This document shows, one piece after another, positions 1-64,000 of a DNA stretch of 64,000 bases. The notes under the pieces were generated by a model, which searched no databases, had not been told where the DNA came from, and was given only the letters and a program-made list of their open reading frames with translations. Made by a program: the position numbers and the translations under genes. Positions within the stretch are counted from its first letter, which is position 1. Each line of letters begins with the position of its first letter. The stretch is taken from the IMG/VR virus record IMGVR_UViG_3300016725_000004, one strand, 5' to 3'. The DNA is from a virus.

Positions 1-126
1 AACATTAAGTTGAGAATTAGCATAACCCCATTCATCTCTGAGTTGTATTACGTTTTTATCAGTAATTTGTTTTACTTGTAATACCCCATCTAAATCAGTT
101 ACTTTTTCTTCAAAATTCCAACCCAT
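1..126 (-). CDS. partial CDS (N-terminal about 42 codons; continues past window start)
   Basis: ATG at 126 on minus strand opens a frame (MGWNFEEKVTDLDG...) that runs off the window edge; promoter-like element upstream. Confidence 0.3.
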   Translation of the reverse strand, partial: MGWNFEEKVTDLDGVLQVKQITDKNVIQLRDEWGYANSQLNV

Positions 127-217
127 ATTTTCAATTGCAAAACGATCTAATTTGTTAGATTTAACCTGTTGATATGCAATCTTTCTGTCATGCTTAAATT
201 GCTTAAATATACGTTGA

Positions 218-246
218 ATAATACTATTAACTTGAGATAATGTCAA
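218..246 (-). promoter_or_regulatory. sigma70-like promoter (TTGACA-N17-TATTAT)
   Basis: minus-strand TTGACA (241-246) and TATTAT (218-223) with 17-nt spacer, upstream of partial CDS. Confidence 0.35.
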
Positions 247-295
247 GTTAAAAATTACAAAGCTTGTACTAGAGCTATTTGATACGAAACCAAGC

Positions 296-670
296 CTAAC
301 TTGCATACATTTTCTTCATAGAATCAAAGTCTAAATTCTTCTCATATTCACATAATTTATTATAATCATAATCATCTAGTAACGATACAAATGTTTTCCA
401 TTTATTATACCATCTCCAATAATCTTCGGTAGGATTATTGTCTAATATTACTACACCGAAATCTTTAGTACATAATACAGCTTTAAGAATTAACTCTTGA
501 ATCCTTGTTAATTCTTTTTCAATATCTTCAGTTCTTTCATGTTTAGTAGCATGTGCAAATCTAAAGAAAACAGAACCGTATCCCTCAATGTATCTAAATA
601 ATGCTAATTCACATTTATTTTCTACTATTTTTTCAAGAATATTTTTTGTGTCCTTTGAATCTTTTTCCAT
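296..670 (-). CDS. hypothetical protein (124 aa)
   Basis: ORF on uniformly used minus strand, tight packing; no recognisable motif. Confidence 0.5.
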   Translation of the reverse strand: MEKDSKDTKNILEKIVENKCELALFRYIEGYGSVFFRFAHATKHERTEDIEKELTRIQELILKAVLCTKDFGVVILDNNPTEDYWRWYNKWKTFVSLLDDYDYNKLCEYEKNLDFDSMKKMYAS

Positions 671-678
671 ATTTTCTC

Positions 679-1035
679 CTAGTATTTAAGATAGGTCAAT
701 ACTTCAATAGCTTCAAGTAATTTACTAAATAACGGAGTATCAAATTCAATATTATCTAATTTAAGCGTACATTTTTCACTAGAGTAATAGATATGTATTT
801 TACCAAATTCAGAAAAATAAATATTACAGTAAATTTTATCATCATTCCAATAGACTGAAACTTCATTTCCTGTAGCAGCCGATATTCCCGGTAAATTTTT
901 ACCATTAAATAACTCAATAAACTTTTTAGCATAATCTAAACAAATAGGATTAGTTACTAATTCACTTTCATTATCCCAACCTGCGGGCATATTTCTATAT
1001 TCTTCTATTTCTTTAAGTAGGTCTTCTTTTGTCAT
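679..1035 (-). CDS. hypothetical protein (118 aa)
   Basis: minus-strand ORF, 8-nt gap to neighbour. Confidence 0.5.
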   Translation of the reverse strand: MTKEDLLKEIEEYRNMPAGWDNESELVTNPICLDYAKKFIELFNGKNLPGISAATGNEVSVYWNDDKIYCNIYFSEFGKIHIYYSSEKCTLKLDNIEFDTPLFSKLLEAIEVLTYLKY

Positions 1036-1046
1036 ATTAGGCTCCT

Positions 1047-1391
1047 TTAAAAATCACATTCTAACATAGAATCATTCCAATTATTATTTAATGCATTCCA
1101 ATAATTATTATGCAACATTATCATTTGTGCAGTCAATATTTTCTTATGATTTTTCTTTCTACGAAGATAATCTTTTCTAGCTTCTTCAACAGTAGGAAAT
1201 GCCCATTTTCTATTACACTTTAGATTTACAAATCTAAAACTTATCCAAACTCCACATTTGGTAAACTTATTCACTTTATATTTAAAACACTTCGGTTTAA
1301 TACCCAAACGTGAAAATTCTTTGCAATCTTCATATCTATATACATATTTAATATTAGAAAATTCAGAATCACTATTGACCATACAACTCAT
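1047..1391 (-). CDS. AP2-domain-like DNA-binding protein (114 aa)
   Basis: GVWISFRFVNLKCNRKWAFPTVEEARKDYLR resembles AP2 domain (W.A.I..GK...LG.F.T.EEAA.AY) common in phage HNH/homing-endonuclease-associated proteins. Confidence 0.4.
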   Translation of the reverse strand: MSCMVNSDSEFSNIKYVYRYEDCKEFSRLGIKPKCFKYKVNKFTKCGVWISFRFVNLKCNRKWAFPTVEEARKDYLRRKKNHKKILTAQMIMLHNNYWNALNNNWNDSMLECDF

Positions 1392-1728
1392 TAAAGCACT
1401 CCTTAATTTTAATAATTAAATTTTTATAGTCCTGGGTATTCTCAGAATTTAATTCAAATAAATCATTACATATCTTCTTAAATATCTTTTCTTTTTCTAC
1501 TCGCTCTTTTAACTTTTTCTCATTCAATGAAATATGTACATACCCACAGTTACGGCAAATGTGGTCAAAGCTATTCCAATTTGCTCCCCATATTTTAAAT
1601 TTGCTAGTAGCAATGAATTTCTTTGATATATTATGTGTTCTATACGCAGGGAAACTAACTTGTATATCTCCCATCATAACATAATCTTCAACTGCACCAC
1701 ATTTGGGGCATGCAATTTTAGGTGTCAT
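1372..1728 (-). CDS. zinc-ribbon protein (118 aa)
   Basis: CPKCG ... CRNCG pairs; minus-strand ORF. Confidence 0.45.
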   Translation of the reverse strand: MTPKIACPKCGAVEDYVMMGDIQVSFPAYRTHNISKKFIATSKFKIWGANWNSFDHICRNCGYVHISLNEKKLKERVEKEKIFKKICNDLFELNSENTQDYKNLIIKIKECFNELYGQ

Positions 1729-1931
1729 ATTTCAATTTGTGAAGGAGGACAAGTGTATTCTATAATTGCAGTTTTCATATCAGTAAATTTATTAGGTTTA
1801 ATTCTATATTCTAATTTACCTTTAACATATGAGCATCCAATAATACTACCTTCGAGAGTTCTACCGTTAAAGTTAAATCTTACAAATTGGCCCACTTTAA
1901 ACTTCATTTCATGATGTACTTCTTTCGGCAT
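1725..1931 (-). CDS. hypothetical protein (68 aa)
   Basis: small minus-strand ORF abutting neighbours (overlapping stop/start). Confidence 0.4.
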   Translation of the reverse strand: MPKEVHHEMKFKVGQFVRFNFNGRTLEGSIIGCSYVKGKLEYRIKPNKFTDMKTAIIEYTCPPSQIEI

Positions 1932-2113
1932 AAATTCTCCTGAGGAATAGTTAATTCAAGGGTTATATTATCTTTTCCTACATATAATATTCCATTAGTT
2001 AATGTTAATTCAATTTTACTAGTAACAAAGTCTAAAGTAGTTTCAATTATTTCATTATCTGTTTGTGCTAAAATTTCACATACATTAGTAACAACCTGTT
2101 CCCCTTTAATCAT
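1904..2113 (-). CDS. hypothetical protein (69 aa)
   Basis: small minus-strand ORF. Confidence 0.35.
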   Translation of the reverse strand: MIKGEQVVTNVCEILAQTDNEIIETTLDFVTSKIELTLTNGILYVGKDNITLELTIPQENLCRKKYIMK

Positions 2114-2586
2114 TTTAAATATAAAAATGGACAGAAAAATACATTAGCAGTAAAGACAAAAAGCATAATATAAAAATCTTTAGAAATATGCTCAGATTTT
2201 TCTTGGTAAAATTTATAATATGATGGGTAATCTATATAGTCACCAATGTCTATTACACAGAATTTACAAATAGCAGTGCAAATACTTAGAAAAATAATGT
2301 ACCCGCTTCCTTTAAATATAACTTCAGGTTGATAAATAAAATAAACATATTGTGAGAAAGTTGGATAATAGGGCAAATAATAAACAAATTCAAAAATTGC
2401 ATATAAACCTATAAACATACATAAAATAAAAAGTAGCATACCTACCAATATGCTACTTAAACAAACAATAATTTTAATTGTGGTTTTAATGGGTACTTTC
2501 ATAATATTCCAAATATCTACCAAAAATAAATTGTCCAATATATGTTTCCATAAGATTGCCAAAATCTGTTTCATCATTAAATTCAA
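2110..2586 (-). CDS. membrane protein (start uncertain, likely internal Met)
   Basis: multiple hydrophobic segments; 5' end overlaps upstream gene so true start probably near 2502 or 2439. Confidence 0.4.
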   Translation of the reverse strand: MNLMMKQILAILWKHILDNLFLVDIWNIMKVPIKTTIKIIVCLSSILVGMLLFILCMFIGLYAIFEFVYYLPYYPTFSQYVYFIYQPEVIFKGSGYIIFLSICTAICKFCVIDIGDYIDYPSYYKFYQEKSEHISKDFYIMLFVFTANVFFCPFLYLK

Positions 2587-2992
2587 AAATAATACTATTA
2601 TTAGTTATATTCATATCTTCTAAAGTAAAATTTAGTATATCTTTAATTGAAACATTTAACATTTCTTCATTAGCTAAATTATTTCTATTTCTATATGTTT
2701 TAATACCATCTGTAAAGTTTGTAATAACCGATTCAGTATTACCCGGATCAATAAGTGAAGATAACACCTCTAATTTAAGTGAAGCATTATATTCATTAAA
2801 AGAACCATATTCACTAATATGCTGTTCAATTTGATTCCAAATTTCCCGAACTGCTTCTTCAAACTCATAGTCATCTAATGTATCCTGAACTAATAACTCT
2901 CGTAATTCTTCTACTGTATTTGGTATATTTGGAAAATTAACTAAAAAACTAGTGCTTGAACTATTAGATATAAATCCTCTTCTTATTTTCAT
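2486..2992 (-). CDS. paralogous family A protein, copy 3 (168 aa)
   Basis: N-terminus MKIRRGFISNSSSTSFLVNF shared with two upstream paralogs. Confidence 0.55.
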   Translation of the reverse strand: MKIRRGFISNSSSTSFLVNFPNIPNTVEELRELLVQDTLDDYEFEEAVREIWNQIEQHISEYGSFNEYNASLKLEVLSSLIDPGNTESVITNFTDGIKTYRNRNNLANEEMLNVSIKDILNFTLEDMNITNNSIIFEFNDETDFGNLMETYIGQFIFGRYLEYYESTH

Positions 2993-3480
2993 ATAGGTTG
3001 AGTTAATACCAAATGTTTACCAAATATTTTATTCATTCCGGAAGTAAAATAATCAAAAGTAGGATGGTTGTTATCAATATCAAAAATAATACAATTATCT
3101 ACTATTTCAAAATCACCAAGCATATCTTCAGCAATATCTCCAAGTGTTTTAGATTGTAACTGCTTTATACTTAATTTATTATCTTCCATGTATTCATTTA
3201 AACTAGGAATAGTACAAATCAAAGGAACTTCGCAATAATATTTAGATAAATATTCAATTACATTATCTTTTAAATATTCTTTATAATTCTCAAACCCAAT
3301 ATTCTTTGAAATATATTGCAAATCATTCCATATATATTTAAGAACTATTTCAAATTCATATTCTTTACTAGATTGTTTGAACATTTCCATTAATTCTTCA
3401 AGGGAAGACGGAATAGTATCAAATTTAACTACAAAACTAGTGCTTGAACTATTTGAAACAAAACCACGCCTAAATTTCAT
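2989..3480 (-). CDS. paralogous family A protein, copy 2 (163 aa)
   Basis: MKFRRGFVSNSSSTSFVVKFD...; tandem paralog. Confidence 0.55.
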   Translation of the reverse strand: MKFRRGFVSNSSSTSFVVKFDTIPSSLEELMEMFKQSSKEYEFEIVLKYIWNDLQYISKNIGFENYKEYLKDNVIEYLSKYYCEVPLICTIPSLNEYMEDNKLSIKQLQSKTLGDIAEDMLGDFEIVDNCIIFDIDNNHPTFDYFTSGMNKIFGKHLVLTQPI

Positions 3481-3495
3481 TCTTCTCCCCTAAGA

Positions 3496-3975
3496 TTATC
3501 TAATATAATATTTACCAAAAATATCCTTAAAAATGATCGTAGTATGAATAGAATGTGGTATTAGAATACATCCTTTAGTTATATGCACATCATGCAATAT
3601 ATTTTCAATTATATCATCTAATGAGTTATTAAGCAATTGTTCAGTTGATTCTTTATGAGTTAGCCTATACAATTCAAATTTTTCTTTTAAATTGAAACTA
3701 TCTAACCCGCGTGCTTGTGGTTCCTTATATTCAAAATAATCAAATAAGTATCCAATAGCAGATAATTTTAGATGTTTCCAATAATTATCCATATTTTTAT
3801 GTGTATTCATTATATGTTGAATTTGTTCCCAAACTAATTTTGAAGTGGTACTAAAATCTTTAGACTCAGAATTTAACATTGAACATAATTCTTCAAAAGA
3901 AGAAGGCATTTTATCAAATTTAACTACAAAGCAAGTTGTTGAACTGTTAGATATAAATCCGTATCTAACCTTCAC
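3496..3975 (-). CDS. paralogous family A protein, copy 1 (159 aa)
   Basis: MKVRYGFISNSSTTCFVVKFD...; tandem paralog. Confidence 0.55.
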   Translation of the reverse strand: MKVRYGFISNSSTTCFVVKFDKMPSSFEELCSMLNSESKDFSTTSKLVWEQIQHIMNTHKNMDNYWKHLKLSAIGYLFDYFEYKEPQARGLDSFNLKEKFELYRLTHKESTEQLLNNSLDDIIENILHDVHITKGCILIPHSIHTTIIFKDIFGKYYIR

Positions 3976-4334
3976 ATTAGAATCCCAAATATCTCTTTAA
4001 ATTTGAAATAATTAACCATTATCAACAGAAAAGCAACAAGAATTGAATGCATGACTACCAAGGCAATGCTTTGATAAACAGTATCTTTATTCATCGACTC
4101 AAAGATAAAAGAAAAAGACACAGTTATACCTTGAATACAAAATTGAATTAGCATCAAATTAAGTGTAAGAAATAAAGGGAGTAAAAACACTTTATCTGAA
4201 CTTTTAACAAATTCTGGCAAGGTTTGATGTATAACTAAAAAGTCAGCAGGAACTATTAATAATTGATAGGTGTACATGCAAATACATACAGCTAAAAATG
4301 GAAAAATAGAACAAGTTCGAGCAAAACTTTTCAT
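3972..4334 (-). CDS. small membrane protein (120 aa)
   Basis: three hydrophobic helices; minus-strand ORF. Confidence 0.45.
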   Translation of the reverse strand: MKSFARTCSIFPFLAVCICMYTYQLLIVPADFLVIHQTLPEFVKSSDKVFLLPLFLTLNLMLIQFCIQGITVSFSFIFESMNKDTVYQSIALVVMHSILVAFLLIMVNYFKFKEIFGILM

Positions 4335-4708
4335 TGTTTCTCCTTAAAATCAAAGTTATTTACTTGAATCATATTGTCTATATAATCATCTGGATTAAAT
4401 ATTTTACATTTAAGTCGTGTAATATTAAACATTAATGCTTTCTTTATCCTATGTAATCCATCTATTACTTCATAATTTGGATCAATTATTATTGGATATT
4501 TTAAGTCAGCTCGTTCAACTCTATCCATTTTTAATCTATTGCAATCTTCTGATATATCAAATGTTTTTGAATTAGTAGGTAGAGTTATTACCTTAGTGTT
4601 CTTTACGGTATTGAATAAAAAGTTTCTATCAATCCAATACTTTTTTCCTTTCCATCTAATTGGAATCATTTTATTTTTATCTATAACAGACACAATCACT
4701 TTTTTCAT
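4331..4708 (-). CDS. ParB-like nuclease-domain protein (125 aa)
   Basis: YPIIIDPNYEVIDGLHRIKKAL matches ParB/Srx N-terminal motif (v.DGhHR..A). Confidence 0.4.
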   Translation of the reverse strand: MKKVIVSVIDKNKMIPIRWKGKKYWIDRNFLFNTVKNTKVITLPTNSKTFDISEDCNRLKMDRVERADLKYPIIIDPNYEVIDGLHRIKKALMFNITRLKCKIFNPDDYIDNMIQVNNFDFKEKQ

Positions 4709-5277
4709 TATTTTTCCTTATCTTCATACTTTTTTAACAACTTTAATTGCTGTTTAATAATAACTTCACGTTGTTTTACCTCTGAAATTAAATCTTCTTT
4801 AATTTTATCATTAAAATAAATAAGTCTTGGTCGTATATCTTTTAACAAAATGTTTTTCAATAGCATTGCTTCCGTATACCCAAAGCCAAATGCGCTAATC
4901 ACAGGAATGCAAGGTAATTCTAAAGGTTCATCATCAATACAAATGTAATCTGTTTCCGCTACATAGTAAGATTTACAATATTGACGAATTTCTTCATTAC
5001 GATCTGAAAGAATGTTTGTCTTCCAATCTACAGCTAAACACTCACAAAATTCTTGTACTTTATAATCAACATTTTCGGTTATTTTAGCTACAAAGTATTC
5101 ATAAGTACATTTACGCCAACTAGATGAAATTACTATTCTAATTGGAATATATCTTTTTATTTCAAGAACTGCATCTACAAAAAATTCAAAACAATTTCTA
5201 TCAATTAATTTATCTGATAACATAAAACTAGCATCAGTGTTAAGTACGCCATCAATGTCGAGGAAAATAGTTTTCAT
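4708..5277 (-). CDS. HAD-superfamily phosphatase (putative nucleotidase)
   Basis: MKTIFLDIDGVLNTD (DxDGV motif I), downstream SSSW (motif II-like); RBS GGAGAAAG before Met at 5277. Confidence 0.5.
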   Translation of the reverse strand: MKTIFLDIDGVLNTDASFMLSDKLIDRNCFEFFVDAVLEIKRYIPIRIVISSSWRKCTYEYFVAKITENVDYKVQEFCECLAVDWKTNILSDRNEEIRQYCKSYYVAETDYICIDDEPLELPCIPVISAFGFGYTEAMLLKNILLKDIRPRLIYFNDKIKEDLISEVKQREVIIKQQLKLLKKYEDKEK

Positions 5278-5540
5278 TTCTTTCTCCAAATAAGAATACT
5301 CCAAGTAATTAGTAATATAAATACAGAAATAGAAAATGAATAGATATAGGATAATAAATCAATATATCTATGTAAAATTGCACCAAATATTAAATAACAT
5401 AGTACACATAAACAAGATTTTAAATTAACATTAAATCTTGTTCGTTTATCAAAATAATAATATATACTAAAAAATAATACCATCCCTATTAATAGGGATG
5501 GATAATGTAGTAACTCTAGGAGTTGCGTAAAATCTATCAT
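5274..5540 (-). CDS. small membrane protein (88 aa)
   Basis: hydrophobic ORF. Confidence 0.4.
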   Translation of the reverse strand: MIDFTQLLELLHYPSLLIGMVLFFSIYYYFDKRTRFNVNLKSCLCVLCYLIFGAILHRYIDLLSYIYSFSISVFILLITWSILIWRKK

Positions 5541-6034
5541 ATAAGTTTAATTTTAGTAGATATAGGAGCAGCCAGTATATTACATTTTTCATCTAGTAAA
5601 AGAACCATAGTTTGAGAAGATCCGTAGTACATACCTTGATGTTTAACATCATTTATTTCATATTCAACTTTATCTCCAGTCTTAAATTTAAGACCAGTAT
5701 TTTCAATAATAGATCCAAGTACGCTTGAACATAAAGTATTTAGATTTAGTTGGGTTTTAAAAATTTTATCTGAGTTATAAATATATAAACATTGAACCAT
5801 ATCTTCTGATAAATCAGAGCTAAACCAAATAATTAACTTATCGAAATTCTTCTCTATTTCAAGAACAAAATCCCCCAAAATGTCAATAGTTAATATGTAG
5901 TTATCAGTGGATGCTTTAAATAATCTATGTTGAATTAAAACTTTATCTAATTTATCTTTAGATTTTTCTGATATTAAATCATTATCTTCTTTACTAATTT
6001 TGTATAATTCCTTAATTCTGTCTGCTATTGTCAT
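5537..6034 (-). CDS. hypothetical protein (165 aa)
   Basis: minus-strand ORF. Confidence 0.5.
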   Translation of the reverse strand: MTIADRIKELYKISKEDNDLISEKSKDKLDKVLIQHRLFKASTDNYILTIDILGDFVLEIEKNFDKLIIWFSSDLSEDMVQCLYIYNSDKIFKTQLNLNTLCSSVLGSIIENTGLKFKTGDKVEYEINDVKHQGMYYGSSQTMVLLLDEKCNILAAPISTKIKLI

Positions 6035-6305
6035 TATTTTTCCTTCGCAAAATTGTATCTATAACTAAATATATTATACCACATAAAAATATAATTAGCA
6101 AACCGTAAACGTAATAGTTTTTATCAACTCCAAGAGGTTCAAGTATGTATCCAATAATATTAAATAAAAATACAGTTGAAAAGGAGTTAACTATTGAATT
6201 TGCATGTTTTAGCTTTGTTGTTTCAAATAACATAGAACATAGTATAAATACAATTACCCCAATTATACTTGATATTATTTGTGGAATCTCAATTGTGATT
6301 GACAT
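6012..6305 (-). CDS. small membrane protein (97 aa)
   Basis: hydrophobic ORF. Confidence 0.4.
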   Translation of the reverse strand: MSITIEIPQIISSIIGVIVFILCSMLFETTKLKHANSIVNSFSTVFLFNIIGYILEPLGVDKNYYVYGLLIIFLCGIIYLVIDTILRRKNNDNSRQN

Positions 6306-6543
6306 AAAGAACCCCCATGATAATAATTAAAATTAAAATTAACTTTTGAATAGGTTGACTAAAAATAAAATTAATAAATTCAAAAACCAATTGAATTAGT
6401 ATTTCAAAGCAAGCAAATACAATAGAAAAAATAAAACTAATTATTAGTAATGGGATTATAATAATCAGTTCCATACTTTCACCTATAAATGAATTTAAAT
6501 GTAAGGTAGCAAACAAGAAAAGGAATAGTAAAAATAAATCCAA
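6289..6543 (-). CDS. small membrane protein (84 aa)
   Basis: hydrophobic ORF. Confidence 0.35.
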   Translation of the reverse strand: MDLFLLFLFLFATLHLNSFIGESMELIIIIPLLIISFIFSIVFACFEILIQLVFEFINFIFSQPIQKLILILIIIMGVLYVNHN

Positions 6544-6745
6544 CTAAATTAATTGAAAACATTTCATAGAAAATAATACCAAGTATACTAAAGAGAATTA
6601 AAGGGCAAATTACTTCTCTAACTAGAAAGTTAATTTTCCAATTGCGTATAGAAAAGAATCGGTCTAGTATACTAACAGAAAAACTAATACAAATTATGCC
6701 CAATAATAGTGAAGCAAACGCCTTAGTCATCATATAAAAATTCAT
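6479..6745 (-). CDS. small membrane protein (88 aa)
   Basis: hydrophobic ORF, overlaps neighbour, start uncertain. Confidence 0.35.
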   Translation of the reverse strand: MNFYMMTKAFASLLLGIICISFSVSILDRFFSIRNWKINFLVREVICPLILFSILGIIFYEMFSINLVGFIFTIPFLVCYLTFKFIYR

Positions 6746-7092
6746 ATCAACTCTTCATAAAATTCTACTGTATAATCTTGTTCTTCACAATAATGTAGCC
6801 ACATTTTAAATTGTTCAATATGATTTGAAGTTAAATCAGTAGAACCAACTACATCTAAAGTATCACAAGTCATACAATCATAGTCTAGTTCATCCTGCTT
6901 AAATTTAGGTAAACTAGATGAATATTTAGTTACTAATTCAATATATTTAGCAGGTCTATCTTTACTAGGAATACTAAATAAACATTTAGCTTCTGAGATA
7001 TTCCATAAATTAAAAGTTGCATAATCTTTAATTTCTTTAAATTTACCTTTAACACAAACTATTGCTGGACGCCAACCACGAACCTTAATCAT
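6742..7092 (-). CDS. hypothetical protein (116 aa)
   Basis: minus-strand ORF. Confidence 0.5.
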   Translation of the reverse strand: MIKVRGWRPAIVCVKGKFKEIKDYATFNLWNISEAKCLFSIPSKDRPAKYIELVTKYSSSLPKFKQDELDYDCMTCDTLDVVGSTDLTSNHIEQFKMWLHYCEEQDYTVEFYEELI

Positions 7093-7445
7093 TTTCTTCT
7101 CCTTTCATTTTTATATCGTAGATTACTCATTTTATCTGAATAATAATCGGGAAATGCACAAAATAATAAATGACATAAATAAATAAAAATAGTTATTGCA
7201 CCTACTATTAAATTTAATAAAGGAATAATAAAAAGTATATACCAAGTTACTTTAGCTGAAGTTAGTTTATATCCATATATTGTAATGAATAAAAATTTAA
7301 AATGGTCATCTACAATACACATATAACTATGGTAAATAAATAAGAGCAAACTTATAATACTTAGAGTATATGAAATTGTAAATATATAATCTAAATTTGA
7401 GAAAGTTTGTAGGGTACTAAGTATATATTCATAAATATTATACAT
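7089..7445 (-). CDS. paralogous family B small membrane protein
   Basis: shares motif FIIPLLNL...I.GAITIFIYLC with 8157/8480/8818 ORFs. Confidence 0.5.
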   Translation of the reverse strand: MYNIYEYILSTLQTFSNLDYIFTISYTLSIISLLLFIYHSYMCIVDDHFKFLFITIYGYKLTSAKVTWYILFIIPLLNLIVGAITIFIYLCHLLFCAFPDYYSDKMSNLRYKNERRRK

Positions 7446-7446
7446 T

Positions 7447-8184
7447 TTATTCTTCTTTTAACATTTTTAATGTTTCTTTAATAAAGTCAATAATTAAATT
7501 TTTTGACTCTAAGTGTTTAGAATCTAATTTATTAGTAGAATCTTCATAATTTATACCATCATATATGGAAATCCTGTTATTCATCAATATGAAAGAATTA
7601 GCTGAATTTTTCTTAAAAAGAGGATAGTATATATCATATATGCCCCGTTCAATATAATTTAAGCATTGGGTATAAAACCAAATAGCTTCATCTACCCACT
7701 CTTTACTAAATTGTTTAAATTCTTCTTTATATACTAACATATAATTTTCTTGACAAGAAGGATAAAATTCAAAAATAGATGGATTATATGTTACTTGTTT
7801 CCAAAGAATAACATTATATTTTTGCGTGATTTCTTCTTTTTCATGTTCATAAAATACACCTGAAATTTGGCTACTCATATCAGGATAATTTTTGAACCAA
7901 GGTTCCATGCGTTTTGATATTCTAGTATATCCAACATATATTGGAGTTTCATTCCAAAATCTAGCAAAGTCATAATTTGAAATTTCATCAAATTGTTGAG
8001 TATAATAGTTTGAAAGTAATTTATCTGGTGTTATTCCAGTCCCATTTCCATGAATAATATGGTCATTCATGTATAACCTAAAAGTATCAAAATTGGGTTG
8101 TGCAGATATTGCTGGAAATTGATAAGCTAAAAGACATTGTAAATTATGTGGTGAGATCATTTCTCCTCCAGTAGTTTTAAACAA
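7447..8184 (-). CDS. hypothetical protein (245 aa)
   Basis: minus-strand ORF interrupting family B array. Confidence 0.5.
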   Translation of the reverse strand: MFKTTGGEMISPHNLQCLLAYQFPAISAQPNFDTFRLYMNDHIIHGNGTGITPDKLLSNYYTQQFDEISNYDFARFWNETPIYVGYTRISKRMEPWFKNYPDMSSQISGVFYEHEKEEITQKYNVILWKQVTYNPSIFEFYPSCQENYMLVYKEEFKQFSKEWVDEAIWFYTQCLNYIERGIYDIYYPLFKKNSANSFILMNNRISIYDGINYEDSTNKLDSKHLESKNLIIDFIKETLKMLKEE

Positions 8185-8483
8185 AATTTTCCAATTCCCA
8201 TTGGAATCAACACAAAAATAGTATAAACACTACAAAGAAAGATTCCTAATACTGCGGTAATTAAATTAATATAAGGAATAATTAAAAATACCACCCAACA
8301 AATTGCTTGAGTACGAAATATATTGGGTGTAATACAAAAGTTAATAAATCCTAAATTGAAAGTTATTTTAGAATTTGAATTAATACTATTTTTGAATTTA
8401 TAAAAAATATAACTTGAAAAAAGAAAACAAATAATAGAAATAATGTAACTTGTATTTAATACTAATTCTCTATATTCAGTCAT
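8157..8483 (-). CDS. paralogous family B small membrane protein
   Basis: LIIPYINLITAVLGIFLC motif. Confidence 0.5.
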   Translation of the reverse strand: MTEYRELVLNTSYIISIICFLFSSYIFYKFKNSINSNSKITFNLGFINFCITPNIFRTQAICWVVFLIIPYINLITAVLGIFLCSVYTIFVLIPMGIGKFCLKLLEEK

Positions 8484-8818
8484 TTTCTCTCCTCAATATT
8501 TGAAAACTTTGACAAAGTTTTGGAGATAAATTCTGGAATATTTTTAATAGTATTAATTATTCCCATACAAAGTAAACAAATTCCAATAATGACAAGTGTT
8601 GCTAAATTTAGCAATGGAATAATAAATACTAAAATCCAAGCTATATTATATGTATTTAATAGAGATTTCATATTAAAATCAATTTCATATGCTTCTGCAT
8701 TTTTATTATAAAATAATCTAATATGTTCATGTTTCCTAAGATATAAGAAAGATATAATGTACAAAATTAATAGTATTATAGATAAAATTGAACAATATAA
8801 AGTCAGCGTTCCTAACAT
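8480..8818 (-). CDS. paralogous family B small membrane protein
   Basis: FIIPLLNLATLVIIGICLLC motif. Confidence 0.5.
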   Translation of the reverse strand: MLGTLTLYCSILSIILLILYIISFLYLRKHEHIRLFYNKNAEAYEIDFNMKSLLNTYNIAWILVFIIPLLNLATLVIIGICLLCMGIINTIKNIPEFISKTLSKFSNIEERK

Positions 8819-9153
8819 TAATTTTCCCCTGAGATTTTCAATAAAAATTTTCTAAGATTAGTTATACAATATTCAAGAAAAACTAAACCTAAATATAGAG
8901 ATGCGCTTAAAATGCAAGATATTAAAAGTAGTGCATTTAATATTGGAATACAAAATGCTGCCCAACACAGCATAGCTTTTTCATTTAATAGCATCTTAAG
9001 ATCAATAATAAGAACATTACATATTATAATTTGTTTAAATTTCCTTAGATATAAAAATAAACCAATATAACTGATAATAGCTATTCCAGTTATAGGCAAA
9101 CAATAAAAGGCTATTAAACCTAAAAGCTTAAATACAAACTCAAAATATTCCAT
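8818..9153 (-). CDS. paralogous family B small membrane protein
   Basis: FCIPILNALLLISCIL motif. Confidence 0.5.
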   Translation of the reverse strand: MEYFEFVFKLLGLIAFYCLPITGIAIISYIGLFLYLRKFKQIIICNVLIIDLKMLLNEKAMLCWAAFCIPILNALLLISCILSASLYLGLVFLEYCITNLRKFLLKISGEN

Positions 9154-9259
9154 AACTTCCCTTTAAACTAAAATCTACAATAAGATATATCCAAAAGAAA
9201 ATTGCACAAGTTGTACAAAAAGCTAAAATAACTGGGGGTAAATAATTCATAAATTCCTC

Positions 9260-10324
9260 CTATCTAAATTTGAGAAAATAATTCCATAATGTATCTTCAT
9301 CCATATCACTGATTTGATCTGCGTATTTTCCATATCCAACATATTTTTTAATATTTTGTTTATCCAGAAATTCAAATTGTTTTATATCTTCTTCATTATT
9401 TAAGTAATTAATAAAATTCAAAAATAAATGTGTAGGCTTAATAAACTTTACTGCACGTTCATACTGTGTTCTTGAAAAAGTAAATACACGGCGAATACGT
9501 TTTGTTACAGTAGTTATTTCTGGTATTTGTTGAAGTTCATCCCAACTTAATTCTTTACTATCAGGATAAACGGGCCCACTATCACCTAATTCAATTCCAT
9601 TTTCATCTTTAGGATTACCAACTCGAATAGGGAAAGTTCTAATTACCATCATTACATTACCTAAGTCATTAGGATGAAGTCCCACATCACTAAGAACGGC
9701 AGAAGGAGTAACATCAATACTAGTACAGTGTGGGTAAGAATATCCATAATTAAGGCCAAGATCAAAACCTTGGCCTGTTTCAACTAAAATATTTAAGTTT
9801 TGAGAGATAAGAAATTGTAAGTATTCATCATTATATTTATACAATAAATGCTGTAATTCTGGTGTACCTTGAGCTAGAGGATTTTTCCTCATAATTTTAC
9901 TTGCTCTAGCTGCTCCTGCGCCAGATTGCGTACTAGCTATTTTAACTACACCACTTTTATCTTGTTCTGCTTCTTTATCTTGTTTAGTAACAACAGCAGC
10001 CCTAGGATGAATTAAAACTCTTTCATCATCAATATCAAATTCTTTCATTTCTTTAAACAAAACATCTATATCAATTACACTGCCTGCGCTAAGGAAAATT
10101 TGACATCTTTCTTGAATAATACCAGCTACGGGTAACATCTTAGTTACATATTTCTTCCCTTGATAATAAAAAGTATGACCAGCATTTGGAGATAGACGAC
10201 CAACTGCAACATGAACAGTATTATCTAATGCTATTTTATTAGCAATTAATCCTTTACCTGTGGATCCAAATTGACCATCAATAATCATATTACATTTACC
10301 AGATTTAACAAAATCCGATAGCAT
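9260..10324 (-). CDS. adenylosuccinate synthetase homologue, short archaeal/PurZ-like form (354 aa)
   Basis: P-loop IIDGQFGSTGKGLI (cf. PurA QWGDEGKGK), ASTQSGAGAA (cf. TTKRGIGP), TVTKRIRRVFTF (cf. TTGRRRRCGW); about 80 aa shorter than bacterial PurA; Asp of GDEGKGK replaced by Ser. Confidence 0.6.
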   Translation of the reverse strand: MLSDFVKSGKCNMIIDGQFGSTGKGLIANKIALDNTVHVAVGRLSPNAGHTFYYQGKKYVTKMLPVAGIIQERCQIFLSAGSVIDIDVLFKEMKEFDIDDERVLIHPRAAVVTKQDKEAEQDKSGVVKIASTQSGAGAARASKIMRKNPLAQGTPELQHLLYKYNDEYLQFLISQNLNILVETGQGFDLGLNYGYSYPHCTSIDVTPSAVLSDVGLHPNDLGNVMMVIRTFPIRVGNPKDENGIELGDSGPVYPDSKELSWDELQQIPEITTVTKRIRRVFTFSRTQYERAVKFIKPTHLFLNFINYLNNEEDIKQFEFLDKQNIKKYVGYGKYADQISDMDEDTLWNYFLKFR

Positions 10325-10325
10325 T

Positions 10326-10634
10326 TTACTTTCGATTCATTCTATTTTTAACTTTCGACAAAAGATTAGTCAATCTATTTAAATTATGAATTTTCCTTTC
10401 TTCACAAGATAAGCCAACAATGTCCTCCTCAATACATTGTTGATCTACTTCCTTTAAATATTCCGAAAAGATTGAAATTATAAGAATATAACAGGAAGGT
10501 TCTGTTACTTTAAATTCTTCTAAAAATTCTGTAATTTTATTGTATTCTTCTACTTCTAATCCATATGCACGATAAATTAATTGTCCGTAATTTCGCATAA
10601 AATTTAAATTTTTAAATGTGGTTCGTTCATTCAC
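10326..10634 (-). CDS. hypothetical protein (102 aa)
   Basis: minus-strand ORF. Confidence 0.45.
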   Translation of the reverse strand: MNERTTFKNLNFMRNYGQLIYRAYGLEVEEYNKITEFLEEFKVTEPSCYILIISIFSEYLKEVDQQCIEEDIVGLSCEERKIHNLNRLTNLLSKVKNRMNRK

Positions 10635-11059
10635 AAATATTGCTCCATATTAGATATAATCTTCTTCAGTTGTTCAAATCTAAATTCATCCATTTCTGAA
10701 TCAGAAAGTTGCACTTTAGTTGTTTCTAATTTATAACGTGTTATATCTTGTAAATTATTTGATATTGCAAGTACACATAGCTTAATTGGAAATGAACTAG
10801 AAGTTAATAACTTATCTTGAATTACATTCATTGAAACTTTAGGATAAAAGCTAGTTATAAATCCCACAACAAAATTAAATTCAGTAATATTCATTTTATA
10901 TTTAGAACGAATTAAGTCTTCACCCGTCATCAAGGTATCAAATTTTAAACAAGTAATTGGACTAATATCTTCAGGTACTAAATTAGGCTCAATTAAATTT
11001 AGATTCTTAAATGTGTTGTTACCGCATTTAATTCCACCATTTATTTGAATATCCTTCAT
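10631..11059 (-). CDS. hypothetical protein (142 aa)
   Basis: minus-strand ORF. Confidence 0.5.
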   Translation of the reverse strand: MKDIQINGGIKCGNNTFKNLNLIEPNLVPEDISPITCLKFDTLMTGEDLIRSKYKMNITEFNFVVGFITSFYPKVSMNVIQDKLLTSSSFPIKLCVLAISNNLQDITRYKLETTKVQLSDSEMDEFRFEQLKKIISNMEQYL

Positions 11060-11400
11060 TTCATTCCTCCAGTATTTAAAGGAATCAATTTACCATTTTT
11101 CCATTTACCAATTACTTTAATTCTTTCTATATCCATATTTCTACCATGACCAGAAATATATTGTAATTCATTTATATCATTATCAGTAAGAAATTTATTT
11201 TCGCAATAAATAGTATCAGTAATAATCTCTTGTCGTAAATATACATCAGTCCAAGCTATAGTAATTTGAATTTCAAATTTACCCTCTTTATCTTTATCAG
11301 GTATAACTCGCTTTCTAGGAAATCTTACATAAGTATTAAACGCACAAACTATTAATATAATCGAGGCGATAAGTATTAATAAATATTCTACACGTCCCAA
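11056..11400 (-). CDS. hypothetical protein with N-terminal TM helix (TTG start)
   Basis: ORF begins with TTG; hydrophobic N-terminus. Confidence 0.4.
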   Translation of the reverse strand: MGRVEYLLILIASIILIVCAFNTYVRFPRKRVIPDKDKEGKFEIQITIAWTDVYLRQEIITDTIYCENKFLTDNDINELQYISGHGRNMDIERIKVIGKWKNGKLIPLNTGGMK

Positions 11401-11546
11401 AGGTCAAATCCAGCATCATCGTTACTTTCTTGTATTTCTAATTTACATTGTTTACACATTCCAATAAAACGTGCTTCAGTTAAATAATCATCTTCTATAT
11501 AAGTACAACCACAAATTCTGCAAGTTTGTAGTTCATCAAAGGGCAT
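11386..11546 (-). CDS. small zinc-ribbon protein (about 53 aa, not in ORF track)
   Basis: MPFDELQTCRICGCTY...CKQCKLE; ATG overlaps upstream TAA (TAATG coupling). Confidence 0.4.
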
Positions 11547-11767
11547 TAGTTATCACATGATATAGACATTTCTGTAGCACCTTTACCTGAAATAACTAAA
11601 GTTTTACCTTTAATGCATAGGAAATCTACACCATACCCATTTTTATAATAATAATGTCCCATATATCTAACAGGAAATTCAGTAATAGTATAAGAACTAT
11701 TACTTTCACTATTACAAGAAATAAGAAAAAAGCAAATAGTTAGAAGTAAAATTGTTATCAACTTCAT
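11546..11767 (-). CDS. putative lipoprotein (73 aa)
   Basis: signal peptide plus lipobox-like LISC. Confidence 0.45.
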   Translation of the reverse strand: MKLITILLLTICFFLISCNSESNSSYTITEFPVRYMGHYYYKNGYGVDFLCIKGKTLVISGKGATEMSISCDN

Positions 11768-12057
11768 TGCAAAGAAACTCCAACAATCCTATTATCTTCT
11801 TCATCAATTCTAAATATAAGTCTATGGTCATAAAAAGAAAGAATAGTATTAATAAGTCCAAAGGTTGTAATACGATTATCTGATCCAATTACCAAGTTTG
11901 GATTATCCTTTTCAAAATTTGAAACTTCTTCTTCAGGAAGATTTAATTTTGAGTTCAAATCATCAGCATAAATAGTAAAAGTAGAAAAGAGATTATTAAG
12001 TAGTGTAACCATTTCGTCTGTATTAGCCATTTGTGTTTCCTCCGAATATTTTTCCAT
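11764..12057 (-). CDS. hypothetical protein (97 aa)
   Basis: minus-strand ORF. Confidence 0.45.
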   Translation of the reverse strand: MEKYSEETQMANTDEMVTLLNNLFSTFTIYADDLNSKLNLPEEEVSNFEKDNPNLVIGSDNRITTFGLINTILSFYDHRLIFRIDEEDNRIVGVSLQ

Positions 12058-12706
12058 ATGTACTTTCCCACGTATTTTCCCAAATGTTTCTTAACTGAAG
12101 TAATAATTCAAATTCTTGTTTTGATACTACATTATTACTAAACATTAATATATTAGTCATAGTATCTTCTATCAAATCCTTATAAGTATAGTTTATAGCA
12201 CTCCCATCTTCGTAATTAGCGATATAATCATCATCTATTTTTTCAAGATAAAAATATACTCTATCATTATCTTTGTAAGAATACCCCATAGATCCTGTAA
12301 CTAATATGGTATTATACCAGTTACTTTTGATTAAATCAATATAAGTAATATAAGATTTAAGTAACAATTTAGAATCAGAGTTAACTAGTTTCTTTACATA
12401 TCTCACATATTTTGCAAATTCCACATTTTGTTCAAATTCAGCAACATGTTTAGATAAATATGAAAGAGGAATGAAACGATAAGATGATCTTTCATCTAAA
12501 AGTTGCGCAATTATTGTAGCTATACCCAAATCTTCATATGGAATTGTAGTACATCCAAAACATTCTTTTATTGTAGCAATTTCATTAAAAACATTATATC
12601 CAATAACAGAGTCTTTTTCAAGTTTTAATGCGGTCATTAATTCAAAATGTTCATTAACAAACATTTCACCTAAATGAAGAGGTTCACGGGTCATGATGGA
12701 TTGCAC
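12023..12706 (-). CDS. hypothetical protein (227 aa)
   Basis: minus-strand ORF. Confidence 0.5.
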   Translation of the reverse strand: MQSIMTREPLHLGEMFVNEHFELMTALKLEKDSVIGYNVFNEIATIKECFGCTTIPYEDLGIATIIAQLLDERSSYRFIPLSYLSKHVAEFEQNVEFAKYVRYVKKLVNSDSKLLLKSYITYIDLIKSNWYNTILVTGSMGYSYKDNDRVYFYLEKIDDDYIANYEDGSAINYTYKDLIEDTMTNILMFSNNVVSKQEFELLLQLRNIWENTWESTYGKIFGGNTNG

Positions 12707-12930
12707 TCCAATTCAATTATATTATTCCCATCAGGATTAAAAATAGCTGCACATCGAACCTCTGTTCGTATAATTTTTATTTTTCCTTCTTTATATATTC
12801 TTGGAGTTGCATCTTCAATAGCTTTTCGTTTAGCTGATTCTTCATCATTATTTTGTACTGTATAATGATTAAGACATTCTCCTCTGGAATCGTGTATTTC
12901 AAATCTAACAGTTACTTCATTTATTTGCAT
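12691..12930 (-). CDS. hypothetical protein (79 aa)
   Basis: minus-strand ORF. Confidence 0.4.
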   Translation of the reverse strand: MQINEVTVRFEIHDSRGECLNHYTVQNNDEESAKRKAIEDATPRIYKEGKIKIIRTEVRCAAIFNPDGNNIIELECNPS

Positions 12931-13127
12931 TTTTTGCCTCTTTTTAAGTCCTTAATTATAAGTCCGTATTCAAGTGAAAGAATTGGTTCTTTTTTACATT
13001 CTAAAAGATATACAGGTTGTTTAAATAATTTTGCGTCATTTATTCCTTCTTTAATCATATAATCTAAATATGATTGTGGAGCAACTCTATAACATAGAGT
13101 GCGAAATAACTCATATGAAGTTTTCAT
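12921..13127 (-). CDS. hypothetical protein (68 aa)
   Basis: minus-strand ORF. Confidence 0.35.
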   Translation of the reverse strand: MKTSYELFRTLCYRVAPQSYLDYMIKEGINDAKLFKQPVYLLECKKEPILSLEYGLIIKDLKRGKKCK

Positions 13128-13330
13128 TAAATTTCTTGAACCTCCGGTTTTAATGCCCCTCTTGCTACATTATAACAATGTGTAATAATTGTACCCATTT
13201 TAGATGCTTCAATTAAAGATATATCTGTTTTTGAAAAAGTTACATTACATAACATACAATCTTTCAATATAATACTAGCCATAAAGTCATTTAAAGTGAG
13301 ATCTTTATATTCATTATTTGTAAAATGCAC
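13127..13330 (-). CDS. hypothetical protein (GTG start; may extend upstream)
   Basis: open frame continues to 13438 without ATG; start codon unclear. Confidence 0.35.
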   Translation of the reverse strand: MHFTNNEYKDLTLNDFMASIILKDCMLCNVTFSKTDISLIEASKMGTIITHCYNVARGALKPEVQEI

Positions 13331-13438
13331 AGTAATTACATCTGTTATACTTGTTACATATCCAAGATAATATTCAGAGGTTAATTTATATTTAACACAA
13401 CTTCCTACTTGAATTAACTCACGGCAATCGCGCTTTTC

Positions 13439-14416
13439 CTAAAACTCGGAAGAATCATTTTGAATCCAGTTAAACACTTGCAAAGAATCAATAATCTTCT
13501 CCAAAATTTGTTCTTGAGTAAATTTACCACATTCATTATTAGTATGATCCCTTATAAAACTTGATAAAATATTATTTTCATCTACAATATATGCTTGCTG
13601 CCATACAGATTCATTTGTGTCTATTGTAATATATCTTTCTGAAATAGTAATTGAAACTTTATTAATATTATTTTCCCAAATAAGACTTGAATTTGTTGGG
13701 TTAATATGTACATCTGGAAGAGGTAAGTACCATGGAATATTTTCATAAATAAATTTTATTACTTTTTCAATTTTTTCATTGGTATTATTCATAACGTAAT
13801 GATTAATAATATATTTATAATTAGCGATCTTTAATTTAAGAATATCTATAGCTTCTTGTAATTCTTCATTTGGAATGTAAAAGAAAGGACAACCGACATT
13901 AACATTAAATGTTGTTTTATTATTAAAATTATTATTTCGTAGATATGCAAAAACAAAAGAAGTAAACTTAGTTGGAAAATAAGGATCAAGTTCTTCCTTA
14001 TTCTTCATATATTCGTCTCTAATAAACATATCAAAAGAAGTATCTGAAATAGAATGATTTTGGCGATACATTGCGAGATTAATTTTCTTTAACATAAATT
14101 TTCTATATTCAATAAGCAATTTTTTAAAGAGACCAATATTTGTTTGAGTAATATATGGACGGCAAATAATTGCATTATATATTTCAATCAATTTTTCTAC
14201 AGAACATTCTTTTAATGCTTTTGTATTAACTATTATATGCTTATTAGATTGAGTATAAATATCAAAATCTAAATTTAACTTATATTCACGTTCCATAAAT
14301 AGTTTTATCTTATATGATATTGCATCTGCTAATGTATATTTAAAATTCATAAAACAAGCTAAATTTTTTAGCTTCTGCTCAAGTGTTGCACACAAAATGC
14401 GGTGGTCTTTGTTCAT
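13439..14416 (-). CDS. hypothetical protein (325 aa)
   Basis: long minus-strand ORF. Confidence 0.55.
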   Translation of the reverse strand: MNKDHRILCATLEQKLKNLACFMNFKYTLADAISYKIKLFMEREYKLNLDFDIYTQSNKHIIVNTKALKECSVEKLIEIYNAIICRPYITQTNIGLFKKLLIEYRKFMLKKINLAMYRQNHSISDTSFDMFIRDEYMKNKEELDPYFPTKFTSFVFAYLRNNNFNNKTTFNVNVGCPFFYIPNEELQEAIDILKLKIANYKYIINHYVMNNTNEKIEKVIKFIYENIPWYLPLPDVHINPTNSSLIWENNINKVSITISERYITIDTNESVWQQAYIVDENNILSSFIRDHTNNECGKFTQEQILEKIIDSLQVFNWIQNDSSEF

Positions 14417-14727
14417 TGAAAACTCCCTCGAATACTAGGCATTTCACATAGAGAGACAGTTACTTTACAAAGCTTACCTTTAAGATTTCCTGAATATAAT
14501 TCATATGCATTAGGATAACAATCAATTAGTTTATCTGCTAAATCATCATATTTAAAAACTCTATTATACTTTCGTTTTATTGTATCTTTAATTTTAATAG
14601 TAGTTGATACTATAGAACCTTTTAATGTTTCCTTATTTAAAACAAAATAAAATTTAGTATTACTTTCTTCAAATTTAATATCTCTATACTTTATAGATAA
14701 AAGAAGACAATTGATTCGTTCACTCAT
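14413..14727 (-). CDS. hypothetical protein (104 aa)
   Basis: minus-strand ORF. Confidence 0.45.
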   Translation of the reverse strand: MSERINCLLLSIKYRDIKFEESNTKFYFVLNKETLKGSIVSTTIKIKDTIKRKYNRVFKYDDLADKLIDCYPNAYELYSGNLKGKLCKVTVSLCEMPSIRGSFQ

Positions 14728-14942
14728 TACCTTGCTCCTAGTAGTTGTTGAAGTAATACTTTTCTATCTTCACTTGACATATGAGGATTAAACTGCTGCA
14801 TTCTCATTAAATGAGTGCTAGACATATACAATATAATTAATTCTAATTCTTTATTAGATTTATTATTTAACGCACTAGTTATTATTTGAAATTCATCTTC
14901 AGTTAATGGAAATTCAGGAAAAACTTTTCCAAAATTTGTCAT
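14727..14942 (-). CDS. hypothetical protein (71 aa)
   Basis: minus-strand ORF. Confidence 0.4.
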   Translation of the reverse strand: MTNFGKVFPEFPLTEDEFQIITSALNNKSNKELELIILYMSSTHLMRMQQFNPHMSSEDRKVLLQQLLGAR

Positions 14943-15382
14943 TTCTTTTTAACTATATCATTTACACCTGAAATAAGTTTATTCAAGATTTCATCTTTGC
15001 ACCATTCTTTATCAATCATTTCCCATGTATAATTTTTAAGCATATTTTGTATATTACCTTCAAGAAATATTCCATCACTTATTGCAACAATATGCCAGCA
15101 ATCTTTAGGATTACCTAAATTTTTACAAGAAAGGACTTTAAAAACACGAAATTTATTATCAGGATTTATAATAATAAAATCATTAATTGAAATAGGTACA
15201 TCTGCGAAGACCATCCCAGAAAGTGAAGTGATACCACAATTATTAGAACTTTCAATATCTAAAGGCGTCAGAGTTGGTTTCCATCCCATAGGGACTCCCC
15301 AACCCCAAGACATGTTATTTGTAAAATCAAATACTCGCTTACCTTCTTTACCCATATAAAGATCACTATGAAGCATACTCAT
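14939..15382 (-). CDS. hypothetical protein (147 aa)
   Basis: minus-strand ORF. Confidence 0.5.
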   Translation of the reverse strand: MSMLHSDLYMGKEGKRVFDFTNNMSWGWGVPMGWKPTLTPLDIESSNNCGITSLSGMVFADVPISINDFIIINPDNKFRVFKVLSCKNLGNPKDCWHIVAISDGIFLEGNIQNMLKNYTWEMIDKEWCKDEILNKLISGVNDIVKKK

Positions 15383-15394
15383 GTCCTTTTCCTC

Positions 15395-15748
15395 CTAAAC
15401 ATGTTTCATATATAATTTTTTCAACTTCCAACTATCATTAAAGTCTTCTATAAATTGTAAGGTTAAGTTTTCTCGTTTTTTAATGAAGCTACTCAATAAT
15501 TTAATTAGTTCTTGTTTTCTATTAAAAAGTGAATTTGTATAATTTCGTTGTAATGTTTTTTCAATACAATTAATTTTAAAACGTATGTCGCTTTCAGAGC
15601 AATAATAGTAATCAAGTGAATTAATATATTTCTTTGTAAAAAAATTAGGTGTTAAAAGAAGGACTTCACCAAGGTAAGGTTCTAGATCATTTTCATTGTT
15701 TGAAATTGCAAGTAGTTTAAGTTTATTATAGGCTGCATAAATTCTCAT
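15395..15748 (-). CDS. hypothetical protein (117 aa)
   Basis: minus-strand ORF. Confidence 0.45.
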   Translation of the reverse strand: MRIYAAYNKLKLLAISNNENDLEPYLGEVLLLTPNFFTKKYINSLDYYYCSESDIRFKINCIEKTLQRNYTNSLFNRKQELIKLLSSFIKKRENLTLQFIEDFNDSWKLKKLYMKHV

Positions 15749-15785
15749 AATTCCTCCTAATATTAGTATACCACATAATTATATT

Positions 15786-16469
15786 TTATACAAATTCATG
15801 TAGATTAACTAAATTTAATTTAATATGCTTTTTATTTTTAATAGAAATAGAAAAAAAGTATGATGTATTATTAATAATATTAAAAATTAGATTATCATAA
15901 TCTAATTTAGCACGGGTGTATCTTGATACTATTCTTTTAACTTTTGGCATCACCAAACTCAAGCTATTTTCAATTGAATATCTTCTATCGAGTTCAATAT
16001 AGGAATTAATAAATCGTGGTTCACGTTTATCTAAATTATGAATACTTATTCTAATCGCATTGTACTTTGTATCTTCAAATAATGTTAAATTATAAGAATA
16101 CCAAGATTCCAAACTAAACGTAATTTTAATATTATCTATTGTTCGGGATACTATGTCCCATTCTAGTGGACTATATTCACCGAGTAATTCAGTCGCAGAA
16201 AAGGAATCATGTATATTAATTAAATGAGTAGTATTATTAAGTAACTCAATTTTAATCCTTTCATGAACTTTATCTATATATTCTCTAGTAAAAACATCCG
16301 TTAAATATTTAACAGCAGGTAAAGGAAAGCTATGAAATAGTTGATAGATTGTTTCATACATTAACTCAGAAAAATTTGAAACTGAATCGTAATTATCAAA
16401 GTTATATTGGATATTGTAATTTTTATTGTTTATAGTACAAGAAATATGTAAACGAAGTGGACTTAACAT
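15786..16469 (-). CDS. hypothetical protein (227 aa)
   Basis: minus-strand ORF. Confidence 0.5.
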   Translation of the reverse strand: MLSPLRLHISCTINNKNYNIQYNFDNYDSVSNFSELMYETIYQLFHSFPLPAVKYLTDVFTREYIDKVHERIKIELLNNTTHLINIHDSFSATELLGEYSPLEWDIVSRTIDNIKITFSLESWYSYNLTLFEDTKYNAIRISIHNLDKREPRFINSYIELDRRYSIENSLSLVMPKVKRIVSRYTRAKLDYDNLIFNIINNTSYFFSISIKNKKHIKLNLVNLHEFV

Positions 16470-16897
16470 TCTTCTAAATTCTGTATAATTTTATTAACCC
16501 TATTAAGGTATAATATATGTTGGTCTGTAATCATTTTACTAAACTTTTGTGGAATATGAGTTAAATAATAAGCAATCTCTTTAAAATAATTATGGTAATT
16601 GAGTTTTAATTTATCTTTTTCTTCTTGTGAAGAGGGTAGATATGCATCATTCAAAAGATTTTTATATGAAATATAAAATTCTAATCCAGAGTCTTGAAGA
16701 TATAATGCTAACGTAACTTCTTCTTTGGTAATAATTTCATAGTCAGAAGAATTAGTAAAATTAAATTGAAATAAATATCTTGAAGGAGGCATTAATTTAA
16801 TACCAGTGTACAATGCACCACCTACATTTCGTTGAATATTAACACACATAAGAAGTTCATTAGACTTAGTTAAAAAACAATCGCCGGGTAGTAACAT
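16463..16897 (-). CDS. hypothetical protein (144 aa)
   Basis: minus-strand ORF; RBS GGAGGAGC upstream. Confidence 0.5.
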   Translation of the reverse strand: MLLPGDCFLTKSNELLMCVNIQRNVGGALYTGIKLMPPSRYLFQFNFTNSSDYEIITKEEVTLALYLQDSGLEFYISYKNLLNDAYLPSSQEEKDKLKLNYHNYFKEIAYYLTHIPQKFSKMITDQHILYLNRVNKIIQNLEEC

Positions 16898-17252
16898 AGC
16901 TCCTCCTAGTAGGAAATATTATCGAATTAATTATCATATTTTTAGCAAAATCATTTAACGTGACTGGAATACTTTCAACATTAGCAATTAATGGAACACT
17001 CATACACATTGAATCGAAAATAATGGTATTACTAGGGATTTCATTATTTTTTCAAAAGTTCTTTTAAAGCTACTTCCATAGAAATAATATTCATACTATG
17101 GATATCTTCTAATTTCTTTTCATCAGTACAAGTAACACAATTCATAAGTGTTTTGTTAGAATAATTCTTTGATAACTGTTCAAAGAATTATTCTTTTTCA
17201 ATATTACCTTGCAATACATAATCCATAATATCTGAAAAATCCAAAGTATAAT

Positions 17253-17603
17253 TCATTTAAACTCCTTTATTCTACCAATATTATCTATACTCTTTATAAC
17301 TTTACCATAAATAGTAGACGTCCATCCATTTTCATGACCATGATTGTTAGAAATTTTATAAACTTTTATTCCTTTTTCAATCTTTACCCCAGTTATTAAA
17401 TGAGAATCAATCCAACGACCTTTTACTTTACAAAATACAATATCACCTTTGTTATAACTATCTCGTACTTCATAATAACAGGTACTTGCATTAGGTAGTA
17501 TTGGGAGCATTGAATTACCAAAGCACTTCATGCTACCCATTCCTGTTGTTTCTAAATCATGTTTCAACCGAGTATATTTACTTTGTAATACATTGTCCTG
17601 CAT
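17253..17603 (-). CDS. S24/S26-family serine peptidase-like protein
   Basis: GNSMLPIL (cf. G.SM.P.L nucleophile motif of LexA/signal peptidase I), GDIVFCKV, beta-rich C-terminus; start taken at MQDNV (17603). Confidence 0.45.
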   Translation of the reverse strand: MQDNVLQSKYTRLKHDLETTGMGSMKCFGNSMLPILPNASTCYYEVRDSYNKGDIVFCKVKGRWIDSHLITGVKIEKGIKVYKISNNHGHENGWTSTIYGKVIKSIDNIGRIKEFK

Positions 17604-17955
17604 TTCTATTCTCCACATATTTTTGTAATTCTTTGTATAAATCACTTGAGTTAAAGTTTTCAATAGGTACATCATCAAAATACAATTTTTGTTCTCTATC
17701 AGCAAAACAGTGAACTACACCATTTCCATATAGTGATAAAATAAAATTTCTATGATTATCATAAGACCACTCAAGAATAATTTCATTATCGGGACTTGGC
17801 CCATAATGACTAGGCATAAGATTTTCAGGTAATTGCTCAAGCAATTTTACTGCATCTTCTATTACATTAGGTGTAATAGGATTAGCTCCATATCCATCCC
17901 AATTATGTTTTAAATTTGATAAATTCTGGACTTTCTTTATGAAATTATCTTTCAT
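17578..17955 (-). CDS. hypothetical protein (125 aa)
   Basis: minus-strand ORF. Confidence 0.45.
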   Translation of the reverse strand: MKDNFIKKVQNLSNLKHNWDGYGANPITPNVIEDAVKLLEQLPENLMPSHYGPSPDNEIILEWSYDNHRNFILSLYGNGVVHCFADREQKLYFDDVPIENFNSSDLYKELQKYVENRNAGQCITK

Positions 17956-18683
17956 ATCAGTTCCATTTTTTCTTTCATTTCTTTTATAATATAGTTAGAA
18001 TAATTTGATTCATGCTGATAAGATAATTCAAGATACCATAAGGATAACTTAGATAGAATTTCACTTTTACCTGAATTAAATGCATTTAAGAATACAGGTG
18101 TACTAAAATGAATTGAATTTAGATAAGACTTAATGGAAGATTCCATATTTTTAAAATTATCTAATGACAGTTCTTGTTTATATTCATTAATTTGAAATAA
18201 GAATGAAGCTAAATAGTAATCTTCATATAATACCATAGAATGATCGCATTCTACAAATATCTTTTCTAAACCAGTTAATTCTATTTTAGTACATTTAGGA
18301 TATTCTGTACTACTAATCAGACTTTTAATAAGGTCTAAAGAATGACCATTTTTTCCTGTAAAATTAATATAGTTTTCAAATCCTTCAACTGCTGCTTCAA
18401 TATTTGGAACATCATATTTTTCATTATGTGCATCAAAATGATGGTAATTAAAATCATGAAAAATAGCTGCAATCATCATTGAACGTAATTGAGAATATGT
18501 AGTTGAAAAATAAGTTGTATTAGATAATTCATATAGAGAGCAAATAAATTTTACAACATGCATATATCCATGATATGAATTTCTATAAGAACTAGCATTA
18601 TATAATTTATAATAGTTAAGTGGCTCGGTTAATTTAAAATAATCTACAATTAAATTAAATTTAGAGGTATTTAGAAGCATCAT
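17952..18683 (-). CDS. HD-domain phosphohydrolase (243 aa)
   Basis: HGYMHVVKF ... AAIFHDFNYHHFD (H..H...HD..D metal-binding pattern). Confidence 0.5.
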   Translation of the reverse strand: MMLLNTSKFNLIVDYFKLTEPLNYYKLYNASSYRNSYHGYMHVVKFICSLYELSNTTYFSTTYSQLRSMMIAAIFHDFNYHHFDAHNEKYDVPNIEAAVEGFENYINFTGKNGHSLDLIKSLISSTEYPKCTKIELTGLEKIFVECDHSMVLYEDYYLASFLFQINEYKQELSLDNFKNMESSIKSYLNSIHFSTPVFLNAFNSGKSEILSKLSLWYLELSYQHESNYSNYIIKEMKEKMELI

Positions 18684-18942
18684 CTGTCCAAATATATTTG
18701 ATATTTGTTATATTCATGGTATTGAGGTTCCTCCTAAGATTAAAATATTTTTCATTTGAAATATCCATTTCAGTCACATCACCGCAATATGAATAATCAT
18801 CTTTAAAACTTTTAGGAGAATGATCTAAATTATACTTTATATACTTATCTTTATCTTCTTTAGTTGGACAAATTACAACACCGTCATCTTTATCAGTACA
18901 ACCACTAGAACGTTCTATCATTTTGATAATATAAATTTTCAT
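18661..18942 (-). CDS. hypothetical protein (93 aa)
   Basis: minus-strand ORF. Confidence 0.4.
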   Translation of the reverse strand: MKIYIIKMIERSSGCTDKDDGVVICPTKEDKDKYIKYNLDHSPKSFKDDYSYCGDVTEMDISNEKYFNLRRNLNTMNITNIKYIWTDDASKYL

Positions 18943-19331
18943 GACTTAATCTTAAATTCAGGAACTTTAATATCTAGTTCAGTTTCAAGCCAGTCAGCAA
19001 CAATTCTTCTATGACAAAAATCACCAGGTTTTTCATAACAAAGCAAAATAATTTTATCTGAATTATATGAAAGTTTAGCTAGTTCGTTAAATACATTTTT
19101 AGCCTTTAATGTATTCAATACCTCTTTATAATATGCAATACGATAATCATGTTCTTTATATTCACCAGATTTATACTTTTGAAAAAACCAATATTTGGGA
19201 GCTAATTTTTTATATTGAAGTCTATCAGAAGTTTCCCAAAATGCAGGAGCTTTACCTGCAATAGAAATTCCAATTAATCCATTTGATTCATATAATGGTA
19301 ATTTTGCATAATATCCCGTATAGATTTTCAT
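18939..19331 (-). CDS. DUF488-family protein (130 aa)
   Basis: MKIYTGYYAK ... LLCYEKPGDFCHRRIVADWL (DUF488/YeaO signature). Confidence 0.5.
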   Translation of the reverse strand: MKIYTGYYAKLPLYESNGLIGISIAGKAPAFWETSDRLQYKKLAPKYWFFQKYKSGEYKEHDYRIAYYKEVLNTLKAKNVFNELAKLSYNSDKIILLCYEKPGDFCHRRIVADWLETELDIKVPEFKIKS

Positions 19332-19840
19332 GGTTTCGTCATGATCTTATCAGTTAATGCTTTAAAAAATTCAGGATCTGTATCCAAATGTTCTTTCAAT
19401 GTACCAACTGTATTAGTCAATATACTTTTTAATTCATCTGAAAAGCCAAATCTCTTTTGACAAAAATCAATTGATTTATAAATATTACCATCTTCCATAC
19501 GAGAGCAACTTGCAAGCCAATCGCAAAACATTTCTATTACATCAAATAGATCCATTCCTGAAATACCATTTTCATAATGTTCAGGATGATGACTATTTGC
19601 AGCATAATGGTGGTCGAGTGCTACTTTAAGTTCTTTCAAACATGCATTATATTCATCTGTACCAAATTTCATTTCTTTAAGTTTCGGAGTATAAATATCA
19701 AATAAACTTTTTTCAGGTTCTTCTAACTTGGAAGCATCATGATTTTTAACTTGAGTTAATACAATAGTAGTACAAGCTTTAACTAATTGTTTAACTTGAA
19801 ACATATGTTTTCGTGTATCATCCGTACAATCATATGCCAT
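19328..19840 (-). CDS. hypothetical protein with His-rich motif (170 aa)
   Basis: start at MAYDCTDD with RBS AAAAGGAGAA; motif DHHYAANSHHPEHYENG. Confidence 0.45.
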   Translation of the reverse strand: MAYDCTDDTRKHMFQVKQLVKACTTIVLTQVKNHDASKLEEPEKSLFDIYTPKLKEMKFGTDEYNACLKELKVALDHHYAANSHHPEHYENGISGMDLFDVIEMFCDWLASCSRMEDGNIYKSIDFCQKRFGFSDELKSILTNTVGTLKEHLDTDPEFFKALTDKIMTKP

Positions 19841-20180
19841 TTGTATTCTCCTTTTCTTTTTCTGACTTATATTTAATAAATGCTTCTTTAACCTCAGTGA
19901 AATATTCAAGATAATCTTTATAAAATATACTCCACAAAAATATTGTAAAAAGTAGAAGTATAAAAGAAGAAAAATATGAAATATATATTGGTCCATATAT
20001 TTCATATTTTAATAATATATCTTTAGTATAATAAATTACGATAACAGGAAATTGAAAAGGAAAAATAGAACAAAGTCCGAGTATGGAAAAGAAAAATAAA
20101 ATACAAATTTTGCAAAGTAAATCGTTTCTATAATCATTTAATTTATTCATACAACGATTCCAAATTAGAATTCCAACCAT
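19830..20180 (-). CDS. small membrane protein (116 aa)
   Basis: hydrophobic ORF. Confidence 0.4.
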   Translation of the reverse strand: MVGILIWNRCMNKLNDYRNDLLCKICILFFFSILGLCSIFPFQFPVIVIYYTKDILLKYEIYGPIYISYFSSFILLLFTIFLWSIFYKDYLEYFTEVKEAFIKYKSEKEKENTNGI

Positions 20181-20538
20181 AAAATATGCTTCCTATATAA
20201 AGTACAAGAAGTATAACACTTATGTATGCAGTATAATATGAAAAGATACGGGTTTTTGATAAGGGTCTACAAAAATAATATTTAAAATAAAAGTATGATT
20301 TTTCATTTATTAATTTTACTAAACCCGGAAAGAATCGTGCTAAAAGAAAGTTAATATCTTTCTTTAATAAATTATAACAAAATTCTATAAGACTAATTGA
20401 TATTAAATAAATTATTGCTCCAACCATAGATTGGTAATAACAAATAAACAAATAAAATACTAGAACACATAAAGTCTGTTCTAGTATAAATAACAATCTT
20501 CTATATTTTATATAGCATATTTCGTCTTTGGATACCAA
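20143..20538 (-). CDS. small membrane protein (TTG start)
   Basis: hydrophobic ORF preceded by GGAGG RBS and promoter. Confidence 0.4.
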   Translation of the reverse strand: MVSKDEICYIKYRRLLFILEQTLCVLVFYLFICYYQSMVGAIIYLISISLIEFCYNLLKKDINFLLARFFPGLVKLINEKSYFYFKYYFCRPLSKTRIFSYYTAYISVILLVLYIGSIFYGWNSNLESLYE

Positions 20539-20570
20539 AATTTACCTCCAAAGTATAAGTTATTAACTGT

Positions 20571-20599
20571 AATATAGCATAATAAATGCTAAAAGTCAA
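20571..20599 (-). promoter_or_regulatory. sigma70-like promoter (TTGACT-N17-TATATT)
   Basis: minus-strand -35 at 20594-20599, -10 at 20571-20576. Confidence 0.4.
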
Positions 20600-20610
20600 A
20601 TAACACGAAT

Positions 20611-20645
20611 AGCCCCCACATGGTAATTTTAACCATGTGGGGGCT
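20611..20645 (-). terminator. stem-loop, candidate intrinsic terminator after nrdD operon
   Basis: 13-bp perfect stem agcccccacatgg/ccatgtgggggct, 9-nt loop, T-rich tail on minus strand. Confidence 0.4.
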
Positions 20646-20658
20646 ATGTTTAGTACAC

Positions 20659-20796
20659 CTATTTGTGCTTTACGCGGTCGTGTTCCTCGGCGCGTTTGGC
20701 ATTGTTGAATCTGTCAGTCGTACCTACCAAGTAGCCTGTGATGCGGCGTGTGCGTTGAAAACGCAACCCAGCACCAACAATTTCATTTTCTGGCAT
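20659..20796 (-). CDS. NrdD glycyl-radical domain peptide (45 aa, stand-alone)
   Basis: MPENEIVGAGLRFQRTRRITGYLVGTTDRFNNAKRAEEHDRVKHK. Matches class III RNR C-terminal radical motif (T4 NrdD: RRVCGYLGSPDARPFNAGKQEEVKRRVKH); AGGAGG RBS 7 nt upstream; GC-rich codons. Confidence 0.6.
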   Translation of the reverse strand: MPENEIVGAGLRFQRTRRITGYLVGTTDRFNNAKRAEEHDRVKHK

Positions 20797-20834
20797 AATT
20801 CCTCCTGAATGTTTTCGGTGTATATTTAAACTGG

Positions 20835-21347
20835 TTACATTTTTTTAGTAGTATTAGGAAGAACTATTTGGTGAGAAGTATCAGTATCATCTTCATATAT
20901 CAAAACTGAATCATTATCTGAAAGTTCTGAAATATGATCTTTAGTTAAATTAAGTTTTATACAGCAATTCTTACCTACTAGTGATTTTAAATACTCTGAA
21001 ATATTAATATCAGGAATATCTTGAATTAATATCTTATAAGGTATAGTTTTAAACAAATTAGAAATAGGATAAGACTGATTACTTAAATAAGTAATATAGC
21101 GTTTAACCAACGCGGATTCTTCTAAATCAGTAGGATTTTCAATAAAATTACCTAATAAATATCCAACTGGTATAGATTGAGTAGAACCAATAGTTAAGCT
21201 TAGTCCATCAGAAATAGTTGCTAAAAAATAATTAGAATAATCTATAGAAGGTGGAAGTTTAATTCTTTTAAGACTAGAGTCAGCTAATTGCAATGCACCA
21301 TCAAAATCAATATCTTCAAAACCGAAAGCAAATATTAGAAATCTCAT
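20835..21347 (-). CDS. paralogous family C protein (170 aa)
   Basis: MRFLIFAFGFEDIDFDGALQL... similar to adjacent MKFAILTFGFNFISFEAAFLL... Confidence 0.5.
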   Translation of the reverse strand: MRFLIFAFGFEDIDFDGALQLADSSLKRIKLPPSIDYSNYFLATISDGLSLTIGSTQSIPVGYLLGNFIENPTDLEESALVKRYITYLSNQSYPISNLFKTIPYKILIQDIPDINISEYLKSLVGKNCCIKLNLTKDHISELSDNDSVLIYEDDTDTSHQIVLPNTTKKM

Positions 21348-21811
21348 TGAGCATTATTCTCTTGAAGTTTCTGTTGCAATTCATCCGAAACTTTTAAACT
21401 AGCTATGATTGAATCTTCATTTTCACGCAATTTATAAATATATTCATCTAGTTCTTCATCTGTATCTGGAATTTCACCAATATTTATAATGTAAGGTTTA
21501 GAATCGAGTGCAATACCTAAAATATAATCATCTTGTTTCAAAAAGGAAACAATCTTTTGCTTTATTACTTCATCAGAATCATCTTCTCCAAAATTAACTT
21601 TGTTACCTTTTATATGACCACTAGGAATACCATCAAATAATGTATCCAAACCTTGTTGAAAATTATATTGAATATACTGCATAAGGGAAGTTTCTTCTTG
21701 TTCATGTTCATCAACTATTTCATCATAGGGCGGCATAATATTTACGCCAAGCAAAAATGCAGCTTCAAAAGATATAAAGTTGAAACCAAATGTCAGGATT
21801 GCAAATTTCAT
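21344..21811 (-). CDS. paralogous family C protein (155 aa)
   Basis: N-terminus similar to 20835-21347 product; acidic. Confidence 0.5.
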   Translation of the reverse strand: MKFAILTFGFNFISFEAAFLLGVNIMPPYDEIVDEHEQEETSLMQYIQYNFQQGLDTLFDGIPSGHIKGNKVNFGEDDSDEVIKQKIVSFLKQDDYILGIALDSKPYIINIGEIPDTDEELDEYIYKLRENEDSIIASLKVSDELQQKLQENNAQ

Positions 21812-21870
21812 GATATTTCCCCTCTTTGTTTGGGAGGAGGATTTTACCTCCTCCCATAAGTTATATGTTC

Positions 21871-22374
21871 TTATTCCGTTGTATTATCAGAATCATCATA
21901 GGAACCGATAAAATCGGGCATCCTATCTGATTCATCATTGATACAAGTAGTATCAAAAGGTTTCATCCAAAAAGATAATTCACCTTTTTCTTCAGCTTCT
22001 TTATATTTAGCGATACATAATTCTTCAGCACGTTCTAAAGCCATGCGTAAAGTTTGAATTTCTTTAATACTACGAAGAGTAAAACTGCAAGTAGTTTCAT
22101 CTCCAAAGTGATTAGTACAACTACTAAGAGTTATACCACCAAATTGAGCGCATTCTAATTTACCATAAATACAATCAATTCCATGAAAACCATTACTTCT
22201 AGCAGGCACAATAGAAATTTTAAATCTATCTTTTTCAACTTTGGTAGATATTAAATCTTTAACTCTATCAACAAAACAGTCACCATTAGGTGTAGTAACA
22301 GTTAATGCATGGCGTACATATTCTTTTTGTTCTTCTGTCATAGGAATAAAGTACATATTATGTATATGTTGCAT
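21871..22374 (-). CDS. hypothetical protein (167 aa)
   Basis: minus-strand ORF immediately downstream of nrdD. Confidence 0.5.
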   Translation of the reverse strand: MQHIHNMYFIPMTEEQKEYVRHALTVTTPNGDCFVDRVKDLISTKVEKDRFKISIVPARSNGFHGIDCIYGKLECAQFGGITLSSCTNHFGDETTCSFTLRSIKEIQTLRMALERAEELCIAKYKEAEEKGELSFWMKPFDTTCINDESDRMPDFIGSYDDSDNTTE

Positions 22375-22382
22375 TTTTCCTC

Positions 22383-24791
22383 CTAGATATTAAATTTATT
22401 ATTTACTTTATCAAATTCTTCAGCAATTTCATCATTTACACGATATTCTTTATTACAAGATAATGCCAAAGCAAGTTGAGCTTTGGTTATTCCTTCACCA
22501 TCTTTACGGCCACATCTTGGGCAAGAATCACCAATTACGCCAACATATCCACATAATGGATCCCTGTCTACTGGATGATTAATTGATCCATACCCAATAC
22601 CTGCATGTTTCATATATTGAATAATTTGTTCAAATGCTTCTGGATTCTCTGCTACGTCACCAGTTACTTCAACATATGAAATATGTCCACCATTTTCATA
22701 TGCATGATAGGGAGCTTCAATATCAATCTTATCAGTAATTGAAATATCATAATATACAGGAACATGATTACTATTTGTATAATAAGCCCTATCAGTTATA
22801 CCGGGAATAACACCAAACTTCTTTTTATCAATATCAACAAATCTACCAGAAAGACCTTCAGCAGGTGTACCAATCAAAGAAAAATTCAACTGTGTTTTCT
22901 GTGTTTGTTCATCACAGCGGTCACGTAGATGCTTTACAATTTTAAGACCTAATTCCTGTGCTTCCGCACTTTCACCATGATGTTTACCAATAAGAGCAAC
23001 TAAAGTTTCAGCTAATCCAATAAATCCAACAGTTAATGTACCATGCTTAATTATTTCTCTAACTTCATCTTCAGGCCCAAGCTTTTCACTGCCAATATAG
23101 ATATGTTGTCCCATAAGGAATGGCATATTTTTACATTTACGTTTAGCCTGTACTTCAAATCTATCCATAAGTTGAATAAAAACTAAATCCAACAATTTGT
23201 CAAGGGATTCAAAGAACTGGTCAATATTATGATTTGCAAGAATACCCAATCTAGGAAGGTTAATACTTGTAAAACTTAAATTACCTCTACCAGTAAAAAC
23301 TTCATAATCTTTATTCACATTACCAACAACACGAGTACGGCATCCCATCGTAGCGGATTCTGTTTCAGGATGACCCGGTACATAATATTGTTTATTAAAC
23401 GGTGCATCCAGAAAAGTAAAGTTAGGAAATAATCTACGACCGCTCACTTTACATGCAAGCTGAAATAGATCATAATTTATATCACCGGGAGTACCATTGA
23501 TTCCGTCCATAACTTTAAAAATATGGATTGGGAAAATAGCAGTTTCCCCATGTCCTAAACCAGCATCAAGAGCATAAAGTAAATTGCTAATAAGCATACG
23601 ACCTTCGGGAGTAGTACAAGTGCCGTAGTTTACACTACTAAATGGAACCTGACTTCCTGCGCGAGAATTTAATGTATTCATATTATGAACAAAAGATTCC
23701 ATAGCTTGATATGTTGATTTATTAGTACGTTTATGAGCAAGTTTGAATACCTTGCGTAAACTATATGCCATATCAAATTCTGTATCATGCACAACATATT
23801 TTTTAATATCACCACTTTTAGCTTGTTCTATATTTGGCATGGAACTTATATGGTCATAACAATCAACTAAACATTCTTCAGTTAATACTGAACCAGTATA
23901 TACTTTAAAAAAGTGCTTAATTTCTTTATAAAGGGGGAAATCTGCAATATCTTCATCTTCAACATAATAGAATGTTTCAATAATATCAAGAACATGTTTT
24001 GCAAAGGTCTTACTAATATATGGAGCTAAATCATAATCAAATTTTGCAATACTCTGACCACCAAACATATCATTCTGACTTGATTGAATAGCAATTGCTG
24101 CAAGAGCAGCAGCAGTTTGAATTGCAGAAGGTTCACGCAAATGTCCAAATCCAGTATTAAAACCATTTTCAAAAAGTTTTCCCAAATCAATTTGAACACA
24201 ATTCAAGCACAGAGGATAAAAATCTAAATCATGAATATGAATACTACCATCAAGATGAGCTTTACTTATTTCAGGACGAAGAAGCATTAAATGTGTAAAC
24301 CGCTTACTTGCTTCTGAACCATAGCGAAGCATAATACCCATACTACCATCACCATTAATATTTGCATTCTCACGCTTTAAATCATTATCTGCTGCATCAC
24401 GCAAAGTTAAATCAGCAATAGTAGTTATCAAATATGAATTTGTTTCTCTTGCTCTATCTCTAGTATAACGATAAGAAATATATTCCTGAGCTAATTCATT
24501 ATAACCAAAATCCATTAACATAAATTCTACTTCATGCTGAATAACATTAATAGTAATTGTAGATTCATTATAGCTGTTAAGCTTTTGTACAACCTGATCG
24601 GTAACACGCATTAAATCTTCATCAGCAATCAATTCAAAATTTTCATTTTTAGATTTTACTGCATCTTGAGCCAAACGAATAGCATGATAAATACGGTTAG
24701 CATCGAACTCTACAGTTTGATTGTCCCGTTTAATTACATTTGTGACCATATGGGTTCCTCCGATTTTTGGGTCAAAAAATAGCTGGTACAT
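22383..24791 (-). CDS. nrdD: anaerobic ribonucleoside-triphosphate reductase (class III RNR) lacking the glycyl-radical tail
   Basis: N-terminal ATP-cone (VIKRDNQTVEFDANRIYHAIRLA), long class III RNR body, C-terminal Cys cluster CGYVGVIGDSCPRCG; no R..GY radical motif at its end. Confidence 0.8.
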   Translation of the reverse strand: MYQLFFDPKIGGTHMVTNVIKRDNQTVEFDANRIYHAIRLAQDAVKSKNENFELIADEDLMRVTDQVVQKLNSYNESTITINVIQHEVEFMLMDFGYNELAQEYISYRYTRDRARETNSYLITTIADLTLRDAADNDLKRENANINGDGSMGIMLRYGSEASKRFTHLMLLRPEISKAHLDGSIHIHDLDFYPLCLNCVQIDLGKLFENGFNTGFGHLREPSAIQTAAALAAIAIQSSQNDMFGGQSIAKFDYDLAPYISKTFAKHVLDIIETFYYVEDEDIADFPLYKEIKHFFKVYTGSVLTEECLVDCYDHISSMPNIEQAKSGDIKKYVVHDTEFDMAYSLRKVFKLAHKRTNKSTYQAMESFVHNMNTLNSRAGSQVPFSSVNYGTCTTPEGRMLISNLLYALDAGLGHGETAIFPIHIFKVMDGINGTPGDINYDLFQLACKVSGRRLFPNFTFLDAPFNKQYYVPGHPETESATMGCRTRVVGNVNKDYEVFTGRGNLSFTSINLPRLGILANHNIDQFFESLDKLLDLVFIQLMDRFEVQAKRKCKNMPFLMGQHIYIGSEKLGPEDEVREIIKHGTLTVGFIGLAETLVALIGKHHGESAEAQELGLKIVKHLRDRCDEQTQKTQLNFSLIGTPAEGLSGRFVDIDKKKFGVIPGITDRAYYTNSNHVPVYYDISITDKIDIEAPYHAYENGGHISYVEVTGDVAENPEAFEQIIQYMKHAGIGYGSINHPVDRDPLCGYVGVIGDSCPRCGRKDGEGITKAQLALALSCNKEYRVNDEIAEEFDKVNNKFNI

Positions 24792-24830
24792 TTGATTGTA
24801 CCAGCTATTTTTTTATAAGTCGAGTAATAT

Positions 24831-26135
24831 TTACACTAAAACCTTTGAGTGCAAAATCTTTGTCATCACAGGATAAGGTTCATTAGAACTATCTCTGTCC
24901 CAATTTACTTTAACCTTTTTCCCAACAATGTTGAACACATTCAAATCCAACCAATCTTTAAAAACTGAGAATTGTTTAATATAAATTGTTCTACCAAACA
25001 TATCTTTACATACAATGTGGTCGATAATATATCGGCGCAGTTTAGTTGGCGTAACCTCTTGTCGAAGTTTATAATCCTCAACAATCATGGTTTCGTTTTT
25101 ACTAAACTGCTTTACTGTTTTATAAATTTTATCAGAGAAAAGTTTATTCTTTCGGATAATACAACTACCATATCTATCATTCATACGTTTAATAAACGAA
25201 TCCACATGTTCCTTGGAATCAAGCTTTTTATATGGAACACAGTAAATACGTTTAATTCCATGTTTAGTACATTTGTCAACAAGATGATTAATTCGTTCCA
25301 ATCGTTTAAGAGTTTTAGCTTCATCACCTTTCTTATACATATCTAGTATGACGAGATTACATTTTTTCAATTTTTCATCAGAACAAAGAACTTGGTCAAG
25401 CTTAGACAAAGCCCATTTATCATCAGAATTTATAGGCTGAAGTATAAAATCAAGAATAACAGGTGTATTTTTGGGAAGGAACTTTGCAATCTTTTTAAGA
25501 ACTTTAAATTTATCTGTATACTCATGGTTATCACTACGAATAACCGTAATATCTCCGTGCATAATACGAGCTTTAAATCTAAAACCCGTAACATTCATTT
25601 GTCCAATAACAGGGTAAGATTTTGTTTCTATTTCTTCTACATAAGTAGCCTTATTAAACTTAATTTTAAAATTAACAAAATCTTCCCCAAACAAACAAAC
25701 CTTGAGCAATTTGTAACCAAAACCAAAACGACAATTAGTAAACAAATCAAGATAGAACTTTGCTTCCTCACAAGAAATTTGCACATTACGAAAAACACGC
25801 TTAATAAGATCCATAGATGGATTTTTTTCTATCAGATCAAGAATGGAATTAAATCTTGATTCAATTTGTTTATCAAAATTAAAAGAAATATTGTCGCTAA
25901 CTTCAAACCAACTAATAGGATGCAAATCATTTTTAAAGTCAGTTGAAAAAAAGTATTTAGTGTTAACCGTATTACACGTTGGAATAGTATTATTCCAGAT
26001 AAGTGAAAATAACAATTTTAACTGTTCATTCTTCTTATTTTTTTTCAAAATAGATTTACACTCTGCAATTGAAATCAATCTATATTGCATTTTTTGCATA
26101 AAACTTATAATATCTGCGGCAGAATTAAAGGTCAT
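24831..26135 (-). CDS. hypothetical protein (434 aa); weak ligase-like motifs, unverified
   Basis: VILDFILQP and GSCIIRK resemble ligase motifs III/IV but no KxDG motif I found. Confidence 0.4.
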   Translation of the reverse strand: MTFNSAADIISFMQKMQYRLISIAECKSILKKNKKNEQLKLLFSLIWNNTIPTCNTVNTKYFFSTDFKNDLHPISWFEVSDNISFNFDKQIESRFNSILDLIEKNPSMDLIKRVFRNVQISCEEAKFYLDLFTNCRFGFGYKLLKVCLFGEDFVNFKIKFNKATYVEEIETKSYPVIGQMNVTGFRFKARIMHGDITVIRSDNHEYTDKFKVLKKIAKFLPKNTPVILDFILQPINSDDKWALSKLDQVLCSDEKLKKCNLVILDMYKKGDEAKTLKRLERINHLVDKCTKHGIKRIYCVPYKKLDSKEHVDSFIKRMNDRYGSCIIRKNKLFSDKIYKTVKQFSKNETMIVEDYKLRQEVTPTKLRRYIIDHIVCKDMFGRTIYIKQFSVFKDWLDLNVFNIVGKKVKVNWDRDSSNEPYPVMTKILHSKVLV

Positions 26136-26164
26136 AATTTGCTCTCCCTTTTTCTACGTTATCT

Positions 26165-26211
26165 AAATATAAAAAATGGGTAGATAAAACATTACTGTAA
26201 TATCTACCCAT
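26165..26211 (-). terminator. intrinsic terminator of GC-rich two-gene insert
   Basis: 10-bp stem atgggtagat/atctacccat followed on minus strand by TTTTTTATATTT. Confidence 0.55.
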
Positions 26212-26233
26212 TATAAATGGCGGCGGCAGACTG

Positions 26234-26905
26234 CTAGGACTGCGTTTCGTACACAGTCTTGATAAGCAGATGCTTGCCAAACTTGAAGATTTGAGCCGTA
26301 GCCCACAGGCTCTTGAGGGCGCAAATGCGAGTGTACAGGGACTTGAAGATTTCAAGTTCCCGCTCACAGTTGTCAAGATTGCCCTTTTTAGGGCACAGCA
26401 GCTTGAAGGAATCGTTCAGGGCGTTAAAGGCTTCGAGGTAATCGGAGGTTTCTTCTTCGTCCAAACATTCAAAAGCCTCGTCTTCGTCCGGAACTTCACT
26501 GCCGGTAGATTCCGCTTCCTGCTGCACTTCAACGATACGCTGGGCGATTGCCTCGGTATTCAGCATGTAGCTGTTTACCAAGCCTTCGAGGGCTTGTATG
26601 CGGTCTTCATCGACCAGAAAAACTTCGCCAAAGTTTGCTTGCGTGGCGTCATCCTCTGATTCTTCATCAGAAGGATGCACGATAAGGATGACTTCCACAG
26701 AGGATGCAGTTGGCAAAATGTTGCCAGTATCCAGGGCGGCGCAGATAACGCCACGAATGGCATTCTGCATGGGGTCAGAGACGTCGAGTTCTTTCAACGT
26801 AAGCTGGTCAGAGTCATCGGAAGATTCGGCGTCATCTTCGGAACCATCAAGTTCCTGACCGTCAACTTCCTGACCTTCTTCCTCAATTTCACGTTCATTT
26901 TTCAT
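26234..26905 (-). CDS. highly acidic protein (223 aa) in GC-rich insert
   Basis: AAGGAG RBS; D/E-rich throughout (EEEGQEVDGQELDGSEDDAESSDDSD...); GC-rich codons. Confidence 0.55.
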   Translation of the reverse strand: MKNEREIEEEGQEVDGQELDGSEDDAESSDDSDQLTLKELDVSDPMQNAIRGVICAALDTGNILPTASSVEVILIVHPSDEESEDDATQANFGEVFLVDEDRIQALEGLVNSYMLNTEAIAQRIVEVQQEAESTGSEVPDEDEAFECLDEEETSDYLEAFNALNDSFKLLCPKKGNLDNCERELEIFKSLYTRICALKSLWATAQIFKFGKHLLIKTVYETQS

Positions 26906-26928
26906 GATGGCTCCTTGAGTTTCAAGTT

Positions 26929-26951
26929 GGAGGGGGCAGTTAACCCCCTCC
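26929..26951 (-). promoter_or_regulatory. GC hairpin between the two insert genes
   Basis: ggaggggg-cagttaa-ccccctcc; no U-run, so probably an RNA stability/processing element rather than a terminator. Confidence 0.3.
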
Positions 26952-26986
26952 TATATAGGTGGCGCGGAGGTGACTAGTGGTTGGGA

Positions 26987-27769
26987 TTAATCCCAATCGT
27001 CTTCGTCATCATCCTTGCTGCCCTTCTTGCCTTTGCCCTTGCCCTTGGCAGCCTTGCCGCCCTTGGCAGACTTGCCGCCCTTCTTGCCCTTCTTGGGCTT
27101 TTCTTCTTCGTCATCGTCATCATCGGCGTCCCCGTCATCGTCATCGTCCTCGGAGTCGCCGTCATCATCATCGTCATCGTCCCCGTCATCGTCATCGGAG
27201 TCGCCGTCATCGTCATCGCCGTCATCATCATCGGAGTCGCTGTCATCGTCATCGTCATCGGCGTCCTCGTCCTCGTCCTCGTCTTCGTCCTTCTTCTTCT
27301 TGGCGGCCTTGGCGGGCTTCTTCTTGGCCTTCTTGGAGCCACCGTCCTCGTCTGCGTCTTCGCCGCTCAGTACAGCAGCGTCTTCAGCGACCAGGAACAC
27401 AGCACCGTCTTCATTGGTGACGGCAACAAAGCCGGGCACAGGGCTTTCGGTCAGTTCGCCGGAGTCGTCAGTAATGCTGACAACGCGGGCCCGCGTGGTG
27501 ATAGTCACTTCGTTGCCCTCTTCGTAGCCACCTTCGGCGAAAACGGTGAGCAGGCCGTCATAGGGGAAAAGTTCCACGGTGGAAAGCTGCTTGCGCGGCT
27601 TGCGGTAGGAAATGAGAAGGCCGTTGTCGAGGATTTCCTTGATAGTGCCGGAAATGGTCTGGGGGACAGAAGCTTCGGCTTCAAGCGTATAGGTCTGCAC
27701 AGCAGCCTTCTTGGAAGCCTTCTTGTTGTCCTTCTTACCGCCCTTCTTGGAAGCTTTAACTTTAGCCAT
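26987..27769 (-). CDS. Lys-rich / poly-Asp low-complexity protein (260 aa)
   Basis: ATG at 27769 with AAGGAG RBS; KVKASKKGGKKDNKKASKK N-terminus, globular core, KKAKKKPAKAAKKKK, then about 70-residue Asp tract and KGKGKGKK tail. Confidence 0.55.
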   Translation of the reverse strand: MAKVKASKKGGKKDNKKASKKAAVQTYTLEAEASVPQTISGTIKEILDNGLLISYRKPRKQLSTVELFPYDGLLTVFAEGGYEEGNEVTITTRARVVSITDDSGELTESPVPGFVAVTNEDGAVFLVAEDAAVLSGEDADEDGGSKKAKKKPAKAAKKKKDEDEDEDEDADDDDDDSDSDDDDGDDDDGDSDDDDGDDDDDDDGDSEDDDDDGDADDDDDEEEKPKKGKKGGKSAKGGKAAKGKGKGKKGSKDDDEDDWD

Positions 27770-27904
27770 GATGGAACTCCTTTTCGCCGTATTGGCGTAA
27801 TATGTTGTTTGAGAGCAAAAACATCTTTGGCTCTCGTTCAAGTTCCAACTAATAAGTTGGACATTGTGGTGAACCAATGACAAGTAAATTTAAACTGTGT
27901 TTGC

Positions 27905-27933
27905 ATTATATGCTAAACCAAGTTAAATGTCAA
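27905..27933 (-). promoter_or_regulatory. consensus sigma70 promoter (TTGACA-N17-TATAAT) driving GC-rich insert
   Basis: minus-strand -35 at 27928-27933, -10 at 27905-27910. Confidence 0.55.
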
Positions 27934-28069
27934 GAACTTTTTTCCCGAATTTTTAACTTTTTTGGAACTCCCACGTTTTCAATTGTGGCGGGCGGGCACA
28001 CAAATTTGAAAGTTTCCTCGGTATTTGCTTGCGCAAAGTGGTAAACTTACAACCTGCGTTCCAAAAAAG

Positions 28070-28240
28070 TTAATCAATTACGTTCTGACACTTAAACTCA
28101 AAGCGCAATGCTGTTTTAAATGACTTCAATGTCTTCGACATGCCCATACGTTTTCTGGACTTTTTACATTTGCAATGTTTTTTGTCCATCTTGTCGTAGT
28201 TCACGTCACTAAGTTTGTGAATACCAACATAGGGTTTCAT
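28070..28240 (-). CDS. small basic protein (about 56 aa)
   Basis: MKPYVGIHKL...CKCKKSRKRMGMSK; AAGGAAAAAAC RBS; hairpin just upstream. Confidence 0.35.
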   Translation of the reverse strand: MKPYVGIHKLSDVNYDKMDKKHCKCKKSRKRMGMSKTLKSFKTALRFEFKCQNVID

Positions 28241-28439
28241 GTTTTTTCCTTGGTTGAGGTTTAACTCAACCAACTTCAAACTTGAGCATTTCGACCTCCT
28301 ATGTTTGAAGGTGTAGCACCCAATAAGTAATGAGTGCAGTAAATACAACATTGTGTGACAAACTATATATCACAACTGCCACAAGAGCAATTGATATTTT
28401 ATCTTTCATTTTATCCTCCAACTTAGAGGATTTGGTTAT

Positions 28440-28838
28440 TTACAAATCATCATCGTCATCATCGTCATCTTCAGTATAACCAAAAATGTCTTTTTCATAG
28501 TTGTGAATACCTTCTGAAGATTCTAAAATCTTCGGAGTAGGAAATTCAGGCATAGCATCACCAAGCGCAATGTCACAACAAATGACAGGGTTGACCTTCC
28601 AGCTATGCTGAATCAGCGCAGCTTTTACTTCACTGAGAGTAGCCGGAGTGAGGTCACAGGAATGAATATTGAATGTGCAGTTTTGTTCCGGACTATACAC
28701 TGTGGTTTCACCACTGCCATGCATTCTGATAACTTGAACGACACACTCTTTATCAAAAGCTTCTTCAACACTAGAAACGTAAGATACTTCGCCATTGGTA
28801 GAATCATCATACACTGTAACCAAGCTGCCAACTTTCAT
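28440..28838 (-). CDS. family E protein with poly-Asp C-terminal tail (132 aa)
   Basis: MKVGSLVTVYDD...EDDDDDDDDL; paralog of 36712-37212. Confidence 0.55.
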   Translation of the reverse strand: MKVGSLVTVYDDSTNGEVSYVSSVEEAFDKECVVQVIRMHGSGETTVYSPEQNCTFNIHSCDLTPATLSEVKAALIQHSWKVNPVICCDIALGDAMPEFPTPKILESSEGIHNYEKDIFGYTEDDDDDDDDL

Positions 28839-28864
28839 ATCTGACTCCTTGTATTTCTTATACG

Positions 28865-29200
28865 TTATATTTGATAACCAACTTTCGGAGGGCTATCATG
28901 TTTATATGCAATTCGCATCAAGTCTATAGTAGCCCAATTCAAAACTCTTTTCAACAAGTCAGCGTGTTCGGGAATGAATCCTTCATTTGCTGAGATAGTC
29001 TGAAAAATTTCAGCCACTTTCCAATGGTGGGCCAAACCATAATATAAGCAAACTTGCTTGTCTTCAATTGCAGGAAAATGCCGCGAACGAACAAGCATCA
29101 AGTATGAATGATCCGGACACACAGTAACAGAATAAGTGTGTCCTTGTGAAAGGTTAAGCTTATCAACAACTACACCCTGCTGATTGATTAGCACTTCCAT
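28865..29200 (-). CDS. family D small protein (111 aa)
   Basis: MEVLINQQGVVVDKLN... shares N-terminal pattern with 37226-37522 and 33821-34189 products. Confidence 0.5.
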   Translation of the reverse strand: MEVLINQQGVVVDKLNLSQGHTYSVTVCPDHSYLMLVRSRHFPAIEDKQVCLYYGLAHHWKVAEIFQTISANEGFIPEHADLLKRVLNWATIDLMRIAYKHDSPPKVGYQI

Positions 29201-29227
29201 TCAGAAATCCTTTTAATCACCAAAACT

Positions 29228-29256
29228 AGTATAACACTTTGGTGTGAGTTTGTCAA
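29228..29256 (-). promoter_or_regulatory. sigma70 promoter (TTGACA-N17-TGtTATACT extended -10)
   Basis: -35 at 29251-29256, -10 at 29228-29233. Confidence 0.5.
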
Positions 29257-29286
29257 GAACTAAATTGACTTGTTTTTGGCTTACTT

Positions 29287-29790
29287 TTAGTACCCCTGAA
29301 TAATCTTTTCGATTTTATGAAGCTTTCGTTTCAGTTCTTTAACTTCGGCTTCCTTAGCGGCAAGCTTGTGCCTGAGCTTGAGGAAGTCTTCACTGTCAAC
29401 TTCAAAGTACAACACTTCCGCAAGTTTCTTTTGCGTCAAAGTCCGAACGGGTTTAATATCAGTAATCATTGCAGTAAAACAACCAGATTGGTAAAAAGAT
29501 ACGTCAATCATCGGATCTGCCAAAGATCGGCAAGTAACTTTCCACCCATCAGGGTAAACATCATTCGGCCCGTGCCCTGTACCACCACCTTCTAAGTTTG
29601 CTTTATATACAACAAACTCACCAAGAAGGTGGCTGAAATTTTCTTCATCTATGGTTACTGCATGTTCAGTCAATTTACTACTGAATTTTCGGTTGGCATA
29701 AACTAGCCGCTCCTCAATCCAAGCATAAACTTCATATCCGGGTTTAAGTTCAATAATATCCCCAACTTTCAAATAATTTTTCTTAGACAT
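29287..29790 (-). CDS. hypothetical protein with C-terminal coiled coil (167 aa)
   Basis: start MSKKNYLKVGD with AAGGAGAAGG RBS. Confidence 0.5.
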   Translation of the reverse strand: MSKKNYLKVGDIIELKPGYEVYAWIEERLVYANRKFSSKLTEHAVTIDEENFSHLLGEFVVYKANLEGGGTGHGPNDVYPDGWKVTCRSLADPMIDVSFYQSGCFTAMITDIKPVRTLTQKKLAEVLYFEVDSEDFLKLRHKLAAKEAEVKELKRKLHKIEKIIQGY

Positions 29791-29800
29791 GACCTTCTCC

Positions 29801-29980
29801 TTAAAAGTTAGGTTCAACAATCGCTTTGCAAAAGGCGGTCACATCCTGCTGGTCTTCCTTGGAAAAGGAAGAGTCAGCCAACACTGTTGAAATAGCATCA
29901 TCAATGGATGATGTAGGATTGTTTGCCAAGTATTCAGTTACGTCCGTTGCCACAGCAAGAGCATCAATGTCGCGTATCAT
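29801..29980 (-). CDS. small acidic protein (59 aa, not in track)
   Basis: MIRDIDALAVATDVTEYLANNPTSSIDDAI...; AAGGAAA RBS. Confidence 0.4.
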   Translation of the reverse strand: MIRDIDALAVATDVTEYLANNPTSSIDDAISTVLADSSFSKEDQQDVTAFCKAIVEPNF

Positions 29981-29995
29981 AGTAGTTTCCTTATT

Positions 29996-30769
29996 TTACA
30001 TAGATTCAACAACTTTTTGCAGTTTTTCAACTGCATCAATAAAAGATTGTTTATCATTTTTTGACAATTTATTTCTTGTTTTGTGTATCTTACCTGAAAT
30101 TGACATTTTCAAATCTACAGTAAGAATATTTAATTTTTCTAAAAACTTAGCAATTGTAAGATTTTTACAGGCATTATCTTCACAGATTTTATCTGAATTT
30201 AATTCATTACACAGATCTGCATACATACGCTTTTGCATAATTTCATCTTTATCATTCCTAGCAATTTTCAACAAACGTTCCCGTGTCATTTCTGGTTTAT
30301 TTCTGGCATCATCAAGAATGTCTTGAGGAAGTTTATTAATCTTTAAAATTTCACTCACGGTACTCTTTGATTTGTGAAGTAATCTTGCAAGTGCATCATT
30401 AGAACATTGCTTTTGTTCTTTAAGAAACAAAAGTGATTCTGATAATTCAACTGCTGTTAAATCAGAACGCAAACAATTTTCAATTAAAGCCAAAGATAGT
30501 GCATAACCACCAATAAATGTAGCAGAAACAGTTACTCTCTTCAAGAGATTAAGGGCATGGACAAGACGTTCACCAGAAAGAAGAACGAGACGTTTATTAC
30601 AATAAGTAAAAACAATACTTTTATGTAAATCTTCATCTTTAATATTTTTAGCAAGTGCTATAACTTCATCCTCAGTGAAATATTCACTTGAATGTTTTTT
30701 GCTGGAAAGCAAATCTTTAATATTAAGTAAATATTCTTTACCATTCTCAAATTCAATTGTATTTTTCAT
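29996..30769 (-). CDS. ParB-like DNA-binding/nuclease-domain protein (257 aa)
   Basis: VLLSGERLVHAL and LIENCLRSDLTAVELSESL resemble ParB box (GERR..A / EN..R.DL...E). Confidence 0.45.
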   Translation of the reverse strand: MKNTIEFENGKEYLLNIKDLLSSKKHSSEYFTEDEVIALAKNIKDEDLHKSIVFTYCNKRLVLLSGERLVHALNLLKRVTVSATFIGGYALSLALIENCLRSDLTAVELSESLLFLKEQKQCSNDALARLLHKSKSTVSEILKINKLPQDILDDARNKPEMTRERLLKIARNDKDEIMQKRMYADLCNELNSDKICEDNACKNLTIAKFLEKLNILTVDLKMSISGKIHKTRNKLSKNDKQSFIDAVEKLQKVVESM

Positions 30770-30791
30770 GCGTCCTCCAATTATAAATGAT

Positions 30792-30814
30792 GGGAAGGTA
30801 ATAATTACCTTCCC
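30792..30814. terminator. stem-loop between 420-aa gene and ParB-like gene
   Basis: gggaaggtaat-a-attaccttccc palindrome; weak T-tract. Confidence 0.3.
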
Positions 30815-30829
30815 ATATATAGTGGTCAG

Positions 30830-32092
30830 TTAGTCGAGGCGACCACGAAGCTGACTGATAGCAGACAGGCAAGCATTCCGGTCAGCCTCATGCTGCATAT
30901 TGCAGCCAAACCCGAAAATCAAGTTCATGTCGTCAAACTTGGTTTGGGTAAGAAGGGCATACAGAGGCTTTTCTACCTCCGTAAGCTTTACGGGGGAGGT
31001 TGCACCTTCATGAGCAAGCAGAGCGGTTTCAACCGTATTCAGCACTTCCTTTATGTGCTCAGACTGCTGCTGATTTTTCATGTTGCCTTGGACGCCGAAA
31101 AACATGGCGGCAGCGTTGGGATCCTGCTGCAAAGTACGGCTGTGAAGCAGAGCCTTGAAGGTTGCTTCAAATTCAGGGTCAGGCATTTCCTGCGTCATGC
31201 AGTTGCCGCCGCATGCACAAGTATGCGGCTTGTCCACAGATATAGGTGAAGGAATGGCAGGAACATCTTCGGCAGCAGTTGCCATGCGAACATACTGCCC
31301 GAAGTTGACCAAGTGTTCGCAGTCAATAACTGCGACATCCTTGTAGGAACGGGCCAGCATGGCTTCTGTAAGCCGGGCGCGGGGCGTCTGCTTGACGATT
31401 ATGCCCACGCAGTATTGCGGCGCAGGAAGTTTGTCACCAAGCTGCTTCAACAAGCAGCAAACCGCGTTAATGTCCTGGCTGTTGAATGGGGCCAGCATGC
31501 GCGGCTCAATCAAAAGCGTGACTTCGCGCAAATTGACATTTTCGCCCTTCAAGGACTTGGCGGTGAAGTCGCCGGACTGAATGCGGGCGGTGAGTTCAGA
31601 AGTAATGGGAGATTCAACGATAAGAGTTTTGCATTCGATGGTTTTCATGGTTTTGCCTTTTGGTGGAGTTTTGGGTTTAAGTTCATCAGGAAGATGAACG
31701 CCTTCTGCTTCCAATTCTTCCTGAGCCTTGATAATGTTGGTCAAGATTTTTTCCAAGGTGGAAAAATCTTTCACTGCGTACCTGCGGGAAAACTTTTTGC
31801 GCATTTTGTTAGTAAGTTTTCCCACAGTGGCCCTTTCCAAAATAAAGCCCACTGAAAATTCAAGTTGATAGACCGGTGAAGAATCCTCAAGAAGAAAGGA
31901 ACCCGAAATGCCGGGTTCAGGAAAAAGCGGTGAAGAGCCAAAAATACTTTCACCGACCAGCAAGTTTACCGTGTGGGAATTTGGAAACAATTCAGTCAAT
32001 TTTTCAAGGGAAGTGTTTGCTTGAACTTGTTTCAAGTTGACCGGATTGCTATCCAAGGGATTGAGTACAAAGACGCGGCATGCAATTTTCAT
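30830..32092 (-). CDS. hypothetical protein (420 aa), GC about 50%
   Basis: long ORF with GC-rich codon usage unlike AT-rich regions. Confidence 0.55.
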   Translation of the reverse strand: MKIACRVFVLNPLDSNPVNLKQVQANTSLEKLTELFPNSHTVNLLVGESIFGSSPLFPEPGISGSFLLEDSSPVYQLEFSVGFILERATVGKLTNKMRKKFSRRYAVKDFSTLEKILTNIIKAQEELEAEGVHLPDELKPKTPPKGKTMKTIECKTLIVESPITSELTARIQSGDFTAKSLKGENVNLREVTLLIEPRMLAPFNSQDINAVCCLLKQLGDKLPAPQYCVGIIVKQTPRARLTEAMLARSYKDVAVIDCEHLVNFGQYVRMATAAEDVPAIPSPISVDKPHTCACGGNCMTQEMPDPEFEATFKALLHSRTLQQDPNAAAMFFGVQGNMKNQQQSEHIKEVLNTVETALLAHEGATSPVKLTEVEKPLYALLTQTKFDDMNLIFGFGCNMQHEADRNACLSAISQLRGRLD

Positions 32093-32102
32093 CAGTTTCT
32101 CC

Positions 32103-32423
32103 TTAAATATTTTTCCAATCTTGGTAATATTTTTTCATTTTAACATACGAATTTCGTATGATAGATATATTGAATTTCCAAAAGATAATAGTAAGAATAA
32201 GAGAAAGAGCAGCAGAGATTCTGAGAATGTAAATATACATAATTGGAATGGTAAGTATTTTCATATGTGAATTTAAATTGCTATACAAATGAGCCATGAT
32301 AGCAGGTGCAAGCCAAGGGACGAAAGACAAAATGAAAAAGACAGTATAACACACAAGCAGTCCAAGTTCGCAGTAAAAATACTCAAAACGAATTTTCTTC
32401 ATCTCATGGTCATATGCGTTCAT
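32103..32423 (-). CDS. small membrane protein (start at internal Met)
   Basis: MNAYDHEMKK... with GGGGGAATT RBS, downstream of promoter; upstream part of track ORF overlaps promoter. Confidence 0.4.
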   Translation of the reverse strand: MNAYDHEMKKIRFEYFYCELGLLVCYTVFFILSFVPWLAPAIMAHLYSNLNSHMKILTIPIMYIYILRISAALSLILTIIFWKFNISIIRNSYVKMKKYYQDWKNI

Positions 32424-32449
32424 AATTCCCCCTTTCAAAGCATGGTATA

Positions 32450-32478
32450 TTATACCATGCTTTGAAAAGAAAGTCAAT
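32450..32478 (-). promoter_or_regulatory. consensus sigma70 promoter within 35-bp palindrome
   Basis: TTGACT-N17-TgGTATAAT; palindrome tttcaaagcatggtatattataccatgctttgaaa (32434-32468). Confidence 0.55.
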
Positions 32479-32490
32479 GGGTCAAAACAA

Positions 32491-33024
32491 CTAAATTTTG
32501 TCAAATTTGACTTCAACGAGAATGGCTCGAAGAAAATCATCACTGCCATCAGTTATTTGTGTAAGTCTAACCTTCCTACCATTAAGTTCAACAATGGGAT
32601 GATTACCTGCCCCACCACTCCACGGATGCTTACCACATATCTTTACAAAGTATTTGTTCAAAAGTGAAACACAACGAGCAAACTGCAAATGCTTTTTTGC
32701 AAACTTTTCAAACTTGTGATAGCGAGAAACCTTCTCCGCATTTGTTTCGTAATGCAAATCCTGAAACTGAAAACAAATGGTAGCTTCACCCCTGCTGGGA
32801 GCAAATTCACAAAGTGTAGTTTTGACTTTGACATTTTCCGAAGATGTCACATCCTTCAAAAGATGAAACATTGCGCCAGAGATAATCTCCGAAATGGAGT
32901 TGGAATAAGTAACAAGGTCTTCAAGCTGTTTCACACGCTGTTCTGCCCGAAGCCGAATGTTAGCAGAGCGGCGTTCGATACCTAATTCCTTAACCACAAC
33001 TTTTTTCAATGTATTAGCTTTCAT
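32491..33024 (-). CDS. hypothetical protein (177 aa)
   Basis: AAAGGGGTAATTT RBS; follows promoter. Confidence 0.5.
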   Translation of the reverse strand: MKANTLKKVVVKELGIERRSANIRLRAEQRVKQLEDLVTYSNSISEIISGAMFHLLKDVTSSENVKVKTTLCEFAPSRGEATICFQFQDLHYETNAEKVSRYHKFEKFAKKHLQFARCVSLLNKYFVKICGKHPWSGGAGNHPIVELNGRKVRLTQITDGSDDFLRAILVEVKFDKI

Positions 33025-33052
33025 AAATTACCCCTTTTTCAAAGTATGGTAT

Positions 33053-33081
33053 ATTATACCATACTTTGAAAAGAATGTCAA
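33053..33081 (-). promoter_or_regulatory. consensus sigma70 promoter within 35-bp palindrome
   Basis: TTGACA-N17-TgGTATAAT; palindrome tttcaaagtatggtatattataccatactttgaaa (33037-33071). Confidence 0.55.
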
Positions 33082-33093
33082 GAGGCTGAAAAA

Positions 33094-33306
33094 CTACGAA
33101 ATAAGCGGTTCAGCGGCGATTTCAAAAAGGTAGGTTCCTTCTTTGTCAAGTTGAAACGTACCATTTTGCTTGTTCACCCAAAGTTTGGGAAAACGGGTGC
33201 GTAGCTCTTTTTCAGCCGCAGCTTTACTTGCGGCCACAAAGAGAAATTCAGCTACGCCAAATGGTTTGAACTTGGTCACAACAAAAACTTCTTTGTTAGT
33301 GTTCAT
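33094..33306 (-). CDS. hypothetical protein (70 aa)
   Basis: minus-strand ORF. Confidence 0.4.
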   Translation of the reverse strand: MNTNKEVFVVTKFKPFGVAEFLFVAASKAAAEKELRTRFPKLWVNKQNGTFQLDKEGTYLFEIAAEPLIS

Positions 33307-33808
33307 GCTTATCCTCCAAAATGTTTAAGGTGAAATTAGGTTGTTTATCTCTCGCAGGTGTACGAGAGATAGAAACAGTTATAGCCACATCATGTAAAAC
33401 CGTATCATCTTTTGTCATATCCAAAAGATAAGTATTCAATTCATTGAATATTGTTTTAGAGAATGTTCCAAACATATTCACATCACCAGATTCAGTAATA
33501 ATCGAACCTAAGGGTGGCATGATAATCTCATGCCGCTTTTTGTTACATTGCTTCATTATCCAACGCAATGGCCCAATTAGCCATTTTTTATTAATTTCAG
33601 TATCTGAAGGATTTATTGTAAAAGAACACAAATCAAAAATTGCAGAAGGGGAAAGATTTCCTATCTTTCCAGCAAAAGGTATGCCTTCAACATATCCATT
33701 GAAAAGCTCTTCAATCATAAGGTAATTGTCATTAAGCGTGAAACGACAAAAACCTCCATATGTCATGACATGAGAAATAACACCCTGAGGGTTGATTGCA
33801 AATTTCAT
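33296..33808 (-). CDS. hypothetical protein (170 aa), distant family D-like N-terminus
   Basis: MKFAINPQGVISHV... Confidence 0.5.
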   Translation of the reverse strand: MKFAINPQGVISHVMTYGGFCRFTLNDNYLMIEELFNGYVEGIPFAGKIGNLSPSAIFDLCSFTINPSDTEINKKWLIGPLRWIMKQCNKKRHEIIMPPLGSIITESGDVNMFGTFSKTIFNELNTYLLDMTKDDTVLHDVAITVSISRTPARDKQPNFTLNILEDKHEH

Positions 33809-33820
33809 TTTAATCTCCTT

Positions 33821-34189
33821 TTAATCGCGTTTAGAAAAATCTTTCCCAAATTCAGGTGTACGAATTACAACATTATTCAATTGCTGTTCTATAATCCACA
33901 AAACACAATTCAGCAAAGCTTCATTAATTATAGTACGAATCTTTTTGCTGGTTGTATTTTGAGGAATAAGAACAGATTGCTCTTTCAATTTAGAATATGC
34001 ATCTAATAGACCTCCTACTTCATATGAGTTAACTCCTATATCCATAGTGAATATATCATGGCATTCACCACGAATAAATGAGGATATTTCAATAATATTT
34101 TCATGTACTGTTACTTTAAATTTCGGTGCATGATATCCTATCTTATGAGGATTAACTACCACACCTTTAGCAGTAAGGAGAAAGTGCAT
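33821..34189 (-). CDS. family D small protein (122 aa)
   Basis: MHFLLTAKGVVVNPHKIG... Confidence 0.5.
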   Translation of the reverse strand: MHFLLTAKGVVVNPHKIGYHAPKFKVTVHENIIEISSFIRGECHDIFTMDIGVNSYEVGGLLDAYSKLKEQSVLIPQNTTSKKIRTIINEALLNCVLWIIEQQLNNVVIRTPEFGKDFSKRD

Positions 34190-34200
34190 TTTAATTCTCC

Positions 34201-34614
34201 TTATACGAGTTTCACATTAAGGAATTTTTGTATTTCTTCTGGAGTTTGTTCAAAAATATCGTTAATACCTTTTTTCAATGAAACATAAGTTGATTGACGT
34301 AGTTGCTCAAATGCAGGAGCATACTGCAAAGTAAGTAATTTAAGTTCATCATCTGAAACTAATTTATACTTATGACATTCAATTGAATACAAAATATAAT
34401 CTGCAATCCCAAAGTTACCTGAAACAAGAACTCCCCAGATATCATCAAATCTGTACATATGAATGGTAGCATCATTAGAAATGCGCTTCATTTTTATGTA
34501 GGGTGTATCTTTTTCAAGTTCAATTTCACAAAGCCAAGGTAAGGCTGTCATTTCACAAGCGCGTAAAATATCACTAAAAGATGAAATTCCTAATTGCAGA
34601 TTTGGTAAAAACAT
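34201..34614 (-). CDS. hypothetical protein (137 aa)
   Basis: minus-strand ORF. Confidence 0.5.
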   Translation of the reverse strand: MFLPNLQLGISSFSDILRACEMTALPWLCEIELEKDTPYIKMKRISNDATIHMYRFDDIWGVLVSGNFGIADYILYSIECHKYKLVSDDELKLLTLQYAPAFEQLRQSTYVSLKKGINDIFEQTPEEIQKFLNVKLV

Positions 34615-34626
34615 ATACCCTCCTTT

Positions 34627-35070
34627 CTATTTGTAAATGTTAAGCATTAACGATAACAAAAAAGAATCAGGACGCACATTATGTGCATGAATGTAATGTG
34701 TATATCCATCAGGAATAACAAAAGTGTACCCTTTATATTCAGCTTTTATTTCACTACTTCCGTTAAGTTTGCCACAAATACGGCAAATAGAAGAACCCTT
34801 ATAAAAGGATCTGCTACCGGAACAGAGAAGCTTTGAAAATTTCTTTGTAAAAAGCTTCATCTGTTCTTCGGTAAGATTATTGGAATCTTCAACGGGTTTA
34901 TTGAATTTAAACCAATAACCTATTGCAACATTACCACGTTCCGTAATATGTGCAGTCTTCAAAGTATTGCGAATGGATATTCTAAGTTTTTTATGTTCAG
35001 GAAGATTAACTTCTTTCAAAGCTACATATGCATTTTCAAGAAGTTGGTAAGCATCAATATCTATAAACAT
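34627..35070 (-). CDS. hypothetical protein (147 aa)
   Basis: minus-strand ORF. Confidence 0.5.
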   Translation of the reverse strand: MFIDIDAYQLLENAYVALKEVNLPEHKKLRISIRNTLKTAHITERGNVAIGYWFKFNKPVEDSNNLTEEQMKLFTKKFSKLLCSGSRSFYKGSSICRICGKLNGSSEIKAEYKGYTFVIPDGYTHYIHAHNVRPDSFLLSLMLNIYK

Positions 35071-35441
35071 TATGCACCTCCTTTAGCAGCAGCACACATT
35101 TTAGTATAAGTATATATTCTATCACGCTCACCATATTCGAGCATTTGAATCGAATACGGAGCACGTTCTTTCAACTTGGGAGTGAAACGAGATCGTTTCA
35201 AAACACGGCAAATAATACCGGGATAAAATCCCATTACCGGATGGAGCACTAAACACACATTCCCTGCCTTTGGGGGAATCACAGGAAGACCAGCCGCACC
35301 CATAACAACCACGTTGGTAAAGCGGAAGAAGCAATCTTCTGTATGCATCAAAATTGCTTCGGGAGTATCAAGCGCATGGTTAAGGTATGTTTCAGGAATT
35401 TCTTCGACAATTGCCACCGCAGTGCATTCATATATTTCCAT
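35070..35441 (-). CDS. hypothetical protein (123 aa)
   Basis: minus-strand ORF. Confidence 0.5.
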   Translation of the reverse strand: MEIYECTAVAIVEEIPETYLNHALDTPEAILMHTEDCFFRFTNVVVMGAAGLPVIPPKAGNVCLVLHPVMGFYPGIICRVLKRSRFTPKLKERAPYSIQMLEYGERDRIYTYTKMCAAAKGGA

Positions 35442-35488
35442 AACTACTCCTTTCCTACCCAGTAGGTAGGAATTACATTCTGTTCTCC

Positions 35489-35728
35489 TTATTTTGAATA
35501 AATTTTACGGTTATTTGGTGTATTGATAACATACATAGATTCATGTGCCCGCAAAATAACACCACGCCGAGCCAAGCGGTTGAGAATCTTTACAACAAGA
35601 GGGCGGTCTTTTTCTTCATATTCTTCAAGATGAACATGCCAAAAATCGCCCAAGTTTTGGGAAAGAGATTTCCGAAGGCCGGTAAAAATCTCTTTGGAAG
35701 TAAGGCTGCGCTTTTGTTCAGTAGACAT
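35489..35728 (-). CDS. small basic protein, possible winged-helix (79 aa)
   Basis: start MSTEQKRSL with AAAAGGGGAGAA RBS; VVKILNRLARRGVILRAHE. Confidence 0.4.
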   Translation of the reverse strand: MSTEQKRSLTSKEIFTGLRKSLSQNLGDFWHVHLEEYEEKDRPLVVKILNRLARRGVILRAHESMYVINTPNNRKIYSK

Positions 35729-35742
35729 AATGTTCTCCCCTT

Positions 35743-36132
35743 TTATTTGTTTACAAAATACAAAACGAGGAAGACGATTTGAAACGCTGCCAGTCCAAAA
35801 TAAAAGTATGCATCCCACATATAGTCAGCAGAACGTCTGCGAGAATTTTCTATAACTTCATCTAATGCTTTTATATGTTTCTCTTGGATGCTAGTCAACT
35901 TGTCACAGTTTTCAATCACTCGCGGGAGTTTTCTCTGCTTTACCAAATTATCCAAATATTGAAGTCTTTCCAAAACTTTTTCCCGTTCTTCTTTCTCGAA
36001 GAAATGAAATTGAATATCAAGAATGGCCCGTTGGCGGTCGGTAGCAGAGGTATTCAACCATGCAATAAAACCAAGTTGATCTTCCTCTGACATGTTAAAC
36101 ATATCCATCCATTTTGTATTTTCGTACATCAT
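35743..36132 (-). CDS. hypothetical protein with C-terminal TM helix (129 aa)
   Basis: minus-strand ORF. Confidence 0.45.
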   Translation of the reverse strand: MMYENTKWMDMFNMSEEDQLGFIAWLNTSATDRQRAILDIQFHFFEKEEREKVLERLQYLDNLVKQRKLPRVIENCDKLTSIQEKHIKALDEVIENSRRRSADYMWDAYFYFGLAAFQIVFLVLYFVNK

Positions 36133-36316
36133 ACACCTCGAAGTTAGAAAGAGTGCAAAGCTTCTCGCAATGCCCGTTTAATCGGTTGGCCCAATTCATC
36201 CACCAGCAACAGTAAATGTTTTGAATTTTCAACTTTTGGGTTAAAAGAAAAAGTTATAAAATTTTGTGAAATTTCAATATAATCAACTTCCATTTCTTTC
36301 TCTGTATTTTCCACAG

Positions 36317-36586
36317 TTAGTCTCCTTTGATATTTTCAGAAATAAGTAAAAAGTTCAACATACATATAACCTGATGTTGATACTCCCTAGGAAGATTGTA
36401 AAATTGTTCATCTAATATTTGAATTTGGCTAGATGAAAGTTTTCGTAACCACTTCAAAAATTTATTATGATGAAGTATATTCATTTCAATATAATCCATC
36501 CAGTTAAAATTACCAATATGGGTGGATTTATCATAAAAGTTTCCAGTGAAAAGCAAATAGTTAACTTTATCAATTGCACTTTTCAT
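36317..36586 (-). CDS. hypothetical protein (89 aa)
   Basis: minus-strand ORF. Confidence 0.4.
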   Translation of the reverse strand: MKSAIDKVNYLLFTGNFYDKSTHIGNFNWMDYIEMNILHHNKFLKWLRKLSSSQIQILDEQFYNLPREYQHQVICMLNFLLISENIKGD

Positions 36587-36711
36587 ATTTACTCCTAAAT
36601 TAATAATTTACTTTCATTAAGAATTTTTATTTCTCCCCTACCAGTATCACGGTTAAATTCTTCTGACAAAGCTGTCAGTTGTTTGATTTGTGCCTCTGTC
36701 ATATATCCTCC

Positions 36712-37212
36712 TTATTTGCAAAGGTAACAAATACCAATAAAGATAAGTGCAACTACAGTGAATGAACCAAGCAAAACTCCAAGAAACTTGGCGATACTTA
36801 CATTAGGAGTATTATCCTCATCTTCATCATCCTCGTCATCATCGTCATCTTCACTGATAGGACGAATTTGAAGGTTAATTTGTTTGCGTTCCTCCGAAGA
36901 AAGTAAAACGGCTTGAGGTATAACCGGAAGTTCATCGGTTCCTTTAAGTTCAAATGAAATAACGGGTTCAATATACCACTTGTATTTCTCCAAACTCTCT
37001 TGAACTTCATCAAGTGAACAAAGTTCAAGTTCGCCAGCATACACGTTAAAAGCGGTATTAAGATGAGGGCAAAAGACAGTTATCTCATTTCCACGAATGG
37101 CGATAACTTGCAAAATATAATCTCCCTCGAACGCAGTAATGACGTGAGGCACATACATTTCATAGCCTTCGTCATCAATATCAGATATAGTAACCAAGCT
37201 ACCAAGTTTCAT
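36712..37212 (-). CDS. family E protein with poly-Asp tract and C-terminal TM anchor (166 aa)
   Basis: MKLGSLVTISDIDD...EDDDDDEDDEDEDN...FTVVALIFIGICYLCK. Confidence 0.55.
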   Translation of the reverse strand: MKLGSLVTISDIDDEGYEMYVPHVITAFEGDYILQVIAIRGNEITVFCPHLNTAFNVYAGELELCSLDEVQESLEKYKWYIEPVISFELKGTDELPVIPQAVLLSSEERKQINLQIRPISEDDDDDEDDEDEDNTPNVSIAKFLGVLLGSFTVVALIFIGICYLCK

Positions 37213-37225
37213 AACAACTCCCTAC

Positions 37226-37522
37226 TTAATATTTGTCCATGAATTTTATTATGGTGGTAAACAACTTAATTTCTTTTGGAGTCATACCCTCCAAAGCATC
37301 CTTATTATTTACCTCCTCAAGAATTTTCTCTAATGAGGTTGTGCGAAAATTTCCTGTCCAAAGAACAGCAGGTTCTTCAATATCAGGACGAAGAACCCTC
37401 GGATGAAAATAATTACGAGTAATCGTAAGTATCTCTCCCTCAACTTCAACTTCAAACGTAATGCCAACATATTTATTGACCTGGTCTACCACAGCACCAG
37501 CATGATTTACGAAAAATTTCAT
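37226..37522 (-). CDS. family D small protein (98 aa)
   Basis: MKFFVNHAGAVVDQVNKYVG... Confidence 0.5.
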   Translation of the reverse strand: MKFFVNHAGAVVDQVNKYVGITFEVEVEGEILTITRNYFHPRVLRPDIEEPAVLWTGNFRTTSLEKILEEVNNKDALEGMTPKEIKLFTTIIKFMDKY

Positions 37523-37573
37523 CTACCCTTCTCCTTTTCAATGGCGATAGCTGCCAGTTTTCGGCTATGGTAT

Positions 37574-37602
37574 ATTATACCATAAATAGCCGTTGGTGTC
37601 AA
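37574..37602 (-). promoter_or_regulatory. consensus sigma70 promoter (TTGACA-N17-TgGTATAAT)
   Basis: -35 at 37597-37602, -10 at 37574-37579; core palindrome ctatggtatattataccatag. Confidence 0.55.
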
Positions 37603-38064
37603 CTAGGCCAAATTAATGGCGTGGTACGGCAGTTTGTGCGGCTTGCTTGCTTTTAGCAATTCCACATATCCCAAGTTGAACAAGTCGCCGTTGCGCAACT
37701 TGCTAAAATAAAATTCAGCGTAATCTTTTGTCGTAAAACTGGTTCGATTATCATTTTCAGGGTTAATCAAATCCGTATACAACACGCGCCAACTAATTTG
37801 GCCGGGCGAAGAACTATCACAATATATATTAAAAATTCTTATTAGGAATGTTATCTCTCCACACTCAAAGGTTGGAGGTACTTCAAATAATACTGCATAA
37901 ACTTCTCGGTCAGTAAACTCATAATATTCACAGTCAGTGACACCCAACTTTATAAAGTTCACACAAGTTTTATTTCGTATCGGATCTGTTTGTTGTGTAG
38001 ATTTAATAAAATCTGCAAAGTTTGCAAATTTTGAAAAATCATGGTGAGCGAATTTTATTTGCAT
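37603..38064 (-). CDS. hypothetical protein (153 aa)
   Basis: minus-strand ORF. Confidence 0.5.
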   Translation of the reverse strand: MQIKFAHHDFSKFANFADFIKSTQQTDPIRNKTCVNFIKLGVTDCEYYEFTDREVYAVLFEVPPTFECGEITFLIRIFNIYCDSSSPGQISWRVLYTDLINPENDNRTSFTTKDYAEFYFSKLRNGDLFNLGYVELLKASKPHKLPYHAINLA

Positions 38065-38073
38065 AATGACTCC

Positions 38074-38336
38074 TCAATATAATTGACGAAACGTAGTTGA
38101 AGCTTCAACTCTGTCAAATAAAGTTGTGCCTTTATCATTAAAGACAAAATCAATTTTTAGAGTTTGCACATTAACTTTCAATATTTGATATGTACCTGTC
38201 ATGTATTCATGAAGGATTACTGCATAACTATTCTCCGCAAGATTTTTTATTCCAACACAGGATTCAGTAAGCAATCCACTACTTTTAGCTACAATATTCT
38301 CTTTAAACTTTTCCTGAATTTCCTCAAATTTCATTG
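38074..38336 (-). CDS. small protein (87 aa) overlapping stop of HTH gene
   Basis: MKFEEIQEKFKEN...; the 207-aa track ORF upstream of this Met is out-of-frame overlap with HTH gene. Confidence 0.35.
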
Positions 38337-38824
38337 AGGAAATCCTTTGCGGAACAACCAAAAATACCACCAAGCAGCTTTGCTTTGTTTCTTGGAATGT
38401 TACGCTGACCAAGTTCATATTGGCTGATATGTGATTGCGGCACACCGAGATCCTGTGCGAGTTCTTTTTGCGTGAGATTTGCATTCCTACGCAATTCTCG
38501 CAAAATGTCACACGGATACTTTGCGCTTTTAGGTTTAACAATTTTCCAAGTTTTGGGATTAGGAAAAGAATACATGCTAATATCCAATTGTCCCAAACAA
38601 ATAGTTTCAGAGGTACAATCTTTTCTTTCCACCTCCAAAACCAGCGCAAAACCAATTTCACCTTTAGGATTACAGATAGTAATAATACTATCTGCATCTA
38701 CTACAAAAAATGATCTTACAGTAATTTGGTCTGAAATTTTAACCATATCAAGGTCAGTACCTTGATAAATGGCAAAGTTACGAATGTTGGGTTTTTTCAA
38801 AGGAAGGCAAGTCAGAGTATACAT
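38324..38824 (-). CDS. XRE-family HTH protein with unknown N-terminal domain (166 aa)
   Basis: C-terminal LRELRRNANLTQKELAQDLGVPQSHISQYELGQRNIP (Cro/C1-type helix-turn-helix). Confidence 0.55.
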   Translation of the reverse strand: MYTLTCLPLKKPNIRNFAIYQGTDLDMVKISDQITVRSFFVVDADSIITICNPKGEIGFALVLEVERKDCTSETICLGQLDISMYSFPNPKTWKIVKPKSAKYPCDILRELRRNANLTQKELAQDLGVPQSHISQYELGQRNIPRNKAKLLGGIFGCSAKDFLNEI

Positions 38825-38833
38825 TTCGTTCTC

Positions 38834-39646
38834 CTAAGCAAGACGAATATAATCAGTAAGTTGATCCACATAGCCAGTAAGCTGAATAAAGGATTCAGCA
38901 CTGCCGCCCAAATCAGGATGGTGAATCTTTGACAAAGCACGGTATTGCGATTTGATTTGCTCCAAAGTAAGTTCTTCAATTGAGTCAAGCAAACCAAGAA
39001 ATTCAGCAGCTTCAATAACCTTACGCGGAAATCCACGCAATTTGGACTGCGCATTCATTTCCTCAACTTGCTCTTTTGTGTAATCCGAAAGAACAACATC
39101 CTGTTCAATGTTGAAACAAACTTTAATACCTTCTTTCAGAAAAGCATAAAAACTGCGGTAGTGCCAATCACTAGCACGATAATATCCTGCACCACCACAA
39201 TAATAGGAACCACTTTTATTTTCATAGTTTGAAAAATGTTGTGGCTTCACAACACTGCCGGGTCGATATTTATTCTTTAAGTCTTCTGTAGCTTTTGAAG
39301 CTGCCATAGCCTTTGTTGCAGTTGCCATTGAAATGGCTTCGGCTTCAAAGGCAGAAGCCCTATAATAATCATCATCCTTCCTCCAGTAAATGCGGTAGGA
39401 AGGCATGAGAATGCGGGCATAGAAATACTTTGCCAAGTTCTGGTGAGCTTGGTCATCAAGCTCAATTCGCCGGGCAATATTCTTAATCTTTTCAAAGATT
39501 TCTTTTGCGCCGTTACGAAAACGGATGGTGGTCATCTTACCTTCGTGAAGTTTCAAGTAATCACGAAAGTCTTCTGCCAAGTCTTCAACAATGTTGAGCA
39601 AGTTGAAATTTCCGAGATACTTCTTTTCATAAGCCTTGGGTTTCAT
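38834..39646 (-). CDS. J-domain (DnaJ-like) protein (270 aa)
   Basis: C-terminal QIKSQYRALSKIHHPDLGGSAESF (HPD tripeptide, J-domain helix II/III). Confidence 0.6.
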   Translation of the reverse strand: MKPKAYEKKYLGNFNLLNIVEDLAEDFRDYLKLHEGKMTTIRFRNGAKEIFEKIKNIARRIELDDQAHQNLAKYFYARILMPSYRIYWRKDDDYYRASAFEAEAISMATATKAMAASKATEDLKNKYRPGSVVKPQHFSNYENKSGSYYCGGAGYYRASDWHYRSFYAFLKEGIKVCFNIEQDVVLSDYTKEQVEEMNAQSKLRGFPRKVIEAAEFLGLLDSIEELTLEQIKSQYRALSKIHHPDLGGSAESFIQLTGYVDQLTDYIRLA

Positions 39647-39671
39647 TTATAACTCCTTTTTGGTATGGTAT

Positions 39672-39700
39672 ATTATATCATAATATATGGTAATTGTCAA
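39672..39700 (-). promoter_or_regulatory. consensus sigma70 promoter (TTGACA-N17-TATAAT)
   Basis: -35 at 39695-39700, -10 at 39672-39677; tggtatattatatca core. Confidence 0.55.
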
Positions 39701-39762
39701 GTATCTGACACATACGAAAAATGGCTGAAAACCAGCCATTTACGCCAATTTTCAGCCATTAA

Positions 39763-39969
39763 TTAAATGGGATTTGAGATACTATTCAATCGTTGAAGTA
39801 TGTCTGCTTGGCAGTTATCATGCAAATGAATAATAACACGACCATACCTATGAGAACCATCAGCTTCATCTGTACGTTCCATAAAGGTAAAGGTGTTAGT
39901 ATTATCTGGAATGATAACTTGTTTGCATTTATCGCAAATATAAACCGTATCTAATTTCACTATTTCCAT
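39763..39969 (-). CDS. small Cys-containing protein (68 aa)
   Basis: CDKCKQ...HDNCQ; minus-strand ORF. Confidence 0.4.
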   Translation of the reverse strand: MEIVKLDTVYICDKCKQVIIPDNTNTFTFMERTDEADGSHRYGRVIIHLHDNCQADILQRLNSISNPI

Positions 39970-40235
39970 TATTCAACCAATTCACAAATCTTAAATTTAA
40001 GTTTAAATTCTGCGAGCATTTTTCCTTCAAATTTAAGAAATTGCACAATACCAATTTCATAGTTCACATATACACATTCAATAACTGTACCCGCCTTAAA
40101 TTTTCCAATATCTTTACGAAGCTCTACATTTTCATATTGAATAGAAAAATCTTCTGCGGTATCAAACTCAGAAAACTTTACAAAATATTGGTACAGCGGG
40201 TCTTTTTTCTTAAACTTGGTAGTTTTCGTTTTCAT
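39969..40235 (-). CDS. hypothetical protein (88 aa)
   Basis: minus-strand ORF. Confidence 0.4.
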   Translation of the reverse strand: MKTKTTKFKKKDPLYQYFVKFSEFDTAEDFSIQYENVELRKDIGKFKAGTVIECVYVNYEIGIVQFLKFEGKMLAEFKLKFKICELVE

Positions 40236-40259
40236 ATGTTCTCCTTTTTTCTTATTATA

Positions 40260-41138
40260 CTATATCCTTTCTTGATTGTCAAGATTAGAATATTGACGAA
40301 AATTATCATAGCTACCTTTGCGAATACAAAGTTTAGATATATCTCCAAAGTATTCTTCTAAACAATCAAATAATAATTGGGTAATTTTTACTTCATCTGG
40401 CATTTCAGGTAAATCACAGGATTTACATAATTGATGCAATTCTTTTTCCTGATCTGCAAACCAATTAAGCACCTCGTGTTTAGACCAAGCACCAGTACGA
40501 ATATCTTGTAAATCTTTCTTACGATAATGTAAATCTATCTGTCCAGATTGTAAAATTTGCCTAGCTTCATTTACCAATCTAACTAAGTTGTATGCATATT
40601 TTACATCATATCCATATTTTTCAATTAGTATGCGCCTTTTAGAAAGGCTATCAGGATTCCATTTTGCTTGTAATTTATGTTTCTGTTTATATGCATAACC
40701 AAGATATGTTTTCTTACATAGTTTAGTTACAAATAAACTTCTATTATCACGAACCATCTTTCCAATCTTAGTTTGATTAAGAATACAATCTTGAGAAGAA
40801 AATAAGGAATCAAGAATATTTGGGTTACTTTCAAGTAATAATCTAAAATAATGAACAATATTATAAATTGTTAAATCATGAGATTTATTTTGATACATAA
40901 TATGTGATGGATAATAACCAGTAAATGTAGGAATAGCTGTTGAGAATCCATGTATTTTACCAAAGGAACTAGGAAAAATTAATTCAATAGGAGGGATACA
41001 AAAACTAAAAATATCAATATCTGAAGTTTCAGTTGCTAATCCATAGGCATGACTACCAAGGATAGTTTCATATTCAGTAGTAATTGGAAAATTATAACTA
41101 ATTAAACCGTGTTCAAATAACTGTGATACAATTGACAT
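40260..41138 (-). CDS. nucleotidyltransferase-fold protein (Pol beta superfamily, 292 aa)
   Basis: ILGSHAYGLATETSDIDIFSF (GS..YG...SD.D minimal NTase motif). Confidence 0.5.
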   Translation of the reverse strand: MSIVSQLFEHGLISYNFPITTEYETILGSHAYGLATETSDIDIFSFCIPPIELIFPSSFGKIHGFSTAIPTFTGYYPSHIMYQNKSHDLTIYNIVHYFRLLLESNPNILDSLFSSQDCILNQTKIGKMVRDNRSLFVTKLCKKTYLGYAYKQKHKLQAKWNPDSLSKRRILIEKYGYDVKYAYNLVRLVNEARQILQSGQIDLHYRKKDLQDIRTGAWSKHEVLNWFADQEKELHQLCKSCDLPEMPDEVKITQLLFDCLEEYFGDISKLCIRKGSYDNFRQYSNLDNQERI

Positions 41139-41147
41139 TGTTCTCCT

Positions 41148-41510
41148 TTAAAATAATTGTATATTACCACAAGAATCAATATATGTGACATAAGGTGTAC
41201 GAATAAGATTAACTCCTTTAAACTCTTTAGTATAATTAAATATGTCATTTAAAACCTTTGCAGCTACTTTATCTTCATATTCTTGCAAATTAATATCAGG
41301 TTGTTCTTCAATACAATCTAAATCCTCTGAAAAACTTGAAAGTAAACAATCCAATTCAATACCAGAATTGGTTAATATTGCAATATATTCAAATCCATCA
41401 TCAATATAACGAAAATTAGTTACAGTTACTATTTCATGTTTTGATATTACAGGATTATTATTTTGCAATATATTATGTAAACATTTAACTTTCTGTCCTA
41501 TTTTAAGCAT
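41148..41510 (-). CDS. hypothetical protein (120 aa)
   Basis: minus-strand ORF. Confidence 0.45.
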   Translation of the reverse strand: MLKIGQKVKCLHNILQNNNPVISKHEIVTVTNFRYIDDGFEYIAILTNSGIELDCLLSSFSEDLDCIEEQPDINLQEYEDKVAAKVLNDIFNYTKEFKGVNLIRTPYVTYIDSCGNIQLF

Positions 41511-42364
41511 GCTGTTATCTCCAATATTTCTAGCAACTGGTCATAATTAAGTTTTGAGTAATCTATATCTTTTTTACCTGGAAAGTATTTACAAATCTTT
41601 TCTTCTAGTAGTCTAGCATTAGCTTTGTATATTCTACTTTCTTCTTTACTTCCTTTAGGTTGACAATTATGTTTGTCTTCACTCTCTTTAATATTAGCTT
41701 CAATTTTAGCTATAAGTTTAGATTTTAATTCATCTTGATTCATAACTTTGATAGCGGCATTAACTAGTTGTTCTGGAACTTCTAAAAATTTAGAAAAATC
41801 ACTAGAAGTAAGTTTATTGTGAGGAATAAGAGTATTATACATTTTAATTAATGAAACTATAGTTTCCACTTTTGAAAGATATGGCTCCCTGTATTTATGA
41901 ACTACGAAATATTTATTAGGCAAAGAAATAATAGCTCGTTCTTCTTGATGTTGTATTCTAATATTTGCTTCAATAATACATTTATCTTTTTCTTTAAGTT
42001 CATAAACTAAATTTTTAATATATTCCTCGGATTTTTCATCTTTTATATCTTGAAGAACTTGTTCAACATAACATGTGCAAATTTCTAATATATCAGCGAG
42101 ATCAGTAGCATCCAAATTATTGTCAGGTGCATAAGAATTAAAAGTATCCACTAATCTTTTAGCGGTAAAATTACTAACTTTTCTTGGACAAGAAGCACAT
42201 TCTTTAGCTATTTTATCAAATTCTTCATCAGACATAAAACCAGCTAAATTAGTTACTTGAGCCCGACTAAATTTTAACATGCGTATCAATGACGTTATTA
42301 TTATTTTAATATCAGGGTTAATACTATTCATTAATAACCTCCTGTTCTCGATTATATTTATCAA
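41498..42364 (-). CDS. hypothetical protein (288 aa)
   Basis: minus-strand ORF. Confidence 0.5.
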   Translation of the reverse strand: MINIIENRRLLMNSINPDIKIIITSLIRMLKFSRAQVTNLAGFMSDEEFDKIAKECASCPRKVSNFTAKRLVDTFNSYAPDNNLDATDLADILEICTCYVEQVLQDIKDEKSEEYIKNLVYELKEKDKCIIEANIRIQHQEERAIISLPNKYFVVHKYREPYLSKVETIVSLIKMYNTLIPHNKLTSSDFSKFLEVPEQLVNAAIKVMNQDELKSKLIAKIEANIKESEDKHNCQPKGSKEESRIYKANARLLEEKICKYFPGKKDIDYSKLNYDQLLEILEITACLK

Positions 42365-42932
42365 TAATCATTTTTCTAATTGTTGAATTAATACCTGGAT
42401 TAATTTGTAATACTTCTGGGATTATATTATGTCGTATTCTATTTCTTGGGTGATATACATCTTTATTAGTTTCATCTTCAATCCAACTATAATTATGTTT
42501 AGTCATATATTTAATTAGTTCTTCTTTTGGAGTAAGAAGAAAAGGACGAATAATATTATTACGAGAATAAGGGATTAATTTAGGCTTACCATGAAATGCA
42601 GAAAATAAATAAGTTTCAACACAATCATTTAAATGATGCGCAGTAATTACTGGAGCATCTAAACTCTCTAAAAAATTATATCTATGTTCTCTCCAATATG
42701 CCTCTTTATTTCTTAATATATTATATTTAATCTTTTCAACAATTAAATTAGGTAATCGTTCTTGTAACCAAGCTAATGCATTTTTTGACGTTTCAGTAAG
42801 ATGATTAAAAAATACAGGAATAACTTTACGATTTTTATCTGCACATATAAAATAATAAGCACACATTGAATCTACACCACCGCTAACTGCAACATAGCAA
42901 GTATTTGGAAGCTTTCCTAATAGCTTAATCAT
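42324..42932 (-). CDS. PP-loop ATPase, TilS (tRNA-Ile lysidine synthetase) N-terminal-domain-like (202 aa)
   Basis: YVAVSGGVDSMCAYY (SGGxDS PP-loop) and ITAHHLNDCVETYLF (TilS-like AHhlDDqaET motif). Confidence 0.6.
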   Translation of the reverse strand: MIKLLGKLPNTCYVAVSGGVDSMCAYYFICADKNRKVIPVFFNHLTETSKNALAWLQERLPNLIVEKIKYNILRNKEAYWREHRYNFLESLDAPVITAHHLNDCVETYLFSAFHGKPKLIPYSRNNIIRPFLLTPKEELIKYMTKHNYSWIEDETNKDVYHPRNRIRHNIIPEVLQINPGINSTIRKMIIDKYNREQEVINE

Positions 42933-43219
42933 TCTTCCTCTGATGAATATGGATCTACAAGAACAACGGTTGTTATTTCTTTATCATCTATATAAAAGGT
43001 ATACATTATATGACCAGCATAATCATAACTAATATCTATTGATGAAAAAGTTTCACCACAAAGAAACTTACCATCATAAGGTGTTATATATTGTCTTGGA
43101 GGAAACTTATCAAAATCTCTTAATAATGTTACATTGTGGTAAGATTCAGAAGCAACATCTATAATTGGTAGACTCTCAGAATATGAAAACATAATATGCG
43201 AATCAACAAAGTAGCTCAT
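42929..43219 (-). CDS. hypothetical protein (96 aa)
   Basis: minus-strand ORF. Confidence 0.4.
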   Translation of the reverse strand: MSYFVDSHIMFSYSESLPIIDVASESYHNVTLLRDFDKFPPRQYITPYDGKFLCGETFSSIDISYDYAGHIMYTFYIDDKEITTVVLVDPYSSEEE

Positions 43220-43228
43220 TATTTCTCC

Positions 43229-43684
43229 TTAATACAAATCGTAGTCAGGTGTAGTTTTATAATAAAACTTTAATTTTAGAATATCCTGATTATCTTTCTT
43301 TTTATCAAGAATTTTTAATCTAATTATACCATCAGTTAAATTGAGCATATAATAGAATTTCTCTCTATGATAGGAATATGGTGTAACATCTTTACCATAT
43401 TCCCAACGATAACTAGTGTTAGTTTCTGCTACAATACATGCAGATAAAAAATTAGGAGAATTTGATGCAAAGGAAGTTAATGCCTTCAATTTATCAAATT
43501 CTCCAAGTTTAAAGTTATTTATTATAGGATAAAATCTATGTAGAAGATTAATATTAGTAATAGATGTATATTGTTTGTATAGGTTAATAGCATTAAAAAA
43601 TGCATCTTGATTTGTAGCTTCTCCAACTAAAAAGAAGCACTCTATATATGGTTGTTTGCCTTTACCAATATCAAAATTTAACAT
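43229..43684 (-). CDS. hypothetical protein (151 aa)
   Basis: minus-strand ORF. Confidence 0.5.
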   Translation of the reverse strand: MLNFDIGKGKQPYIECFFLVGEATNQDAFFNAINLYKQYTSITNINLLHRFYPIINNFKLGEFDKLKALTSFASNSPNFLSACIVAETNTSYRWEYGKDVTPYSYHREKFYYMLNLTDGIIRLKILDKKKDNQDILKLKFYYKTTPDYDLY

Positions 43685-43692
43685 AGTTTCTC

Positions 43693-44292
43693 CTAAACTA
43701 AAATAGTAAATTTTCCATCTACATTAAAAGTTATAAAACTCATTCCACTTTTAAGTCTATGTCTTGTCAATATTTTTGATTGTAAAGTAATATCATCCAT
43801 TTTACCACGAAGTATATCATCTGCATTCAACACATAAGTATAAAATACTAACAAATCTGTATTATTAAAGAAATCTTCAAAAGAATATGATTCAGTTTTT
43901 AGTAAATAATCTACTTCAAATTTCTGTCGTATAACGTCAACCAAAATAATTACACCTGTTCCGTTATCATCAGAAGATACTAGTCGTCCAGCCGTAATAT
44001 ACTCTAGTATATTATGTTTACGTTTTTCAATTAGTTTTTCATTATATATTCTACAAGTTACCGTTTCATCATCATATTTAGTTATTTCTAAATCAATATA
44101 ATATTCAGCATGACATGAGTTTTGATAATAGAATTTAAAAACTTCTATACTTTTAACTTTTTCGTCTATATTTAGTAATTCAGATAATTTTATTAATGGA
44201 GTACATTTTTCGTATTTATACCAATCTGTATACATTTTATTACAATCTTCATAAGTAAAAAGTGGCAAATCAAATTCAGTGAAAGTATTCAT
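43693..44292 (-). CDS. hypothetical protein (199 aa)
   Basis: minus-strand ORF. Confidence 0.5.
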   Translation of the reverse strand: MNTFTEFDLPLFTYEDCNKMYTDWYKYEKCTPLIKLSELLNIDEKVKSIEVFKFYYQNSCHAEYYIDLEITKYDDETVTCRIYNEKLIEKRKHNILEYITAGRLVSSDDNGTGVIILVDVIRQKFEVDYLLKTESYSFEDFFNNTDLLVFYTYVLNADDILRGKMDDITLQSKILTRHRLKSGMSFITFNVDGKFTILV

Positions 44293-44756
44293 TAGTAAGT
44301 AGTAAAGGATAAATTAAAATGTATTTTAAAATCATCTTGATGAATATGAAGTCTATGATAAATACTTTTTACTTCTATATCAAGTATACTTTGTTTTTTC
44401 TGTAAACTTAGTCTTTCAGAATAAGGTGTTAATTTCCATGAAAAATAAGAAGGTGAAGTAGGTATTTTTACAAAGTATTTAATTTTTGCATGTATAAAAT
44501 TAGTATCATTAATCATTCCTCTACACATCAATCGTGTAAAATCTACCAAATTCAATGTATTATTATATTTATTTGGAAATTCTTTTAAATATAATTTAAA
44601 CCTATCTATGTAATCCACATCAAATGCATATTTAGTACGGGCGCAGGCACTATAAAATTCATCTAATTTAGTAGAAGAAATTAGAATTGGTGGAATACAA
44701 AAAGTATTACAAAAGAAGGATAACATTGTTGTATGTTTGTTATGTATTATTTTCAT
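44292..44756 (-). CDS. hypothetical protein (154 aa)
   Basis: minus-strand ORF. Confidence 0.5.
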   Translation of the reverse strand: MKIIHNKHTTMLSFFCNTFCIPPILISSTKLDEFYSACARTKYAFDVDYIDRFKLYLKEFPNKYNNTLNLVDFTRLMCRGMINDTNFIHAKIKYFVKIPTSPSYFSWKLTPYSERLSLQKKQSILDIEVKSIYHRLHIHQDDFKIHFNLSFTTY

Positions 44757-44758
44757 TT

Positions 44759-45130
44759 TTACTCCTTAATTAATAACTCTATTTTTAAATAATTTTTTAA
44801 TTTATAGAAGGTTATTGAATATTGTTTTAAATGCAAAATATATCTAAATATCTTATAACTACGAAGTTTTATACTTTCTTCATTATTTTGAATTGTCCAA
44901 TTACAGAATACATCATAAATATTACATCCAATAAATAATTGATTTACGGAAAATTGTCTTGAAAAAGAACGTAAATTAACTACTACTTTTTCATTATATA
45001 ATATACTTGTAATTCTTTCAATTATATCTATTATTTCTTTTGGAATATCAGTAACCTTCTTAAAAGAAGCATATTCTTTAGTACAATAAAATGTATGTTT
45101 GTTATTTTTATGAATATGACGTAAGATCAC
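44759..45130 (-). CDS. hypothetical protein (123 aa)
   Basis: minus-strand ORF. Confidence 0.45.
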   Translation of the reverse strand: MILRHIHKNNKHTFYCTKEYASFKKVTDIPKEIIDIIERITSILYNEKVVVNLRSFSRQFSVNQLFIGCNIYDVFCNWTIQNNEESIKLRSYKIFRYILHLKQYSITFYKLKNYLKIELLIKE

Positions 45131-45133
45131 ATG

Positions 45134-45553
45134 TTATCCATAATAAAATAAAACACTAAGAATAAGAATATAAATAGTATTATGTGCTAATTGATCTAAT
45201 CCAAAACACATCCAATATTTCTTATCTGATGCTGAATATTTTCCTCCATAATTTGGAGAAGCTTTTAATCTATCAATAATAAAATGTGATACAAAATCAA
45301 ATAATCCAAGATAAAAAGAAACTTCTGTATCTTTAAGTACGCAATAACTAATCGCAATTGTTGGCAGCATATGAATAAAGCAATGACTAGATAATGGTAA
45401 AATCCAGTCATTGCTTGATTTAGGCTTGCCACATAGCATATCTAATATCCAACTGTCTTTAACACCTTTATTCAACATAAATTCTGTGACAAATAAATAG
45501 TCACAGGCATAGTGCTTCAATTGAAACAAAAACAAAAGAAGCAATAATTCCAT
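45134..45553 (-). CDS. membrane protein (139 aa)
   Basis: hydrophobic segments. Confidence 0.45.
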   Translation of the reverse strand: MELLLLLFLFQLKHYACDYLFVTEFMLNKGVKDSWILDMLCGKPKSSNDWILPLSSHCFIHMLPTIAISYCVLKDTEVSFYLGLFDFVSHFIIDRLKASPNYGGKYSASDKKYWMCFGLDQLAHNTIYILILSVLFYYG

Positions 45554-45921
45554 TATTTATTTTCCTTAATATCATTAGCAAACATTAACAATCCTGAAAT
45601 CAAACGTGAAAGAATACCAGAATAATTAGATTCAGTACCATCAAAAACTAAGCGTTTAATTTTACCATAGTTAACATATATTCGTTCATTCGATCTTTCA
45701 ATAAGAAAAGGAAGTTCATTACTCTCACAAAAACTAGCAATACAATTTTGTATTGTATCTATAGATAAATATTTTTCATATTCTTGTCTACAGTTATTAT
45801 ACCCTTCATTGATAGCAATATTTTTAGCAAATTTAAGTTCAGATCTGAGAACAATTATTTCGTAGTTTAACTTTTCTTCTGAAGTCATTTCACACCTCAC
45901 ATGGCATATGGTTACTACCAA
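45553..45921 (-). CDS. hypothetical protein (122 aa)
   Basis: minus-strand ORF. Confidence 0.45.
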   Translation of the reverse strand: MVVTICHVRCEMTSEEKLNYEIIVLRSELKFAKNIAINEGYNNCRQEYEKYLSIDTIQNCIASFCESNELPFLIERSNERIYVNYGKIKRLVFDGTESNYSGILSRLISGLLMFANDIKENK

Positions 45922-46093
45922 AAAAATTTATATATAAACAATCATCTTCATGTACACAACCACAACAAGTATTGATAGGTATATTGGTATTACTCATTAA
46001 TTGTATATTAGGATTATCTTTAATATGTAAGATGGCAGTACCGTATTTTTGAATACGTTCTTTCATAGATATATTTAGAATTTTTTCTTTCAT
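45890..46093 (-). CDS. small Cys-rich protein (67 aa)
   Basis: CCGCVHEDDC...HMPCEV. Confidence 0.35.
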   Translation of the reverse strand: MKEKILNISMKERIQKYGTAILHIKDNPNIQLMSNTNIPINTCCGCVHEDDCLYINFFGSNHMPCEV

Positions 46094-46362
46094 TTTCGTT
46101 TACACCCAATTACAACATAAGGTGTAAAATGATTTGCTATTAAATACTGCATATTACAATTATGATCTTCTAAATATTCGGTTAAAGGAGTATATACTGT
46201 TTCTTGTGATAATATACCGGTATCTTTAAGAGTCATTATATGAGTTACCTTATCTTTTTCATCAATTTTAACTCCAATACAAGCTTTTGGAATTAAAACA
46301 AAATCAATATCAGAAGCAAAACAATTTGTAGAAAGTAAAAGAGTAAGTATGATAGCTAACAT
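46090..46362 (-). CDS. secreted small protein (90 aa)
   Basis: N-terminal signal peptide MLAIILTLLLSTNCFASD. Confidence 0.45.
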   Translation of the reverse strand: MLAIILTLLLSTNCFASDIDFVLIPKACIGVKIDEKDKVTHIMTLKDTGILSQETVYTPLTEYLEDHNCNMQYLIANHFTPYVVIGCKRK

Positions 46363-46919
46363 GATATAGATATATTAACTTTATGTTGAATAAAATCATA
46401 TGAAATCTTAACTATATAACCTAGGTTTTTAATCTTTTTAATTGAAGAAAAATTATAAAGAGTTTCGAGTAATCTTGAAGTTGGTTTATTCTCGGAGTCA
46501 CATAAATCAGAAGATGTAGATGAATATTCTTGGAATACTCTTTTACAAATTGTATTATAAATTTCATATGTCGTTATATTAATGTCTTGAGTGTAATTAT
46601 ATAATTTTGCAGTCTTGCGAAGTATAGTAGATAATTTACTTTCAACAACTACTTTACACAATTGGTTCACATATAATGTAAACCCCAAAGTTATATTTGG
46701 ATCTGTATTTGAATTTTTTGAACAAAGCTTATCAAATTCTCTATTGGCATTTTTTATAAAGTTGGATTGTTCTTCTAAGGTAATTATAATGTCTCTATCA
46801 AGCATATCTTTACATTCATTAACAATATTATTTATATCTTGCGTACTTTCCTCAATAATACGTTTAATCATTTCTTGATTAAACTGAATTTTTCGTTTCA
46901 TTTCATTAGCAGATATCAT
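46356..46919 (-). CDS. hypothetical protein (187 aa)
   Basis: minus-strand ORF. Confidence 0.5.
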   Translation of the reverse strand: MISANEMKRKIQFNQEMIKRIIEESTQDINNIVNECKDMLDRDIIITLEEQSNFIKNANREFDKLCSKNSNTDPNITLGFTLYVNQLCKVVVESKLSTILRKTAKLYNYTQDINITTYEIYNTICKRVFQEYSSTSSDLCDSENKPTSRLLETLYNFSSIKKIKNLGYIVKISYDFIQHKVNISISC

Positions 46920-47547
46920 TATTTGGTATCTCCCATTTTAATCCACACTCGTAACAAGTATATTGACGCATTGCATCTAATGCGTCAGTTTGACCACAAA
47001 CACCGCCACAATTTGGACAATATGTATAATCTTTAGTTTTAAAACTAGCATGAATACTTTGTTCAATATCATTCTTTAGTGAAACTATTTTTGTAAGCAT
47101 TCCATCAACTAATATTTTAGACCGAAGCAAAGCTTCTAAATCACCGTGTATAACTTTTGGATGTACAAAATTAAATTCATCTAAAAGAACTTCAAGATTA
47201 TTTTCAGCTACCATTGAGTATAGTTGTTCATTAAAATCTCTATTAGTCATACTCAAACTTTCATTAGATTTTTTCATACAAGCATCAATATTTGAATTAG
47301 TAATAATACACAAAACATTACTTAATTTAGTATGATCTACGTCACCAACTAATTTACAGTAATCGACTTTAGCAAATTTTAATCCGTGTTTTGTAGAAAC
47401 AAGTACACGAGATCCAACTGTTATTGGTTTAGCGTAATAAAAATGATATACTTTTTGTTTAACAGGTTCAGTAGATAACTGGTAAAGAGAAGGAATAGAG
47501 GAAGTGGCACTATCAGTATAATGGCGGCAACCAATGATGTAACCCAT
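46906..47547 (-). CDS. protein with C-terminal zinc ribbon (213 aa)
   Basis: CPNCGGVCG...CYECGLKW. Confidence 0.5.
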   Translation of the reverse strand: MGYIIGCRHYTDSATSSIPSLYQLSTEPVKQKVYHFYYAKPITVGSRVLVSTKHGLKFAKVDYCKLVGDVDHTKLSNVLCIITNSNIDACMKKSNESLSMTNRDFNEQLYSMVAENNLEVLLDEFNFVHPKVIHGDLEALLRSKILVDGMLTKIVSLKNDIEQSIHASFKTKDYTYCPNCGGVCGQTDALDAMRQYTCYECGLKWEIPNNDIC

Positions 47548-48026
47548 TAATTCCTCCTCAAATTAATCACAGCTTGCATAAGCAAGAAAAGATTTTCTTT
47601 ATCAGAAGCAGATAAATTTTTCAAAAAACTGTTAATCTTTGATTCAATTTCAAGATTGCGAACCATTTCAATTTTATCCAAGTGAATTGCATTTTGCTCA
47701 ATAGCATAAGCAATCTTATCTTGAACTTGAGTAATGTCTAAATCTGAAAAAACAGAAATACCATTAACTACAGGAACCTTGATTCCTGAATTTAGTACAA
47801 CACATTCTTTAATAGTAAAAGTTATTTTCCTACAAGATTTATTATTAAATTTTCTAGGTCTTTCATTATAATCACCTCTATTACCTACTTCAACTTGAAT
47901 AATGGGTTCTAAATCATTAAGTCTCCAATATGCAAACTTAATCTTTTCCATAATTTCTTCAATAGAAAATTTTTCAAAATCTTCAATCTCTTCAAACTTA
48001 TGTCCGCACTGAATTACCAAGTCCAT
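47547..48026 (-). CDS. hypothetical protein (159 aa)
   Basis: minus-strand ORF. Confidence 0.5.
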   Translation of the reverse strand: MDLVIQCGHKFEEIEDFEKFSIEEIMEKIKFAYWRLNDLEPIIQVEVGNRGDYNERPRKFNNKSCRKITFTIKECVVLNSGIKVPVVNGISVFSDLDITQVQDKIAYAIEQNAIHLDKIEMVRNLEIESKINSFLKNLSASDKENLFLLMQAVINLRRN

Positions 48027-48038
48027 AATTCTCTCCTT

Positions 48039-48686
48039 TTATAACCCAAGTTTCATTAGTGCTGATATACTTACATCAAAAAATCCAGTTGGAAAAGAAC
48101 AACGCTTTCCATCTATATTATAATAACCATCAGAATCAATTTTAATTTTATTTAACTTATCATTAAGATAATAAATAGTAGTATCTAAATTATTTTGATA
48201 TGTCTGACTTCTTAAACTATTTATTAATTGTTCACTATTGGTATGTATAAGAAGTTTAAGATTTCTTTTTAAAGCAAATGTAAAAAATTCTCCTAAATTA
48301 AAACAATCCTGAGGTGATAAATATAGTTCAGGGTGGTCAATAATTAGTCCATAATATTCTCGCGTTGTAATACAAGCGGTTAATATTTTTTGTAAAAAGG
48401 TACAATTAATGTCATCATAAGAATATAATAAGTCTGTTCCAACAATATTTCTTAGCCAAAATCGTACTTCTTGTCTATCTTCCATTCTTCGACAGAAAAA
48501 TGCACTTGTATCTGGATACACCCTTTCATAAATAAATTTATCTTCTTCTTTAGGAAAAGAAATAATAGGATTACCTAACGAGTTAGTAACAAAAAGTGTT
48601 AAAGGGCTAATTGTGATAGGTTGAGTTACATCTTTGTATCTAACGAGGATTGAATCCATACACCTTCTCCAAAAGATTTTTGTCAT
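48039..48686 (-). CDS. hypothetical protein (215 aa)
   Basis: minus-strand ORF. Confidence 0.5.
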   Translation of the reverse strand: MTKIFWRRCMDSILVRYKDVTQPITISPLTLFVTNSLGNPIISFPKEEDKFIYERVYPDTSAFFCRRMEDRQEVRFWLRNIVGTDLLYSYDDINCTFLQKILTACITTREYYGLIIDHPELYLSPQDCFNLGEFFTFALKRNLKLLIHTNSEQLINSLRSQTYQNNLDTTIYYLNDKLNKIKIDSDGYYNIDGKRCSFPTGFFDVSISALMKLGL

Positions 48687-49242
48687 ATTGAATATTTAGT
48701 ATTGTTGCAATTTGAGTCATAATATATGCATTATTTTCTAATTCAAAATAGGGGACTTTAAATTGTTTCAACATATTTTTAATTTTAATATCAATTGCTA
48801 TAGCTTCTTCAATACGAGATTGTGTTCTACCAACTGTAGAAAATTTAAATGAGGAATTACGTTCAACAAAGATATTAATACTTTGATATTTTTCATGAAG
48901 CGAAAAACATAAATCAGATAAAGCTTGTTGATTAATACTTTCAGGGTTATTGTATGTACAAGTAAGCAATAAAGGTGAATCACAAATTACAAAGTCAACT
49001 TGCTCAATGACACGGGAAATTCGTCTATTTTGTTTAGCAAGAATATATGCTTGGTCGTGTTGAAGAACATTAAAACGATTTTCGTGTACTAAATCTCTAG
49101 CATATTCTAAAGCTAGTTCACAACTAAAACCTAAAATACTTAAATCGGAAAATAAACGAGCGGCTAAAACAGATTTTCCAGAATTTGGGCCAGCAAAAAG
49201 GTTAATAAGTATTTTCTTAGGTTGGTATTCTGATTGGGCCAT
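48640..49242 (-). CDS. P-loop NTPase (putative kinase/ATPase, about 200 aa)
   Basis: Walker A LFAGPNSGKSVLAARL; start MAQSEY with GGAGGA RBS; hhhhD (DFVICDSP) Walker B-like. Confidence 0.5.
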   Translation of the reverse strand: MAQSEYQPKKILINLFAGPNSGKSVLAARLFSDLSILGFSCELALEYARDLVHENRFNVLQHDQAYILAKQNRRISRVIEQVDFVICDSPLLLTCTYNNPESINQQALSDLCFSLHEKYQSINIFVERNSSFKFSTVGRTQSRIEEAIAIDIKIKNMLKQFKVPYFELENNAYIMTQIATILNIQYDKNLLEKVYGFNPR

Positions 49243-49498
49243 TCCAAAGTCCTCCGAGCAAACTTGTAGCAATTGCATTATAATTATCTAGTAATTGACA
49301 TTTACCACAACAGGTTGTTGCTACATCTCCATCAGCAATATTTGGAAATACTTTAGTCATCTTTACTACAATAATTTTTTCAGTCATAAAAATTTTATGT
49401 GTAGATAGATAATCTGGAGAATCTGGATTGGGTTTCCAAAAATAAAATTCAACATTTTGTATCATAATTGGTGGTCCAGTGAACCAAATATCAGACAT
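49217..49498 (-). CDS. small Cys-containing protein (about 93 aa)
   Basis: start MSDIWF with AGGA RBS; TTCCGKCQ. Confidence 0.35.
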   Translation of the reverse strand: MSDIWFTGPPIMIQNVEFYFWKPNPDSPDYLSTHKIFMTEKIIVVKMTKVFPNIADGDVATTCCGKCQLLDNYNAIATSLLGGLWNGPIRIPT

Positions 49499-49781
49499 GA
49501 TGACATTGTATCCTATCAATATCTTCTTTCTTTTTAAGAGGAAGATTGTCAATCTCATATTGTGCTTGAATGTATATCCAAGATTCAAAAGAAGTTCCAA
49601 AATATTTGGCTAGTCTTAATGCAGTATCGACAGTTATACCTCTACGATTTTCACAAATTTCCTGTATTCTACTATACGGTAATCTCAAGTCATAGGCAAG
49701 CTGTGATTTTGAAATATTCAAAGGATTTAAGAATTTCTCAACTAACCATGTGCCGGGATGCTGAACCATAATAAACTCCAT
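49491..49781 (-). CDS. HigA-like XRE-family HTH protein (about 96 aa)
   Basis: HPGTWLVEKFLNPLNISKSQLAYDLRLPYSRIQEICENRRGITVDTALRLAKYFGTSFESW matches HigA antitoxin HTH pattern. Confidence 0.5.
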   Translation of the reverse strand: MEFIMVQHPGTWLVEKFLNPLNISKSQLAYDLRLPYSRIQEICENRRGITVDTALRLAKYFGTSFESWIYIQAQYEIDNLPLKKKEDIDRIQCHHV

Positions 49782-49998
49782 TATGTTTGGACTCCCATAT
49801 ATTTCAAGATTCACTTGCGTGAGTGGTCATTTCAACTTGCGTCCAAAACTTTTTAATCCATATATTTTATAAGTTTGTACACACAATAAGCTACAACAGA
49901 AATAAATCCTACTACGATAAAAATTTTTAAAGCATTTATAAATAGAGTTATAAGGCCTGCAATAATAAACAGGCCTATAATTGCGAGTTTATATTTCA

Positions 49999-50730
49999 TT
50001 AAAACTTTTCAAAATTTTTGGCTGTCGGCTTCGTTGAAGGAAGAAGGTCTTTCTCCAAATCCTTCAAGGAATCCGCTTCAGTCTGTGAAGAGTTCATCAA
50101 TTCAGTACGAGTTTTACTAGCTTCCAGTTTAGCCTGTAGCTCTGCCGCTTTCCTATCCATTGCAGTAGAAGCAACATTAATGGAAGAATGCTCCTTCGTA
50201 AGACCTTTGATTTCACGCTGGCGCTGTTCCATCTGTTCAGCTTGCTCAAGCTTTGCTTTTGTAATCTTAAGATTACTGGCGCTTTGAGCAATACGTTCTT
50301 TGGCAGTTTCAATAGTCTGCCAATACTGCTTAACAATAGCATTAAGTTCAGTATACTGAGAAGTAGCAACTTCGGCTTCGTCAATTTCTCGTTTAACCTT
50401 ATCATGCATTTTAGCAAGGGTATCATTTATAGTATTCAAACTCTTAGTATTCTTTTCAACATCAATTCCATCTTCAATACGTTTAGCAGCAATATCACGC
50501 ATATCTATATATTTGTTAAAATTGGAGCGAGCTTCATCAGCTTCTTTCTGCTCCCTATCCATATCCATCTTAGCTTTAGCCAACGCACCAGAAAGTTCTT
50601 CAAACTTCTGAAGCATGGCATCAAGCTCGGCTTGAGTCGCAAGCTCCGGATTATTCAAAGCAATAAAATCAGTTACTTTATTTTTAAGTTCAAGAAGAGA
50701 ATTTTTACCAAACATTGTGAAGAATCCCAT
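49999..50730 (-). CDS. PspA/IM30-like coiled-coil protein (243 aa)
   Basis: MGFFTMFGKNSLLELKNKV N-terminus (cf. PspA MGIFSRF), long heptad-rich alpha-helical body; AAGGAG RBS. Confidence 0.4.
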   Translation of the reverse strand: MGFFTMFGKNSLLELKNKVTDFIALNNPELATQAELDAMLQKFEELSGALAKAKMDMDREQKEADEARSNFNKYIDMRDIAAKRIEDGIDVEKNTKSLNTINDTLAKMHDKVKREIDEAEVATSQYTELNAIVKQYWQTIETAKERIAQSASNLKITKAKLEQAEQMEQRQREIKGLTKEHSSINVASTAMDRKAAELQAKLEASKTRTELMNSSQTEADSLKDLEKDLLPSTKPTAKNFEKF

Positions 50731-50741
50731 GATACTGCTCC

Positions 50742-51698
50742 TTACCAACGCCTACGGCGATTGGAGTAAAAATGCCACACAAGCAATATGCTTGCAACAC
50801 TAAAACCAACTAACACGATTGTTCCGAATCCCCAAGAGTCAGCATCGTCTTCATCGACTTCGACAGCCTCAACATTGTCCGGAACAAAATCAGGATTAAT
50901 AGCTACATTAGCAGCTTTCATTTCTTCCATACTCTTTTTTACTTCATCAAGTTGCTTCCTTAAATCTTCATTATCTTTAGCCAATACTTCTGCTTCTGCC
51001 AAGAATGCCTTTACACCTTCATCATTTTGACGATGATAAAAGAAGGCACCTTGATTATTCAAAGCATTAGCAGTAGCCTGATTAGCAGCAGCTTGAGCAT
51101 TAACTTTATTAGAATGATCTAACATCATAAATAACATCATAGAATCCCACCCACCGAAACTAGAATGGGTATTATACACATAAGATGGAGGATTTGAATA
51201 ATAATTATTATTAGGTGTAATAAATGTATAAGTTTTACCTGAAGAACTTGTATATGAATTGGGAATAGTAGGTTTACTTGTATTATATGAGCTAATAGAA
51301 TTTCCCTGTTTTGCAAATTTAGTAGAATCGACTTTAGGTACATTATTCATAATTGTAGTTTTGGTAGCTTTCGGTGTACCTGAACCAAATGAACCTGTAA
51401 AAGAATTATTTACTTTTGGTGTAGAGGGGGAAGTAGAGGATTGAGAAGTTTTAGGAGTAGAGGTAACTTTTGGTGTACCTGAACCAAATGAATCTGTAAA
51501 AGAATTATTTACTTTTGGTGTAGAAGATGAAGGTGAAGAATAAGAGGGTTTAGAGCTAACACTGGGCCTGCTACTCGAAAAACCTCCTCCTCTTCCGCCA
51601 CCACCACTACTTCCACCTTTAGCATCAGTAATTGCGGGAAGAAAAGCTAAGGAAACTACGCAAAATATGATAAGTAGAATACTACTAAATTTTTTCAT
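50742..51698 (-). CDS. secreted/membrane-anchored repeat protein (318 aa)
   Basis: signal peptide, Gly/Ser-rich region, two 33-aa repeats (TPKVNNSFTGSFGSGTPK), C-terminal TM plus RRRRW. Confidence 0.5.
   Translation of the reverse strand: MKKFSSILLIIFCVVSLAFLPAITDAKGGSSGGGGRGGGFSSSRPSVSSKPSYSSPSSSTPKVNNSFTDSFGSGTPKVTSTPKTSQSSTSPSTPKVNNSFTGSFGSGTPKATKTTIMNNVPKVDSTKFAKQGNSISSYNTSKPTIPNSYTSSSGKTYTFITPNNNYYSNPPSYVYNTHSSFGGWDSMMLFMMLDHSNKVNAQAAANQATANALNNQGAFFYHRQNDEGVKAFLAEAEVLAKDNEDLRKQLDEVKKSMEEMKAANVAINPDFVPDNVEAVEVDEDDADSWGFGTIVLVGFSVASILLVWHFYSNRRRRW
51361..51527 (-). repeat. about 99-bp direct tandem repeat (x2) inside CDS 50742-51698
   Basis: ggtgtacctgaaccaaatgaa(c/t)ctgtaaaagaattatttacttttggtgtaga occurs at 51373-51425 and 51472-51524. 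Confidence 0.6.
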
Positions 51699-52291
51699 TA
51701 CTCATTCTTAAATGAAATATCCGAAGGAGAAATTGCATATCCATCATAAAAGACTGTTTCATTTTTATTTACATCATATTCAATATAAAGCATAACAGAA
51801 TTAGTAATTTGAGAATAATCCTCATTGGTATAAATCATAAATTTAAATTTTGACCCAAACCTTTCAGATAGGTTACGTTTATTAACTTCAAATGGATTAA
51901 TAGGCTCTTTAATTTCAGGGGACATATCCCGTTCATACAAAATATTATTAACTTCAATAATATCATCACCCAATTCTTTCATCTCATATTTATAATTAAA
52001 TTTACGCTTAAATAGGAAGCCATCATTTAAATGGCCTGTAGCTTTATTATAATTCAAACGAATAAAATTTCCATCCTCAGTAAAAATATCGTAACAAACA
52101 ATTTCAGGAAGTTCTATTTCACAGATATTATTTGAAAATATATTCATAATAATTGGTTCAGGGGATGAATCCTTTGTAGGGCATGAAAAATATGTAAGGT
52201 TAACATTCATAAAACCACCAATAATAGGAATATTAATCAGGGGTTTAATATTCTCATTTGGCTTTTTAAGAAGCTTGTCAGTTCCAAACAT
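51698..52291 (-). CDS. hypothetical protein (197 aa)
   Basis: AAAAAAGGAGGAGCAA RBS; follows promoter. Confidence 0.5.
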   Translation of the reverse strand: MFGTDKLLKKPNENIKPLINIPIIGGFMNVNLTYFSCPTKDSSPEPIIMNIFSNNICEIELPEIVCYDIFTEDGNFIRLNYNKATGHLNDGFLFKRKFNYKYEMKELGDDIIEVNNILYERDMSPEIKEPINPFEVNKRNLSERFGSKFKFMIYTNEDYSQITNSVMLYIEYDVNKNETVFYDGYAISPSDISFKNE

Positions 52292-52309
52292 TTGCTCCTC
52301 CTTTTTTAA

Positions 52310-52337
52310 ATTATACCATACTATTATATATTGTCAA
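52310..52337 (-). promoter_or_regulatory. sigma70 promoter (TTGACA-N16-TgGTATAAT)
   Basis: -35 at 52332-52337, -10 at 52310-52315. Confidence 0.5.
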
Positions 52338-52497
52338 CTTCATCAACTTCAGTATATTTACTATGTCTGCAAAGATTATCATGAAGAGAAGCAGTTTTAA
52401 TTCTTACATTATTATCTTCTTTATAAAAGACAACTGGAGGAGTACAATATTCTAATAAATTTATGCTATGTATATATGCCCAATCCTAAATTCAAAT

Positions 52498-52953
52498 TTA
52501 ATCATCACCACTACTGCTGAAATCAGAAGAAGAAGAAGCAGAATCTGTATCAAAAGATTTATATGAGTCATCCGTATCTGAAATATTATTACTTGAAGAA
52601 GTAAATAATTCATTTATAGCTATTGTAGATGCCACATCTGCTAAATCATCAATTACAGTATCTAAATCATTATTTTGTGAAGCTTGAACCCCGCGAGTTG
52701 GGCGGTATCCTCCATATCTAAAAGTTGACCTTTGAGGTTGTGGAATCTCACGCCGTAAAACCGGTCTAGGATGTGGCTGTGAAGATTGTATAGATATAGA
52801 TGGTGAAGGCGGTGTAGAAATAAAGTTTTTTCCCCCACAGCTTAGTTTAACATCTTCTATTTCTTCTATTTCTTCATTTACTTCATTAGGTTTATTTTTC
52901 TTAAACAAATTTTTAAAAAAAATGATGATTGCGTTAATCATTTTTCCCTCCAT
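52498..52953 (-). CDS. membrane-anchored protein with Ser/Asp-rich acidic tail (151 aa)
   Basis: N-terminal hydrophobic helix; C-terminal DTDDSYKSFDTDSASSSSDFSSSGDD. Confidence 0.45.
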   Translation of the reverse strand: MEGKMINAIIIFFKNLFKKNKPNEVNEEIEEIEDVKLSCGGKNFISTPPSPSISIQSSQPHPRPVLRREIPQPQRSTFRYGGYRPTRGVQASQNNDLDTVIDDLADVASTIAINELFTSSSNNISDTDDSYKSFDTDSASSSSDFSSSGDD

Positions 52954-53267
52954 TACTCACAAAATAAAATTAACATTTTATTTTCATCATATAAATATGT
53001 ACTACCCTTAAATTTACAATTATTTTTATTTGCAAATTCTTCAAAAGATTCACAAGTATCAGTACAAAATCCTATTACGTTACCATCTTGTACAAATGGA
53101 GTTGCATTATTTATAGAGAAAGCAGATTGTTTAATAGGTTTAGATTTTGTAGAAGAAGGAAATGAAGTTCTCCTTTGTTCAATCCAGGTACTTACAAATA
53201 AACAAAGGATACCAATAATGAATACATAAAAATACCATTTATTAGAAGAAGACATTATTATCTCCAA
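52953..53267 (-). CDS. membrane-anchored small protein (104 aa)
   Basis: N-terminal TM helix. Confidence 0.45.
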   Translation of the reverse strand: MEIIMSSSNKWYFYVFIIGILCLFVSTWIEQRRTSFPSSTKSKPIKQSAFSINNATPFVQDGNVIGFCTDTCESFEEFANKNNCKFKGSTYLYDENKMLILFCE

Positions 53268-53361
53268 GTTATAGGGTTACTACGCACGAAAAGGCGAGAG
53301 GACAAACCCTCTCGCCTTTATATATTTGCGATAAGGGAATTAAACCCCTTATATTGTTTTC

Positions 53362-53437
53362 TGGTGGGCCTGTCCAGATTCGAACTGGAAGTCCAAGACT
53401 TAGAAGGTCTTTGCATTATCCGTTATGCTACAGGCCC
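53362..53437 (-). tRNA. tRNA-Arg (anticodon UCU)
   Basis: 76-nt cloverleaf GGGCCTG-TA-GCAT-AACGGATA-ATGC-A-AAGAC-CTTCTAA-GTCTT-GGACT-TCCAG-TTCGAAT-CTGGA-CAGGCCC-A-CCA; all four stems perfectly paired, U33, TTCGAAT T-loop, encoded CCA. Confidence 0.85.
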
Positions 53438-53444
53438 AGAAATA

Positions 53445-53699
53445 TTATTTTCCATCGAAAGGAAAATCAATAAGCTGCAAGTATCCTTTCATTTGAGCAA
53501 TAGCAGCTTTTCTCCCTTTGTTAAAACCAAGGGAGTAACTTGTTTGGTGAATAGTTTTCAACTGCTCTTGTAAAGAGCAAATTTTAGTATTACTCTCTTC
53601 TAAGTTTAATAGACACTGAAACTTTTCTTCTGTAGTATCATTTAATTTATCTAGCCAAATTTGGCAAGCATCATGTACTACTAAAGGTTTTTCATCCAT
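53445..53699 (-). CDS. hypothetical protein (84 aa)
   Basis: minus-strand ORF. Confidence 0.4.
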   Translation of the reverse strand: MDEKPLVVHDACQIWLDKLNDTTEEKFQCLLNLEESNTKICSLQEQLKTIHQTSYSLGFNKGRKAAIAQMKGYLQLIDFPFDGK

Positions 53700-54238
53700 T
53701 ATTTATTCTCTCGAATAATTTTAAAAATAAAATCAACAAATTTTTTGTTGAAAAAGTCCTTTCCATATTTTTCAATCATCATCTTCTTAGTAGATTTTGC
53801 CAACTTGTAGTTTGATGGGCCTTCATACAATTTACCAACAAAAGAAGGATAAACTAAAGTGTCAAAGTCCATCGGCGTCTTGACTTCAATTTCAGCGGAA
53901 ATCAGGTTGGTATCATCATAAGAATCAACTTCCCAAATATCAGAACCAATACAAACTTGATAGCGAGTTTTATAATTAAAAACTCCATCGCACATTGAAA
54001 ACAAACTATAAGCTTCCATTCGAGAAACGGGAATATTTACTTCTTCCCGTGAATGCTTGGAAAGTTGTTGCTTCAAAGTAAGGCAATAGGAAATCTTTCC
54101 AGAAATATTTTCAATTCGGATACGACCAACTTTGCCGTCATCATGAAATATAAACCCTTGAAGCATTTTAGAGGTTGACGTAACATGTTCTTTCCAAGAG
54201 TCGCCAACCACTTCAAATTTACGTTCAATTTCGCGCAT
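53699..54238 (-). CDS. CYTH-domain (triphosphate tunnel metalloenzyme) protein (179 aa)
   Basis: N-terminal MREIERKFEVV (EIExKF CYTH signature); follows promoter. Confidence 0.55.
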   Translation of the reverse strand: MREIERKFEVVGDSWKEHVTSTSKMLQGFIFHDDGKVGRIRIENISGKISYCLTLKQQLSKHSREEVNIPVSRMEAYSLFSMCDGVFNYKTRYQVCIGSDIWEVDSYDDTNLISAEIEVKTPMDFDTLVYPSFVGKLYEGPSNYKLAKSTKKMMIEKYGKDFFNKKFVDFIFKIIRENK

Positions 54239-54297
54239 GATTTTATCCTTTTTTCAATTACTAGTATTACTGGCAAAATTACCAATTCACTAGCTAA

Positions 54298-54326
54298 ATT
54301 ATACCATATTTTTATGGTTATGTCAA
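54298..54326 (-). promoter_or_regulatory. consensus sigma70 promoter (TTGACA-N17-TgGTATAAT)
   Basis: -35 at 54321-54326, -10 at 54298-54303. Confidence 0.55.
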
Positions 54327-54880
54327 GGTTCGATTAAATCAATATATAAGCCACAATGGCATTTTCCTACCACCCGCACTTCCTTGCATGGGCAAATTGT
54401 ATCTTCATTTTCGTAAGTAGTACAAGGACAATGACCATTACGATTTTTAATTCTAAAATAAATACGGTCAACTAATTCGGTATTTGGATTCATTACCAAA
54501 ATATTACCTGATTTTGAAAAAATCATAGTACGAGAATTAAGTGAAGAATAATCAGGTTGAGAATTAATAGAATTAAACTTAATTTGTTCCTTGGGAAGTA
54601 TATACCTCCTACCATTACAATTTTGAACCAAGTATTTATCAGTTACTTCAATATCTAATATTCTTGGAGATATTTTTGGACTTTTTGAATCAAAAGCTTT
54701 CTCCCCCAAAGCTTCAATACATGCTACTAAAATAGGAGAATGCTGAGGATAAATTAAATTTGCAATAAAATTTGGATAAACTAAATCAATATTAATATTT
54801 TTTAAATGAGCTAAATTTGGATCGTTTTCAATAAACCATTTAACTGCTTCCTTAGAAAATGTATCACTCAAATTAGTCAT
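54323..54880 (-). CDS. protein with C-terminal CPC..CPC..CHC cysteine cluster (ferredoxin-thioredoxin-reductase catalytic-subunit-like)
   Basis: GHCPCTTYENEDTICPCKEVRVVGKCHCGLY (CPC-x9-CPC-x8-CHC); start taken at MTNLSD. Confidence 0.35.
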   Translation of the reverse strand: MTNLSDTFSKEAVKWFIENDPNLAHLKNINIDLVYPNFIANLIYPQHSPILVACIEALGEKAFDSKSPKISPRILDIEVTDKYLVQNCNGRRYILPKEQIKFNSINSQPDYSSLNSRTMIFSKSGNILVMNPNTELVDRIYFRIKNRNGHCPCTTYENEDTICPCKEVRVVGKCHCGLYIDLIEP

Positions 54881-55415
54881 TGCGAATTTCAAGTTTTCCC
54901 CTCCATTTAATATCATAAGCATATGATAAAAATTCTTGAAATCTAGCAATATGGTCATCAAAAAAGAAATTAAATATTGGAAGTTTATAATGTTGGGCAA
55001 TTCGCAATGCTTGTGTAGTGCCACCAGATTTAGGTGTCCAGCACACAATAAATTCTGTAGGAGTTTTTAAATCAAATCCTAAAACTTGATAGCAATTTCT
55101 ACCATGTAATCGTTGACCATAATCAGATAAGTTAAACCACGCAGGATGAAATTCACAAGCCATATCTAAAGCTTTACCTGTAACTTTATATAAAGGAGAA
55201 GGATTATTATTAAAATTCTTTTCGGGTAAATATATTTCTTTCTTACCTTTTACTAAATCACAACCACGTTCAAATGCAGAATCTGCACCATCTGCACCTC
55301 CAGAACGTAGTATAAATTTATTTTTACCCAAAAGCTTTCCAATATTAACCATTAGTTTTAATATGAACTTAGGAGTATCTCTACTACCAATGCCAGTATA
55401 AATATTAGGAGTCAT
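54873..55415 (-). CDS. SLOG/DprA-like Rossmann-fold protein (DUF2493-type, 180 aa)
   Basis: YTGIGSRDTP ... ILRSGGADGADSAFERG (DprA/SLOG nucleotide-binding motifs). Confidence 0.5.
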   Translation of the reverse strand: MTPNIYTGIGSRDTPKFILKLMVNIGKLLGKNKFILRSGGADGADSAFERGCDLVKGKKEIYLPEKNFNNNPSPLYKVTGKALDMACEFHPAWFNLSDYGQRLHGRNCYQVLGFDLKTPTEFIVCWTPKSGGTTQALRIAQHYKLPIFNFFFDDHIARFQEFLSYAYDIKWRGKLEIRND

Positions 55416-55638
55416 TTTTACGTTCTTTTATTTGTCTTTCATCATATTCATTTGTTATTTCTTTAATCTTTAATACACAAGCATCATATCCAAGTTGATA
55501 CATATTACGTTTATCTTGCTTTAATTCTTCAATCACTTGAAGAGCTTCATTTAATTTTGTTTCAAGGTGTTCAATTCGTTTAAGTAATTGTTTAGTATTG
55601 TTTGGAGGTGGTGGCGGTGGTGGAATAGAGTTTAGCAT
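55405..55638 (-). CDS. Pro-rich/coiled-coil small protein (77 aa)
   Basis: MLNSIPPPPPPPNN then heptad region. Confidence 0.4.
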   Translation of the reverse strand: MLNSIPPPPPPPNNTKQLLKRIEHLETKLNEALQVIEELKQDKRNMYQLGYDACVLKIKEITNEYDERQIKERKNDS

Positions 55639-56063
55639 TATTTTTCCTCCTTAGATTTATCTTTCTCAATTGAGAATACTGAGGGTATAACAACTTTGAA
55701 TTGTTCTCGAATATACTCACAAATTTCTTCAGATACCTTACAAGTAGCAACAATAAATATAATTTGACCTTTCAAAAATGTATGAAGAATCTTCAAATCT
55801 TTTAATTCAATCTGCTTAGTAGCAAATTGTGTGTTATATAAATAAGTAAAATTAACTTTTTCATTTTTATTAAGGTATTCATTAATTCTAGTAACGTAAT
55901 AAATATAATCCGTACCATCAAGAGATAATACTTTGGTAAAAGTTACTTTATGAGCACCAGAAACAACATTATAATCTAAATCCGTAAAACGAAAATCGTT
56001 AAATAATTCAGGAAATTCAAGTGATTTAGGTTCTTGCTTTTTAGGCAACTTTTTGCTTTTCAT
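55638..56063 (-). CDS. hypothetical protein (about 141 aa)
   Basis: start MKSKKLPKK with GGAGGAAAAG RBS. Confidence 0.45.
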   Translation of the reverse strand: MKSKKLPKKQEPKSLEFPELFNDFRFTDLDYNVVSGAHKVTFTKVLSLDGTDYIYYVTRINEYLNKNEKVNFTYLYNTQFATKQIELKDLKILHTFLKGQIIFIVATCKVSEEICEYIREQFKVVIPSVFSIEKDKSKEEK

Positions 56064-56592
56064 CTTTTCCTCCACAGAAAATACAACGATATGTTTCTGA
56101 TGCATTATCATCATCAAAATGCATTACATGTAAACCACAAGGTGAATGGTAACATGGATGATACCCAATCATAAAATTATCATTATATTTAATTTTATTT
56201 TTTATCATTATATCTTCAACATACTCTCTTATAGTATTTTCATATCCCCAAACATATCTAACTACTTCAGCACAACTTTTTTGCAAAATATGCAAACATT
56301 CTATTTTATATTTTAAAGTAGGTTTAGCATTAATTGGTGTAAAACTTTCTTTTGTGGATAATCCACAAAAAATACAAGTTTTATCTCCATAAAATATATC
56401 AGTTATAGCATGATATCCAAAGGGGGAAATAGAACATGTTCCAAAAGTATAATAGGATTCAATTTGAGAATTTTGAATTAAACCTTGTTTAACACAGCAT
56501 TTACCTAAATCATCAAGAAAATTTAATCTAATATTTAGTGAACTTCGTTGTAAATTTCTTAAAGTTAAATAGGATGATATTAATTTTTCCAC
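56041..56592 (-). CDS. Cys/His-rich protein (183 aa)
   Basis: multiple C..C and H..C pairs (CIFCG, PCYHSPCG, CIFCGG). Confidence 0.45.
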   Translation of the reverse strand: MEKLISSYLTLRNLQRSSLNIRLNFLDDLGKCCVKQGLIQNSQIESYYTFGTCSISPFGYHAITDIFYGDKTCIFCGLSTKESFTPINAKPTLKYKIECLHILQKSCAEVVRYVWGYENTIREYVEDIMIKNKIKYNDNFMIGYHPCYHSPCGLHVMHFDDDNASETYRCIFCGGKDEKQKVA

Positions 56593-56912
56593 GGTGAATA
56601 CTTTACTAATTCTTCCATACTCATTACTTCTTTAATAGTACGCTTTCTCAAATCGAGATACGCTTCTTCATTTTGACTTGCAAATACGCAAAAACCCTTT
56701 CCACATTCAGGACAAATAGAATCAATCCAATAATCATCTTGTGAAGGATCATAATTACCTGTATCTGAACTAAGTTTAGAATAGACTTGATTATGATTAC
56801 ATTTACTTTGAAAATTAGCAACTTGTTTCCAAAGTTCAACTTTTTCATCTACATTTCGTCTAATTGCTTGAATAAGATTATTTCTAATTTCTTGCATTTC
56901 AGGAGATTTCAT
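56580..56912 (-). CDS. hypothetical protein with CPECG motif (110 aa)
   Basis: minus-strand ORF. Confidence 0.4.
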   Translation of the reverse strand: MKSPEMQEIRNNLIQAIRRNVDEKVELWKQVANFQSKCNHNQVYSKLSSDTGNYDPSQDDYWIDSICPECGKGFCVFASQNEEAYLDLRKRTIKEVMSMEELVKYSPWKN

Positions 56913-57351
56913 TATTTGACTCCATTGAATTTAGTTCAGTTAGTGATTGCATCATTATATCAGGATTTACAATATTAATCAACATGTCGCCATGCTCAAG
57001 TATACCATCAAGAAAACCCAAATCTCGAAGTACATCAGGTTTCTGTATTTTAGCATCTTTCTTATTTAAGATTTGATTAATTTCATCAATTATAAATCCA
57101 ACCTTATTATTCAAATTACAAACAATAATCTTACAATTTTCATGAATTTCATATGTATTAGAACTTGAACAAATCATACGAAAATCAATAATAGGAACAA
57201 TAGTTCCTCTTAAATTTATAATACCTGCAAGATAATCAGGTGAATTAGGAAGTTTAGTTATATTAGGAATTTTTATAATACAATCCATTTTATTAATATC
57301 CAAACCATATTCAGTATTACCGCATTTAAATGTAATTATATGAATGTCCAT
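56899..57351 (-). CDS. CheW-like domain protein (150 aa)
   Basis: KCGNTEYGLDINKMDCIIKIPNITKLPNSPDYLAGIINLRGTIVPIIDFRMI matches CheW fold signature (..YG....V.EI.....P.....G..NLRG..VPVIDLR). Confidence 0.6.
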   Translation of the reverse strand: MDIHIITFKCGNTEYGLDINKMDCIIKIPNITKLPNSPDYLAGIINLRGTIVPIIDFRMICSSSNTYEIHENCKIIVCNLNNKVGFIIDEINQILNKKDAKIQKPDVLRDLGFLDGILEHGDMLINIVNPDIMMQSLTELNSMESNNEIS

Positions 57352-57352
57352 A

Positions 57353-58108
57353 TTAGACCTCCTGTACTGTAATTTTTAGCCTTGGGCCAGAAATCCAATC
57401 TTCAGCTTCAACATGTTTTAATTCTTGAGGTATTCTATTATAATCTTGATAACAAGTACGCAAACTAACATAATGTTCCTTACGATAATAGTAAAAGCCC
57501 CGTTTACCTTCTCCAATATAACAATCAATTAAAATTTCTGGAATTATTCCCGTACATCTATTTTTCAATTCAATTTGTCTAGTTTCTGGATTCCATACAA
57601 TATCAGCAACTAAGATTTTATTATCGCATTTTAAACAAATACAATAAATTACATATGGATTTAATCTATCTTCTTCTCCATAAGTATTAAACATTGTATA
57701 TTTCTTTTTATTAAACATAAAAGTACAACCACCATAAGCATCAATCCAAGTAGAATTTTTAATAGTATTAGCTATAGTGTTGGTAGATATACCAGCACCC
57801 ATCCAAAAATAATCTGTAAAACCTTCTTCATTTAGAGCTTCCCATTCACTTTCAGTATAATCTTCAATTTCTTCTGGTGTTAAATCACAAATATCATTCA
57901 TACAAAATTCAAGATTCTTATCTGCACCCATAAAAAAGATAATATTTTTTGAAAAACAATATTCAACAAATTTATTATAAATATCTTTATCCCAATGATA
58001 AGGTTGATTTATGCAATCTAAATACCTTTCAATCTTTTTAGGATTATCCATAATACAATATTTAAATTGTTTAAATATAGATAAAAAATAGTCAAATACT
58101 TCCATCAT
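57353..58108 (-). CDS. hypothetical protein (251 aa)
   Basis: minus-strand ORF. Confidence 0.5.
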   Translation of the reverse strand: MMEVFDYFLSIFKQFKYCIMDNPKKIERYLDCINQPYHWDKDIYNKFVEYCFSKNIIFFMGADKNLEFCMNDICDLTPEEIEDYTESEWEALNEEGFTDYFWMGAGISTNTIANTIKNSTWIDAYGGCTFMFNKKKYTMFNTYGEEDRLNPYVIYCICLKCDNKILVADIVWNPETRQIELKNRCTGIIPEILIDCYIGEGKRGFYYYRKEHYVSLRTCYQDYNRIPQELKHVEAEDWISGPRLKITVQEV

Positions 58109-58109
58109 A

Positions 58110-58514
58110 TTAACTCCTCAAATGTGGTGGTTTACAATTATGAATTAAATATTCTTTATCTTCTAATTTAGCTAAATTACATAAATCTGAGAAATAAGGA
58201 ATTTCAGACTCTAGAAAATAAATATGCTTATCATAAGCCAAGGCAAATAATATTTCATCCCAAGCACCCATTCCAATATACCCATTGGTATTTAATACAA
58301 AAATACTATCTGATTGAAATATTTTTTGCTGGTACATTTCATCTAACATGTGTTTTACTTTACCACTCATATCTAAATTCTCTACATGACCAAATAATCC
58401 AACGGTATGAACAATATATCCATCTAAGGTACAACATTTTAATTGCTCTTTCCAAACATTAGGAAATTTAGTTGAGCCGACTAGTGTTAGTGTTGGGAAC
58501 ACAATTATTCCCAA
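58110..58514 (-). CDS. hypothetical protein (134 aa)
   Basis: minus-strand ORF. Confidence 0.45.
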   Translation of the reverse strand: MGIIVFPTLTLVGSTKFPNVWKEQLKCCTLDGYIVHTVGLFGHVENLDMSGKVKHMLDEMYQQKIFQSDSIFVLNTNGYIGMGAWDEILFALAYDKHIYFLESEIPYFSDLCNLAKLEDKEYLIHNCKPPHLRS

Positions 58515-58777
58515 CTTACAGTTGTTTTATCATAATCATTATCATAAGATACTTTATAATCATCTTTTCGTAATTGTTTAATTGTTTGTTCTATTACTTT
58601 ATTTTGGATAGATGCAGGAGAAGATTTAACAATATTTAATAAATTCACGGTACACTGAAAATATCCTTGTACTGCATTTTGCATACAAAGTTGTGTTACT
58701 TTGTAAATACATTCATCAACCTTTTGTTCAATATTAAGTGTAGTATTAGCTATTTCTCTCAATTTAGCCGCATTCAT
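58505..58777 (-). CDS. hypothetical protein (90 aa)
   Basis: minus-strand ORF. Confidence 0.4.
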   Translation of the reverse strand: MNAAKLREIANTTLNIEQKVDECIYKVTQLCMQNAVQGYFQCTVNLLNIVKSSPASIQNKVIEQTIKQLRKDDYKVSYDNDYDKTTVSWE

Positions 58778-59540
58778 AATTTCCCCCTAATTCAGGATGA
58801 AAATTTATTAATTGTTTGCTTTGCTTATTATACATTATTTCAGTCAATAACACAAACACTTGCAATCTATCAATTTGAGTATTTGTACTTAATACAAAGA
58901 TATATTTAGTTAAACAAATACCATCTGAAGGAGTATTAGTACAAAGATTACATTTAATACTAGTTTTAATATTAAAAGATTTTATTGCTTCTTTAATACA
59001 GGCATTACAATTATTTTGCATTTCATCAAAATAATTAAATATTTCTTTTTCGACAAATTCAACTAAATTATTTAGTTTCTTTTTAATTGTAGGAAAAGCA
59101 TATTCATATTTTCTAATCAATTTATTACGAGTAAATTCATCTAATTTTGCCATTCTATCTTTAGCAGTATTATGACTCATATCTGAGTATTTTATACAAA
59201 TCAATTCTAAATTATTTGTTGCCAATATATCTTCTATATAATCAATATATTTTTTATGTTTGTTGTTAAGTAATTGAATTAAATTTTTTGCATAAGGTGA
59301 TAACGTAATATTAATTTTAGCTAAATCTTCTTCGAGTATATCTAATGTAATATCTGTGTCTTCTAATAAATCATGAAAATATGCTGCAAGTCTTGCTGAA
59401 TTTGAAACCCAAATAGGTAAGTTATTTGAAACAGCTATAGGATGATGATAATAAGGTTTTCCAACCTTATCAACTTGAGTACCATGATATTTTATTAGTA
59501 ATTGGGCAATTTGTTCTGATTGTTTTAAACTAAATCCCAT
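58764..59540 (-). CDS. RelA/SpoT-type HD-domain hydrolase (small alarmone hydrolase-like, 258 aa)
   Basis: KYHGTQVDKVGKPYYHHPIAVS ... LAAYFHDLLEDTDIT (RSH hydrolase motifs G.PY..HP..VA and HDxxEDT). Confidence 0.6.
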   Translation of the reverse strand: MGFSLKQSEQIAQLLIKYHGTQVDKVGKPYYHHPIAVSNNLPIWVSNSARLAAYFHDLLEDTDITLDILEEDLAKINITLSPYAKNLIQLLNNKHKKYIDYIEDILATNNLELICIKYSDMSHNTAKDRMAKLDEFTRNKLIRKYEYAFPTIKKKLNNLVEFVEKEIFNYFDEMQNNCNACIKEAIKSFNIKTSIKCNLCTNTPSDGICLTKYIFVLSTNTQIDRLQVFVLLTEIMYNKQSKQLINFHPELGGNYECG

Positions 59541-59794
59541 AAGTCATCCCCTTCTACTTCATCAACTTTATCAGTTTTAACAGGTTTAGAATCAAATCCA
59601 TATTCATATAGTTCTTTCCAAGCTTCATAAGGAATACATGCAGATACATCATCAGGTTTTTGAGCAATAACAACCATATCTATAAATTCATCAATTTGCT
59701 TCTTCTCTTCTTCAGTAGCATTAGGAAATGCACCACTTCCAAGAGTAGCTTTAATTATTTCATTCATATTACCACCAACTAATTCTGTTAACAT
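59525..59794 (-). CDS. small acidic protein (89 aa)
   Basis: minus-strand ORF. Confidence 0.4.
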   Translation of the reverse strand: MLTELVGGNMNEIIKATLGSGAFPNATEEEKKQIDEFIDMVVIAQKPDDVSACIPYEAWKELYEYGFDSKPVKTDKVDEVEGDDLWDLV

Positions 59795-59857
59795 AAATTA
59801 TACGTTTTTTACTTAAACGGTAAGTAAGAGGGAATTTAGAAACTTTGAAATAACTCA

Positions 59858-60163
59858 TTAAAACACCCAACCTAAAATTGCACCAAATGGATATACAATT
59901 ACACCTAAGCAACATAATATAAAATGTGTAGTACATGCAGATAAATATGTAAAAATATTTGTAGTAGTAATAGGTAAATCAGGAGCTAGAGTATATACAT
60001 TTTCAAAATTAATTAAATATCCAATGATATACAAGTATGTCAGACATCTAAATAATACTTTAATATACCAGTTAGATGTTTCTAACTTAAATTTATAAAA
60101 GAATAAATTAATTTGGAATTTCTCTTTAACTTTAGTTATTCCTAACTTTTCTCGAATATTCAT
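59858..60163 (-). CDS. small membrane protein (101 aa)
   Basis: hydrophobic ORF. Confidence 0.4.
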   Translation of the reverse strand: MNIREKLGITKVKEKFQINLFFYKFKLETSNWYIKVLFRCLTYLYIIGYLINFENVYTLAPDLPITTTNIFTYLSACTTHFILCCLGVIVYPFGAILGWVF

Positions 60164-60501
60164 TTTAGCAGCTTTGATTTGTAACTATCTAAAATTGTAT
60201 TATGATGTCCAATGCTCTCTTCTAAAGAAGGTCTAGCATCTTTATTTTTAATGTTAGGAGTAGGAGGGGTTTTTACTTTTGGAGAAGTATCCGGAATATT
60301 AGAGGTAGTAGCAAATAATGAGGAAGGTATCACACCAAAAAATGTAGCAGCAGAAGAAATACTAAACATTAAAGTAATTAAAATTATTACAATACAAAGG
60401 ATACGAATCTTTTTGTTCTTATACACAGAAAAACAATAACAAGAAATTAATAGTATAAACATTATAATAGCCGTTACGAATAATATTGAAAATAATGACA
60501 T
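60160..60501 (-). CDS. small membrane protein (113 aa)
   Basis: two TM helices. Confidence 0.4.
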   Translation of the reverse strand: MSLFSILFVTAIIMFILLISCYCFSVYKNKKIRILCIVIILITLMFSISSAATFFGVIPSSLFATTSNIPDTSPKVKTPPTPNIKNKDARPSLEESIGHHNTILDSYKSKLLK

Positions 60502-61349
60502 TATTTTGTACTCTTACATATAGGAAGCATTCCACCACCTAAAGCAATGGGTGTACCTTCATCGGCTGCATCTGCAAATCTTTCAATAGTTTTAAGAAGC
60601 ATAAATTCAGAAGTAGGAATACCTAATTCTTTTGCTATAGCAGCATCATTTCTAGCACGAACAGCTTGAACAGCTTGCCGCTGACTTTCAATTGCAAGTT
60701 GAGCTTCAAGCTCCCGAAGTTTACGCGCTCTTTCTTCATTTACTGCATATAGACGTTCTTTAGCATCAAGAACAACTTTAGGTGGAGTACCAACACCATT
60801 AGGAAATCCAAATTCAGTTATTTCAATAGGTGTAGATTCAAGTTCTTTATTTAGGGCAGCTTTAGCTTGCTTAGATATTTCTGAAACATTTGACAGAACA
60901 TCATCAATAGAATATTCACGCAAAATATCAATTACAACTTCAGGGGCTTTTCGAGCAATATAGGTATTATACATCATTTCAGAAGTAATTACAAATGTTG
61001 AATCCTTTTCTTTTTCAGCACGAGTAGAAAAAGCTTCATTAATAGATGCTTTATCTTCCTTCACACGAAATTGAATACCAAAGGTAACATCATCAACAGT
61101 TACATTTGATATGGGAAGAAATATTTTATCCACATGAATAGTATGAGCAGAGAAAGAGGTTTGTAATCGTACAAGTTTAGGACAAGCAGAAATAAAACAA
61201 ATATCCATACGAAATGTTCCCGGCTCACGAATTGTTGATTCTAAACCAGAAGATGTTAATTGTTTACCTTTTTCACCATTATTAATGGTTACTTGTTCGC
61301 CACATGCAGTTAGCATGAGAAGCAAACAAATAATAAAGATATTTTTCAT
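60501..61349 (-). CDS. SPFH/band-7-domain lipoprotein (282 aa)
   Basis: lipoprotein signal MKNIFIICLLLMLTACGE; VTVDDVTFGIQFRV...INEAFS...RKAPEVVIDILREYS and Ala/Gln-rich coiled-coil tail typical of prohibitin/HflC-like proteins. Confidence 0.45.
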   Translation of the reverse strand: MKNIFIICLLLMLTACGEQVTINNGEKGKQLTSSGLESTIREPGTFRMDICFISACPKLVRLQTSFSAHTIHVDKIFLPISNVTVDDVTFGIQFRVKEDKASINEAFSTRAEKEKDSTFVITSEMMYNTYIARKAPEVVIDILREYSIDDVLSNVSEISKQAKAALNKELESTPIEITEFGFPNGVGTPPKVVLDAKERLYAVNEERARKLRELEAQLAIESQRQAVQAVRARNDAAIAKELGIPTSEFMLLKTIERFADAADEGTPIALGGGMLPICKSTK

Positions 61350-61582
61350 GAATTTCTCCGAGTTAAGGTTAATGGGCCTGAGGTAAAAGTTACTCCCACG
61401 TCATGCAAACCAAGTGCTGCACACCGTTTAGCAATACAACAAATACACAATAATCCTGCCCCTTCTATTTCAGGAATAGGACTAATAACTCTCCAAACTT
61501 CATCAGGAACTATACAATCAATCCAACCTAAACCACCATATTTTCTACCGCAATCATAACATTCACCACTAGGTCTAATCAT
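61346..61582 (-). CDS. small Cys-rich protein (78 aa)
   Basis: CYDCG ... CICCIAKRC. Confidence 0.4.
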   Translation of the reverse strand: MIRPSGECYDCGRKYGGLGWIDCIVPDEVWRVISPIPEIEGAGLLCICCIAKRCAALGLHDVGVTFTSGPLTLTRRNS

Positions 61583-62196
61583 TATTCTTGCTCCATTATT
61601 TCAACATCATGTTTAAAAATATTAATACAATCTTCTAATCTATATTTACGAATTACTCGCTTTTTCTTAATATAAAGTTGTCCATCTTTTTTAAAAAATT
61701 CGACTTCATCTCCATCCGACAAAGATAAATCTTTAAGAATTTCTTTAGGAAGACGAATAGCCAAGCTATTGCCCCATTTACTAACCTTAGAACTAAAAAC
61801 TTTTTCATATTGAGCATTAAGAATTTTCAGTATTTTATCACTAGCATTATATACTTTATATCCAATATAATATACACCTTCTCTAAAATTACAAAATTCT
61901 AAAATTACATCCATTTGAATAAATTCATCAAATAATTTAGTTGAAACAAAGGAGGGATCATTTTCATAATTATATTTTTTATATTTATCAAAAATAAGAT
62001 CATAAACTTCTTTATCATTAGAATTATTACAAGCAAGTTTATATTCTATAATAAAAGGATTAGTATTTAAATCCTGATAACCACCATTTTTGGTATAAAT
62101 TCTGTTATAAGTACACATATTAATAATATCTTGCGCTTTAACTGGTGCTTCCAATTTGATTTCCATTTTTCCCTCCATAAATTTCGTTAAGGTCAA
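61582..62196 (-). CDS. protein with C-terminal AbrB/MazE-type swapped-hairpin domain (204 aa)
   Basis: C-terminal VSKWGNSLAIRLPKEILKDLSLSDGDEVEFFKKDGQLYI. Confidence 0.45.
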   Translation of the reverse strand: MTLTKFMEGKMEIKLEAPVKAQDIINMCTYNRIYTKNGGYQDLNTNPFIIEYKLACNNSNDKEVYDLIFDKYKKYNYENDPSFVSTKLFDEFIQMDVILEFCNFREGVYYIGYKVYNASDKILKILNAQYEKVFSSKVSKWGNSLAIRLPKEILKDLSLSDGDEVEFFKKDGQLYIKKKRVIRKYRLEDCINIFKHDVEIMEQE

Positions 62197-62569
62197 GTTG
62201 CTTCTTAATATTTACTATATTTTTATGTTCATTCCAATCGGGTACTTTAAAGGTTAAAATAATTTTCATATGATCTTTACATGGCTGCATTTCAATACTA
62301 GTCAAGTTTACATATGCTTCAATACTTCCACATTTAGTTTCAAAATTTATTTTATCTGTAAATAAACGAAAATCACTTAATTCTCTTATTGTATGTTTAA
62401 AATATTGATTTGTTATTTTTTCATATTTTAAATAGTCTTCCATAGATAAACAGGGTCTTTCAAAAATAATATCTAAATCTTGATCGTGAAACATACAAGT
62501 TGAAGTACATGAAAAATTTATACCTACAAATTCAAAATCATTTATCAGTTTTTGTGCTGTTAGATCCAT
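62138..62569 (-). CDS. hypothetical protein (143 aa)
   Basis: minus-strand ORF. Confidence 0.45.
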   Translation of the reverse strand: MDLTAQKLINDFEFVGINFSCTSTCMFHDQDLDIIFERPCLSMEDYLKYEKITNQYFKHTIRELSDFRLFTDKINFETKCGSIEAYVNLTSIEMQPCKDHMKIILTFKVPDWNEHKNIVNIKKQLDLNEIYGGKNGNQIGSTS

Positions 62570-62834
62570 TTCTTCCTGAAGTTACATCTTTAACAATAGT
62601 AACTGCACAAAATACCATTGCTTGCAATGCAATTATCATTCCAACAATAAATAATAGTAGTAGCATTCCAAAAAGTATTGAAGGAATAAAACAAGTAATC
62701 CAATCCATATCTTGGTACATATAATGCTTCAAACAGAGAAAAGATAATTGGCTACTAAGCCAAGCAGTAACACCAATGCAAATTAGCAACAATCTATCAA
62801 AAGCAGTTTCCGTCATTTTGATTTCATTTTCCAT
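62538..62834 (-). CDS. small membrane protein (98 aa)
   Basis: hydrophobic ORF. Confidence 0.4.
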   Translation of the reverse strand: MENEIKMTETAFDRLLLICIGVTAWLSSQLSFLCLKHYMYQDMDWITCFIPSILFGMLLLLFIVGMIIALQAMVFCAVTIVKDVTSGRNGSNSTKTDK

Positions 62835-63151
62835 TATTTTTCTCCGCTATATTTTTTCAAGGTTTCCAAAATACTAGTAAAACAAGAAGTTGTAGCTTGT
62901 CCAATTTCATTTTCTATTTGAAATATATTCAAGTCCTTATTTATCTCTATACATATAGTGCGCAAAGCATGTTCAAATTGACGTTGCACATCTTCAAGAG
63001 TTGCATTTTGTTTATTACAAATATATTCTTTTCCAAGCACATTAAATGTGAAGGATTTAGAATGAATAAAATATTTAATACATCCAAATTTACATTCAAA
63101 AACTTGAAATAAAGATTTATTAATTGATTTATTTTCTGTCCAAGCTATCAT
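62834..63151 (-). CDS. hypothetical protein (105 aa)
   Basis: minus-strand ORF. Confidence 0.45.
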   Translation of the reverse strand: MIAWTENKSINKSLFQVFECKFGCIKYFIHSKSFTFNVLGKEYICNKQNATLEDVQRQFEHALRTICIEINKDLNIFQIENEIGQATTSCFTSILETLKKYSGEK

Positions 63152-63860
63152 TCCCTTCCCCCAGTAATTGCTTAGAAAAAGCTAAAATGCAAAAACAATG
63201 AAAAATTACTTTCAAGGCATACATACTTTCAGAAGAAATAAAATAAGTAGTGGACATTACTTCTGAATAATTCACAGGATCGTTCAAAAACAAACAAATC
63301 AATATAAGATAAAAAGATTTAACTAAATAACTCTTATTAAAATACTTGGGATTAAATTTTTTACTGAATGTAGCAACACAATACATTAAAAATATACCCA
63401 AAAAATATTCAGGAAAATGTTTAGTAATTTGAGTATAATCATTATATTTAAACATTATCCTAATCTGTAAAAGTATTGAAAGTGCTCCAAGAATACGAAT
63501 TAGTCTTGGACGTATACTAATAAAATTTTCAACTTTTTCCAAAGTTGTCATATATTCCTCCATGTTAAAATCAGCTTCACATAAATTAAAAGTTCTATCT
63601 TTCAATATATTACAATTTCCATTAGAAATATATTCATCATCTGTTATTAACAATGATACTTCTTGGTATGAAGTTAAAGTATTAACTGGATTAATTATAA
63701 TTAGTCCATACTTATATTTTTCACCATGTTTAAACTTTCCAAAATCATATAAAATTTCTATATCATATATTTGCATAAACTCGCGTGATGGAGTTAAACT
63801 AGTGATACACCTTAAAATTACACGATCATTAATCTTTACGAGATATCTTTTCTTTTCCAA
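63129..63860 (-). CDS. membrane protein (243 aa)
   Basis: central and C-terminal hydrophobic helices. Confidence 0.5.
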   Translation of the reverse strand: MEKKRYLVKINDRVILRCITSLTPSREFMQIYDIEILYDFGKFKHGEKYKYGLIIINPVNTLTSYQEVSLLITDDEYISNGNCNILKDRTFNLCEADFNMEEYMTTLEKVENFISIRPRLIRILGALSILLQIRIMFKYNDYTQITKHFPEYFLGIFLMYCVATFSKKFNPKYFNKSYLVKSFYLILICLFLNDPVNYSEVMSTTYFISSESMYALKVIFHCFCILAFSKQLLGEGNDSLDRK

Positions 63861-64000
63861 ATTAAATTAATTCAGTAACTAAAAATTCTTTAAATTTTTT
63901 AAGTTCATTTGGATATTCAATGTAAAATTCAGTGCCTAACAAAGCAACACCATCATCCGTATTAGCCTCTACTATTTTTCCATCTGCTGAAAAATCGAAA

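Follow-up and report, generated by a model that had tools for sequence, protein, structure and literature searches.

In bacterial chemotaxis, the small protein CheW connects the receptors with their kinase. Here we describe a gene for a single-domain CheW homologue. It sits among accessory genes of a 233-kb AT-rich element that looks like a jumbo phage, and it has long been resident, and maintained by selection, in a small clade of such AT-rich elements. The encoded protein keeps the structural hallmarks of the family and most residues of its two docking surfaces, and has replaced acidic residues at positions that are highly conserved in bacterial CheWs. We propose that it may enter the chemoreceptor arrays of the host and disturb their signalling.

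The phage protein is a complete CheW-like protein by profile and predicted fold

The gene was analysed within a stretch of 64,000 nucleotides, referred to here as the window. The original prediction had placed a 150-residue product with a CheW signature in this stretch; its coordinates proved to be exact and both motifs that it quoted are present (Table 1). The Pfam CheW profile (PF01584) matches the product at 87.5 bits (E 8.1e-25) over profile positions 2-135 of 138, nearly four times the gathering cut-off of 23.5 bits, which bears out the proposed family assignment. A phmmer search against the PDB retrieves the CheW structures of Thermoanaerobacter (2QDL) and E. coli (2HO9 and 8C5V) with E-values of about 1e-17, whereas CheA-P5 reaches only about 0.2 in the same search. 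PHROG 18840, a family labelled "unknown function", also matches the phage protein (E 8.6e-21). The enterobacterial CheW equivalog profile NF007903 of NCBIfam gives 70.1 bits, below its cut-off of 260; because of this gap, the protein is best classed as a member of the CheW family and not as an orthologue of E. coli or enterobacterial CheW.

An AlphaFold2 model, computed from an input alignment of 24 sequences, has a mean pLDDT of 88 and a pTM of 0.82. It contains ten β-strands and a C-terminal helix (residues 130-147), and the predicted fold consists of two five-stranded β-barrel subdomains that are intertwined, followed by the helix. Structural similarity search of the PDB with Foldseek returned 18 significant matches for the model, all of them CheW or CheA-P5, with TM-scores of 0.65-0.80; the best is chain E of 8C5V, and the first match outside CheW and CheA-P5 has an E-value of only 0.5. 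The original prediction would have failed on a generic SH3-like barrel; the model instead adopts the two-subdomain fold of CheW, with CheW-specific interface residues kept. Altogether, the profile match, the predicted fold and the signature residues indicate, at a level far above chance, that the gene encodes a complete, folded, single-domain CheW-like protein.

Table 1. Coordinates of the phage CheW gene, its segments and its neighbours in the window
Feature	Position	Strand	Evidence or remark
CDS, 150-aa single-domain CheW homologue	56899..57351	-	ATG start, 150 codons; ORF listing, Pfam PF01584, PHROG 18840, AF2 model, dN/dS
Shine-Dalgarno AGGAGG	57358..57363	-	six bases 5' of the CheW ATG, within the 3' end of the preceding gene
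YGLDINKMDCIIKIP, aa 15-29 of CheW	57265..57309	-	receptor-groove strand; I19, M22 and I25 hydrophobic; E38 to C24 change
GIINLRGTIVPIIDFR, aa 43-58 of CheW	57178..57225	-	β4-turn-β5 of subdomain 2; CheA-P5 / CheW-ring contact region
110-aa orphan gene downstream of CheW	56580..56912	-	Cys-pair zinc-ribbon-like motif; overlaps the CheW stop by 14 nt
251-aa orphan gene upstream of CheW	57353..58108	-	one base from the CheW start; missing in the variant phage
134-aa orphan gene	58110..58514	-	conserved in the variant phage, where it adjoins CheW on the upstream side

Docking surfaces are kept and acidic interface residues are replaced

The phage CheW was compared, in E. coli numbering, with 80 bacterial CheWs from the genome scan, and the lists of interface residues were taken from a 2026 review (PMC13098124). 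The structural residues G57, R62, G63, G99 and G133 are all kept, corresponding to G43, R48, G49, G85 and G116 of the phage protein; in the bacterial set, G57, R62, G63 and G99 are each present in 80 of 80 proteins and G133 in 72 of 80. The receptor-groove residues I33, V36, I39, V105 and V108 are represented by I19, M22, I25, I91 and I94, and the groove is thus hydrophobic throughout. At interface 1, which contacts CheA-P5, the residues T46, N50, P52, N60, G63, I65 and P67 are identical, and R47K, I48L, T51S, I55L and V58I are conservative swaps. The β4-β5 region is present in the model as strands 41-47 and 50-56, and the GIINLRGTIVPIIDFR segment within it keeps G57, N60, R62, G63, I65 and P67.

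Among the 34 alignment columns that are conserved in at least 80% of the bacterial CheWs, the phage protein is identical at 23 and has V/I/L/F swaps at a further seven, as expected for an AT-rich genome. The other four columns carry non-conservative changes, namely E27T, E38C, D/E107Q and G135L. All four positions are altered in the three proteins of the phage clade, one of which (P0002) has N at position 107 and I at position 135. Position 27 is E in 73 of the 80 bacterial proteins and T13 in the phage protein, whereas position 107 is acidic in every one of the 80 and Q93 in the phage protein. At position 38 the bacterial set has E in 66 proteins, N in nine, T in four, Q in one and C in none, compared to Cys in three of three phage-clade proteins. 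Of the salt-bridge pair E38-R62, the phage CheW keeps the arginine as R48, with position 38 occupied by C24.

The altered positions have been mapped in previous work. The E38-R62 salt bridge couples the receptor- and kinase-binding sites of CheW, the E38A mutation disrupts receptor interaction, and within the F7 class of CheW the residue E38 has been described as almost invariant (PMC3828127). Loss of E38 need not disable coupling in a CheW outside this class, and D23, which adjoins C24, might act as a substitute partner of R48. D107 lies at the contact between MCP and CheW, and E27 cross-links to CheA across interface 2 (PMC13098124). The interface-2 residues R117, E121 and F122 are variable across the CheW family, and the loop that carries them aligns ambiguously. 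The loop after β8 is three residues shorter in the phage CheW, and the protein contains five cysteines, compared to a median of one in bacterial CheWs.

The gene lies in an element that looks like a jumbo phage

The window belongs to a metagenomic contig of 233,379 bp with a GC content of ~27%, and identical DNA (100%) was found in assemblies from four samples, comprising two ENA assemblies, one Logan run and one JGI metagenome. A literature search with the sample accessions brought up nothing on the habitat. All of the roughly 120 ORFs in the window lie on the minus strand, and the coding density is 91%. One tRNA-Arg(TCT) is present, and the GC content of the window stays within 25-31% with the exception of one island. 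Most of the products have no Pfam match, and 37 PHROG families match at E-values below 1e-5. A 354-residue homologue of adenylosuccinate synthetase belongs to the PurZ family (phrog_1211, E 5e-64) and shares 35-39% identity with the PurZ proteins of cyanophage S-2L and of PhiVC8-type and Acinetobacter phages; it matches PurZ-type genes in 201 records of the phage collection. The anaerobic ribonucleotide reductase NrdD with an ATP-cone is also encoded, as are DprA-like, RlaP-type nucleotidyltransferase, MazE-like and SPFH proteins and several HTH regulators. Just outside the window start lies a gene for a 378-residue phrog_7293 protein (E 3e-91). KP27-like T4-type phages and a 258-kb Vibrio phage encode proteins with 40-47% identity to it, and the two scanned flanks contain genes for an HNH endonuclease and a NinI-like phosphatase.

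No capsid, portal or terminase gene was found in the ~84 kb that were read (the 64-kb window plus 10-kb flanks) of the 233-kb contig; it is from size, architecture and gene content, rather than from a virion module, that the element looks like a jumbo phage. The description of the gene as phage-encoded is supported by this context, in which about 120 co-directional genes, PurZ, the 37 PHROG families and the T4-like homologues of the flank occur together on one large contig.

Genes for CheA, CheY, CheB/R and MCPs are likewise lacking from the roughly 84 kb read. In the Pfam scan, CheW is the sole chemotaxis domain among 95 window ORFs, and the 10-kb flanks add none; the bacterial CheW homologues examined, by contrast, adjoin MCP, CheB or CheA genes. 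The genes that flank CheW gave only sub-threshold noise in Pfam. The 110-residue downstream orphan, which is syntenic in a variant phage described below, and the 134-residue orphan have no family match in Pfam or PADLOC, and the 251-residue upstream orphan has none in Pfam, PHROG or PADLOC. As the last gene is missing in the variant phage, it is not an obligate partner of CheW. A scan for promoters and terminators around CheW yielded 46 sites compared to 48.6 expected in shuffled sequence, that is, chance level. A 4-mer Shine-Dalgarno core lies at most 22 nt upstream of 52% of the 120 window genes, against a background of 9%.

CheW is an old and selectively maintained resident

The CheW gene has a GC content of 26.3% and a GC3 of 15.9%, compared to genome means of 27.5 ± 3.4% and 16.6 ± 4.4%, respectively; its composition is fully ameliorated to that of the phage genome. 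A second member of its 90%-identity protein cluster, P0306 (152 residues), comes from contigs of other samples. These contigs represent a variant phage with 79% DNA identity to the window and a common gene order, save for the missing 251-residue gene; by blastn, the variant contig L033 aligns to window positions 55071-57354 and then again from 58126. Between variant and window, CheW has an amino-acid identity of 89% and a dN/dS of 0.09 (dN 0.079, dS 0.87). The corresponding values are 74% and 0.17 for the 134-residue upstream neighbour, 71% and 0.21 for the downstream neighbour of 107/110 residues, and 46% and 0.62 for another downstream neighbour, of 195/183 residues, CheW being the best-conserved gene of its neighbourhood.

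A third relative, P0002, shares 43% identity and the same N-terminal HLITFKC...DIDCIIK signature; its contig of 1.4 kb has a GC content of 19.9% and carries a DUF1937 gene alongside. The substitution pattern points to strong purifying selection on CheW in at least two diverged phage lineages. Selection of this strength would be expected for a fully functional coupler no less than for an uncoupler.

Origin of the gene and a hint at the host

The nearest proteins outside the phage clade share at most 44% identity; where their contigs were inspected, the surrounding genes proved to be bacterial che or MCP genes. In an exhaustive HMMER search (19,472 representative clusters), the top matches are CheW proteins with three to five domains and 24-37% identity; they rank highest because the scores of their domains add up. 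Across 185,579 species genomes, the best CheW matches reach 38-41% identity and are scattered over many phyla, with Geobacterales, Ignavibacteria, Acidobacteriota, Lachnospiraceae and others among the taxa. As none of these genomes comes closer than about 38-41%, the phage CheW is not a copy of a host protein.

The closest named relatives of NrdD are found in Clostridiales and Oscillospiraceae (Clostridia), with 53-55% identity. Bacteroidota make little use of Shine-Dalgarno sequences. On the grounds of the NrdD relatives and the heavy Shine-Dalgarno use, there is a slight hint that the host may be a Firmicutes-like anaerobe rather than a member of the Bacteroidota.

CheW-like proteins are very rare in viral sequence collections

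A tblastn search of 50,697 phage records (INPHARED) gave six matches with the phage CheW and ten with E. coli CheW, and the matched records are short fragments, mostly unannotated. Those examined in detail are of host origin. MT835847 contains a CheB-CheA-CheW-CheC-CheD operon, MT835701 has the gene order SecA-PrfB-CheW-homoserine dehydrogenase, an MZTP02 fragment encodes a CheV-like response regulator beside a Mn-superoxide dismutase, and a fragment assigned to a Salmonella "phage" is 94% identical to E. coli CheW. No genuine phage CheW detectable with the phage protein or with E. coli CheW was thus found among the 50,697 records, and megablast of the 14 kb around CheW against the same number of phage records gave no match. 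Because the matches from public collections proved to be host DNA, any candidate for a genuine phage CheW needs a check of its genomic context.

Scans of IMG/VR with the phage CheW protein and with a 24-sequence CheW alignment found no relatives. A degenerate DNA motif for NLRGxxxPxxD occurs at 21 IMG/VR loci, about the number expected by chance according to a rough estimate; the only one with a CheW-like fragment (L012) has it at the locus edge on a high-GC contig and is uninformative. In a scan of JGI metagenomes with an alignment of the phage clade, the matches listed were partial and at most 42% identical, with no new clade members among them. BFVD contains one structural match, A0A248SKJ8 (139 residues), with 19% identity, a Foldseek E-value of 1.5e-9 and TM-scores of 0.74-0.80. 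Together with PHROG 18840, whose members may include host genes at prophage borders, it shows that CheW-fold proteins do occur, though rarely, in viral or proviral sets. A full-text literature search found no report of a phage CheW or of a phage protein that targets chemoreceptor arrays. The view that CheW is very unusual in phages therefore stands, with no genuine case in the phage records, essentially nothing in IMG/VR and one match in BFVD. Overall, a small number of CheW-like sequences have been recorded from viral or proviral sources, and none of them is characterised.

Proposed action on host chemoreceptor arrays

We propose that the infected cell makes phage CheW, which would dock onto the chemoreceptor arrays of the host, provided that the host has a chemosensory system. 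The hydrophobic groove formed by I19, M22, I25, I91 and I94 could bind the receptor tip, and the β4-β5 face (T32, N36, P38, N46, G49, I51 and P53) could bind CheA-P5 or a neighbouring CheW. Once in the array, the protein would most likely act as a competitor or uncoupler rather than as a faithful coupler, because no matching receptor or kinase is made, because three almost universally acidic positions of the receptor and ring interfaces are replaced in the clade and because of the G135L change. Host CheW would be displaced and the stoichiometry of the array altered, which would shift CheA kinase output and swimming bias. In this respect, excess native CheW is known to break receptor trimers and to impair chemotaxis (PMC3828127, introduction). 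A foreign CheW short of three conserved acidic interface residues would be still more prone to compete without coupling.

We regard entry into host arrays with disturbance of their signalling as a serious possibility, although one that still falls a little short of probable. A stronger version, in which the protein is a mimic with docking surfaces and without the acidic coupling residues, selected as a dominant uncoupler that sets the swimming of the host, is tentative and on balance rather unlikely. Several benefits to the phage may be imagined: the infected cell might be held in place or dispersed, changed flagellar rotation might block superinfection by flagellotropic phages, or array components might be freed. 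The idea of a decoy for a defence system is without support, since PADLOC gave no match for CheW and nine neighbours.

Discussion

Compared to the CheWs of E. coli (2HO9/6S1K/8C5V), Thermoanaerobacter (2QDL) and Thermotoga (1K0S/2CH4), the phage protein has the same size and, in the model, the same two-subdomain fold, with TM-scores of 0.75-0.84. The invariant residues, the receptor groove and the β4-β5 face are alike. However, the identity is only 28-32%, the phage copy has no che operon around it, positions 27, 38 and 107 have lost their charged residues, and another residue stands in place of G135.

FrzB of Myxococcus xanthus, a stand-alone CheW-like protein that shapes arrays rather than simply coupling receptors to the kinase, provides a precedent for modified interfaces (PMC6952110). 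FrzB lacks a 20-residue β4-β5 region and cannot bind its CheA, whereas the phage protein keeps this region almost unchanged; moreover, FrzB is chromosomal and encoded in a che-like operon, unlike the phage CheW. A second parallel is the overproduction of native CheW in E. coli, since a lone phage CheW would create the same stoichiometric situation (PMC3828127, introduction). That effect is a laboratory effect of the cell's own protein, whereas the phage CheW is foreign, diverged and naturally selected.

A third parallel comes from Pseudomonas phages. Their proteins Tip and Aqs1 are inhibitors of the type IV pilus and are thought to give superinfection exclusion. Like the phage CheW, they are small phage accessory proteins aimed at the motility apparatus of the host; they differ in having novel small folds that block an ATPase, whereas the phage CheW would mimic a signalling scaffold at the chemosensory array.

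Other roles for the protein can be considered. It might be a fully competent coupler that sustains or boosts chemotaxis after host expression is shut off, so that the infected cell stays in nutrient-rich or anoxic zones until lysis. Such a role would agree with the retention of the structural hallmarks and of both binding surfaces, with a β4-β5 region that FrzB lacks, with the very strong selection (ω 0.09) and with the presence of other host-like metabolic genes in the window (NrdD and PurZ). We nevertheless consider it improbable. As a stable structural protein, CheW would bring the phage no obvious benefit if supplied with neither CheA nor receptors, and in the model system an excess of it inhibits chemotaxis (PMC3828127). 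The four clade-specific changes fall at highly conserved positions, three of them (E27T, E38C and D/E107Q) on mapped interfaces, and even the closest of the 185,579 species genomes comes no nearer than about 38-41%. The loss of three conserved acidic residues in the clade could instead indicate a changed partner, with the CheW fold recruited for a job other than flagellar chemotaxis. Candidates for such a job are a Che-like pathway that governs type IV pili, biofilm or c-di-GMP, the titration of RecA, and use of the polar array as a landmark. RecA is reported to bind CheW in Salmonella (PMC5052270, PMC7154110), divergent CheWs with non-canonical roles such as FrzB exist (PMC6952110), and the neighbouring genes are all orphans that may encode partners. 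Against this, conservation within the protein is highest in the canonical receptor groove and the CheA-P5 face, the gene directly upstream is dispensable, being missing in the variant, and no defence-system or other domain is attached; recruitment to another job likewise seems doubtful to us.

Two further explanations concern the standing of the gene itself. If the contig were a chimeric assembly, a host fragment or a large non-viral element, CheW would be bacterial DNA, and the lack of capsid, portal and terminase genes in the roughly 84 kb read, as well as the bacterial nature of the CheW matches in public "phage" records, could be taken that way. This is very improbable, given that independent assemblies from four samples are 100% identical, one of them 233 kb in length, that GC and GC3 equal those of the surrounding genome, and that the start and stop of the gene are coupled to adjoining orphan genes. 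Synteny is moreover conserved in a variant with 79% identity, PurZ is encoded on the same strand, as are members of many PHROG families, and the closest CheW in the 185,579 species genomes reaches only about 41% identity. Jumbo phages also carry many accessory genes of doubtful use, and CheW might be a recently captured, decaying passenger without a role. That reading is contradicted by the selection analysis and is scarcely credible: with ω 0.09 at a dS of 0.87 the gene is the best conserved of its neighbourhood, three lineages, as distant as 43% identity, have kept its frame intact, its composition is fully ameliorated, and its ribosome-binding site is strong. Disturbance of the host array is the reading that we prefer.

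CheW itself is a known family, and it is the genomic setting of the phage copy that is very unusual. Few signalling machines in biology are understood as well as chemoreceptor arrays, and the phage CheW offers a concrete, cloneable candidate with which to ask whether viruses steer the behaviour of infected bacteria. Its substitutions E27T, E38C and D/E107Q provide a natural means of probing residues already studied by mutagenesis. If the protein does act as a dominant uncoupler, the phage would be, to our knowledge and within the searchable literature, the first virus to directly reprogram bacterial chemotaxis signalling.

CheW matches in public phage records and protein libraries

Inspection of the CheW-matching public "phage" records revealed that MT835847, MT835701, AY973586 and OR851771 are bacterial chromosomal DNA. 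MT835847 carries a CheB-CheA-CheW-CheC-CheD operon, MT835701 a SecA-PrfB-CheW-Hom cluster and AY973586 a CheV-like gene adjoining Mn-SOD, while OR851771 contains a fragment with 94% identity to E. coli CheW. Naive surveys of such records would thus overcount phage chemotaxis genes. In the library of 1.84 billion proteins, the top-scoring relatives of the single CheW domain are 460-770 aa in length and possess three to five tandem CheW domains, an architecture that is common in metagenomes.

A GC-rich island and other features of the window

The segment at 26,200-39,800 forms a GC-rich island of 25 genes, all of which are co-directional, with a GC content of 37.4% versus 27.5% in the rest of the window genes and a GC3 of 34.8% versus 16.6%. 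Its left edge is sharp, rising from 0.30 to 0.48 GC inside 250 bp and peaking at 0.61 near 27,250, and its right edge is gradual. A search for flanking direct repeats of at least 14 nt found none. The island, which harbors ParB-like, HTH and DnaJ-like genes in addition to two apparent paralogue pairs, could have been inserted into the phage genome as foreign or mobile DNA. The Asp/Glu-rich ORF sits in the peak of 50-60% GC and has no match in Pfam or PHROG; around it both strands are open, with ORFs of 100-300 aa, as expected of low-complexity repeats.

The best relatives of the NrdD include versions with inteins as well as proteins, at 53% identity, from several contigs of ~203-214 kb, which may represent a related jumbo-phage group. 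The ORF enclosing the near-repeat gave a weak bZIP-like coiled-coil match. The perfect extended σ70 consensus, upstream of the CYTH-domain gene (53699-54238), is the sole full match in the scanned region, where the other promoter-like sites occur at chance level.

Features of the window discussed in this section
Feature	Position	Strand	Details
PurZ-type adenylosuccinate synthetase homologue	9,260-10,324	-	phrog_1211, 5e-64
NrdD with ATP-cone	22,383-24,791	-	
298-aa Asp/Glu-rich ORF	26,987-27,883	-	long Asp/Glu runs, Lys-rich stretches on either side
Apparent paralogue pair	28440-28838, 36712-37212		in island; translations compared by eye
Apparent paralogue pair	28865-29200, 37226-37522		in island; translations compared by eye
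ParB-like gene	29996-30769		in island
HTH regulator	38324-38824		in island
Protein with DnaJ-like C-terminus	38834-39646		in island
63-bp near-repeat	51,363-51,425, 51,462-51,524		95% identity; inside 318-aa ORF 50742-51698
Extended σ70 consensus	54,298-54,326	-	TTGACA, 17 nt, TG-TATAAT; 12/12
258-aa metal-dependent phosphohydrolase	58,764-59,540	-	phrog_990, E 5e-22; weak HD_4 match

A PurZ homologue and possible 2-aminoadenine genes

The PurZ homologue shares 35-39% identity with PurZ of S-2L, PhiVC8-like phages and Acinetobacter phages; among the matches listed, the phages with the best matches have genomes of 39-68 kb. Because this PurZ gene is present, the metal-dependent phosphohydrolase, encoded four genes upstream of CheW, might be a candidate DatZ-like dATPase. 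Given a PurZ homologue in a 233-kb phage of 27% GC, this may be a jumbo phage in which 2-aminoadenine (Z) replaces adenine.
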